The position numbers and the translations under genes are program-made. A stretch of 56,856 nt of DNA from Macrostomum lignano (Eukaryota): NCBI GenBank assembly GCA_002269645.1, contig NIVC01004172.1, positions 1-56,856 of the forward strand, in the 5' to 3' direction. Shown here one piece after another: positions 1-56,856 of this stretch (position 1 is the first letter of the stretch; every line of letters begins with the position of its first letter). The notes below the pieces were generated by a model, which was given only the letters and a program-made list of their open reading frames with translations, did no database searches and was not told where the DNA came from.

Positions 1-1597
1 GAATGCGAAGGGTATGTTTCACCTAGTATCTGTGGCTCTTGCACAATGTCTTTTTTCAAGTACTTCTATTCTATTTTTTTACAGTTTCCATTACCTCAGG
101 TGCGCCTGCACTACATTCATACCTGCCGAGGCTAGTTCATGACAGAAATTTCCAGCAGTATAGATCGAGCACTGCTCACTGGGGCAGGGTTACAGGGCGC
201 TGTTCGAGTTGTTTAAAGCGCAACAGCTGTGCGATTATGCAGAATTTGACACAATCACTGATTGCTTGCAAACTACTCAGAACGACAGTTGAGAAGCTAT
301 CAAGAATTCTTGTTTCTCACACAGGTCCCGTTTGGTTTAACCAGTGGTTTCTCCACAAAACTTTACTCTGACTGCCTTCTCAGACAAAAGACAACTGTGG
401 GCTGCTCAGGGTGACTCATTCTCCGCCTGCGAGAAATCGGCAACTGTTGCGGCAGTGCAGCATTCGAAAATTCTCTGCCACAATGTCTGGCCTCGTGTGT
501 TACATGTTACATCTAGCATAGTGTAAGAGGTTCCTCCGCACCTTGAGCTAGCCGAAATGACTCAGTTTTACAGGCGCCGTGACTCACAATTGCTGGCATG
601 GTGTAAAGTATCGGCCCTGACCCAACTTTGACCCACCTTAAACTAGAGGGTTGCCTCAGCATACAGTTTGACGATGCCCCAGCTCTGCAGAGGTCTGCCA
701 TAGTTAGACATGCTCAAGCATTTTACCTTGGGGGGCCGGGGGGCGAAAAGTTCTCAAGATTGACAGTTAATCGATTATTTTTAAGTGAGCTGCGACCCAC
801 GCCAATATGGAGCGCTTTATAGAAAATCTACTGTCATACGCTCGTAAGAGTCAGAACTACCAAAGAGTGAACTAAATCGACGACTAACAGCAGAAACGTT
901 TCATATGCTTAGTGATAACTGCTTTTTTAGAATTAGAATTATCAATATATTGTAGCGAGGAGTTCGTTGGCACTGCAGCCAGGGCAGCAGACGACAGTTC
1001 TGATGGCACGAGCAATGCTTCTGTAGTGCAGCCGGGTGCAGCTTAATGAGCTTTGTACAGACAATAAAAGCAGTTCCCCACCTGCACCCAACAGTTTACC
1101 TGCACCATTCACTGTACAGGCGAGGGATAAACCGGGGCTGGGGAGGTCTGGCTCGACTGGCACCAGCGGATTTCTGGTTAAGCATAAAAGTACATCTGCG
1201 GTGTGAAGCAAGGTCTGAATGCGTGGCACTTTATTCGCCAGGTATCTTCAGAACAAGTTTCGAAGCTTAAGTGTGCATTCAATTATTTCATTTGGAAAGC
1301 GCAACTGCCGCAATGCCTTCGAGCCAAAACTCTCGCAGCGGGGCGGGGGATCGTCGGGTGCAGGGCCCAGCCGTAGAGAGAACGCGCAGGATTCAAAGGC
1401 AGACGGGGATAAAGCATGACAACGGAACAGACACACTGGGGGACTGCAGTAACAGGCGTTGCGAATGCCATGCAAGGCGGGAAGGGCGGCCTTCGTACCG
1501 TACAGGGGAGTTCAGGTTCGCACAGGCACAGCGCAAGCGGAGAGTTCGGGAGTTCGCCAGGAAGATTTCTGTTTCCTGCCTCTGGAAGAAGAGCCCG

Positions 1598-4500
1598 CTA
1601 GGACAGGCAGGCCACCGGGCCTACAGCCGTTTCCTCGCAGGACCGGACAGCCTCGTCTTCGAGGTCCAGGAAGGCGTCGGAGGACCGGCTCCGCCGGACA
1701 GGCTGCTCCCAGATGGGGCCGCTGATGCCGCCGCCGACGAAGCCATCGCCCTGGATGAGGACGCTCCTCGGCCGTCTGACCATGATTTCGCTGCCAACGG
1801 TGGGCAAGACGCCGAAGCTGAGCTGCGAGAGTGCGCTGGTGGGGCTGCGGTCGCTGGTCCGCTGACGCTTCGCCTCGGGCCGCTCCCCCGCGGCCGCCGC
1901 TTCGCCTGAGCGCCTGAGCTGGCGCTCGAATTCGAGCAGCTGGCCAAGGAAGTTGAAGTTTGGCGAGATGTGGCGCCGGCGTTGTTTTACGAATCTGCCA
2001 GAGCATCGGGATGGTTGGCGGGCAAAATTGCAATGGGCCTGTCAATTAAATCGCATTCGAAAAATGACGGTGAGAAATGAGAAATGACGCATACCTGTAC
2101 GCCTCATCCTGGCTCATGCACCTGTGCTTCATGATGTAGGCAATGGAGAGAGTCGGCGACCGGGAGATGCCTGCCAAGCAGTGGACCAGGCAGCGGCCGG
2201 AGGACTCGCGCACGCGTTCTGAGTTAGAGAGAAAGAAAATCTCCTTAGTAACCCTAGCAAGAGGCTGGTGTGGGTAAAACAATGACGGATCTGAGGATCC
2301 CGCCCTGGCCCATGCGGTCCGGCGGAACTGCAGGCCCGCGGTGACTCAGCGACGCCCTGCATCGGCATTCAGCCCGCCCATCGGCAGGCCGCTAATGGCC
2401 GGGCAGGGCGGGCCGGCCGGGCTTGCAATAAAATATTGGGAATTTGATTGCGCAAAGGTCAAACGCAGCCTAGCTCTGCACCACTGACCAAATGAGTCAC
2501 CGATTGCCAAGCGGTGCGCGTCATTCGCGCAATATCAGCGATATAAAAAATCTCTGAATGGAAGCCTGTAGAGAGAATTAGCAGATTTTCACTGCTACTT
2601 CATGTTTCCTATGGCTGTGAGAATTCGCTAAGCGAGGGCGCTTTATTTCTTAGAAAAATGAATTTGAAGTCTTCGTCTCGCTTAAAATGTCCAAAATCTC
2701 CCCCCCGCGCCCGAGCGTGCGAGCGGCTCCTCCCGAACTGAACTCACCGAGAAAGCTGAAAGCCCGCTGGAAGTGCGGCAGCAGTTTATCTGTGTAGCCG
2801 TCGTTAACCGGGATCCGCAGGAAGTTGCTGTCTGGCACGTGCTGCGACTGCGGACAGGAGATGCTCACGTTGATGACGTGCGTGATGCCGAAGCGCTGCA
2901 TGACCTCAGCGTCCAGGGCATCAGCCTGCGAGCCAATGTACAGATGGGGCAGCACGCAGGTTGGGCCCACGTTGGGCAGCTGAGCCGTTTCCATAGCGGC
3001 CTCGTCGTCGCAGTCCTCGCTGTTGCCGTTCGCCGTCGACTGCTGCTTGCCGGCCAAAGAATGGAACTCGTGCAAGCCGCTGCCTGAAAGGCGTTGGTTC
3101 GAGCCCTGCTTAGCAGCCAGGTGAGCCTGCAGGCCGCAGCCGGCCGGCAGCTGCTGGCTGACCACCGGGGCCGTGGCCTGGCCACCGGTGCAGCCGCCGC
3201 TGCCGCCGCCGCCTCCGCCGCTAAACTTGAGACCACATGGACGGTTTTTGCGGCACAGCACCATGCTCAGTTGAGTTCGGCCCGGTGAGAATTAGGTGAA
3301 ATCTTGTCTTTGAGAGCGAATGATTGTGGCTTGGAGGAGTAAATGCAGTTTGGCTTGGGGAATGGGGCGATCCGCAGATCCTTAAGCTAAAGAGGAGTCC
3401 AGTTTGGCTTTCGTGACCCCGTTGGACTAAGTAGATCCAACTAAATATATCGGTTATTCTTGCACACGAAATTGCGTCAACGCTTTGCAAGCCGCTTCGT
3501 TTGCGATTCTACAGAGCCGCGACTTGGACTTGGGCCGGGGGGCAGCTGAACCAGTTTTATTCTGGCACGGCTAATTTTAGCCAAGCCAACTATGACTCGA
3601 GGCTATTTTTAGCATCGCCCCTGTGCCCCACGAGAGGGTAGATAGAGGGATAGAGGGGGGAGGCAGATCGTCATGGGCGACGGCGGCCAGCCAATAGGAG
3701 GGCGACAGGCTCGGCTGGGGCAACAACTGAGTCAGTGGGTTTACTATTGTGCGGGCAAGCTGGCATTTCTATTAGAGTGCTTGGGAGCTGACTGTAAATT
3801 GCGCACGCTAAGCCCCTGTAGCCTAAAATAAGCCCATATGAAGCATATGAAGGCATTTATAACGTCATGCTAGAATTTAGCCTTAGCCTAAAGCAGTGGA
3901 GCAGGATAATGGGAGCCAGAATGAAAGGCAGGCCATTGAATCGTTGATGCTGACTGCGCCTAGCGCATAGTAAATAGCTGGAATGCTTGCCAAGCACAAT
4001 GGGCAATGGGGGGGAGGGGGCAGAGTGGCCTAGTCCACACTGCATAGCCTCAATAATGCGCGCCAATTCCGACAAATTCAACCAGCCCTAATGCCAGTCA
4101 TGTGATGTGACTCACTTCGGGCCAGACCCCAGTCATGGCAGCACACAGGCCATTCTGCGTATCTGATTCACAGCTTTGATAATTGTTAAAGGAGGGGACA
4201 AAAGTGCAATATGCAGCGAACACAAGAGCTGCGCAATAAGCCCAGTTGGTTCTAAACCTGACCTAACAGTCTGGCGGACACGCTGGGCTCACGTGATTTT
4301 GTAAGATCAGACCAATAAAGGTAAAAATAAGACTTCGTGAACTAGCGGCCTGGCACTGATAAGGCATGTCTTATCTCTGCCTGAGGACAGCAGCGAGAGG
4401 CAATACTGTAACTTTATATCGATCGTATTTTGTAGATAAGCAGAGGCTTGCTGTCCGTTTTGCTTAGCTTAAAACCTGTGCTATTTCTCCAAAAACTCGC

Positions 4501-6362
4501 CTCAATTTTAGTGTCATGTGCGCATCATGCTACTAGCCTACTTGTTTAAGTAGCAATGACAGCATTTTAGGGAGTGGCAGCCAATGAGTAGACGGAAGCG
4601 GTGACTGGTTTTTTCTGGTTGGGGATTTTAAAAATAAAACTTTCTGAGGCAATCAATGCATGCATGCAAAAGACGGATACATGAAATTCATTACTTATTT
4701 TTCGAACAAAATCGATGTCTCCAAATCAAACTGACTTCTCAAGCAGAATTTATTTTATTAGGAAATAAATTTTTTCATAATTAAATTTGCCAGTTCAAAA
4801 TCAATTCTGCCAGTTCAAAATCAAATCTGCCAATTAGTTCTAAATCAAATCTGCCAGTTCAAAATCAAATCTGCCAATTAGTTCTAAATCAAATCTGCTA
4901 GTTCAAAATCAAATTTGCCAGTTCTAACTCAAATCTGCCAGCTCAAAATCAAATCTGCCAGTTCGAAATCAATTCCGCCAGTTCAAAATAAAATTTGCCA
5001 GTTCAAAATCAAATCTGCCAGTTCTAAATCAAATCTGCCAGCTCAAAATCAAATCTGCCAGTTCAAAATCAAATCTGCCAATTAGTTCTAAATCAAATCT
5101 GCCAGTTCAAAATCAAATCTGCTAGTTCAAAATCAAATCTGCTAGTTCAAAATCAAATTTGCCAGTTCTAACTCAAATCTGCCAGTTCAAAATCAAATCT
5201 GCCGGTTCTAAATCAAATCTGCCAGCTCAAAATCAAATCTGCCAGTTCAAAATCAAATCTGCCGGTTCTAAATCAAATCTGCCAGCTCAAAATCAAATCT
5301 GCCAGTTCTAAATCAAATCTGCCAGCTCAAAATCAAATCTACCAGTTCAAAATCAAATCTGCCAGTTCTAAATCAAATCTGCAGTCTCAAAATCAAATCT
5401 GCCAGTTCTAAATCAAATCTGCCAGCTCAAAATCAAATCTGTTAGTTCTAAACCAAATCTGCCAGCTCAAAATCAAATCTGCGGTCTCAAATCTGCGATC
5501 TCCAAATCAAATATGCGGTCTCAAAATCAAATCTGCCCAGTTAAAAATCAAATCTGCCAGCTCAAAACCAAATCTGCCAGTTCAAAATCAAAGCTGGGAG
5601 TTCTAAACCAAATCTGCGTTCTCAAAATCTAATTTGCCTGTTCAAAATCAAATCTGCAATTTCCAAATCAAATCTGCAGTCTCAAAATCAAATCTGCGAT
5701 CTCCAAAAAAACTGCGGTCTCAAAATCGAAGCTGAGACCTTAAATCTGCGATCTCAAAATCAACATTGTGACTTCGATCCGATATCTCTAACTCAACTCT
5801 TGGTACATGAAACTCAAATCTGAAACTCCAGAATCTGATATCTCAATCAAAATAGTGACATCTTAAACCTAAACCTGAACACCCCAGACTCAAAGTTGAC
5901 ACCATAGACTCAACTTTGACTCAACAGACTCAAAGCTGACGTCTCAGTGCCAAAACGAACATTTTAAACGAAAAAATGACACCTAAAAGTTGAGAATGAC
6001 TTCTCAAACCCAAAACTAACATCTAAAAACTGGGATCTGGCGTCTCAAAACTTAAAACTGGCATCACCTCAGTCTCAGATTCCAAGACGATCCAACAAAA
6101 AACTGCATATCAAAATCTCCATCTCAAGCCCGAGACTTCGCTTACCTTTCCTCCGTTTCCGCGCTCCCAGGATGCTGGGGTTGGCCGAGATGGGGCTCAG
6201 CGGGGAGCCGAGGCCCGCCGAGTCCGCCGCCGCCGGAAGCTGCACCGAAAACTCGAGCTGCAGCCGGCCGGGCCGCGCCCTCTTCGCCACCGGCGCGATC
6301 TGGGCCGCCGGGGCGGCCGCAACGGTCCTGTTCTCGTCCTCGCCCGGCTGCTGAGATCGCAT
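1598..6362 (-). CDS. Dual-specificity MAP kinase phosphatase, puckered/DUSP8/DUSP16-like; exons complement(6146-6362, 2748-3083, 2095-2218, 1598-1994), 357 aa
   Basis: DSP catalytic domain: GPTCVLPHLYIGSQ, LRIPVNDGY (general-acid Asp), VHCLAGISRS (HCX5R), ISPNFNFLGQLLEFE. All three introns are GT-AG with matching phases (1,1,2); spliced length 1074 nt = 358 codons. AATAAA on - strand at 1235-1230. Confidence 0.9.
4784..5760. repeat. Minisatellite, 20-bp unit GCCAGTTCAAAATCAAATCT, in DUSP intron 1
   Basis: About 45 tandem units with occasional 24-bp variants; decays toward ~6060. Confidence 0.95.
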
Positions 6363-6599
6363 GATTACTCGGGATGGGGTGCTGCTATCAGGGATGAATT
6401 CGATTATCTGCCACTGCTGAGGCGATGCTACGCTCGAGAGAAAAATGACCGGACTCGAATCGAACTGATGAAGAAGAGTCTGGCTCAGTCCGAACTCGAG
6501 GATTTTATTCGAGAACCGGGGGGAGGGCGGATGCTTCGGGAAAGCCGGTGATGACGCGATGAACGAGAGGAAATTATGAATCAGACGGTGTTCCGCTTA

Positions 6600-6950
6600 G
6601 GGAGCGAAACAGAGGGGAAGAGCTGAGTTGGGAATTTATGCTGCCCGCGGAGGAGGAGGAGGCGGCGGCGGGCCTTCGGGGGAATCCCGCCCGCCCCCAC
6701 CCCCTGGCTGACTCAGCCAGCCAGTGCACAGGCCGCGGACAGACAGGGGGTTCCCCGGCCGGTCGCTAGGCAACGGCCAGCCAACCAGAGCAGATTGCTA
6801 CCGCGGCCGCCAGGACCAACTGACTAATCAGGTTCAATAACGCAGGACACACGCCAAGCCCAATGCGGAAGGGGCGCGCGTGTTAAACACGGGAGAGGCC
6901 GCGGAAATCTCCGGCAATTAGGACGAGTGGCTGGCGGGTGACTAATAGAA
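6600..6950 (-). promoter_or_regulatory. Probable GC-rich proximal promoter of the DUSP gene
   Basis: 250-600 nt upstream of the ATG at 6362. GC boxes (cccgcccgccccc ~6686-6698), AP-1 site at 6709, CCAAT ~6860, ETS-like GCGGAA motifs, TGACTAA at 6821 and 6939. TSS not determinable. Confidence 0.5.
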
Positions 6951-7254
6951 TCATTGCAGAGTTATTGAACAGTCAGATGACTGGCCACTTGGGGGCCGCC
7001 TTATCGCAACTCTTAAGCTTGTCCCTCTCCCCGCAGGTGACTTACGCTAAGCGCCGCGGGGGGTCGCGCGGACCCTCGGAGCGCCCGCAACTGTTTGCGA
7101 TGCGGCTGGGGGAGGGCGGCGGTTTCCATTTTTTGGGCAATTTTACTTGCTTTGTAGAAGTTTCGGACAATGGGGGGCTGGCTGGGGGGGGGGGCAGCCC
7201 AGGACTGCATCATCGGGCTGACGGCCTTTGTTTTAGCGGTCTCTTAATAATCAC

Positions 7255-7517
7255 TCTCTCCTCTCTTAATCACCTCTTTCTTCTTCTCTCTCCGGACTCC
7301 GCCTCCCCTCTCCTTATCTTCTGCCTCTCCTCCCTCTACTCTTCTCTCCTCTCTACTCCCTCTCCTCATCTCCCTCTCCTCGATCTCTCCCTCTCTTCTC
7401 CCGTCCCTACCTCTCCTCTCTCTCCCTCTATCTCTCCCTACCCCTCACCTCTCCCTCTCCCCCTCTCCTCTCCGCTCTCTCCCTCCTCTCCTATCCCTTC
7501 CCTCTTCCTCTCCTTTC
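7255..7517. repeat. Polypyrimidine (CT-rich) low-complexity tract
   Basis: About 260 nt almost entirely C/T on the + strand. Confidence 0.9.
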
Positions 7518-8019
7518 CCGGTGATGTCCAAAAAAGTGACAAATATTCATTGACTCGAATTGAAACCCAGCAGACGAGCTTAGGACACGATCAGATGAGT
7601 GCTAACCTGCTCTGTCATGTAGGAAGCCCCCCGTCTTACCTTAACATGCCTCCACAAGTCTGCAATGTGTTTGCGGCAGCTCGAGTGACTCAACAGCAGA
7701 ACAGGCCGGCAGCCGCGATGATTAACATGGCTAAACAAAGCGAATTCCAACTGCATGGGTGCCTCGGCGACCTCTGACACCCCAAAACTGACTAAGCTGG
7801 GGCGGGGGGGGGGGCTGAGCCGTGCAGTGCGGGCGGGGGCGGCGGCCAGTGAGCGCAGAGTGCTCATTCAGTCCAGGGCCGGAGACCGCAACTGACAATT
7901 ATTAATTGAATGTGATACTAAGCTAGTGTGATTCCTTTTATAGCGCGAGCTACTTTCGATGACGCCAAATTTTTATTGATATAATCGGCCAAGAAGCGAG
8001 CATGGCGCTAAAATAACCA

Positions 8020-8800
8020 TGGTGGGACCAAAATCACCCTGACGGCTCCAAAATATCCTTGACGGCGCCAAAACTAATCCCTATCCTTGGTGGCGCCAGA
8101 ATACCCAGGTGGCGTCCGAATATCCCTGTTGGCGCCAGAATAATTCCTGGTGGTGCCAAAAAATCCCTAAAGGCGCAAAGATCAGTCTGACGTCGCCAAA
8201 ATACCCAGATGACGCCAAAATCACCCTAGTCGCGCCAAAATAATGCATGGTCGCACCAAAAAAATTCCTGGTCGCGCCAAAATATCCCCGGTGACGCAAA
8301 AATATCCCGGTGGCGCCAAAATATTCCCTAATGGCGCCAAAATATTCCCTGGTGGCGCCAAAATGTCCCTGGTGGCGCCAAAATATCCCTGGTCGCGCCA
8401 AAATATCCCCGGTGGCGCAAAAATATCCTGGTGGCGCCAAAATATTCCCTGGTGGCGCCAAAATGTCCCTGGTGGCGCAAAAATATCCATGGTGGCGCCA
8501 AAATATCCCTGGTTTTGCTAAAATATCCCCGGTGGTGCCAAAATATTCCCTCGTGGCGCCAAAAAGTCCCTGGTGGCGCCAAAATGTCCCTGGTGGCGCT
8601 AAAATATCCCTGGTGGCGCCAAAATGTCACTGGTGGCGCCAAATGTCCCTGGTGGCGCTAAAATATCCCTGGTGGCGCCAAAATGTCCCTGGTGGCGCCA
8701 AAATGTCCCTGGTGGCGCTAAAATATCCCTGGTGGCGCCAAAATGTCACTGGTGGCGCCAAATGTCCCTGGTTTTGCTAATCCCCGGTGGCGCCAAAACT
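8020..8800. repeat. Minisatellite, 20-21-bp unit GGTGGCGCCAAAATATCCCT
   Basis: About 35 tandem units, degenerate at the left and homogeneous at the right. Confidence 0.95.
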
Positions 8801-9319
8801 CCTCATGCATGGCGCAGAAATTCGAAGTGACGCGGGTGCATCTGAAACTGGGTGTTTATGACTCCCAGCCCAGTTGTTTTCCTGCACTCCTCCATGCTTT
8901 GAATTCATTAATTTGATGCAGCTGTTAAATAAACTGGAGTTGAAAGTTCTGAGTCACCGATATTGCAGAGTTTAGCCCTAAATTTCAGCTCCTCTGACTC
9001 AGCTCACCGCTTCAGCTCTCAGAGCGCTTTTTGGCTTTAGCGGTCTAATCTGATAATCCATTGAGCTGTTCGCAGCTTCACAGAGATTCTCCATCGAACG
9101 GCGTTAATTTTTGCTAATTCCCGCCGGCAGCAGCTCAAATAGTCAGGGCGCCGATCTGATAAGCAAGTGCCGCCGCTGGGGATGAGGCGTGGGCGCTGAC
9201 TCAAGCTCCCGAGCTGATCCCAAACTGCTCACGCACTGGCACCGCCCCACCCCCCCCCCCTCCTGTGCGAAATTATTGCAGTTGAAACACTGCAACTGGA
9301 GCCAGATTTTGCATGGGGG

Positions 9320-9770
9320 CCCTTGACCCCTCTAATAAATTGGGCCCGTTGACCCTCTCAATGAGACCCAATGAGGGGAGGTCCATTGACCCCTTCTGCA
9401 ACTCGTAGGTGTAAGTCCTAAGTGTGGAGCAATCCTCTAAGTGCGTTTCATAGAGGAGGAGGTCCATTGACCCCTCCTAATGAGTATCATCTCAATAGGA
9501 GGGAGGTCCTTGACCCCTCTAAACTAGCCTCAGGGCAGGTCCGTTGACTTCTACAAATGGTTCTGAATGTGAGGAGAGGTCCACTGACCCCTCTAAATAG
9601 TTCTCAATACGGGGGGGGGGTCCGCTGACCTATTCAAAAAAGTTTTTGGGGTGGTTCGTTGACCCTCATATTGCATCTCAGTGAAGGGAAAACTTTTTGC
9701 GAGTACAAGTCGGAGGAGGTCATCGAAATGAGTTTCATGAAGGGGGAGGTCCGTTGACCCCTGTAAATGA
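9320..9770. repeat. Degenerate tandem repeat with core GGAGGTCC(A/G)TTGACCCCT
   Basis: Core recurs about every 35-40 nt; a related motif (gggaggtcaactgccctcca) occurs twice at ~21532-21590. Confidence 0.7.
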
Positions 9771-10714
9771 GTCTCAAAGATGTGAATTATGAATAAGCCG
9801 TCTTCCGATTTGAGACCCCGCAACGAGACAGTCAATTCGCACAATGGCCGAGATGAGTCACTCGCCACCAGCAGAGCTGGCATTTCTGTTCCCCACTCCC
9901 TAAAATGAAATTTCCCAATCCATAATCCCGGGCGGGGGGATCCGAGGAAAATGCCGCAGTTCAGCTTCGGCTCAAAAGCACCGGGAGGGGGCTGCTCGGT
10001 CACGGCTGTCAAAACCTGAAAGAAGAAATTGCAAATTGGCGCTGAGCCGCAAATATTGATAAGAGAAGGCGCCACTAATCAAATCACGGAGCTGCGACCC
10101 GGCCCTCGCGAGCGAACATTTTTTCTATTGCGCAATGCGCAACTGCCGCAATCAATCTTGAGGCGGTCAGGCTGAGGTTTGGCTCAGGACGAGGGGTCAA
10201 TTAAGGTTACTGGGGGGGCCCTGGCAACAGATCTCGGTCGGGCGCGAGAGAGGCAGAGTCGGCTGGCGGCGCTCAGGTGAGCAGCGAGGATCCCGGCAGC
10301 CCCGCCCTTTGTGAGTCACCGCTCGCCCTTCTCTCACCTTCCGCCTCAGAGCCGCCCTATGGGATGCCAGCTTGCGTGGGGATTTTGCTCGGCAAACATT
10401 TTCTTTGCTGGAGCCTCCCCAACTGCTCTCTTCACTGCCGGGGGACTTGCGCTGCGCCCGCTGCGCCCGCTGCCGACCTCAGTGCCGACGGGACTTGCGT
10501 GGCGGCTGCAACAAAGGCCGGCTGAGTCACACAAAGGCAGCTCAGCGGAAGAGGAGGATTAAAAAAATGCAGCTCTGACTTTTGGGATTATTGCAAACCG
10601 GGGTCGCTCACTGTTGTGGCCTGGCACTCGAAACAAATACCATTGTTAAACTGTTCAATACTTTTTCTTAAATCTAAAAACTTTGCTTTGAAAAGACATT
10701 CGACAGCGCCACAT

Positions 10715-11258
10715 CAAAGAAGTGGCGCCAGAATGGAAGTAGCCCCAGATAGATAGGGGCGCCAGATCAAAGAAAGTGGTGCGTCAGGTAGAATAACTAT
10801 AAACATATTTCCTTTAAAGGCATTCCACAACGCCAGATAGAGGGGGCGCCAGATAGTAAACGGCGCCAGATAGTAAACGGCGCCAGATAGCAAAGGGCGC
10901 CAGATAGTAAAGGGTGTCAGATAGTAAAGGGCGCCAGATAGTAAAGGGTGTCAGATAGTAAAGGGCGCCAGATAGTAAACGGCGTCAGATAGTAAACGGC
11001 GCCAGATAGTAAACGGCGCCAGATAGTAAACGGCGCCAGATAGCAAACGGCGCCAGATAGTAAAGGGCGTCAGATAGTAAAGGGCGCCAGATAGTAAAGG
11101 GCGCCAGATCGTAAGAAGCGCTAGATAGTAAGGGGCGCCTGATAGTAAAGGGCGCCAGATAGTAAAGGGCGCCAGATCGTAAGAAGCGCTAGATAGTAAA
11201 CGGCGCCTGATAGTAAACGGCGCCAGATAGTAAAGGGCGCCAGATAGTAAGCGCCAGA
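10715..11258. repeat. Minisatellite, 17-bp unit GGCGCCAGATAGTAAA(C/G)
   Basis: Regular from ~10845 to 11258 with degenerate upstream copies. Confidence 0.95.
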
Positions 11259-12249
11259 CTTCTAGCAGAAGCACAATGGGAGCCAGAAATTTTATTGTAT
11301 GCTGATGTGCAAAGCTGCCAGGATGTCGAGCTGAAGATTAGGGGTTGGCGCCGCTTCCCCTTTGCCCCTCATTGCTGGAGAAATCAATGCAAATCATCGA
11401 CTCGCACAGAAGGCACGCATCGTTTCAGCCATTGCTCTGAGTTCTGCTCCACCCCAACTAGTTGAGTCTCCGGCACAAATATGGAATTATCATCTGGTTG
11501 ATCATCTCCCCCCCCGGATTGCCCACGCAGAATGCGCCGATTAAAGACCACCCCCGAGCTGACAGGAAGAATCTGCGCCCAGTGAGTCACGCGCTTGACT
11601 GGCAGATGACGCAATTCTGTTCATAGCGCGCCGGTGTCACGGGGGCAGGGGGGGGGGGTAGGGAGCTGCCAGCTTTTGGGAAGACAGCAGCCCATGCGCT
11701 GCACCCCCTCCTCTCCCCTGACAATGAGAGTTCCGTGAGAGAATGAGTAAACCTGGGGGTCGCAAGTGACTAACACGGGGTGCGACAACTGCCCCCCCCC
11801 CCCAGCCGGTGTGTTGGTAGCGTATTGAGGGCCCAAGTGATTACGTAATCAGCAGAATTAGTAAGCAAGCCGGTGCCCCCTGGGGCGGCCACTCACGCCG
11901 TTCCGGTAAAGCCCGAAGTGAATCGAGTTTATAATTGATCGGATAATGCCGCCTTGAGTGGGTGTTAGGTTGAAACTCGAATAATCATAATAACATGATG
12001 ATTAACGAAAATCGACAGTTCATCCATCGGTTCGGGCTGCCTGACACTCGCTGCCTGTCTCAAAAAAATCCTCTGGGAGTAACTCTGTAGCAAGGCGCTG
12101 ATCCTAATAGACTGGCTATGACACTTTAGACTTGGTAGTGTGATCTCTTGTGAAAGAGGCTAATGATCCTTTGGAATGACGCCGATAGAATGGCTATGAC
12201 CCCAATGAGTAGCCATGATCCCACAATATGGTTACGACCCTACAGAATA

Positions 12250-13340
12250 GCTATGACCACACAGAATGACTATGACCACACAGAATGACTATGACCACAC
12301 AGAATGACTATGACCACACAGAATGACTATGACCACACCGAATGACTATGACCACACCGAATGACTATGACCACACCGAATGACTATGAACACCCAGAAT
12401 GGCTATGACCACATAGAATGACTATGACCACACAGAATGGCGATGACCACACAGAATGGCTATGACCACACAGAATGACTATGACCACACAGAATGACTA
12501 TGACCACACAGAATGGCTATGACCACACAGAATGACTATGACCACACAGAATGACTATGACCACACAGAATGACTATGACCACACAGAATGGCTATGACC
12601 ACACAGAATGACTATGGCCACACAGAATGACTATGACCACACAGAATGGCTATGACCACACAGAATGACTATGGCCACACAGAATGACTATGACCACACA
12701 GAATGACTATGACCACACAGAATGACTATGACCACACAGAATGACTATGACCACACAGAATGACTATGACCACACAGAATGACTATGACCACACAGAATG
12801 ACTATGACCACACAGAATGACTATGACCACACAGAATGACTATGAACACACAGAATGGCGATGACCACACAGAATGACTATGACCACACAGAATGACTAT
12901 GACCACACAGAATGACTATGACCACACAGAATGACTATGACCACACAGTGGCTATGACCACACAGTGGCTATGACCACACAGAATGGCGATGACCACACA
13001 GAATGACTATGACCACACAGAGTGACTATGACCACACAGAATGACTATGACCACACAGAATGACTATGACCACACAGAATGACTATGACCACACAGAATG
13101 ACTATGACCACACAGAATGACTATGAACACACAGAATGGCTATGACCACACAGAATGACTATGGCCACACAGAATGACTATGACCACACAGAATGACTAT
13201 GACCACACAGAATGACTATGGCCACACAGAATGACTATGACCACACAGAATGACTATGACCACACAGAATGACTATGACCACACAGAATGACTATGACCA
13301 CACAGAATGACTATGACCACACAGAATGACTATGACCGCA
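12250..13340. repeat. Minisatellite, 19-bp unit CAGAATGACTATGACCACA
   Basis: About 55 highly homogeneous tandem units. Confidence 0.97.
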
Positions 13341-14820
13341 CAGAAAAGCTAAGGCCTCAAAAAAATTTTATGACATCCGCTGTTCCGGAATTCCATTTCG
13401 ATCATTTCGGATGGCCGGATGGCCACCCGATATCCGGAATTCCCAGATCGGCCAACAAACGGCAGCCTCCGCAGTCAGTTGGCGAGTCAGTTCAGCTCTG
13501 CCGCAATGCCGCCGATGCCAAATCTGAATGACGGATGAGCGGCAAGTGTCGCTGCTGCAGCAGGAAATTCCTCATCGCAGTGAAACGGCCAGTTGTAGAG
13601 GAATTCGGACAATGACTTGGGGATGAAGCTTGATGCAGAAGCGACGCCTCGGCCCTGGCCACGCGCGGCTGAGTCACGATCGCGTCGGGTTGCGCAACAC
13701 GGCAGTTTTTTACTGCGCCGAAGCGCTGATTTTTTAAACCGCGACGCACGCAGAAAACTGCGGCCATGCGGTGACTCATGCCGCCAGTCCCGGCCGTCAC
13801 GCGATATGCCAGCACGAGAAGAAACTCCATCGCAACAAGCACAAACCTGTTCTTAGAAATTGATTTTGCAGCCTGTCGGGACGTCACTCGATGTCCTTCT
13901 CCTTTGCGACTTTGGAGCATAAAATGAAGCTGGAATGTCTCGAATACCTCACTGATGCTGAAGCATTCGATCGCCCCCCCCCTTAGTTCTGAGTTCGAAG
14001 TCCAGTGTCTAAGCACACGAACGCTAGGAGAGAATTGACACTCAACAAGATGTTCAAAAAGGTTAAAAAGGAAATTTCCTTGGCATTGCATTGCATTTTG
14101 CATTGGCAGCGGTTCTGTCAACCAGCACAGCAATTATTTACTTTAGGCAGCACATCTTGCAGTTCCGTTTGACCGGAATGGAGGCCAATCATACGTCATC
14201 AGAGTAAAAACTTTTCCGCAGGCAGTGCGAAATTTTGCGCTAAACCGAACGCAACGCGCCCGACTGCGAAGACGGCGCATGGGTGACTCATCTGCTGACG
14301 GCTCGCGCACTTTGCGCGCAGTTCCTGCCGGGGGTTCACAAATCGCGCAAGCCAACAGCAACGCGCGCGCAACCCATAAAGGCGGTAGCGAATTCCCCTC
14401 AGCTCCAGCCTCAGCAGGAGAGCTGTTGGCAGGCAGGCATTCGCTGGCTTCAATATCGGGCTTGGGCCTCTTTTCCGGGGGGGGGGGGCATTTATCGGGG
14501 GCAGCCCGCCGGCTCTGACTCATGCCCGCTTCCGCGCGCGGGGCGCAGACCGGAACGGGGGAGGGCAGAAACTACTGCGGGCATGCCGTTACAACTACTG
14601 GCAGTAGCTGGCAGAGGGTATTTCTAAAATGAGTAAAAGATGTGTAAAGATTGAAATATTTAGAATATTTAAAGAAATATGTTCTCTGAGTTGAATCAAG
14701 GTCCTCAGCGGGAGAGTCCAGCTACTGAAGACTCGCTCTTCATTGTCTATGCCCCAAAAGTGGGTCTGTGGAGAAGCCATGTGAGAATTGGTCGCGCAAT
14801 CAATCTCGCTCGGTGGCAGC

Positions 14821-15370
14821 CAGTGGCGCAACCAGGGGGGGGGGGCGGTTGGGGTTTGCCCACCCCCCCCCCATTATAGGCGGAGACCAAAAAGAAAATC
14901 AAAGGGGGGACAAAGCGAATTTTCGCCAAAATGCAGAGCCGCCCTTGGGTCCTTACCCTCCAGAATCCGCCCCCATGGGTCCTTACCCTCCAGAATCCGC
15001 CCCCATGGGTCCTTACCCTCCAGAATCCGCCCCATGGGTCCTTACCCTCCAGAATCCGCCCCCCATGGGTCCTTACCCTCCAGAATCCGCCCCCCATGGG
15101 TCCTTACCCTCCAGAATCCGCCCCCTTGGGTCCCTACCCTCCAGAATCCGCCCCCCCCTTGGGTCCTTACCCTCCAGAATCCGCCCCCCTTGGGTCCTTA
15201 CCCTCCAGAATCCGCCCCCCCCTTGGGTCCTTACCCTCCAGAATCCGCCCCCCATGGGTCCTTACCCTCCAGAATCCGCCCCCTTGGGTCCCTACCCTCC
15301 AGAATCCGCCCCCTTGGGTCCTTACCCTCCAGAATCCGCCCCCCTCAACAAATTTCTGGTTGCGCTACTG
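14821..15370. mobile_element. hAT-superfamily MITE (550 bp) with an internal ~30-bp tandem repeat
   Basis: 15-bp TIRs CAGTGGCGCAACCAG / CTGGTTGCGCTACTG (14/15 match). Perfect 8-bp TSD GTGGCAGC at 14813-14820 and 15371-15378. About 13 copies of GGGTCCTTACCCTCCAGAATCCGCCCCCAT at ~14945-15345. Confidence 0.9.
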
Positions 15371-18300
15371 GTGGCAGCGTCAATCAGGTCGTACTTTTTT
15401 CGTTGCTAATCTTGTGACAGGGTTCCCGCCCCGCAGGACTCTGCTCATCCGGTGGCATCCTGAGCTGCAGCAAAGCTTTCATCTCTGCATGCTCTGCTCG
15501 CTAAAATTTTTCCTCTCCCACCCTGCCTCCCTCCTCTGCCCATCCCTCCACCTGGCGTGATTCTGGGTCTGCCGGATGAACTGCGTACATTGTGCGCGGC
15601 TGGTGGAAAGTGGTGAAAGTTGCACTCGATCAATCACTTGGATTAGTGAAGTATGATGTATTTTCGAGTACATTTTTATCAAAATGCGGATCATTCCTTT
15701 TTGTGTGAATTTTTCAAGTTCCGAATTCTGTTCAAGGCATCCTCTATTGTTGGGATTTAGGAAATTTCTTTTCTACTTTAGGCATTACTGCCCAATTTGC
15801 TGAGGTCCTGAGCAGGCGCACAAGCGCGTGCGGATACGTACGCTGTCACGCGCACAGGTACACACTCACACAGGGTGTACATGCACATGTACAGCGGCCC
15901 TGACTTTCGTACCCTCTCTGTGCCTTTGGGGGTCCTATAAGACGTTAAATGCGCGAGCAGACCCAAGTCGAGATTTTAATTTAGTCCCAATTTAATGTGA
16001 CTGCACTTGGAATCGAGCACATCAGAGCGCCACGCTACGCCCCCACTGATCCCGGTTAGTACCGCAATTGAAGACTTTCGTCGCAACCTTTAAGGTATCC
16101 CTAATTACGAGCTAACTTGAGCTGCAGTTCACCCTGCCGCGATAAGGTGGGAGCTCTGAGCTGCGGTAGAAATATAAGTTACGGAATTGCGACCACCCAG
16201 CACTGCAGCATCTGTACCGTTGGTCGCACACTTGGTCAATCAAGTTTCTATATACTCATATAGTTGGCTCGACCGTGTCTTTTACTGGTTTTTTACCGGT
16301 TCTTTTACCCCACCGCCGTTGTCAACACTCGAATTAGCCAGTGGGTGGCATCCAAGCACAGGAAGAGGTGGGCTGACGCCACCGATTGCCGGCAATCACG
16401 GGGCGGCTGTCCCCTGTCCCGTCCCGCAGGGCTCAGCTTGGACCCAACTGCAGGGACATCCGGACCTTTCAGGCAATGGCTGTTTTGCCAGGCAGCGCCA
16501 CCTCTAGGGAATCTAGAATATCGAAGATTCTGCCTCTCCAGCGTCGAGAATGCGGACAGACAGGACAGTCTCACCTATCTCGGTCCAAACCCGGACCTAT
16601 CCGACGTTTTCAGGCCCGAGAATCTCTGCCAGCTCGTCCGCTACCCAAGGGCTACCGGGCGAGCGACAATCCAGGAAACCAGCTGCCCGTGGTCGGCAGG
16701 TGTCAGTGTAATGGGCTTTCAACACCTCCCCGCTGTATCGGGATGCCCGGAGCCCTGCAGCTGAGTCAAGTAGGTCAATCGAAAATTTTCGATAATTTTC
16801 GGCACAAAATTAGCGATTTTGAAATTAGCGATTTTAGGCTTTTTATTGCTGAATTCGTTTTTGTGATGTTTTGCTTGTAAATACGTGCAATATATTCTCT
16901 ATGATTTTTATACATTTCAAAACGTACACATACGCAATATTGATTTTGTAGATGCAAAACTTTATAAGAAACCAGCATTTAACAACATCTTACTAACATC
17001 TAACCCTTTCAGGGGTGCCATAAGAGCCGACGCTGCCTTGTGGTTTTTCTGCGGGAGGCTGATGAATTTGCGGAACTTGACGGAGCCTTGCTGAGAAAAC
17101 TGCTATTTCGGAATACATCTTAATAATCCACCCTTGCAGCTGGGCGGCTTCTCATGCATGCAGCTTCAGCAGCCAAACCAAACTCTATTGATAGAACCAC
17201 AGAATGCTGGCTTGGATGCAGACAGCAAATTGTGAGAGGGTCGCTACCTCATGAAACTTTGGCGGGGTTGGGAGAAGTCGGGAGAGGCTGGGGATAATTG
17301 GCAGTCGCCATTTTTTGTAGTCCTAATTTTAGTCCAAACAGAAATAATATTTTTAGCGTCCCAAAACTGACGCAAAGAAGAACTACAGGTAAACCGGGAG
17401 CAGACTGGAGCTTGGGCTACATTTTCTAGGCGAGCGCAAGGCCTGAAGATGCTTTTAATATTTAATTTACGGTAAACCATTAAAGAGATCTGAAGCCACA
17501 AAGGGAGGGGAGAGGACGCCAAGTGCTAGACTGGGAGGCAAGAGAGGCAAGAAACTGCAGAGTTGGAAGCAGGTGCATGTGAGCGGTTCTCTGTGTTCGC
17601 TATCAACTGGAGAGTCACCTAAAATAGAAGCGGCACTTTTTTCAAATCAATTTTGAAGTTAATAACGGACTAGGTAAAAAAAAACCAAATTAATTTCGAA
17701 GATATTGAAACAAACCACATTTCCAGCAACTTCTAAGGCGCTTTTTAAATACAATTTTTAGGCAACTGCAAATTTCTGAATTCTTTTCATTTGGAGTCCA
17801 TACGACTTTTAAACTCATGGATTGCTTCATGGTAGGCGGTTTGTTGCGCTGGGCTCTTAGTTTTAGTTGCTCTGCGGTGGAGTTTCTTAGCTCTGCGACG
17901 GAGGTTACCGAGCTTGGTGTAGTGTGAGCATCTTTTGTGTAGTTTGCATTTTATTAGTTAGTTTCCATATTGTTAATTATTATTTTGCTTATTTGGTCAC
18001 GCGTTTCAATGTACTTTTTTTCTCTTAGTTTAGAGTTTGTTTTGCGTAAGCAGGTTAGAAGTTAGGCGCCAATTCTGTGACTCAGCGGAGGGTTGAGTTT
18101 TCCTGCGTACCCCAAGCTTTGCGCGGCCAGCCAATCAGAACCGGCCTGGACCCTGGCACGCGGCAAAATCCAAGTCTACCCGGCGCCGCGGGCCCAGTGC
18201 AAGTCGGTTTAACGAGCGGCCGGCCAGAGACACCCACCACCCGGCGTGAGGGGGTTTTGAGGGGTTTGACAGTGACTATAAATGAAAGTGTGATTAGCGG

Positions 18301-19069
18301 TCGGATTTTCGGTTTTTCGGCCTTTAGCTTGTCCAATTTCCCGGCCGTTTTGCCCTCTGTTTTCGCGCTTTGAGGCGCTTAATCTGCTCGTCTCCCCCGG
18401 TCCGTGCTTTATTCCCTCGCCCAACCGCACCAGTCTTGTGACGTAACGCCTACGGCAACCTTGTCTGAGGGCGTCGTTATCAAGCGCGGTTTAGATAGAG
18501 ACAGGCGGATTTGACAAAGTACGTGGCCTCGACCCGAGGGCCTCAGTGTCGCACTGAAGGGCAGCGCTGGTAGAACTTAGCCAGAGCTCCACTGAACCGT
18601 CAATTCGTCAGGGCTCTCGTTTGAGAGTAGGTTCTGGGTTTAGGCCAGTGTTTAGGAGTCTTTCTCCGTGGTCCCGTGTTCGGTTCCTTCTTCTTCTTCA
18701 AAGCTGAGATCCGCTCGCCAGTAGCGTAATTAATTTATTATCGTTGTTATCCGTGCTCAAATTTATCTGCGTCGCGAACTGCGTTGAGAACTTGTAATCA
18801 ATTTGAAGTAACTAAATTAAATCGTCTAAGTCAACTACTAGCATAGTCAGCCATTCTTAAACTAGGATTATCACGCTCTAAATCTGCTTGAATCGTTTCA
18901 CCCGTGTTTCTTCTTTACTTGTACCGTACCTGCAACTATCGGAGAAAGATTGGTAGAACTCGCCGACCGACGATAGGCAATAGGGCCAATAGTTTAAAAT
19001 CTTTGAACGCTCCAAAAATAGGTTTGTTTAGGGCCTAATTTATTTGCCGTATAGCATACTGTATTCATC

Positions 19070-20850
19070 ACATCGGGATTCCACCACGGCGCAGATTTTT
19101 TCCCTTTATAGGCTTTTAAAGGGCATGATGCCTCAAAGGCGGCGGTTAGCGTTTCTGTTAGAACAGTCGCGAAGTCATCCGCTTCGTAGCATGACGTGAT
19201 CGTGGGTGGTTGGCCAGGAGACCGATGGAACTTCTTCAGGGCGAGCCCGAAGGTTTCCCAATCAGTGTTTCTGGCGTTCTGGTCTCCACGTAACACGAGT
19301 TGCGCTACGCCGCGCGGCCATCAGGTTGAAGGAGATGAACTTGTGATCGGAGAGTGAGGACGCTGAAAGCACCCGCCACGCCCCAATGCTCTGGTAGAGC
19401 CTGGGTGTTCCGAGTGTGGCGTCGATCACCTCCGACCACCGTCCGTTATCAAATTTAGGGGTGGACCCAGAGTTGCAGAATTCGAGGGTCGTAGAAGCAA
19501 CGTAGGCTAGGAGGTCTTCGTCTCTCTGATTGATGCCAGTGCGGTGGGCGTTGATGTCGCCGGCAACCATGAGCTCGTAGTTTTTGGCAGAGCAGAGCTC
19601 GAGCAGCGTAGCGAGGGCTCTGGGGACAACCGCAGCATCGCCTGGTAGGTAGACCGAGGCTATGAGGGTGGTCTTCCCTGGAAGAAGGTCCTCGGATTAG
19701 ATGACGCAGATGTCCCTGTTGGACAGGTCCGATCTGAGCCACGCACTGAGCATTTTAATCGTAAAGATGCAAGCTCTGGGAGGCTGGTTGGCCTCGAGGG
19801 TAGGTATAAAAACAATTGTAGCCGGCAGGGGCGTTCTGAGACTTACCCTTTGAGGGTCCAGAGTTCCTGGACGAGATGAGCCCCGGCGTGTCGAGCTCGG
19901 CGTAACGCATAAGGTTGACCGAAGCTGCGACGCAGTGTTGCAGATTAATCTGCAAGCAGTGGATTCCCTGGCTGCTGATCATTGTCACGCAGCTGGGGAA
20001 TCGTTGAGCAGGTCATCCTCCTCCTTTTCAGAGGTGGTTGTCCCACAAACCTCCATGGGAGTTTCAGCGTCCTCGGCAGTTAGGGTGGCTGTGGAGTCCT
20101 CCGCGGGCGTGAGCCCAGCGTGGACGTTACCGTCGCCTCCCCTGCGTGCTTCGGTGCTGTCACTGCCCGTCCCCTCTGCCTCGTCGATCAGGTTGATGCG
20201 GGTGACGCCAGCTTCCTGGTGAGTCTGACTCGAACCAGTCGGTCAGCGCCTCCCCGCCGACAGCCAGGCATTCTGGCTGTTGGTGTGAAGCGCAGAAGCG
20301 CGGGCCCGCTCACGATACGCCCGGAGGCTCTTGGCCAGGTCCAACGCGCGCTGGATCAGATCGGACCTCCGTGTGTTCCTGGCAGGTCTACGGTTGCGAT
20401 TGCCGGCTTCAGCAGCGCTGACTGCCTTACCGGGCTTGGGATCAGCCGTTTGCCTCAGCTTCTTTGCCGGAGGAGCTTGGGCCCTAGTTACGGTTTCAGG
20501 AGCCTCAGCATGCTTGGCTTCGTCAGCTTTCCGCTCCTCGCAACGGAGGATGGTCAGCTGAGTCAGACCAAGGTGGATAGTAGACTTAGGGGGGAAGCGC
20601 TTAGCCCAGGCGTCGGAGAGCCCTAGGATCACCGTGGCCCCCTTCTCCTTGCGGGAAGTGGCGTGGTGTAGGAGCCTGTTGACCTCGAGGTCAGGGTGCA
20701 GCTTTAGCAGGATCTGCATAAGCCGATCTCCGGACTTAATGGCACTGCCGGCCGGGATCCAGATGCGAAAGCGGCCAGTTCAGCTTTGGCAGAAGCTCGC
20801 GTAGACTGCGGCTGCTCTCTTCAGAGTTGCACCAGAATTAGACCCTTGGT
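19070..20850 (-). mobile_element. Degraded non-LTR retrotransposon fragment (LOA/Lian-like): ORF1 C-terminus plus ORF2 AP-endonuclease, no reverse transcriptase
   Basis: ORF1 RFRIWIP...LMQILLKLHPDL, stop at 19987-19985. ORF2 ATG at 19982: CLQINLQHC, VAGDINAH, CNSGSTPKF, EVIDATL, SLSDHKFISF, RNTDW, ASCP...APWWN. Several frameshifts. Clade assignment is from motif recall. Confidence 0.8.
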
Positions 20851-21614
20851 CGACATGCGAGAGAGCAGCAAATAGAGGGTGCAGACCTCCCATCAGCCTT
20901 AACCTGCTGAAGATGGGGGCAGGCGTGAAGTATCGCAGACCTTAGCCCATAGGCCTGGTCTGTCTCATACTTCACTGGCGAGCTGAATGCATGCGACCGA
21001 GGTGCCAGCTGACAAATGGGAATTCCATCGAAAGTCCCCGCCAGATTTCTCAGAATGATGTGTAAACAGCTCAGTATTTGCGCAACATTCATTCTCAATC
21101 ATTGCGTTCACTTGTCTCGAGAACTGGATTAAAGTATCTCCCAGACCAGTGTTGCAGGATGGCATATGAGTTTGCATATTAAAAGCATTATCACTACGAG
21201 TACACTATTAACTCGAGCAATCAGCAATCCACTTCAAGCCAAGCAAAATTTGCTAGCAAACATGCCAGCTGCAGCTGATGGAGGTGTCTGTCAGGAACCG
21301 GCCATTTGGGATTGGCTGTCAATTGCGGAGCAGCTGATATATAGACCCGCACCCGGGCTGGGATGGCACCCAACACTCTCTGCTTGCAGCTTGGTTCAGT
21401 GCAAAAAACATTGCAAAATTGAGGCACATGAGGCTGACACTACTGCTAGCGACTGGCCTGATTTTGGGGATGCCCAGAGCACTGGGTGAGTTGCATGGAC
21501 TGTGGGTCAACTGTCCTCCGCTGTCAAGAATAGGGAGGTCAACTGCCCTCCACTGACAGTCAATTATAGGGAGGTCAACTGCCCCTCCAAAGCTCAGTCT
21601 CCCGCTCATTCCAG

Positions 21615-21908
21615 CCGCTGTGCTGAGCCAAATCGTGTGCGAGGGCCAGCACCTGTCCATCTCGTGCCCGCGGGGCTCCATCAACATCCACTTCGCTAAG
21701 TTCGGCAAGTCAGAGGAGTTCAGCACTGACTGCGTCAGACACACGAGCTCCATGAACAACTGCTGGAGCTCCAACTCGCTCAGCTACACAAAGTCGCGGT
21801 GTGAGGGTGCTCAGACCTGCAGCATCTCCGCATCCAACAGTGCTTTTGGCTCCGATCCCTGCCCCAAGAACTACAAATACCTGTTCGTGAATTACAGCTG
21901 CCCGGAGG
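21615..21908 (+). CDS. Exon encoding a SUEL/galactose-rhamnose-binding lectin domain; rest of gene not located
   Basis: IVCEGQHLSISCPRGSINIHFAKFG...C...C...SRCEGAQTCSISASNSAFGSDPCPKNYKYLFVNYSC has the 8-Cys SUEL pattern with DPC...KYL. Acceptor ttccag| and donor |GTGAGT give a symmetric phase 1-1 exon. Confidence 0.85.
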
Positions 21909-22270
21909 GTGAGTTGCCACTTGCTGTGAAAACGTGTCAATGCTATCGATCAAGTCAAAAAGGCTTGTGAAGGTAAGCACAGAGCCCTAAGTAATTGTAT
22001 GCCTATCTAATGATCCTTGCATATTTTCACCGCACAAGGCCAAATTAATGCACAAAGCTGATGAAACTGCTGTGGGATTATCTTGCCAGACGGTGTAATG
22101 CTGACAGTGCGTTTGGATTTAAATATAAATAAAACTGCACTTATTGTGCAGCCAGTGACAGCCATAGTTCTGGGCCGGATAGAAAACTCAGGAAGCCAAA
22201 TAAACTTTTCTTTTCACTTTCTCTTTTCTAACCAAAAACATCCGGATTAACAGAGTGGATAATTTTTGGG

Positions 22271-22829
22271 TTGGGGTCACCTGCTTGGATGGGGTCACCT
22301 GCTCGGATGGGGTCACCTGCTCAGATGGGGTCACCTGCTCGGATGGGGTCACCTGCTCAGATGGGGTCACCTGCTTTAATGGGGGTCACCTGCTTTGGTG
22401 GGGGTCACCTGCTTTGGTGGGGGTCACCTGCTTTGGTGGGGTCACCTGCTTTGGTGGGGGTCACCTGCTTTGGTGGGGGTCACCTGCTTTGGTGGGGGTC
22501 ACCTGCTTTGGTGAGGTCACCTGCTTTGGTGGGGGTCACCTGCTTTGGTGAGGGTCACCTGTTTTGGTGAGGTCACCTGCTTTGGTGGGGGTCACCTGCT
22601 TTGGTGGGGGTCACCTGTTTTGGTAAGGTCACCTGCTTTGGTGAGGTCACCTGCTTTGGTGGGGGTCACCTGTTTTGGTGGGGTCACCTGCTTTGGTGAG
22701 GTCACCTGCTTTGGTGGGGGTCACCTGTTTTGGTGGGGTCACCTGCTTTGGTGGGGTCACCTGCTTTGGTGGGGTCACCTGCTTTGGTGGGGTCACCTGC
22801 TTTGGTGGGGGTCACCTGTTTTGGTGGGG
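22271..22829. repeat. Minisatellite, 18-19-bp unit GGGGTCACCTGCTTTGGT
   Basis: About 30 tandem units; the left copies are a GCTCGGAT/GCTCAGAT variant. Confidence 0.95.
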
Positions 22830-23227
22830 GCCAGAGAGAAAGAAATTGAAAAGCGATAAATCTTTTCATAGAAGCAGTTGAGGCATCAGAGAGCAGCTGG
22901 GCTGAGTTGAGCCAGTGCTTGAGAAGCAGTGTGTGTATTAAGCCTGCAGTTAAAAACAGAGTCGAACAGTGCCAGGTGGAATAGAAGTTTTTCCACTAGC
23001 AATTCAACAGCTCAAGTAAATAATGATGACAAAATTATGACAAAATGCAATGCGTCAGAGCTCTGCTCAGGAGAAATTCAAGCAAAGAAATGTCAGGAAA
23101 GAATTAAACTACAACTCCGACAATACCTGATAGACTAGCAAGTGCAACACAAAATCTGCAATGCAATGTGAACTGAATCAACAGGAAGCAAAAAACAGAG
23201 GTCATAGAGGAGGTCTGGTTTCTCACC

Positions 23228-23428
23228 AGTCACTCGCAGTGACCACCTGGTCACTCACTAGTCACTCGCAGTGACTATCTAGGCACTCACTAGTCACTCG
23301 CAGTGACCATCTGGTCACTCACTAGTCACTCGCAGTGACCATCTGGTCACTCACTAGTCACTCGCAGTGACCATCTGGTCACTCACTAGTCACTCGCAGC
23401 GACCATCTGGTCACTCACTAGTCACTCG
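23228..23428. repeat. 32-bp tandem repeat with internal palindrome, AGTCACTCGCAGTGACCATCTGGTCACTCACT
   Basis: Six units plus a partial; lies ~30 nt past the stop (23458) of the - strand gene. Confidence 0.92.
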
Positions 23429-23457
23429 AACCCAATCTAGTCACTCATAGGTCAAGG

Positions 23458-26400
23458 TCAGTCGATCCCGAAGCACAGGTAGCAGGCGACACGGTAGGTG
23501 CACTGCACGCAGACCAGCAGGTACGAGCTGACCGCATCTTCGTGCTGCTCAAAGCAGATCAGCACGGAATGTCGGCGGCGGTCGGCCCAGACCTGTCGGC
23601 GGCGGCCAACCAGGGACTGGAGCACGGTGGCCAGCTCGCCGGGCCGCAGCTCGCACAGCCAGAGCCCGCGCGGCCGAAAGCAGGCGACGGTCCGCAGCGG
23701 CAGCGGACAGACGCTGCCAGCCTCCGAGTGGAAGATGGAGCGGCGATGTACCTGCGGCGGGGGCAGCCGGCGATTACCGCCACCGCCGGAGTGGAGCGAG
23801 CGGAAGCAGCGGCAGAGGTCGCTGCCGGGGTCCTCGGCGAACAGCAGCAGCCGCTGGAAGCCGGCGTTGCCGACTGTCTGCAGCACGTAGTGCCAGTCCT
23901 CGTCGTTGGGGCAGCGCTGGTCCAGCAGCAGCTGCTCGATGTCGCAGCGCGAGACGGACTGGCTGAGCGGGAACACCTCCAGGCAGACGTTGCTCAGCAG
24001 GCCGCCTGCCTGGTCGAGCTGCTGCGGCTGCGGCGCCGGCTGCGGAGACGGCGAAGGCCCGGACGATGCGGCTTCGTCGGCCGCGACTTCGAGCTGCAAA
24101 GGCTGTGGAATAGTTGTGGGGGAGTTAGGAGTATGAGATACTCGGGCTTGCAGTATGAGATACTCGGGCTTGCAGTATGAGATACCCGAGCTTGCAGGTG
24201 GGATCGTTGTTTATAGTATATAGCTCGTACTTTTAGTACTTTATATAGTAATTGTCAGATACATAATATTGATTAATATTGTTAATGCAAATAGCTGTGC
24301 GTATCCCTTTCTAGAAAGTTCAATAAATATCCAATACAGTATCGTACCGATATATCTATGGTTGTTAGTTCATATCGCAAATACGCTAATACTTTAAGTG
24401 CCCCCCAAACTGCTCAATTTTTCATCTTGTGTATTTTCTTGTTAAAACTGATAAAATATACTTAATTAAAAGAAGCAAATTTCAACAGATTATGGGCCCA
24501 GCCGAGGCCACTGCGAGTACTTCGATGTACTAGATCATTCTGGTAATCTGTTTCTTCGTGCCTTCTGGAAACTTGATCGCTCGGTCGATCAGTTACGTTG
24601 CTATGGCTGCAAGCGAAGAAAAATGGCACATAGAGAAGCTCACGAAGGACAATTGGATGACGTGGAAAATCCAAATGAAACATTGTTTAATCGCAAGAAG
24701 ACTCTGGGGCATAGCTACCGGAGAAGATGTTCTTCAGCAAGACGCAAATGAAGCACGACGCAATGAATTCAAGGAACAGCAACAGCGAGCAGCAGCAATG
24801 ATAGTTCTGTCTCTCAGCAGTGAGTACATCTACCTTGTGACTACATGCGATGATGATCCGAGGCAGATGTGGCAAATTTTATGTGGTCATTTCGAACGTG
24901 ACTCGACTGCCAACAAGTTGTTTTTGAAGAAAAAACTATTTAGACTGCAGATGACTGATGGGACTCCAGTTCAGGAGCACATTCGCTGTCTGAAGGAGTT
25001 AACTGACAAGCTGGCGTCCATAATGCTGCTGTGTCTGACGAAGACCAGGTTGTGATTCTTCTTAGCAGTCTACCTGACAGCTACAGTCATCTGGTTACGG
25101 CTCTGGAGACCCGAAAGGAAGAGGAGCTGACTTTGCTGACGGTTCAACAAGCACTGCTTAATGAAGAAATGAAACGAAGTGAAACTATGAAATACGAATC
25201 CCGTGATTCGGAATCTGCTCTTCGTGTTGACAAATTTAAGGGACGCAGACCAATTAAGTGCTACACCCGCTGGAAAATGGTGCCTCAGCGCAAGCGTGAT
25301 TTTGGCGTTTTTTAAGCAGAGAAGGCGAGTTTTGGGTGTGCAGAGCGTGCTTTGGGCTGGCTGAGTGTCAGTTAGGCGTAAAATTGGGGTGGTGGGTGGG
25401 GGGAGAGAAAAACGCCAAACCCGCTTAACCAGCTAATAAACGCCTGGGCAACTTAGGCAGCTAATTTTACGCGCAACCAGCTGGAAAGACGCCTAGGCAG
25501 CTAAGTTTACGGCCATGTAGGAAAGTACGCTTGGGCCGCCGAAATTACGCTCTGCCCGCCCAAATGACGCTTTGGCTGCTCTGACAGCCAATTTTACGCT
25601 CAACCAACTGAAGTGACGCTTAGACAGCTAAGCTTACGCCCAACCAGTTGGAATGACGCCTAGCCAGCTAAGTTTACGCCAACGGGATCATGCAAAGTAC
25701 CGTCGCGCGCTGGTCGCCGCCGTCGCTGAATTCAACGGCCGCGCGGCCGCCGCGCGCGTGGCAGTGACATGAATAATTTCTCGACGTCATCCCGCCGCCC
25801 CGCACGGTCAGCAGTCGGCTGACGGCCAGCCGCAAGGATGCGGCTAATATCGCAGCCAGATACAAGGAGCTAGTAGGGGAGATCACGAGCGCGATTGAAA
25901 ATTTCATGGCTCCATATTCGGTGTCAATATTGTTACAGTATTAGCTTGCATGGTTGACTTTGCCAGGAAGCTGCACATTTACTAGCAACATGTTGCCGCT
26001 GTATTATCACTGCGGTAGATTATACCCTTTCTGACACCTTGCATTACGTTCTGAAACGCAACAATACAATTGAAAGTAATAATTAAAGTAGACTTTTTGA
26101 TGGAATACAGTAATTCTGTTGGCAAAAGACCGGAAGCAAATGTTTTATTTGGAATTTAACTGCCGTCGAAGGCCCACTTTAAAAGACCAATGATGACTAA
26201 TTATGAAATGTATTTCAATTGCGCAACTTGTTGAAAACATCTATTATAGGCATGAATGAACTGAGCGAGCACCCAACGTGTGTCTACAATTAACGACAAC
26301 TGCGTTATCTTGCTCGAGTGGAATAGGCACAGATTCAAATTGCATTGTATTTTTCGCTCAGATCATGCCCAAAGAAGAGTAGTGCTGCACTTCTGTGATC

Positions 26401-29400
26401 TGCACTTACATTTAACTGGCTGGCATAACAGGCCTCTGCCTAAACCGGAGCTCTCTAATACTAAAAGTATTTTAGTCAATACTTGGAATGACTGGACCAA
26501 CTTTTGTGTTTAGTAGTCGTTTATTTGTTGCCTAATTGTTGTGGCTTTGTGCAATGTTAAAATAAGTATAGGAGATTAGTAAGAGTAATCTGTTAAATGT
26601 TTCTTCATCTTTCATTGTAGGCAGCTTTCTAGCTGTACACTTTTTTGGCTTGTACTTAATTAATTATATGACCTTTGTATCATTTGTGTGGCAAAATTCT
26701 TGATTTTTGCCTTTGGCATGTATATATAAATAAGAATTTGTTGCCAATTAAAGTATATGACTAGACCTATTTACAAGTCGCATCTGATAAGATTTTTAGG
26801 CTGAGAAGGCCTAAGCTTGAGAGTTCATGTGTTTTGATTCATTATATTGATGTATTTAAACTGTCTTTAGACACATAATTTAGAGCTTTTTTTCTAGAAA
26901 TCAATCAGTGTGAAATTGTGAAAATATGCATATATGATGTGATATGAACTTTGTATATAATATTTCATTTTTATTGGTTATTAATAGAAAGTCTACATTG
27001 CTTTTTTTGTCATTTTAGGCACTATCAAGCTGAAAAAATGATTTCTTGCTAGCTACTATCATTCCTAGCTATCTTTTTTTAAAGATACAATCATGTCAAA
27101 ACAGCTGAAACAATTTCTTGCATCTCATTTTGAATATCATACGAAAAGGGAAAACAAGATCTTGAAATAAATAAGTGTAGATCTCAAGCTTTCAATTCAA
27201 GATCTTAAGTCTAGGTTTCTTAATATGCCTAGGAGTAATTATTAATATGCATATTTAGGCGTAATAGGAAATTTTAATTAATATAATTTAATATAAAGTC
27301 GTATAGTATAGTAATGATACCATACAAAAAATGGACTATTGCCTTTAATGTTAAATTGTCAAACATTTGTTTAAAAAAATATCCATACTTGGCTAGCTTA
27401 ATTTATAGACTTCTGCATACATAAATCCAAGAAATAGCTTGATTTACAACTGTCCATTTAATGTATAAAAAAAGTAAGAATATAACCTATGACACATTTT
27501 CATGATTGGTACTACTAACAAGAATAATGTTGCAAATTCCTTCCACTTCTATATCAATTTGCTTCAAAATTTTTTGCTTCTCAAAGTATTTATTTTTAAT
27601 TTCTTCTTTTAATGTCCCTTTCTCCTTCCTTCTGTTTAAGGTAGCAACATTAGTAAACTCAAATGAAATAGACCTTGAACATGAGGACATTAGAGGAGAC
27701 TGTTGCTTCCACTTCTAGTTCTAGTTATGGCAGCATTGCCAGATTGCCAGTTTCAATATTGGACAACAGCCTCTTGTGGTTGCAGCATTATATATATAGA
27801 CTAAGCAATGGCAAGATCCTCTAAATGCAGCAAAAGACAGGCAGACAGATAATGCGATGCGACCACCCAAAAACCCACAGCCATGGATGATGTTCCTGGA
27901 GGCGTCAGGCGCCCTGACAGGCGTCAGTATTATGCAGACTACAAGCGGCAACGGATTGCCACGGAGGACCCTGTGAAGGCAGCTGCGCGTAAGGCACGTG
28001 CTGCCAAACACCAGTACCGCTATCAGGCGCGCAAACGGCAGGAAGCTGCAGGCGCAATTGCTGTACCTCCCAGTGGTGCGAATGCAGAGCCTGCAACTGA
28101 GGACACAGTGTACGACGCAGAGCATTCGGACGAGGAAATTAATCGATTTATCCCAAGACCTGCCGGCGACACAGTTGGACCCGTCGCTGGTGCAAATGCG
28201 ACGCCAGCTGGCGACCACGTGCACGGGTGTGGCCAGGGGCATGGGCAACGCGAAGCATCGTATGATGCAGACGAAGAGAGCAGCAGCGACATGGAGGATG
28301 TGCACGTGCTTGGTGGCGACCCTGCTGACAATTCCACAGATTCTGGAGACTCAGAGTCAGATGACACTGCGCAGGAACATGACTATGGCGGTCCTGACCG
28401 GCAGCAGCCAGTGACTGACGGCAGCCGTCACACATACGGCAGTTTCTGCGTTGCTGTCCAGATGTTTAAGGTGAATGTCAGTCTGAAATTGTCAATGTCT
28501 GTCACGTATGGAATGCGAGTGCCACGAATGCGTCACCTTTTTGCGACTATACAGACGCGACACCGACTCACACGATGCGCACTGACGGACCTGCTGCAGC
28601 TATTCGAAAGCACCCTGCCTCCTGGCTCCAAGATCCCCACGTCACCCTATCTACTGCGCAAGGCTCTCGGGTCAACAAAAAGGTGAACTGCACACACTAC
28701 TGCCTGTCCTGCCTGGCTGAAGTCCCGGAGCAGGCCCCCGCCTGTCCATGCTGTGCTGCCGCTCTCACAGCTGACCTGCGCGGGACCTACTGGCAGTTGG
28801 ACATACTGAGCCAAGTGAGACAGTTAATCGAAACGCAGGGACTGCTGCGCAAGGTGGTGTTTCCGGCTGATCAGTCGGCCACAGAGGAGTCGCTGAGTCG
28901 CAGTACCTCCAGCAGATACCAGTATTTCAAGGCCCGTATCGACGTGGCGGCGAAGCAGCATGTCAGCGGAACGGTGAATATTGACTCTTTCCAGGTCAGT
29001 CAACTTTATGGCGTTAAAATCGTTACACTCCGGGCTGCGGCCTATAGTTACAGTCCGATAGTGTGAGTAACAAAATTAATAATTCGTTGCCATTGTGCAG
29101 GTCTTTCAAACAGCCACCTATTCAATTTGCCCGGTGTACCTGAGCATCAACGAGGTGCCCGAACGACTGAAAGGAAAATTTTTAATCATCTGCGGGTTCT
29201 GGTGTGGACGCCGGAAACTGAATTGCACCGCCTTCCTCCGACTTCTTGTACAGCAGTTAAATATTCTGCAGTCGCGTGGCGTGGAGTACTCACTGGTAAA
29301 TATTTACTCCAACATTGACGGATAAGACGGTCCAAAGAAAAGCATCCGCACTTAGGCTGCGTATTAAATTTTAGGTGGCGGCCCAGACGGACTTTCCGCC

Positions 29401-32400
29401 GGTCGTCTGTTCGTGACAATCCTGGTGCTGCTTCTGGATGCACCCCAGCGTGTCGAAGCAACCTGTCTGCAGCAGTTTAATGCGCTTTTCGGGTGTGACC
29501 ACTGTTACATCCAGACGGCCCCTGTTCCCGGTGGTGGCGGCCGTTTCTTCCCTCCTGATGTCACGAATGTGCACCTCGCCGAAGCGGAACGGCATGGCTG
29601 CCAGAACGTAACACGCCGGACTCTGGAGGACACGGTGCACCTCGCCGGTAATAAGGCACCGGCCGCCAGCAACCTGCTCGGCGTGAAGTCCGTTTCGCCT
29701 CTGATCGGACTGGTGCGACAGGGGTTCGACTACATTGTGGACTCGCCGTTCTGCTACTTGCACCAGACGCTGGGTGGCGTTAAGTACATCATCTGCCAGT
29801 TGTTCAGCCAGATGGACAGAAAGCCAGACAAATATGCAGGTGAGATACAGCTGCGTCTATCGCTACAAATCCATCCCACTTACAGTACATATGAAGAATA
29901 CGCAGTTGGAATCCCAATAACGGGCTTTCTTACAGTCAATCCTGATCTGCGGCACGACATTCCGACCGTGGACGTAATGACGGCCCAGATCCGGGTTCCA
30001 AGGGGCTCCATTCAGCGACCTCCCCGCAGTCTCCGGGATCTTCATCACTTCCGCGGGCACGAGTTTGAAGCGTGGCTGCTGGCATACGGCCCTCTGGTGC
30101 TGCCCCATGTGTTGCATGGCGAGTATGAGCGATACCTGCAACACTTCCTGTTGCTGTCATCCTCCGTCTTTTGGCTGACTCTGGAGGGGGCGCCGATGAC
30201 GGAAGTTGCAGGGACAAGGGCGAACCTGCGCCAGTTCGGCCATCAACTCCACGGCCTGTACTCGCGACGCGCCAGTACTTACAATATGCACAAGGTGCTG
30301 GAGAGTGTCGTTAAGGGTTTTTAAACAAAGTTGCAGATTTTGTTCTCACTGTCACCACACGGTCATTGAAATTTTTTCCACACAGGTTACTCATCACATG
30401 ACCGACTATGCCGAAATGTTCGGCCCTATCCACCTCCTGTCAGCGGCGCAATTCGAGGCGCATCATCATGCTCTGCTCTCCCAGCTGCACGGCAGCCGGA
30501 GCCTCGGCGCTGAGCTGCACGCCGTCATCCAGACGGAGGTCGCCTGTCGGGAACTGCGCGGTAGAGTCCCGCTTCCTCCTGCTGTCCCTGACAACCGGCA
30601 GGAAGTGGATGGGGTGGTTGTGACTCACCCATTGCGACGGACTGACGGGTGCTTCAGACACGCGTTGCTGCCGAACGGCTTCCGTATTGAGGCCTACTCA
30701 CCTCGGTTGCGGGCGCGACGCACAGTCTCCAGCTTCGTCGGCATGTTTGCGGACAACTGGTCTCACCCGAGTGATCGCTCCGCACATGACTTCCTCTTTG
30801 CCCGTGTGGAAGCTATTATGCCAAGGGGCCCCCGCGTTATCCTCCGCATCGGACTGCTGCCGGTGGAGCCACCGCCTCCACAGCCAATCTTCAGTGGCGC
30901 TGCAAGCCAAGACAATGCACCCGGGGGATGCTCCTTCCGGCATGTCCGCCGTCTGCGCTGCGACCCCTTTGGAGAACTTCCGGAGGCAGACATGCGTGAA
31001 CTGGATGCGCGGCGCATCTTGGGCGCGTGTGTCCTCACAGACACGCACATCGTGCTCTTGTCGCACGCGCAGGCGTCCCATGCATGACAAATTGCGGTGC
31101 TGCATGACTGTCTCAATGTCTGTAAACTGACTGTTTTGTAATTAAAATTTGCCTCTGCCGCCGACTGTTTGAGTTATATGTCTTTTCTTTAAACACTCTT
31201 GGATGTCGAATCTTATAAAATCCGCATACAGAAATGAGAAATTTGAATGGTAATCTAGTATGTACACCTTTTTCTGCATTTGTCTATTGTACATATTTAT
31301 ATTTAATGGAAGCAAACACTGCTTTTCTTTAATATGCCGTGCATAATTTAATTAATTTTGCTCACATTTCTCCTTCGTTCAGCCAGCGATCCTGCGATGT
31401 CAGGTCCCGTTGTAAAAAACATCCGTTTCAGAGCGTCCGTTTTGCGACTTGTCTCGCTAGATTCGATGCACTGAATTGATTGCTCTGCTCTGTTCTGTTT
31501 GCTCTGTTCCACTGACTGACTCATTGTCTTAGTTGCTTTTGTGAAACTAAAATTCAGTACCCGCGTAACGTTCCATTTCCACATTTGTGACCATTCAATC
31601 CCCAGCTAAACTACATCCTAGATACATATCAGTACGTTTCCATATATGTACAGCGACTGCGGTGTTTTGCCCCCCCCCTTGCAGACGCAGCAGACGAAGA
31701 CCCAGCGCAGGCCGAGTCAGCGCGCAACAGCGCAGGCTTCTGCAGCAGCAGTAGCAGCAAGCACCAAGCCGAAGAAGGGCCGCAATGTTAACTCCCAGCC
31801 AAAAGTCGCTGTACACGTGGAGAATCCCACTCCTAGCCAGCAACCCATTCTGTGCACATTCTGCGGGTCCTGGCCCCCCGAGTTCCATTGCGACCGCTGC
31901 CCCCCTGTAGGTCAGCATACGTGCGACGGCTGCAATACACAGTTCCATAATCACCCCGACCGACGCAGTCATCAGCCTGTGCGTCTACACGAAGGTAAGC
32001 TCAGAAGATATTGATACCGGGTTAAACATTTGCGAAGTCCAAGTCCACACTGTCTCGGATGCACTACAAGTCCCCCTCTCCCACGCCCACACAATCCCTC
32101 CAGTAATCAATACGGAGCCCGCTGCCCCGTCTGTCTCTGAAGGCGCGGAAAACAGTCAGCCTGCCGCGCTAGCGACAGTCAACGAAGAAGCTGCCGGCGA
32201 AGCTGACGACGCTCCCACAGGTCCGTGCCACCAGTGCAGCTTGCTGGAGGAGCAACTCGGCGAGGCCCGGACGACCGCCAACCGCCTTGACGCGACGATC
32301 GTCGAGCTGCGCGAACAGGTCGCCGAGGCCGCGAGTGCACACCATGCAGAGGTTGCATCTCTCCGGATGGAGATTGACCACCTGCGGAATGTGTTGGCGG

Positions 32401-35400
32401 ACCGAGACGCCGACCGACACCGTCTGGATTCTGACCTCCTGGCATTGCAGCGCAACGTCGTTGAGTGGGTGCAGTCCACTCGGCAGCACCTGCAGGGGGA
32501 CCTGGCACCTCGAAGCGCGCTACAACGCCATCATTGTCTGGAAAATCGTCGTGATGAGGCTGCGGCAACCGAGTCTACGTTTTTGTCGCAGCTCTACTCC
32601 ACGGAGGCGGTGTCGTTCTCTGCTGCCACTGCAGCCGCCACCGTGTCCGCCCAGCCCATGGCCGCCGCTGCTGCTGTGCATCAGCAGGACCTGGCTGCAG
32701 GCGGGGCGAGCGGCACGATGACGCCACTACTGGCCGGCTATAATATCTTGGTAAGGCGTCACACTGATTTTTTACAAAACCAAGTATTTTTACTTGCAAT
32801 CACTTCCGTTATTCCGTGTATTTCATTACACTGTCAGGTTCCTGCCCTCACCGCCGTCGTCGTTCGGTCGGCACTAAGTGACTTCAAGCGGGACCCGGAC
32901 GCTCACAATCGGAGCCGCCTGATCCGGAAGCTGCTGCAGGCCCTCTTCACCAAAGAGGAGCTGCAAATCAGCAGCTGGTCCGGCAAGACCCGCCGGCCCG
33001 GCGCTGCTAACAGCCCCGAGAAAATGATGCAGGCTCCGTCGGCTGCAAAGCTCGACGTCCTGGCGTCTTTCCTGTTGACGGAGGCCGGCATTGCTGACTG
33101 CAACGACGAGGTCCGGGCCGTGTTTAAGAACATGGCCGACAACAGTCGGCGGGGCTCGTGCCCGAAGGCTGCTCGTCCTGCCCCTGGAGGTGGCGATACG
33201 CAAGCCGAAAAGCGCCCCCGCCATGCAGAGTCTGCTATCACACTGCAATCACGGCCGGCGAATGCGTCTAATCCTGAACCGGCGGCGAATAGGGGATCTG
33301 CACCAGTGGTTAATGATGGCTCTGAACCGGCGGCGACTGCGTCTGCCTAAAAACGTATAATCTGTGTCAAAATAACATCACAAAAATGGTTACACGTTTT
33401 CGTCTTCATGCTGGTTTAAAAGCGCTCTTGCAAGCTAGCTTCAACTCATCCACTGTTTTTTCAGTTGCAAGTTACTAGTGATTCCCCACAAAATTTGTCC
33501 CGGCGAAAAGTTCATTATTGCTGCACCGGGATATCTGTTGAGTTTGACTCAACAGCGCCATGCTTTTATTGTTCTTTAGTACTTTGCATTGCATTACAAA
33601 AAAACAAAAAAATTACATTGTGGCTCTCATTACATTTCCAGCTCCACTGTTTTTGCTGCTCCAGCTCCACAGCATTTTATTATGTTCCAGTTCAAGATTT
33701 ACGTTTACAACTTTCTTTGCTGTTTGTATTACTTTCTTGTTACAGCTACGACTTTTACGCAGCTTGTCTTTTTGCTCAGTCATTTGCCAGCGAATTAATG
33801 TTAATGTTAATGTTAAAAAATAATATTTAATTAAATACATACGTTCCTAGTTGTGTTATAAATTAAAAAACCAATTAAGGTAACTAGCTAAAAATTTTCA
33901 GCCATTATCTCTTACACTTTTGATTATTTTCTACGTACGGGACGCAGCTAGTACAGTGTATTCCCGAAGTACCGCGGCGTAAGCAATTACCGGGCAAGGC
34001 GTATTTCAAGCGTAGCACTGGCGTATGCCAGGCTGGCAACATGCGTATCTCAAGCGTACCGCGGGCGTAAGCTTAGCGGGCAAGGCGTATTTCAAGCGTA
34101 CCGCGAGCGTTAACCCCACCCCAAACCCCAGCTGGTTAGGCGTGCGTGGGCGGTTTCTAGGCGTATTTTTGGCGGTTTCTGAAAATGTGCCTCAGTTTTA
34201 CGCCTGTTTTACGCTTCTTTACGCACAACCTGCTATGTTTACGCCAAGTTTACGCGAAGCTCCCCCATCCTCCCCATAGCCGCGCACCCCCACCCACCCC
34301 TCCCCCGGAGCGTTTTTAAAGCGCATTTTAGGCGTATTTCGCGCTCCGTTTTCCAGCGGGACACATGTGGCAAGGAAGGACACTTCAGTAGAGAGTGCAG
34401 GTTCAACGTGAGCAACAGGCAGCAAAACTCAAAATCGACTCTGCATAAAGCTAAAACTGCAGAAAGTACGAGTCATTCGAATCCGAACCTGGACAACGAG
34501 ATAGCCGATAGTGCCGCTACATTTCTTACCTCTGAAGAAACTGGTCCTCAGGACACAACTGCACGGTGGATAATTGACTCTGGTGCGACAAGACATATGA
34601 CCTGTCAAAGGAATGCTCTAAAAGACTACACTGAATTCGATGAACCGGAAAATGTAGGTCTCGGAGACGGGCGAACAGTTCAAGCTTAAAGAACTGGACG
34701 AGTGAACATCGTCACGAGACTCCCTGGTGGTGAGCGTTCTAACGCAGTACTTGGATCTGTACTTTTCGTACCTAGACTAGCCTGCAATCTGTTCAGTGTA
34801 CGTGCGGCTACACTTAAGAACAATGTCATTCAGTTTGGTCACACTAGGTGCTGGATTCGAAACCAAACAGGGAAGCTAGTAGGCTTTGGAACACTAGTTG
34901 ATCGATTGTACCAACTTGAGTGTGATGCAGATTGCAACTTAGCTACAGCTGCAGTAACGACTACAAAGTCAGAGCTCGAAACTGCCAATTTGTGGCATCA
35001 ACGTCTAGGACATCTCCACAGAAATCAACTCGAACAACTATTCAAGAAAAGGTACGTCGAGGGTACTGACACTTCCATTGTGAGTGATATGAATTTCTGT
35101 GAAGCGTGCGTTGAAGGAAAGGCACATCGAAAGAATCACAAATCAGTGGGAGAAATTCGCTCATCAGAAGTACTGCAACTTGTGCACAGTGACATTTGTG
35201 GACCAATGCAGACGCAGTCGTTTGGCGGGAATCGATTTTTTGCGACTTTCATCGATGACTTCTCTCGCATTGTGAAGGTCTATTTTCTGAAGACTAAGTC
35301 TGAAGTCTTCCAGAAGTTTAAGGAATTCGAAGCGCAGGTGACTAATGAGACTGAAAAAACAATAAAAGTTCTCCGAACTGATGGTGGAGGAGAGTACATG

Positions 35401-38400
35401 TCCAAGGAATTTTCTGCGTTTTTACTTGCAAAAGGAATTCGACACGAAATTTCGGTTGCCCACACACCAGAACAGAACTTGCTGAAAGAATGAACCGTAC
35501 TCTCATCGAATCTGCTAGAACAATGATAACTCATGCTGGTCTTAGCAATGTTTATTGGGCAGAAGCCATCAACACAGCCGCGTATATCCGAAACAGAGTC
35601 CCGACGAACTCGGTAGCGCCAATGATGACACCCTACGAAAGATGGTGTGGACGAAAGCCAAACATCTCACACCTTCGAACGTTTGGCTGTGTAGCTTATG
35701 CTCACATTCCTACATTAGAGAGACAAAAACTTGATAAGAAGACTACCAAGCTTAGGTTCGTTGGCTACAGTGACAATCAAAAGGGCTACAGATTGTTTGA
35801 CGAAAGAACTAGGAAAACAGTTGTTCGTTACGATGTCATCTTCAATGAGGGAGACTTCGGAAAGTTGAATGATTTCCAGCAGAACAATGAAAAGATAAAT
35901 TCACATATGGAAGTGAACCTCGACGAGCACAACAGCCGAACAACTCTGAATGAAGAAATTGAAACTGAAATCCAACAAATTCTGCCAACGACCACGCGAC
36001 AAAGGAAAACCCCAGAGCGTTTTCAATACAATGAGAATTTCGAAGTAGCTAGCCTAAGTACAACAGAGTTACAACATCGTGCTTTTCGAGCCATGGAGAT
36101 TTTGGAACCCAGATCGATTGACGAGGCTTGGAGTTGTGACAATGGAAAGAAGCAACAGACTCGGAATACAACTCTCTGATAGAAAATGATACGTGGGAAT
36201 TAGTTTCTCTTCCAGAAGGACGAGACTGTTGGCAGCAAGTGGGTATTCAAAGTGAAGCATGACAGCTGCGGAAACATTGAACGATTCAAAGGACGCCTGA
36301 TCCTTGAAATGCTGGCGGACATTCTGACAAAGCCAATTCCCAGGCATCAGTTTGAAAATCTGCGATCAATGCTTGGTATTAAGTGTATGGATATGAATTG
36401 AAGTAACTGAAGTAACTAATGTCATTGTCATCCATTTTTAATATCAGAGACTACTGAGTAATCTACCGCGATTAACTTAAATCTTCCAATGATAAGTTTC
36501 CGACAATTAAGTGGGATTGTTGTTTATAGTATATAGCTCGTACTTTTAGTACTTTATATAGTAATTGTCAGATACATAATATTGATTAATATTTTTAATG
36601 CAAATAGCTGTGCGTATCCCTTTCTAGAAAGTTCAATAAATATCCAATACAGTATCGTACCGATATATCTATGGTTGTTAGTTCATATCGCAAATACGCT
36701 AATACTTTAAGTGCCCCCCAAACTGCTCAATTTTTCATCTTGTGTATTTTCTTGTTCAAACTGATAAAATATACTTAATTAAAAGAAGCAAATTTCAACA
36801 GGGATACCCCTGCACCGTCCCCCCGCAACCTGCCTGATCATCAGCCGAAGACTCAGACGGCGTTCTCGGGCCGCGGGGAAAGCCACCGCCGATCACCAGC
36901 CCCGGTTCCGGCGCCTCCCCGACGCCAACGGCCGCCTCCAGAGCGACCTCCTCGCCGTCAGATTCGATGCTCATTGGCGAGCCGGCATCCAGGTCAGTGT
37001 CCCAGCCGGTGAGCGAGTCATCGGCGGGCTCGGCTTCGAGCTCTTCAGCGGATGTTGAAGGCACCTCAGCCTCGGCGGAGTCGGCAGTGGAGGCTGAGGC
37101 GGCCACATCTGGTTTCAATGAGTGCTGCAACGGCGCTGGCAACGACGACTGACAGGGCGGAGTCGGCAGAAGCGACGTCGGAGAGCGCATAGAAGGCGGC
37201 GGCGGGCCGTGAAGGACGAGGCTGCGCAGGTCGGGCCGGACCAGCTGCAGGAACTGCGTGTCTCGCAGCGGGCCGTGGGGCACGGTCTCCACGTGTACGA
37301 TCCAGTCGTTGATGAAGGCGGCGTACACCTGGATGAGGGTTTGTCGATTGTTGGCGCAACTCAGCCGGTTGTGGATGCCGTACATGCGTCATGTGGAGAT
37401 ATTGAATAATACCAGAGACACAAAGCAGCAACCCAAAAAACTTATGGCAGCAAACCCAACAGCAAACCCTAAGCAAAAAAGCAGAAAGCTAAAAGCAGCA
37501 GGCTAGAAGCAAAGACAAAGCAGCAATCCAAAAGCAAAGGGAAAACAGCAAGCTAAAAGCAAAGGGAATGCAGCAAGCTAAAAGCAAAGGGAATGCAGCA
37601 AGCTAAAAGCAAAGGGAATGCAGCAAGCTAAAAGCAAAGGGAATGCAGCAAGCTAAAAGCAAAGGGAATGCAGCAAGCTAAAAGCAAAGGGAATGCAGCA
37701 AGCTAAAAGCAAAGGGAATGCAGCAAGCTAAAAGCAAAGGGAATGCAGCAAGCTAAAAGCAAAGGGAATGCAGCAAGCTAAAAGCAAAGGGAATGCAGCA
37801 AGCTAAAAGCAAAGGGAATGCAGCAAGCTAAAAGCAAAGGGAATGCAGCAAGCTAAAAGCAAAGGGAATGCAGCAAGCTAAAAGCAAAGGGAATGCAGCA
37901 AGCTAAAAGCAACAAACCTGCACGCCAAGCGCGATGACGGCCAGCGCGGTGGAGTGGCGGTCCCCGGCGTCGGCAAAGTGCATCACGGCGATGCGAGACG
38001 GGCCGGCGGTGAAGAAGCAGCTGTATGACTGCCCGCGGCAGGCTTCGAGCAGGGCGGCCTTGCTGGGGCCCCAGGTGTCGGTGACTAGCATGAGGTAGGG
38101 CGAGCAGGTGATGCCCACAGGCGGGACAGCATAGGTCACGGGCGCCATGCAGGAGTTGCAGTCCAGCTGGCAAACGAAGACCTCGTCAACCCGGCAGTTC
38201 TTGTAGCTCATCAGCTGGTCCATGAGGGCGCGCCTTTCCGGGTCGGAGCGGTAGGCCGGGGAGCTCTTGTCCAGGATGGCCAGGATGGCGAAGTATTTGT
38301 CGGTCTTCGAGGTCATCTGGAGGGCAGAATGAACGGCGCGCCTTTTAGCATCCGTCAAACCTTCTACTATTAGTAGTCAGTGCAAAAAGTTCCGAAAACC

Positions 38401-40188
38401 AGAAAATATAACAATAATTCTGAGATAATCGACAAATCCAGAGATTTATGATCCTGAAATCGAGATTTATGATCCTGAAATCCAGAGATTTTTTATCAGA
38501 AAATCCAGACACTTTTGATCTTGAAATTTAGAATATTTATGATTCCGAAATCCAGAAATTTATGACCCCGAAATCCAGAGATTTATGAACCCAAAATCCA
38601 GAGATTTATGATCCCGGAATCCAGAGATCCATATACTAAAAATTATCGATCTAAAAATCAGGATGTTTCTGATCTCGAAGTCCCAGTGAAAGTCCCGATG
38701 CAAAGCTACACTAATCCCAAAACACGCAACCCGAGAGCCTCACCCTGAAGGCGGTCTTGAACTTGCTCTGCACCCTGTCAGCGTAGGAATGGCTGCCCCG
38801 CACCAGCAGGAAGCTGGTCTTCAGGCAGCGGCTGTCCACGGTGGGCACGTAGGGAGGATTGTCGGCCAGGCCGGGCCGGCTCAGCCTGGCGAACAGCCCC
38901 CGCTCCAGGCGCAGGTCGGCGCAGATCAAACGCGTCAGGCATTCGCGCACGTAGCTGAGCGCCTGCGGACCGCCGGTCAGCACCACGACCAGCACCTGCG
39001 GGCAAGGTGGGGTGGATAGAATTAATGCATGATTGATTACTTCACGCTGCACATCTACGTTGCGCAATGTAGTTCAAATCCCAAACCTGGATTCAGAAAT
39101 CCCAAATCTGGGATCAGAAATCACAAATCTGGGACCAGAAATCACAAATATGGGATCAGAAATCACAAATATGGGATCAGAAATCACAAATATGTAATCA
39201 GAAATCCCAAATATAGGATCAGAAATCACAAATATGGGATCAGAAATCAAAAATATGTAATCAGAAATCCCAAATATAGGATCAGAAATCACAAATATGG
39301 GATCAGAAATCACAAATCTGGGATCAGAAATCACAAATATAGGATCAGAAATCACAAATATGGGATCAGAAATCACAAATCTGGGATCAGAAATCAAAAA
39401 TATGTAATCAGAAATCCCAAATATGGGATCAGAAATCACAAATATGGGATCAGAAATCACAAGTATGGGATCAGAAATCCCAAATATGGGATCAGAAATT
39501 CCAAATGTCCCAAAGTTAGAATTTATTAAAATTTGGAATCGAGAATCTAAAACCCTAAAATTGGGGGCCCAAAATAGCTAAGCAGATGTCGAAAATCCGA
39601 CTTGTGAATCAAATACGAATGCGGGCATTACTGTATATTCCAAAACCAGAGATTTATTAAACGAGGGTATAAAATACAAAAGTAGAGGTAAAAAATCCCA
39701 ACTAGGGAGATTCGCAAATCCCACACACAGCGGACTCACGTAGAACTGCATCTGGGAATTCCGCTGCCGACAGAAGCCCATCCGGTGCGCCCCCACAATG
39801 CTGCAGCTCTTCTCGCGCAGGCGGCTGGCGTATTCTGCCGGATCCTCCCGGCACTCAAAGAGCAGCAGGCCGGGCAGGCAGCCCTGCTCCCAGGTGTCCT
39901 GCACGATCAGCGGCGCCACAGTCAGGTTGAGCTTCTGAAGCTGCTCGCTGACAATGTCCGTGAAAGCGGAGTCATCCTCGGAAATGAGCAGCAGGCCGCT
40001 GAACTGCAGGCCCCGGTCGTCAAGGGCCTCCACTGAGCAGTAGCTGGCGTGCAGCGACTCCCCGGACTTCGGCAGGTGCTTGCTCAGCCTCTCGTTGACC
40101 ATGCTGGAGTACACGTTGCGGTGACGGGACCCGCACACAAGGTAGAGCGCCATCTCTGCGGGAGTCACGTGACCGCCTTCAGGTACAC
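23458..40188 (-). CDS. Uncharacterised multi-exon protein with several degenerate RRM-like modules; exons complement(39740-40188, 38744-38995, 37918-38316, ~36808/36816-37328, 23458-24102); 5' end not found
   Basis: Strong GC3 codon bias. GT-AG junctions TAC|GTGAGT, cag|GTG, AGG|GTGAGG, cag|ATG, CAG|GTTTGT, cag|GTG, cag|CCT are all phase 0. The donor of the last intron is ambiguous. The first visible exon is phase 1, implying an upstream exon or a start at ATG 40153. Confidence 0.75.
24133..24199. repeat. 22-bp tandem repeat x3 (GAGATACTCGGGCTTGCAGTAT) in the host intron next to the Copia
   Basis: Three visible copies; a fourth degenerate unit (gggatacccctgca) continues beyond the Copia at 36801. 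Confidence 0.8.
24205..24487 (+). repeat. Copia 5' LTR
   Basis: (C)GTTG...CAACA; three substitutions versus the 3' LTR (280/283), including T>C at the first base. Confidence 0.95.
24603..25265 (+). pseudogene. Copia gag, N-terminal part, cut within the CCHC knuckle
   Basis: MAASEEKWHIEKLTKDNWMTWKIQMKHCLIARRLW...DQVVILLSSLPDSY...KC. One frameshift at ~25021. The knuckle resumes at 34361 as TCGKEGHFSREC. Confidence 0.9.
27883..31087 (+). CDS. CACTA/EnSpm-type DDE transposase, spliced, one apparent frameshift
   Basis: Acidic N-terminus; RHRLTRCALTDLL; HYCLSC...CPCC; VNID, LDAP and QFE as candidate D-D-E; QFNALFGCDHC; CYLH (CxxH); TYNMH...FGP. Introns 28471-28554, 28995-29100, ~29296-29374 (phase unresolved), 29840-29935, 30295-30385. 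Frameshift ~28670. Confidence 0.85.
31646..33350 (+). CDS. Second transposon gene: B-box zinc finger + coiled coil + BEN domain; introns 31995-32103 and 32751-32837; start uncertain
   Basis: CTFC-x8-CDRC-x7-CDGC-x4-H-x7-H; heptad helix LEEQLGEARTTANRLDATIVELREQV; BEN-like SRLIRKLLQALFTKEELQISSWSGK...KLDVL...VFKNMADNSRR. Splice phases match. Confidence 0.75.
34361..36400 (+). pseudogene. Copia pol remnant: CCHC end, protease, GAG-pre-integrase, integrase, RT/RNase H nearly all deleted
   Basis: WIIDSGATRHM; LWHQRLGH...CEAC; LVHSDICGP, LRTDGGGEY, ERMNRTL. In-frame stop at ~34687 and frameshift at ~35480. ERFKGRL is joined directly to EMLADILTKP at ~36300. Confidence 0.92.
36518..36800 (+). repeat. 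Copia 3' LTR
   Basis: TGTTG...CAACA, 283 bp, preceded by aagtgggat. Confidence 0.95.
37545..37911. repeat. Intronic minisatellite, 25-bp unit AAGCTAAAAGCAAAGGGAATGCAGC
   Basis: About 14 near-identical units. Confidence 0.96.
38435..38630. repeat. Intronic degenerate minisatellite, ~22-23-bp unit AAATCCAGAGATTTATGATCCTG
   Basis: About 9 diverged units. Confidence 0.85.
39095..39500. repeat. Intronic minisatellite, 21-bp unit GGGATCAGAAATCACAAATAT
   Basis: About 19 units. Confidence 0.95.
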
Positions 40189-40469
40189 CTGCAAGATGCA
40201 AACAGGAATGCCAAATATCTTAGATAAATTTAGATACCCGGTGCAGGTAACACAGGTAAAATAGGAAACAGTTGACTCTAATGACTCTAATATGAGACTT
40301 TATGGTACCATTGGCCAAAAATTTGTCAAGCGGTCGATTTTTTAGGCTTATAATTGTTTGCAACTCTGAAACGACTCTGGGGCCACAGATTTCTATTCTA
40401 AGGCATGCCAGGGTCGCTGTAGATTTTAGAATCACTGAGTTGCGTCTAAAGCGCATCTGCGGCACTTCT

Positions 40470-40640
40470 GTCTGGGGGATGCTTGCTGTCTGGGGGATGC
40501 TTGCTATTTGGGGTTGCATGCTATCTGGGGGATGCTTGCTGTCTGGGGTTGCTTGCTATCTGGGGGATGCTTGCTGTCTGGGGGATGCTTGCTGTCTGGG
40601 GTTGCTTGCTATCTGGGGGATGCTTGCTGTCTGGGGATGT
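40470..40640. repeat. Minisatellite, ~18-19-bp unit CTGGGGGATGCTTGCTGT
   Basis: About 9 units. Confidence 0.9.
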
Positions 40641-43600
40641 TTTCTTTTAGAGGGAATGTCTGTTGTCTTTGTGAAGGCTTTATTTTGCTGTCTTTTTGTT
40701 ACTAGTAGAGACCAGGGATTCTATCCAGATGTCCTCCATCAGGGGCGAAGATTGCTAGTTCTTTTTACTAAATATTTATACTAAGTCACTCAGTCCATTA
40801 AATAACTAACCTGGTAGTATACTTGTGAGTACAATTCTGTCATAGCTACAGATTATAGCTATAGAAAGTTATGAATATAGAGGTTCTTAGCCTGTTAGAA
40901 AATCAAGCAATTAGAGATTTTCAAGGCTATACACTTGTATATACATTGTATAGGATCAGAAACCAATAGGGACTAAAGTTCAAAATACAAAGGGCCTAAG
41001 AAAGCTCTTCAGTCTCTAAGGTTAGAGACTCAAGCAACAGAGATTTTCAATATATAATTTGTGTTAGACAAAATGCAAAGATATATCTATAAAGCTGCTA
41101 TTACACTTGTCAATATCTAATTTGTCAAGTTGACAAATTTAGTTTACTTTACCATGCATGTGCAATACCCAGCCAATCTGGCTAGCTAGTAAGGGGCCTA
41201 GCAAAATAGGTTACAAAAATGCCTATCCAAAATGCAGATAGGCCTATAGTACTAATTAGATGCTGAGACACTTAGCCTTAATACAATAGCCATAGCTACT
41301 TTTGCTAATATAGGAAAAATTTCATAAATTTTTATTTAGGGTTTCTTTTATTGGTAAGTTGCATTTTGGTAAAAAAGTAAATGCTAGCACTCCAACCTTA
41401 TATAAAAGGCTTTAGTCTTCATTACTAATAGGCTTTTAATATTACCAATTCTAGAACCAGAATTGATTCGAAGCTTTTTATATTGCCTAGGCCTATTCTG
41501 TTTTTAGAATTGGTTCCAGAACTGTGTTTTGGTTCTGGAATTTGGATCAAGAAATTTTCTCAATCAATTGTCATGTCTATATTTTAATAGTAAAATAGAT
41601 TTGAAATAATCAATTTTTTTATTAGTGGTATAGGCCTATAATAATTATTCCATTTTTTGTCATATCCAAAAAGAAATAAAGTCAAGGAAAAACAAAATTA
41701 AAAGTCTTTTCCAGCTTTTCATTTTCTTATCAATTCTAGTTCTGGAATTAGAGTTATTCTGGTTCTAAAATTGGAATTATTCTGGTTCTGGAACTTGTTT
41801 AGATAATTTACTTCATTAGATCATTGAGGTTAATAAAAACGCCCAACTAAGTAGTTACAGTTGCAGTCAATTGTTCGAGTGCTCGCTCAAGTTATTAGCA
41901 TATTGAATTGAATTACTTCACTTATTATTATTCAATTTGACTTCAAATCTGATTGCTATACTTGCTATTGACTTTATTATTTTTGGAAAATAATTGGCAA
42001 CCACAGCTATCCTACTAGGCCTACACACTACACATACAATCCCAACATTTTGAAAATTCAAACAAGACCCAAACAAACCAAACCTCTTTCTTTACAAACT
42101 GATCTTCCTAAAAAGCCTATAGGTAGGTAGGTATTGAAAGACAAAGCTTATAAGGGCCTATCAACTTAAGCTCATAAAATGGAGCCAAAATAACCTATAT
42201 ATACAAATAATGTCATTCTGCTCACAGTGACACTAGGAAGCTGAACTTGGCAATTTTTTTACAAAATTAGGACAGTTTTGTTTAACTACTCATAATTTCC
42301 AAAATATTTTACCTCGATACAGCTCGAGTCCTAATTATTATTTTGTCTTAACTAGGCCTAGCCAGGAAAAATAGTATAAAAGAATGCATTTTGACTCGTA
42401 TCAAGCCTTAAAATAGTTCATTGAGTAATTGAGAAGGTTAATAGTGAGTTCCAGAGTAATATTTTGATAAGTTTTTTCTGAGTTAATTCATTTTTTGCTA
42501 GAGTGAATACACATGACATATAGTATGTATATTTAGTATATTTAGATTATGGACAAGCATTCAAACATACAAATCTTAGACATTTAGTATATTTAGATTT
42601 AGAAGGGGACCTGGTTTTGAAACCGGCACGTCACATGTATCCACGCGATTAAGTAATAGTAGTAACAGTAGTAGTAATAATAAAGTGGATCAGGCTAGAC
42701 AGCCTGTTTGACAAATATGAATTAAACTATATTTTGTTAACTGGTGTATCGTAGTTGTCTTATGTCTTGCTTGTCTTGTCTTCGAGCGTAAAACATTTTC
42801 TATGAAATTGTTGAATTTCGCGAATTAAAGATTTGACGGTATATATAATTTAAGCAAATTATGCAGCAAAGAGAAAAGAAAAAGCAAAGTACGTTGACGC
42901 ACAGATAATATTGATAGCCAGAAAAACGAGCTTAGTATCATTTGGTTTGCCGGTATGAAATGCATCTAAATGCATTTACGTCACAAATTCAACCCCAGAG
43001 ACTTCAGTTTTTAATCTTTTTTATCACGCTTTATAATTTTTATGAAACGGATAAATCAACTGAGTTGTGCCGTTTTTATGATTTTTAGGCACAGGACGTG
43101 TGTACGTACCCATACTGCCAGGTTATGTTGCAGCAACGTTGCTGTGACGTAACTGGCAGAGGGGGTAGATATACATGTACCAAGCTCTACGAATATCAAT
43201 ACAGCTGCAAGTCATGCATATGTCAAAAGATGAATATTGGGTCTCCCTGCTGTCAAAAGAAATTACAAATTTTGTGCTGAAAAAGTGATTAACCTCCATT
43301 CTCCCTAATGGTTTTTTCGATATAACCTGCCTCCTAAATTTTTCCAAGAAACATAGTTTCCTCTCCTAACTGAGTAGTCCTTTATTGGAGTGGATGCAGA
43401 AAGAATGGTGACAGAGTTGGTGGTAGAGTATTTTAGAGAGAGTGATGAGAGAGTGGTGGAGAGTGGGTGAGAGAGTGGCTTTGACTTGGTTAAATGGGCA
43501 GAGTTGCGCAGCATGCTACTGACATCAGTAAATATGCCCCGTCCATGGTTACAAAAGCGCGTCCCTCGGGGAATGCGTGTTTCAAACTCTCTTGCCGGTG

Positions 43601-44123
43601 CCCCGGCGCTGAGAAGCCGTAGGCAAAAAATGCTGACCGAAAGACAAAGTTTCTCTTATTTACCCCAAGAAGCAATTCGAATCAATTTGATAATAAAAAA
43701 TATGAAAATGCGTTCGTATAAAACTTCCTCGGTGGATTTTTTAAGTGTCGCGCAACAGTTCATAGGACTCCAAGGGAATTTTTTGGCAGTAAATTCTTAC
43801 TGAGTCCTGACAAACTTTTTTGAAAATTCATTTGCGTCCTGGTGCGTGGCAAGTGGAGCTGCACTTGAACTAGGAATCAGCGAGGTTATGATAAGCGAAA
43901 CATCTGCTGAAGATAGTTTGTGGCGAAGCCATGCAGCCCTCTCCTGATTAACAAGGCCTTGTACATGTATGGAAAACAAAGCGTCCTGTTTTGAAATCCT
44001 ATATACTAAAAATGGTCTGTCTGTGTCTATCTATCTATCTATCTATCTATCTATGTGATCGATTAGAGAAAAAATGGCTGGACCGATTTTGTTCGAACTT
44101 GCACTGTTCGATCAGAAATTTTC

Positions 44124-47100
44124 CCGTGACGGTACATGCATCGTGGCTAAGAAATAGCTCGATGCTAAAGGCATTAAATATTCGAAAAACATGCTTTTTT
44201 GCAAAGGTCAAGCAAACTTTTCGACTTGAAATGCATTGTAAGAATGCTAGAGAAAAAACTGACTGGTTGAATTCTGATTCTGAAATAGATTGCATCATAA
44301 CTGAATTGTAACTCCGACTTGAATTGAAAATGCAGTGTGGAAGCGTAGCACCAGACTTGATTTAAATTGCGTAACCATATTGTTAACTGATACTGACTGA
44401 CTGAGAAACTGATTATGTCATAACTGCTTCGTGTGATTTACTCTATGCTTGGATTTTAAAGTGTTGAATTATATAAGTGAAAAATTTGATGTTATCAAAA
44501 CGATGAGAGCTAGCCTAGAGGTGAACAGACTGAACTGCTAAATGCAGCGACGATGGTTCGAATTTTCATAGAGTATAATTTTTTTAATTAAAGCTTTTCA
44601 ACGTCAGGAAAACTAAAAGACTTTTTAAAAAGAAGCGTCATGTAAAAATCATAGAAGCTTCATTTAAAAAATCATAGAAGCGTCATGTAAAAAATCATAG
44701 AAGCGTCATGTAAAAAATCATAGAAGCGTCATGTAAACAATCATGGAAGCGTCATGTAAAAAATCATAGAAGCGTCATATAAAAATCATAGATGCGTCAT
44801 TTAAAAAATCATAAAAGCGTCATGTAAAAAATCATAGAAGCGTCATGTAAACAATCATAGAAGCGTCATGTAAAAAATCATAGAAGCGTCATGTAAAAAA
44901 TCGTAGAAGCGTCATGTAAAATATCATAGAAGCGTCATTGAAAAAATCATAGAAGCGTCAAGTAAAAAATCATAGAAGCGTCATGTAAAAAATCGTAGAA
45001 GCGTCATGAAAAAAATCGTAGAAGCGTCATGTAAACAATCATAGAAGCGTCATGTAAACAATCATAGAAGCGTCATGTAAACAATCATAGAAGCGTTTTT
45101 TTTAAAAATCATAGAAGCACCATGTAAACAATCATAGAAGCGTCATGTAAAAAATCATAGAAGCCTCATGTAAAAAATCATAGAAGCGTCATGTAAACAA
45201 TCATAGAAGCGTCATGTAAACAATCATAGAAGCCTCATGTAAAAAATCATAGAAGCGTCATGTAAACAATCATAGAAGCGTCATGTAAACAATCATAGAA
45301 GCGTCATGTAAACAATCATAGAAGCGTCATGTAAACAATCATAGAAGCGTCATGTAAAAATCATAGAAGCGTAATTTAAAAAATCATAGAAGCGTCATGT
45401 AAAAAATCATAGAAGCGTCATGTAAAAATCATAGAAGCGTCATGTAAACAATCATAGAAGCGTCATGTAAAAAATCATAGAAGCGTCATATAAAAATCAT
45501 AGATGCGTCATTTAAAAAATCATAAAAGCGTCATGTAAAAAATCATAGAAGCGTCATGTAAACAATCATAGAAGCGTCATGTAAACAATCATAGAAGCCT
45601 CATGTAAAAAATCATAGAAGCGTCATGTAAACAATCATAGAAGCGTCATGTAAACAATCATAGAAGCGTCATGTAAACAATCATAGAAGCGTCATGTAAA
45701 CAATCATAGAAGCGTCATGTAAAAATCATAGAAGCGTCATGTAAACAATCATAGAAGCGTCATGTAAAAAATCATAGAAGCGTCATATAAACAATCATAG
45801 AAGCGTCATGTAAACAATCATGGAAGCGTCATGTAAAAAATCATAGAAGCGTCATATAAAAATCATAGATGCGTCATTTAAAAAATCATAAAAGCGTCAT
45901 GTAAACAATCATAGAAGCGTCATGTAAACAATCATAGAAGCGTCATGTAAAAAATCGTAGAAGCGTCATGTAAAATATCATAGAAGCGTCATTGAAAAAA
46001 TCATAGAAGCGTCAAGTAAAAAATCATAGAAGCGTCATGTAAAAAATCGTAGAAGCGTCATGAAAAAAATCGTAGAAGCGTCATGTAAACAATCATAGAA
46101 GCGTCATGTAAACAATCATAGAAGCGTCATGTAAACAATCATAGAAGCGTTTTTTTTTTAAATCATAGAAGCGCCATGTAAACAATCATAGAAGCGTCAT
46201 GTAAAAAATCATAGAAGCCTCTTGTAAAAAATCATAGAAGCGTCATGTAAACAATCATAGAAGCGTCATGTAAAAAATCATAGAAGCCTCATGTAAAAAA
46301 TCATAGAAGCGTCATGTAAACAATCATAGAAGCGTCATGTAAACAATCATAGAAGCGTCATGTAAACAATCATAGAAGCGTCATGTAAACAATCATAGAA
46401 GCGTCATGTAAAAATCATAGAAGCGTAATTTAAAAAATCATAGAAGCGTCATGTAAAAAATCATAGAAGCGTCATGTAAAAAATCGTAGAAGCGTCATGT
46501 AAAAAATCGTAGAAGCGTCATGTAATAATCATAGAAGCGTCATGTAAACAATCATAGAAGCGTCATGTAAACAATCATAGAAGCGTCATGTAAACAATCA
46601 TAGAAGCGTTTTTTTAAAAAATCATAGAAGCGCCATGTAAACAATCATAGAAGCGTCATGTAAAAAATCATAGAAGCCTCATGTAAAAATCGTACAAGCG
46701 TCATTTAAAAATCATAGAAGCGTTTTTTTTAAAAATCATAGAAGTGTCATGTAAACCGTGACGGTACATGCATCGTGGCTAAGAAATAGCTCGATGCTAA
46801 AGGCATTAAATATTCGAAAAACATGCTTTTTTGCAAAGGTCAAGCAAACTTTTCGACTTGAAATGCATTGTAAGAATGCTAGAGAAAAAACTGACTGGTT
46901 GAATTCTGATTCTGAAATAGATTGCATCATAACTGAATTGTAACTCCGACTTGAATTGAAAATGCAGTGTGGAAGCGTAGCACCAGACTTGATTTAAATT
47001 GCGTAACCATATTGTTAACTGATACTGACTGACTGAGAAACTGATTATGTCATAACTGCTTCGTGTGATTTACTCTATGCTTGGATTTTAAAGTGTTGAA

Positions 47101-47262
47101 TTATATAAGTGAAAAATTTGATGTTATCAAAACGATGAGAGCTAGCCTAGAGGTGAACAGACTGAACTGCTAAATGCAGCGACGATGGTTCGAATTTTCA
47201 TAGAGTATAATTTTTTTAATTAAAGCTTTTCAACGTCAGGAAAACTAAAAGACTTTTTAAAA
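44124..47262. repeat. Tandem segmental duplication, period 2632 bp: unique ~507-bp block at 44124-44630 repeated at 46756-47262, each followed by satellite
   Basis: Both blocks start ccgtgacggtacatgc and end gactttttaaaa; constant offset 2632; identical as far as can be read by eye. Confidence 0.93.
44631..46755. repeat. Satellite array 1, 22-23-bp unit AAA(A/C)AATCATAGAAGCGTCATGT
   Basis: About 90 units with recurring variant order. Confidence 0.97.
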
Positions 47263-48860
47263 AGAAGCGTCATGTAAAAATCATAGAAGCTTCATTTAAA
47301 AAATCATAGAAGCGTCATGTAAAAAATCATAGAAGCGTCATGTAAAAAATCATAGAAGCGTCATGTAAACAATCATGGAAGCGTCATGTAAAAAATCATA
47401 GAAGCGTCATATAAAAATCATAGATGCGTCATTTAAAAAATCATAAAAGCGTCATGTAAAAAATCATAGAAGCGTCATGTAAACAATCATAGAAGCGTCA
47501 TGTAAAAAATCGTAGAAGCGTCATGTAAAATATCATAGAAGCGTCATTGAAAAAATCATAGAAGCGTCAAGTAAAAAATCATAGAAGCGTCATGTAAAAA
47601 ATCGTAGAAGCGTCATGAAAAAAATCGTAGAAGCGTCATGTAAACAATCATAGAAGCGTCATGTAAACAATCATAGAAGCGTCATGTAAACAATCATAGA
47701 AGCGTTTTTTTTTAAAATCATAGAAGCGCCATGTAAACAATCATAGAAGCGTCATGTAAAAAATCATAGAAGCCTCTTGTAAAAAATCATAGAAGCGTCA
47801 TGTAAACAATCATAGAAGCGTCATGTAAAAAATCATAGAAGCCTCATGTAAAAAATCATAGAAGCGTCATGTAAACAATCATAGAAGCGTCATGTAAAAA
47901 TCATAGAAGCGTAATTTAAAAAATCATAGAAGCGTCATGTAAAAAATCATAGAAGCGTCATGTAAAAAATCGTAGAAGCGTCATGTAAAAAATCGTAGAA
48001 GCGTCATGTAATAATCATAGAAGCGTCATGTAAACAATCATAGAAGCGTCATGTAAACAATCATAGAAGCGTTTTTTTAAAAAATCATAGAAGCGCCATG
48101 TAAACAATCATAGAAGCGTCATGTAAAAAATCATAGAAGCCTCATGTAAAAATCGTACAAGCGTCATTTAAAAATCATAGAAGCGTTTTTTTTAAAAATC
48201 ATAGAAGTGTCATGTAAACAATCATAGAAGCGTCATGTAAACAATCATAGAAGCGTCATGTAAACAATCATAGAAGCGTCATGTAAACAATCATAGAAGC
48301 GTCATGTAAAAAATCATAGAAGCGTCATGTAAAAAATCATAGAAGCGTCATTTGAAAATCATAGAAGCGTTATTTAAAAAAATCATAGAAGCGTTATTTA
48401 AAAAAATCATAGAAGCGTCATGTAAACAATCATACAAACGTCATGTAAACAATCATAGAAGCGTCATGTAAAAAATCATGGAAGCGTCATGTAAAAAATC
48501 ATAGAAGCGTTATATAAAAAGCATAGAAGCGTCATGTAAACAATCATAGAAGCGTCATGTAAAAAAATCATAGAAACGTCATGTAAACAATCATAGAAGC
48601 GTCATGTAAAAAATCATGGAAGCGTCATGTAAAAAATCATAAAAGCGTCATGTAAAAATCATAGAAGCGTCATATAAAAAGCATAGAAGCGTCATGTAAA
48701 CAATCATAGAAGCGTCATGTAAAAAATCATAGGAGCGTCATGAAAAAATCATAGAAGCCTCATTTAAAAACTAATGAAAGTGTCATTTAAAAAATTAAGA
48801 AGCATCATGGTAGAATAAAAGAAGCGTCATGTCAGACATGAAGGGTGTCATGTAAAAATT
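47263..48860. repeat. Satellite array 2, same 22-23-bp unit
   Basis: About 70 units; decays at the right end. Confidence 0.97.
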
Positions 48861-49517
48861 AAATGCAGCTATAATGCTGTGCTGGGGAGAAAAACTGAGA
48901 CGTAAAGGCTCTCAGAGAATAACTGATCAGAGAATAACTGAGATTACGGAGGGGGGGGTTTCTGAGATGTCAAAGCAAAAGTCAGAAGCTACTTCAAAGT
49001 TCATGTACTTTACTCAATTTTTTATTGCATTCTTTGTTGGCTCGCCACGGGGGGCGCTGATAGAAGAAGTCATGTAAAAAATAAAAGTAGCACTATGTAT
49101 ACATAAAAGAAAAGTCATGTCGAAGTTAAAAGATTCATTTGGGAATTGCTACGATGTCAAAGCTTGGTGGAAATCGTTATAGTGCTGTGATTCTTAAAGA
49201 AGGAATCACTAAAATGTCAAGGCTTAGGGGAGAAGAATTGCTGAGATTTCAAGGCTTTAGGTTGGGTTAAAGTTAGGTTTAGGTCAGGTTTGGGTTGAGG
49301 GTTATATTTTATCGGGTTTCAAGGTTAACAGGGGATTTTTTAGATTTCAAGGTTAATGGGGGCCATCGCTGACATGTCAAGGCTTACAAGAAGCTTCATG
49401 TCGAAGTTAAGAGATTCATTTGGGAATCCCTACGATGTCGAGGCTTGCAGGGAATCGCTATAATGCTGTAGTAGTGCTATAATGACTCTTAGAGAGAATT
49501 ACTGAAATTTCAATGCT

Positions 49518-49592
49518 TTAGGGTTAGGGTTAGGGTTAGGGTTAGGGTTAGGGTTAGGGTTAGGGTTAGGGTTAGGCTAGGGTTAGGGTTAG
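49518..49592 (+). repeat. Interstitial telomere-type repeat (TTAGGG)n
   Basis: Nine perfect TTAGGG plus about three imperfect units; a degenerate paralogous tract at ~49255-49313. Confidence 0.93.
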
Positions 49593-50450
49593 AAGGTTGA
49601 CAGATATTTTTAGATTTCCAAGGCTTATTGGGGGCATTGCTGAGATGTCAAGGGGGGAAGTTGATATGTTAAAGCTTGTGGGGGGGGGAATTACTGACAT
49701 GTCAAGGCTTACAAGGTTTGACAGGAGATTTTTTAAGATTTCAAGGATACATGTAGCTTACGAGCGTATTAAAAAAACGTGTATTGCATTTCTTTGGCTC
49801 CCCAACGGGGGGCGTAGATTGCTAGTGTTTGTCTAATCAAGATCAAGTTGCCCCATATGCTTAAACTCGTGCATGGAATGCGCAATGCAGAACGGCTGTC
49901 TAGCAAGTATCTTGTTGCATCAGGGCCCAGTGGGACATGAGGCATAAACAGCGCCTCCCGCCTAAGCCAGCGCAAGACATCCGCTTGATCCAATGCAGTA
50001 TGTATGAAATTATTAAGTTTCGTAGATAACAGATTTCATGTTTCCGCAACTGTTATTAGTGCTGCTAAAATTGGTCAGACTTTACTGAATCGAATTTTTA
50101 AAGAACAAAATGACTCCAAGAAATACATGAGTTAGAGGCAGTTTTGAGGCTTTTCTGAGTCTATAAGGCAACACTGCGATACAGTTATTACACATTGGTG
50201 ATGTAGGCACCTGCTGCATAATAAGTGTTTTTAGTCCTGGTGTGCATTTCCGATGTACATCCAATATTCTTGGCTTTCTGTTTTTAATGTACGCAGTCTC
50301 AACTGCAGGGTCGCTGCTAAATATATAAATCGATCGCACAGAGCCTACAATGGATTGAGGCTTTATCGGCTACACACAACACAACTTTCTCTCTCTCGGC
50401 TTCGCTCTCTACAGTGGCGTCGCAAGCCGCCTACCGCGCGTAAACAAATC

Positions 50451-52531
50451 ATGGCAGCCAACTTTCTCTCACTGCCCCCACCTGAGCCATTCTCAGTATC
50501 AGCAGACCCACACAACGCGGGCAAGCGCTGGAGTCAATGGGCGGACCGCTTTGAAGACTTCATCGATGCATCAGGCATCACCAACGAGAAGCAAAAGTGC
50601 AAACTACTCAGCTACACAGCAGGCAAGGAAATCGCCGACATCATCCGCGAGGAGGCCAAGCCTGCAGCGGCCACAGAGGACGGCCAAGTCACCCTCAAGC
50701 AGACGCTGGACGCTTTGAAGACATTCTTCAACGGAAGAAAGAACATAGTATTCGCCAGATATCAGTTCCGCCTATGCACCCAGGCCACCGGAGAGTCCAT
50801 CGAGTCCTGGTACGCCAGACTGCGCACTGCGGCAGAGCCGTGCGACTTCGAGCAGCTGAAGGACTCGCTCATCAGAGACCAGCTCGTGGCAACCTGCAGC
50901 TCTGACAAGCTGCGCAGGCGGCTGCTTCAGGAGGCGAACATCAGCCTGGAAGAGGCCTTGCGAAAGGCGAGGGCATTCGAGGCTGCAGAGGAACAAGCCA
51001 CCCAGATGGAGAAGACAGACTCGCAAGGTGAGACAAGGTGAGAACGAACAGGCGTGGCCCGGCTCAGACGACCAGCAGGCCCGGCGACCAGCAGCAGCGC
51101 ACCTGCTACCGCTGCGGCGAGAAAGGCCACGCTACCTGCGACGCTGCCAAGGGCAAGATCTGCCACAACTGCGGTAAGCCCAACCACCTCGCTCTTGCCT
51201 GCCGTCAGCCTCGGCAGTCAAACAGCAGCCGGATCCCACAGCAGCAAATCAGCACCAATGCTGTATTCACAGCTGCCGACGGCTCCGTCAACGAGGATGT
51301 GTTCGCGCTGTACAACCCCGACAAATACCCATCCGACGTCTGCACACTGTGCCAGGCTGCGGCCACCGGATTGCGACAGACACCATTGAGGCCGACAGAT
51401 ATTCCGGACGGTGCCTGGCTGCTACTAGGTATGGATTTCTACGGCCCAGTGCAGGGCCAGATGCTCCTGGTCACCACCGACTTGTTTTCAAAATACCCAG
51501 AAGTCAATTTTCTCAACTCGACGACGGCGGAGAGCGTGACCCCCCACCTGCGGAGGCTGTTCGGCAGGTACGGCGTCCCGATTGATGTGGTCACCGACAA
51601 CGGCCCGCCATTCAGCTCGGCAGCTTTCCGCAGCTTCCTCGCTTCGTACGGCATTCACCACCGCCTCATCTGCCCGCTGCACCCAGAATCCAATGGAGCG
51701 ACGGAGCGAGTCAACCGCAGCATCGGGAAAGTGATTCAGACGGCAGTGGCCGAAGGTCGTAACTGGCGGGAGGCTATCGAGGACTGGCTGTTGGCGTTCC
51801 GCACGACACCACATCGAGCGACCGGCCGCGCACCCGCTGAGCTACTCATGGGCAGGACGATGAACGACGGCATCCCGACCATCAAACCATCACAGCTCAT
51901 CGACGTTAACCATGAAGAGGTGCAGAGCTGGCACAGAAACTATGTCCAAGACATGAAGGCGCGCTTCGATGATCGCAAGGGCGTCAAGGAGCACGGCGTC
52001 AGAGTCGGCAACAAAGTTCTGCGAAAGAAGCAGCCACGTAACAAACTGCAGCTGCCGTTCGAGCCACATCCTTGGACAGTCAAGCAGGTCCAGGGAAACA
52101 CGTGTGTCCTGCAACGCGGCGAACAGTCCTGCATGCGCCACGTCTCGCAGCTGCGGCCCCTGGTCGGAGAGCCTGCCGGCCAGCCTGCCGGCCAGCCTGC
52201 CGGAGAGCCTGCCGGCCAGCCTGCCGGCCAGCCTGCCGGAGAGCCTGCCGGCCAGCCTGCCGGCCAACCTGCCGGCCAACCTGCCGGAGAGCCTGCCGGC
52301 CAGCCTGCCGGAGAGCCTGCCGGCAAACCTGCCGGCGAACCTGCCGGCCAACCTGCCGAAGAGCCTGCCGGCCAGCCTGCCGGCCAGCCTGCCGGCCAGC
52401 CTGCCGAAGAGCCTGCCGGCCAACCTGCCGGCCAACCTGCCGGAGAGCCCGCCGGTCTACCCAGCGGTAGCATCGCCACGCGAGAACATCCAAGAGCTGC
52501 CCGTAACAGAGTGCTCAGCTACAAATTGTGA
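50451..52531 (+). CDS. Gypsy gag (two zinc knuckles) fused in frame to integrase; protease, RT and RNase H missing; one frameshift at ~51038
   Basis: GKRWSQWADRFEDF...IRDQLV...LRRRLL; CYRC...C / CHNCGKPNHLALAC; direct jump at ~51315 to VCTLCQ...MDFYGP...VTDNGPPF...ESNGATERVNR (integrase D-D-E). Confidence 0.85.
52169..52456 (+). repeat. In-frame 12-bp repeat x24 encoding (Q/E)PAG in the integrase tail
   Basis: (C/G)AGCCTGCCGGC units; 288 bp = 24 units. Confidence 0.95.
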
Positions 52532-53163
52532 TCCTAGGGTTTTTGTGCGTGGGCGGGCCGCTTTGATTGCTTTGGGGTTTGGGCCGGTAGTAACTGAATA
52601 ATTGAGCTCGTTTTTTTATCCCCTGGGATCTCTCTGGTTGGGGAGAATTGTAGGCACCTGCTGCCCAGTGCTTGCATAATAAGTGTTTTTAGTCCTGGTG
52701 TGCATTTCCGATGTACATCCAATATTCTTGGCTTTCTGTTGTTAATGTACTCAGTCTCGACTGCAGGGTCGCTGCTAAATATATAAATCGATCGCACAGA
52801 GCCTACAATGGATTGAGGCTTTATCGGCTACACACAACACAACTTTCTCTCTCTCGGCTTCGCTCTCTACAGGTGACACCTTAGGTCCAGAATTCCAAAT
52901 TCATTTCTGAACTCCTTAAAATCGAGGTCGTTTTTGATGCAATAAGCTATAACTAGTCGAATGAACAAATTGAGTATTTTTTCAGCATTTTCTATCCATC
53001 AGAGGTAGTATTTTAGTCGCTACAGAAAGTTTACAAAGTCAAGTAGAACACAACTGAACTTTTGGGTGTCATTCAGAAAGAGAAAACTGCATGTCGAAAT
53101 CGACTAAATGTATTACACATAAAAACAGTAAATTTCTTTATTGACAAAATCAATCTGTCACTT

Positions 53164-54535
53164 TCATACGTCATCTGAACTCAGCAGAGGTTGCAGCTCA
53201 CTTACTGTCTCTTCCTCATTCAATATTTCTGTAGGGGTCACCTGAGCTGCCAGAGGCAGAGCAATGATTTTGTGGTAAGCAGAGCAGACCAGAAGCAGCA
53301 TGACCGACACGAGGTGGTACACAAACAGTTTGGGATGATCGTCGTCCAGCGGCTGCAGCCATCGAGACATCGTTAGAAGGGCCACCTGGCTAGCGAGGTT
53401 GGCCAGACCCCACACAGTGAACATGATCCCGATGACGAAAGACTCGGTGCCACCAGGCGTAATCTGCTGAAGCAGGTCGTAGGCACCGGTCATGACCAGA
53501 ACCTCAGCAGCTGCATCTAGGATAGAGGCTGCCGTGTAAACAGTGACCACAGCCGAGTAGCCGGGCTTTTTAGCGACCGCGGTGAAGACGGTGAGACTCG
53601 CTGCAACCGCAGCTCCGAGGAGGATCCCGGCCTGCATCCGAAGCCCAACGGGAAGCTGCCGTCGGCTGATGGAGGCAGCAATTATCAGAGCCACGCAGCT
53701 GACCAGCATGGCAGTGAGGTTTTGTGTTTTCGGGGAAAGCCAGAAGTAGGTCTCGAAATTCGCTGTCGCATTGAGATAATACTCAAGTTCCGTTGCGTAG
53801 ACAGCAGATCTGGTGTCGTCGACGGCAAAAAGGAATATTATGAGGGCAGAGAAGATCTGGAAGTACCTGCTCATTCTAAATAGGGTTGGCATTTCGAATG
53901 GTTCTTCGCGGACACTACCGGGAAGAAAGACGGCAAGGCAACGAACAGTACGCTTATTGCAATGTAGATGACAGACGAATTAGGTCCCAACCACTCAGCT
54001 TTGTTCAGTGGCAACAACAACAGCGCGATGTATTTTCCAGTTACGGAAACTGCATAATATATTGCTGATACAATTGTGAAAAGCTTCGGCCGCTTGAACC
54101 AGCTGAACATGCAGTGCACTATGCTCGGTTGAGTGAGCCCGTAGAACACTGGAAGCAGTAGCCATGTGACTGTAATTATTGGCGATGCTTGGCACATGAA
54201 TCCGAGGTACACCGATACGGATAGCAGGACAGTCGACAGCAGCATAATAATCCACCGATCTGAAGTACGGCGACAGTTCCAAACCAAACGCTGGAGATCA
54301 GCCCACCAAGTACTGGCAGTGAGTATCTTAAGGTGTAGATCCACGTGGTGATTGATGCTTGAGAGTTGTTTGCTGATAGCTCAGTGGAGAAATGGCACGA
54401 TTCATTTAAAGAGCCGGCTTCGTTCGACAGCCGAAAGTTTGATGGATCTTCTATCGTAAATAACGTCTCAGTTATCTTGGTGCAAAGCTTCATCAAGCAA
54501 GCCAAGAGAACGCCTCTCAGAGCGTGGATTTGCAT
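53164..54535 (-). CDS. Intronless MFS transporter, POT/PTR2 (SLC15)-like, two apparent frameshifts (~54250, ~53893)
   Basis: About 11-12 hydrophobic segments; LPVLGGLISSVWFG; LRMQAGILL; AEVLVMTGAYDLLQQITPGGTESFVIGIMFTVWGLANL resembles POT C-terminal motifs. AATAAA at 53142-53137, ~20 nt after the stop. Family call is from motif recall. Confidence 0.6.
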
Positions 54536-55064
54536 TATTCAATTCGTTATTGTGAGGACAGATTCCGCTGCGCAAAGTTCTGATGCCTGACCGTGCAGCG
54601 AGCAGTTTATTTTATTGCATCGAGACTGCGAGCACTCGATTGTTTAGGTGAGAAAGCCGGGTCTATTTCGTTAAAGGGTTGAAAAAAGAGCAATAGGAAG
54701 CGTACATTATTGTATCAATGTGCGCACTGTACTTAAATAGCAGCTAGTGTATTCGTATTGTGCAGCGGTGGCTATGAATATTGTACATAGCTGCTCTACA
54801 CCTGTACAAGTGCAGGCATTTTCTGGGTTTTTCTGGAAGAGACTTTAGACTGATTAAATTTTCTCAGAAATACTGGTACGAGCGTAGTCTTTGTTTTTAA
54901 TAAAGTATAGGCTGTACGCTCATCAACCAAGCTCGGTAGGAGTAGCATACCAGAAATAAATCAGCAAGTGCAAATACATGAATATAATCTAAATCTTAAG
55001 AATTCTCTGTATTGTAACAATTCGAAAATTTCAAACATGCTCAGTCCCAATCAGCCACCATTGG

Positions 55065-56856
55065 TCAAGCTGGAGAGTTGGCTCCGTCGGGCGCCTGCTG
55101 AGCCTGCTGCTGCATGAAGGCCAGGTACTTGAACTCGTCCTCCGGCTTGCTGATCATGGCGCCAATGGCTCCAGTGTGGCCAGTAATCAGAAACTTCAGC
55201 GCGATTGACTCCTGCGAATTGCATCAGCAGTAAACAGTTTTGAATCGATAAAAGGCAAGTCTGGTTATCAAAAAATATTTACGAATAATGAACGAAGCTT
55301 ACGCCAGTGAAAAGGCGCACGATTTTAAGAATCTCGGCTCGAATGAGCTCGTGGCGAAAAAAGTTGCGCCCATGTAGAGCTTGGGGATCTTGGAAGTCTG
55401 AGCCGCCAAAGCCAAGTTTGTGAATGCGTTGTACGCAAAGCTGAACACGATGGAGTTCGCCAAGTCTTCTCGCTCAGGTCAGCCACTGTATTAATGGGTT
55501 AGGGTCCAATGTAATAACTTTGTTGACTTTCACTCAGTCATACGTACTTTTCCACTCCTAAACATGTGCTTTACACCCTTACGTGTCTTGTCAGTATCAA
55601 CCGCCTTGCCGAACGGAAAGACAGGAAGGTTCGGCGGAAGCTGACCGTACGGCGAGTTCGGATCGTTGGCAAGGACGTCCTTCACCTCCGTATCGACATT
55701 GTTTCGCCTTCCCTTGCTGGCCAGCTCCAGGATCTCATCGTAGTCATCGGTGCCCAGCAGCAGCTTGCTCAGGCCAAGGAAGCTGCGACCGGCGAACCAA
55801 AGTCCACCGACCATGTCAGACATTCCGTTCTCCTCGATCTGATTTTTTGTTGTTTAAAACCGAATGATCCAAGTGAACTTTGCTGTTATTGCATATTCTT
55901 CTACAAAAGTCTTCCATTTTAACTGACCTTCATTATTCCACCACCAGATCCCATGAACAGCATCATGCAGGGAAACTTCTGGCCCTCTATGGGCTCTCCG
56001 AGGTCTTTCTTAGCCTTTTCGATTAGTTTTTGTAGGAAGTTGTTTGCTTGGAGGCCCTCAAACTCGGACATATCCAGCTCGGGCTCCGGGTAGCAGATCT
56101 CGGAGTCATCAGCGCACCCTATTAGCCAGTGGGTGCCGCGGCCTTGCGTGAGGAACTCGTTGATGAATTGGATTCTGAATAGGGGAGAGACAGTTTTGCA
56201 GCATGAGTTAATTACCAATCCAACTTCTGTGTGCTCATTGCTTCAGTGGGACGTACTCGAGTCCCAGCTTCTGCTTGATCAGCTCGCGGTGCATGTCGCA
56301 ACCAGCTCCAGTGACGTGCAGCTTTGCTCCGGGTACCTGAACAACCATGCCCTTCTCCTTCAGGTAGTCCAAGCCGGCCTCGAAGTGAGAGTTCTTGAAC
56401 AGAGCGAAGTGCAGGTTGTAATGCTCATCATCCTTCACGGTGCTGAACAGGACCTTTGTCAGCGTGCAGCCTGGTGGCACCGAGATTTTAAATACGCTTA
56501 CAGGCACAAGTACCAGTATTGGTATGTTTAGTTTAAAATAGTGTTGCATAATAATATTTGGTACCTCTGTCCAAGCCACCGACACTCCAACGCCTTCGAA
56601 GTGCGACTTCTTGACGGCGATGATCTTCTCTTCCAGGAGGAACTCGCGCTCATTGATACACCTGCGGGTGGTACTGCGAATCAAAAAAATTCTATAAACG
56701 AATACTTAGTGAAGCGGCAGACACGGGGAATCAAAGTACGCTTGTTTAAGTAACGAATAGCGCTAACTTTCTCTTATCGCGTCTGCTTGCTCCTTTTGGT
56801 CGATTTCTTTCTTCTTATCGTTGCTCCACTCCCATATTTGGCGCAGCTCAGGCTCG
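55065..56856 (-). CDS. PANK: Type II (eukaryotic, fumble-like) pantothenate kinase, divergent, 5' end beyond window; exons complement(56768->56856, 56565-56673 or 56661, 56257-56470, 55928-56174, 55577-55838, 55303-55485, 55065-55211)
   Basis: Motifs in order: GLDRGCTLTK, LHF, VTGAGC, INEF, LFMGSG, FLGLSKLLLG...ELASKG...VD...PFGK, REDLA, GHTGAIGA. GT-AG introns. Three apparent single-base deletions (~56585, ~55472, ~55366). Confidence 0.85.

What the first reader, a model, noticed from the sequence alone, without database searches (positions are those of the whole stretch)
412..18084. About ten-fold AP-1 site enrichment across an 18-kb domain around a puckered-like phosphatase: candidate JNK feedback or wound-response enhancer cluster
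Seen: at least 22 exact TGASTCA sites in the first 18.1 kb (about 2 expected at uniform composition), versus two found by eye in the other ~39 kb (20559, 31517). They lie in unique GC-rich islands between the minisatellites, upstream, intronic and downstream, often paired (558/580, 8950/8995, 10312/10523, 13670/13772, 14284/14516). Established: Drosophila puckered and related MKPs are AP-1-induced negative regulators of JNK. Inference: a multi-module feedback enhancer landscape, possibly injury-responsive in a regenerating flatworm.
Basis: partly seen in the sequence, partly recalled or inferred. Interest (0 to 1): 0.72.

Follow-up and report, generated by a model that had tools for sequence, protein, structure and literature searches.

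The report
AP-1 site cluster around flatworm JNK-phosphatase gene
An 18-kb stretch of the flatworm Macrostomum lignano genome around a JNK/p38-type MAP-kinase phosphatase gene carries 23 independent exact AP-1-type sites (about 15 times background), and an anciently duplicated copy of the gene shows the same enrichment, so this is very probably a stress/JNK-responsive control region of a well-known kind, not yet described in this animal.

Summary
TGASTCA occurs 23 times in window 412-18084 and 4 times in the other 38.8 kb. After masking tandem repeats it is the top non-homopolymer 7-mer (22 observed, 1.45 expected, P 7.5e-19), while its 20 one-mismatch variants occur 0-5 times each. The flanks are unrelated, so the sites are not repeat copies. 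Density is 1.27/kb against 0.083/kb in 72 kb of other M. lignano DNA, and 0.11/kb in GC-matched tiles. The gene is BOX15_Mlig009817g1 on the minus strand (CDS 3264-1598, three exons). It is a DUSP8/16 (MKP-7/VHP-1)-type phosphatase, not the puckered/DUSP10 orthologue. Eighteen sites lie 0.46-14.8 kb upstream of the ATG, two in intron 1 and three about 1 kb past the stop. The paralogue (63% identical over the aligned region, no alignable non-coding DNA) has 8 sites in its upstream 6.3 kb, where the heptamer is again the top 7-mer. Best reading: a homotypic bZIP (AP-1) site domain that gives JNK/stress-inducible negative feedback. Not supported: pairing beyond chance, and strict puckered orthology. 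Still open: AP-1 versus CNC/small-Maf (7 of 23 sites are TGACTCAGC), and wound inducibility. New member of a known kind.

The parts
412..18084 (.). TRE-dense domain: 23 exact TGASTCA sites, 1.27 per kb
   Evidence: Bounded on the left by 8.4 kb with no site beyond window position 1 (L001 13271-21669). Bounded on the right by a LINE-like fragment at 18.9-20 kb and a SUEL-lectin gene at 21.6 kb.
2748..3264 (-). DUSP8/16-like gene (BOX15_Mlig009817g1), coding exon 1 (ATG at 3264)
   Evidence: Exact splice model whose translation equals P0001.
2095..2218 (-). Coding exon 2 (contains the HCLAGISRS active site)
1598..1994 (-). Coding exon 3, including the stop codon
3340..3475 (-). 5'UTR segment conserved with the transcript of the 80%-identical orthologue. 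It is colinear with the ATG, so the TSS lies at or upstream of about 3475.
   Evidence: L005 nt 1-131 aligns at 73% identity.
1230..1235 (-). Only AATAAA (gene sense) downstream of the stop codon; likely poly(A) signal (inferred)
412..418 (.). TRE gTGACTCAt, 1.18 kb 3' of the stop
558..564 (.). TRE aTGACTCAg, 3' of the gene
580..586 (.). TRE gTGACTCAc, 3' of the gene
2342..2348 (.). TRE gTGACTCAgc (ARE-like extension), intron 1
2493..2499 (.). TRE (gTGACTCAt when oriented), intron 1
3728..3734 (.). Proximal TRE, 464 bp upstream of the ATG and about 250 bp upstream of the conserved 5'UTR start
   Evidence: The paralogue has a site at -446.
4108..4114 (.). TRE gTGACTCAc, -844
   Evidence: The paralogue has a site at -963.
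5917..5923 (.). TRE inside a small 20-bp tandem array (5885-5940); the only site in repeat sequence
6709..6715 (.). gcTGACTCAgc, a symmetric MARE-like site flanked by kB-like palindromes at 6679 and 6746
7686..7692 (.). TRE gTGACTCAa, -4.4 kb
8950..8956 (.). TRE, -5.7 kb
8995..9001 (.). TRE cTGACTCAgc (ARE-like), -5.7 kb
9197..9203 (.). TRE gcTGACTCAa, -5.9 kb
9854..9860 (.). TRE, -6.6 kb
10312..10318 (.). TRE next to a GC box (CCCGCCC at 10301), -7.0 kb
10523..10529 (.). TRE (gTGACTCAgc when oriented; ARE-like), -7.3 kb
11583..11589 (.). TRE, -8.3 kb
13670..13676 (.). TRE (gTGACTCAgc when oriented; ARE-like), -10.4 kb
13772..13778 (.). TRE gTGACTCAt, -10.5 kb
14284..14290 (.). TRE gTGACTCAt, -11.0 kb
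14516..14522 (.). TRE cTGACTCAt, -11.3 kb
16762..16768 (.). TRE (tTGACTCAgc when oriented; ARE-like), -13.5 kb
18078..18084 (.). Most distal TRE, gTGACTCAgc (ARE-like), -14.8 kb

Best explanation
Window 412-18084 is the cis-regulatory domain of a compact M. lignano MAP-kinase phosphatase gene of the DUSP8/16 (MKP-7/VHP-1) type. The domain is seeded with 23 independent, exact TRE heptamers (TGASTCA) that are kept by selection as binding sites for AP-1-family bZIP dimers. The proposed mechanism has four steps. Stress or wound signals activate JNK/p38. The kinases activate Jun/Fos-type dimers. The dimers occupy the many TREs (proximal promoter at about -250 bp from the transcript start, intron 1, 3' flank, and some 15 kb of upstream DNA) and raise transcription of the phosphatase. 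The phosphatase then dephosphorylates JNK/p38 and closes a negative-feedback loop. This is the same logic as Drosophila puckered. Shown here: the enrichment, its motif specificity, its independence from repeats, its boundaries, the gene identity and structure, and the repeat of the enrichment at the paralogue. Inferred: which bZIP factor binds, that this DUSP is the target gene, JNK dependence, and wound or regeneration inducibility.
For: (1) 23 sites against about 2 expected; with tandem repeats masked, top non-homopolymer 7-mer of 8192, P 7.5e-19. (2) The exact heptamer occurs 22 times while each one-mismatch variant occurs 0-5 times; the slightly raised variants are TGACGCA (5) and TGACTAA (4). 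(3) Flanks are unrelated and there are no dispersed repeats. (4) Density is 15-fold above 72 kb of other M. lignano DNA and 11-fold above GC-matched tiles; in that background the motif is, if anything, under-represented (6 observed, 10.5 expected). (5) No strand bias (14 against 9, P 0.40), as expected for recognition of double-stranded DNA and not for an RNA-level signal. (6) Independent replicate: the paralogue locus L003 has 8 sites in its upstream 6.3 kb (1.27/kb, the same density), none in L003 1-3700 and one in the 10 kb downstream of the gene. There TGACTCA is the single top 7-mer (8 observed, 0.57 expected, P 1.7e-7), while only coding exons align between the two loci. The two most proximal sites sit at similar distances (-464 and -844 against -446 and -963). 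(7) The gene is a DSPc phosphatase closest to DUSP16 and DUSP8, the JNK/p38-selective MKPs. (8) Of 24 pre-specified TF motifs only the TRE is strongly and consistently enriched at both loci (16-fold, P 6.5e-26). (9) Precedent: puckered feedback and TRE reporters (PMC3324472); AP-1 sites in damage- and regeneration-responsive enhancers (PMC4786413, PMC12450469, PMC9922731, PMC10077677).
Against: There are no expression, accessibility or binding data. The genome-wide background could only be sampled (72 kb), not computed. The sites are spread almost uniformly over the unique sequence (median gap 585 bp) and are not packed into enhancer-sized modules, which is unusual for classical enhancers. No positional or sequence conservation of any site could be shown between the paralogues. 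The near-identical assembly copies L001 and L002 keep all shared sites but are too similar (about 99%) to be informative. The flanks are not the symmetric AP-1 optimum: G at -1 in 15 sites against C at +7 in 4 (P 0.019), and TGACTCAGC in 7 of 23. The encoded protein lacks a detectable rhodanese docking domain, so its MAPK selectivity is inferred from the catalytic domain only. An unannotated transcript within 4-18 kb cannot be excluded as the true target.
Confidence: 0.6

Rival explanations
1. The sites are mainly antioxidant-response / NF-E2-type elements bound by a CNC (Nrf-like) and small-Maf heterodimer. The phosphatase would then be induced by oxidative or xenobiotic stress and not by JNK-to-AP-1 feedback.
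For: When all sites are oriented as TGACTCA, position -1 is G in 15 of 23 (P 9e-5 against base composition), +7 is G in 10 of 23 and +8 is C in 11 of 23. TGACTCAGC occurs 7 times against about 1.6 expected (P 7e-4). The asymmetry of G at -1 against C at +7 (15 against 4, P 0.019) fits RTGACTCAGC and does not fit a symmetric AP-1 optimum. Site 6709 is gcTGACTCAgc. ARE and TRE are distinct but overlapping bZIP elements (PMC3324472).
Against: Sixteen of the 23 sites lack the GC extension. TGACNNNGC as a class is only 1.6-fold enriched and TGCTGAS 1.2-fold. The preference for TGACTCAGC over GCTGACTCA (7 against 2) is not significant (P 0.18). The nine sites of the paralogue have symmetric flanks. 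The invariant part is the full TRE heptamer, which AP-1 binds without any extension.
Confidence: 0.17
2. The sites are functional bZIP sites, but they serve something other than inducible feedback on this DUSP. Possibilities are constitutive tissue-specific (for example epidermal) expression, or control of an unannotated transcript within 4-18 kb.
For: Most sites (16 of 23) lie more than 2.5 kb upstream of the ATG, and the gene-to-enhancer assignment is by proximity only. The even scatter of sites is not typical of a single inducible enhancer.
Against: No gene is annotated upstream of the DUSP in the 10 kb held in L001. ORFs in 6-14 kb have no Pfam match, and no Rfam family is present. The paralogue, another DUSP8/16-like gene, shows the same enrichment immediately upstream of its ATG, which ties the motif to this gene family and not to a neighbour. 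Sites also lie in the proximal promoter and in intron 1.
Confidence: 0.13
3. The enrichment is a non-functional by-product of local composition, repeat history or mutational bias.
For: The region is rich in minisatellites and homopolymer runs, so its sequence evolution is unusual. The genome-wide background was only sampled.
Against: The order-1, order-3 and order-4 Markov models all rank the heptamer first or second. One-mismatch variants are at expectation. Flanks are unrelated. GC-matched background tiles have 0.11/kb. An unrelated sequence upstream of the paralogue shows the same enrichment.
Confidence: 0.05

Closest known systems
Drosophila puckered (puc): JNK to AP-1 to MKP negative-feedback loop
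   Same: A JNK-class dual-specificity phosphatase gene whose regulatory DNA is (here: is predicted to be) driven by AP-1, so that pathway activity induces its own inhibitor (PMC3324472, citing Martin-Blanco 1998).
   Different: The Macrostomum gene is DUSP8/16-like and not the puc/DUSP10 orthologue. Its protein lacks a detectable rhodanese domain. Inducibility is not shown. The site count (23 exact heptamers scattered over 18 kb) is a feature of sequence and not a mapped enhancer.
C. elegans vhp-1 / vertebrate DUSP8 and DUSP16 (MKP-7)
   Same: Closest catalytic-domain relatives (DUSP16 1.5e-53, DUSP8 2.4e-49). Many DUSP8/16-named hits at 1e-50 to 1e-55. JNK/p38-selective MKP class (established knowledge).
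   Different: The Macrostomum proteins start at the kinase-interaction-motif position (VLCRKNRPCGL aligned to LVLRRLQQGKL) and lack the roughly 75 residues of the rhodanese fold that precede it in the orthologues. Nothing is known here about cis-regulation of the relatives.
Damage- and regeneration-responsive enhancers with AP-1 motifs (Drosophila wg/Wnt6 BRV118 and DRMS enhancers; zebrafish/killifish RREs)
   Same: AP-1 heptamers as the key input of injury-activated regulatory DNA in regenerating animals (PMC4786413, PMC12450469, PMC9922731, PMC10077677). One of these papers describes scattered ('splashed') AP-1 motifs.
   Different: Those are functionally mapped elements of a few hundred bp, usually with partner motifs (E-box, STAT, Grh). 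Here no partner motif is enriched, the sites are not modular, and function is untested.
Antioxidant response element / NF-E2 site (CNC-small Maf)
   Same: Seven of the 23 sites read TGACTCAGC, and G dominates at -1.
   Different: Most sites lack the GC extension, and the generic ARE pattern is barely enriched.

Membership tests
Homotypic AP-1 (TRE) site cluster / AP-1-responsive regulatory domain | Exact TGASTCA heptamers over-represented against composition and against other DNA of the same genome | tested here: met
   23 sites against 2.1 expected. Masked: 22 against 1.45, P 7.5e-19. Density 1.27/kb against 0.083/kb in 72 kb of background.
Homotypic AP-1 (TRE) site cluster / AP-1-responsive regulatory domain | Sites are independent occurrences, not copies of a repeat | tested here: met
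   Flank identity 25.6% on average and 40% at most; no BLAST hits elsewhere; 22 of 23 outside tandem repeats.
Homotypic AP-1 (TRE) site cluster / AP-1-responsive regulatory domain | Specific to the motif (near-variants not similarly enriched) and no strand bias | tested here: met
   One-mismatch variants 0-5 each against 22. Strand split 14 against 9, P 0.40.
Homotypic AP-1 (TRE) site cluster / AP-1-responsive regulatory domain | Evolutionary retention | tested here: inconclusive
   Motif density is reproduced at the paralogue (8 sites in 6.3 kb, top 7-mer), but no site-level alignment is possible. Orthologous genomic loci from other species were not available; L005 and L006 are transcripts.
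Homotypic AP-1 (TRE) site cluster / AP-1-responsive regulatory domain | Occupancy by Jun/Fos, and JNK- or injury-dependent activity | not testable with these tools
   Needs ATAC-seq or CUT&RUN, RNA-seq and reporters.
Classical MAP-kinase phosphatase, JNK/p38-selective subgroup (DUSP8/DUSP16/VHP-1) | DSPc catalytic domain with the HCxxGxxRS/T active site | tested here: met
   PF00782 at 1.3e-41; VHCLAGISRS in exon 2.
Classical MAP-kinase phosphatase, JNK/p38-selective subgroup (DUSP8/DUSP16/VHP-1) | Closest similarity to DUSP8/16 rather than to other MKPs | tested here: met
   DUSP16 1.5e-53 and DUSP8 2.4e-49, against DUSP10 7.4e-36 and DUSP1/2/4/6/7/9 at 1e-32 to 1e-35.
Classical MAP-kinase phosphatase, JNK/p38-selective subgroup (DUSP8/DUSP16/VHP-1) | N-terminal rhodanese (CH2) domain carrying the kinase-interaction motif | tested here: not met
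   No PF00581 hit in P0001 or P0006 even at E up to 1, while the mite orthologue P0009 has one. The alignment shows that the proteins start at the KIM position and keep only a GGF..F..P..CE remnant. A KIM-like VLCRK is present, but its function is unknown.
Classical MAP-kinase phosphatase, JNK/p38-selective subgroup (DUSP8/DUSP16/VHP-1) | Dephosphorylates JNK/p38 in preference to ERK | not testable with these tools
   Biochemical property, inferred from subfamily only.
puckered / DUSP10 orthologue | Best similarity to DUSP10/puckered | tested here: not met
   DUSP10 scores about 17 orders of magnitude weaker than DUSP16. Puckered- and DUSP10-named insect hits are at 1e-31 to 1e-35, against 1e-50 to 1e-55 for DUSP8/16-named hits.
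ARE / NF-E2 element (CNC-small Maf) | TGACnnnGC core with an R at -1 | tested here: inconclusive
   TGACTCAGC in 7 of 23 sites (P 7e-4) and G at -1 in 15 of 23. But 16 of 23 lack the GC, and generic TGACNNNGC is only 1.6-fold enriched.

The most novel reading that the evidence does not exclude
Selection here acts on the number and density of TRE heptamers spread evenly over a whole 15-18 kb domain, not on discrete enhancer modules. This 'distributed homotypic' architecture has been kept at the same density (1.27 sites per kb) in two DUSP8/16 paralogues through complete turnover of the surrounding sequence. The array would then work as an analogue gain control or AP-1 sink that scales phosphatase output to JNK/AP-1 dose. 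That would be a design principle for feedback strength and not just one more AP-1 target.
Probability: 0.15. Interest if true: 0.65.

Novelty: new member of a known kind. Interest (0 to 1): 0.45.

Why it matters
AP-1-driven induction of a JNK phosphatase is textbook feedback, so the principle is not new. No cis-regulatory element for JNK/AP-1 or wound signalling has been described in Macrostomum lignano, which its literature describes as the only flatworm with stable transgenesis (PMC8717057; PMC5730564). A natural, very TRE-dense promoter and upstream region, for example window 3265-4200 or 3265-7700, is an obvious candidate for a live JNK/AP-1 or wound reporter in a regenerating, transparent animal. 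Intact-versus-mutated motif reporters already work there (PMC12801592). The equal motif density at two old paralogues with no alignable sequence is also a clean case of binding-site turnover under stabilising selection.

Tried and rejected
(1) Genome background through transposon proteins. One search, with a gypsy integrase and a cut-off that was too strict, gave one M. lignano protein and therefore one 11-kb locus (L004). The background is therefore a 72-kb sample and not genome-wide. (2) Near-identical assembly copies L001 and L002 (99.3% and 99.7%) keep all 16 and 7 shared sites but have no power as a conservation test. (3) Sensitive BLAST of the domain against the paralogue locus aligned only coding exons. 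(4) An apparent shared module (TRE, kB-like palindrome, GC box; window 6679-6760 and L003 7229-7310) is not significant as an alignment (score 21 against shuffles 19 +/- 2.5; 65 of 300 shuffles reach it). It is motif co-occurrence only. (5) The 'NF-kB' enrichment in the panel was inflated by overlapping matches. (6) CRE, Grh, SRF, EGR, ETS, STAT, TEAD, RUNX, FOX, HSE, E-box and C/EBP motifs are not enriched. (7) Site pairing is not beyond random placement. (8) ORFs inside 6-14 kb have no Pfam match, and the whole window has no Rfam family. (9) The orthologue contigs L005 and L006 are transcripts, so no cross-species promoter comparison was possible. They did locate the 5'UTR. (10) Literature searches for AP-1/JNK cis-regulation in Macrostomum, and for this gene, found nothing.


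Full report
OBSERVATION. A search for TGASTCA finds 27 sites in the 56.9-kb window, against a mean of 7.2 and a maximum of 13 in 100 dinucleotide-preserving shuffles. Twenty-three sites lie between 412 and 18084. TGACTCA and TGAGTCA are reverse complements, so this is one canonical 7-mer.

After masking the tandem repeats listed by TRF, 14.1 kb of the first 18.1 kb remain. They hold 22 copies against 1.45 expected under an order-1 model (P 7.5e-19, about 6e-15 after correction for 8192 canonical 7-mers). In an unbiased ranking of all 7-mers only the C/G homopolymer run scores higher. The next entries are overlapping extensions of the same motif: GTGACTC, GGTGACT and GACTCAG. Under order-3 and order-4 models the heptamer stays first or second.

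Each of the 20 one-mismatch variants occurs 0-5 times, so the signal belongs to the exact heptamer and not to local composition. The flanks of the 23 sites all differ. Anchored flank identity averages 25.6% with a maximum of 40%, and 200-bp site-centred segments have no BLAST match elsewhere in the window. Only site 5917 lies in a small tandem array. The sites are therefore 23 independent occurrences.

BACKGROUND AND BOUNDARIES. The window is Macrostomum lignano: the DUSP exons are 100% identical to BOX15_Mlig009817g1 (P0001). Two contigs of assembly GCA_002269645.1 (L001, L002) are about 99% identical copies of window 1-11322 and 1-5477. L001 runs 8.4 kb past window position 1 and has no site there.

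The available background consists of that stretch, the rest of the window, the parts of the paralogue locus outside its upstream region, and one unrelated locus (L004). It totals 72.3 kb with 6 sites, or 0.083/kb, against 1.27/kb in the domain. At the background rate 1.5 sites are expected in 18.1 kb (P 1e-19). Taking only 500-bp tiles with GC of 0.5 or more gives 1.27/kb against 0.11/kb. In the background the motif is, if anything, under-represented (6 observed, 10.5 expected). My two attempts to widen it failed.

THE GENE. The phosphatase lies on the minus strand. A splice model that translates exactly to P0001 has exon 1 at 3264-2748, exon 2 at 2218-2095 and exon 3 at 1994-1598.

The catalytic domain is closest to human DUSP16 (1.5e-53) and DUSP8 (2.4e-49), and well separated from DUSP10 (7.4e-36) and from the ERK-type and nuclear MKPs. 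Database hits named DUSP8, DUSP16 or vhp-1 dominate, while puckered-named proteins score about 4e-31. The gene therefore belongs to the JNK/p38-selective MKP group but is not the puckered/DUSP10 orthologue.

Pfam finds the DSPc domain (1.3e-41) but no rhodanese domain in this protein or in its paralogue, although a mite orthologue has one. In an alignment the Macrostomum proteins begin at the position of the kinase-interaction motif: VLCRKNRPCGL aligns with LVLRRLQQGKL. They keep only a GGF..F..P..CE remnant of the domain.

The 5'UTR of the transcript of an 80%-identical orthologue (L005) aligns colinearly to window 3475-3340, so the transcript starts at or upstream of about 3475. A single AATAAA lies 368 nt after the stop. 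Relative to this model, 18 sites lie 0.46-14.8 kb upstream of the ATG, and the nearest is about 250 bp upstream of the conserved 5'UTR start. Two sites lie in intron 1, and three lie 1.0-1.2 kb past the stop, beyond the likely poly(A) signal.

No other gene is annotated in the 10 kb upstream held in L001. ORFs in 6-14 kb have no Pfam match, and no Rfam family is present. To the right the domain ends at a LINE-like fragment (18.9-20 kb) and a SUEL-lectin gene (21.6 kb).

INDEPENDENT REPLICATE. M. lignano has a second DUSP8/16-like gene (P0006, BOX15_Mlig006006g1), 63% identical over the aligned region and located on another contig (L003). Each copy has its own closer relatives among the transcript-derived proteins: P0003 and P0004 with P0001, and P0005 with P0006. 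The duplication therefore looks old. Only the coding exons align between the two loci, at 69-74% identity.

L003 nevertheless has 8 TGASTCA sites in the 6.3 kb upstream of its ATG, which is 1.27/kb, the same density as the window domain. It has none in its first 3.7 kb and one in the 10 kb downstream of the gene. In an unbiased ranking of that upstream region TGACTCA is the single most over-represented 7-mer (8 observed, 0.57 expected, P 1.7e-7). The two most proximal sites sit at similar distances from the ATG in the two genes: -464 and -844 against -446 and -963. Maintenance or repeated gain of the same heptamer density in unalignable DNA next to two members of one gene family is the strongest in-silico argument that the sites are functional and belong to the DUSP genes.

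WHICH FACTOR. There is no strand bias (14 against 9, P 0.40), as expected for a site recognised in double-stranded DNA. In a pre-specified panel of 24 motifs only the TRE is strongly enriched at both loci (16-fold, P 6.5e-26). CRE, Grh, SRF, EGR, ETS, STAT, TEAD, RUNX, FOX, HSE, E-box and C/EBP motifs are at background. GC boxes are enriched in the window domain only, and the apparent NF-kB signal came from overlapping matches.

With all sites oriented as TGACTCA, G dominates at -1 (15 of 23, P 9e-5) and GC follows the core in 7 of 23 sites (P 7e-4). The asymmetry of G at -1 against C at +7 is 15 against 4 (P 0.019). The resulting GTGACTCAGC is the NF-E2/ARE form bound by CNC-small-Maf dimers. 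However, 16 sites lack the extension, generic TGACNNNGC is barely enriched, and the paralogue's sites are symmetric. AP-1 (Jun/Fos-type) remains the default reading, with a CNC/Maf contribution as the main rival.

ARCHITECTURE. But the number of short gaps is what random placement in the unique sequence gives (P 0.30-0.69). The sites are spread fairly evenly, with a median gap of 585 bp and 3-5 sites per 3 kb as far as 15 kb. This is a distributed homotypic array and not a set of compact modules. A candidate shared module in both paralogues (TRE plus kB-like palindrome plus GC box, about 3 kb upstream) does not align better than shuffled sequence.

MECHANISM AND COMPARISON. The best-supported explanation is a stress/JNK-responsive regulatory domain. 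In it AP-1-family dimers drive a JNK/p38 phosphatase that then damps the pathway, which is the logic established for Drosophila puckered (PMC3324472). AP-1 motifs are also the recurrent input of damage- and regeneration-responsive enhancers in flies and fish (PMC4786413, PMC12450469, PMC9922731, PMC10077677), so wound inducibility is plausible but not shown.

The enrichment, its specificity, its boundaries, the gene identity and structure, and the paralogue replicate are shown here. Factor identity, the target-gene assignment, JNK dependence and injury response are inferred. I found no report of AP-1/JNK cis-regulation in Macrostomum.

VERDICT. This is a new member of a known kind. Interest is moderate: the circuit is expected, but the signal is unusually clean, it replicates in a paralogue, and it can be tested directly in the one flatworm with stable transgenesis and working motif-mutation reporters (PMC5730564, PMC8717057, PMC12801592).

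Noticed in passing
window 6679-6760; L003 7229-7314: In both DUSP paralogues, about 3 kb upstream of the ATG, a kB-like palindrome (GGGGAATCCC / GGGGGTTCCCC in the window; GGGGGATTCCCC in L003) lies next to a GC box and within 30-80 bp of a TRE. The local alignment is not significant, so this may be motif co-occurrence by chance.
   Followed up: partly
window 3440-3480 (minus strand); L005 1-30; L006 55-85: At the start of the conserved 5'UTR / core promoter the window has TTGACGCAAT, a C/EBP-ATF-type bZIP site. The 70%-identical orthologue's transcript has two TTGCGCAA palindromes at the equivalent place. This may be a second, conserved bZIP input close to the TSS. A CCAAT box (cctATTGGctgg, about 3695), a MEF2-like CTAAAAATAG (about 3610) and a TATA-like gatatattta (about 3445) also lie in the proximal region.
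   Followed up: no
P0001 / P0006 N-termini (window 3264-3100, minus strand): Both Macrostomum DUSP8/16-like proteins, and the transcript-derived relatives P0003-P0005, start with MVLCRK at the position of the kinase-interaction motif. They lack the first ~75 residues of the rhodanese domain found in mite and priapulid orthologues. This looks like a lineage-specific truncation of the MAPK-docking domain.
   Followed up: partly
window 49518-49592: Interstitial run of 12.7 TTAGGG telomere-type repeats, next to a 4.2-kb AT-rich 23-bp satellite (44631-48832, about 183 copies).
   Followed up: no
window 1-18100: The DUSP regulatory domain is interrupted by at least six unrelated minisatellites with periods of 17-30 bp and 13-58 copies (4774-5697, 8004-8772, 10831-11250, 12242-13345, 14938-15345) plus a CT-rich tract at 7302-7518. 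The paralogue's upstream region is broken up in the same way by different minisatellites. C/G homopolymer heptamers are also very frequent (53 in 14 kb).
   Followed up: no
window 18994-20000, 24558-25055, 27883-33350, 34702-36179, 50253-52531: The rest of the window is largely transposon-derived. It holds a LINE-like endonuclease fragment, copia-like gag and integrase, a roughly 5-kb block of long ORFs with no Pfam match (possibly a DNA transposon), and a gypsy-like gag/integrase whose C-terminus runs into a 12-bp repeat (52170-52455). The window's TE ORFs do not appear as annotated proteins in the searched collection.
   Followed up: partly
window 21620-21970 (+), 53164-54344 (-), 56235-56684 (-): Other genes in the window are a SUEL/rhamnose-binding lectin domain (1.8e-19), an MFS-type transporter (weak Pfam hits on two adjacent ORFs) and a weak Fumble/pantothenate-kinase-like ORF at the window's end. 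None of them has TRE enrichment nearby.
   Followed up: no
P0002 (UniRef A0A1I8G2B8) against P0001: A second M. lignano database entry is identical to P0001 except that it lacks the start of exon 3 (VKQRRRHISPNFNFLGQLLEFERQL...). It is probably an alternative or mis-spliced gene model that removes the end of the catalytic domain.
   Followed up: no
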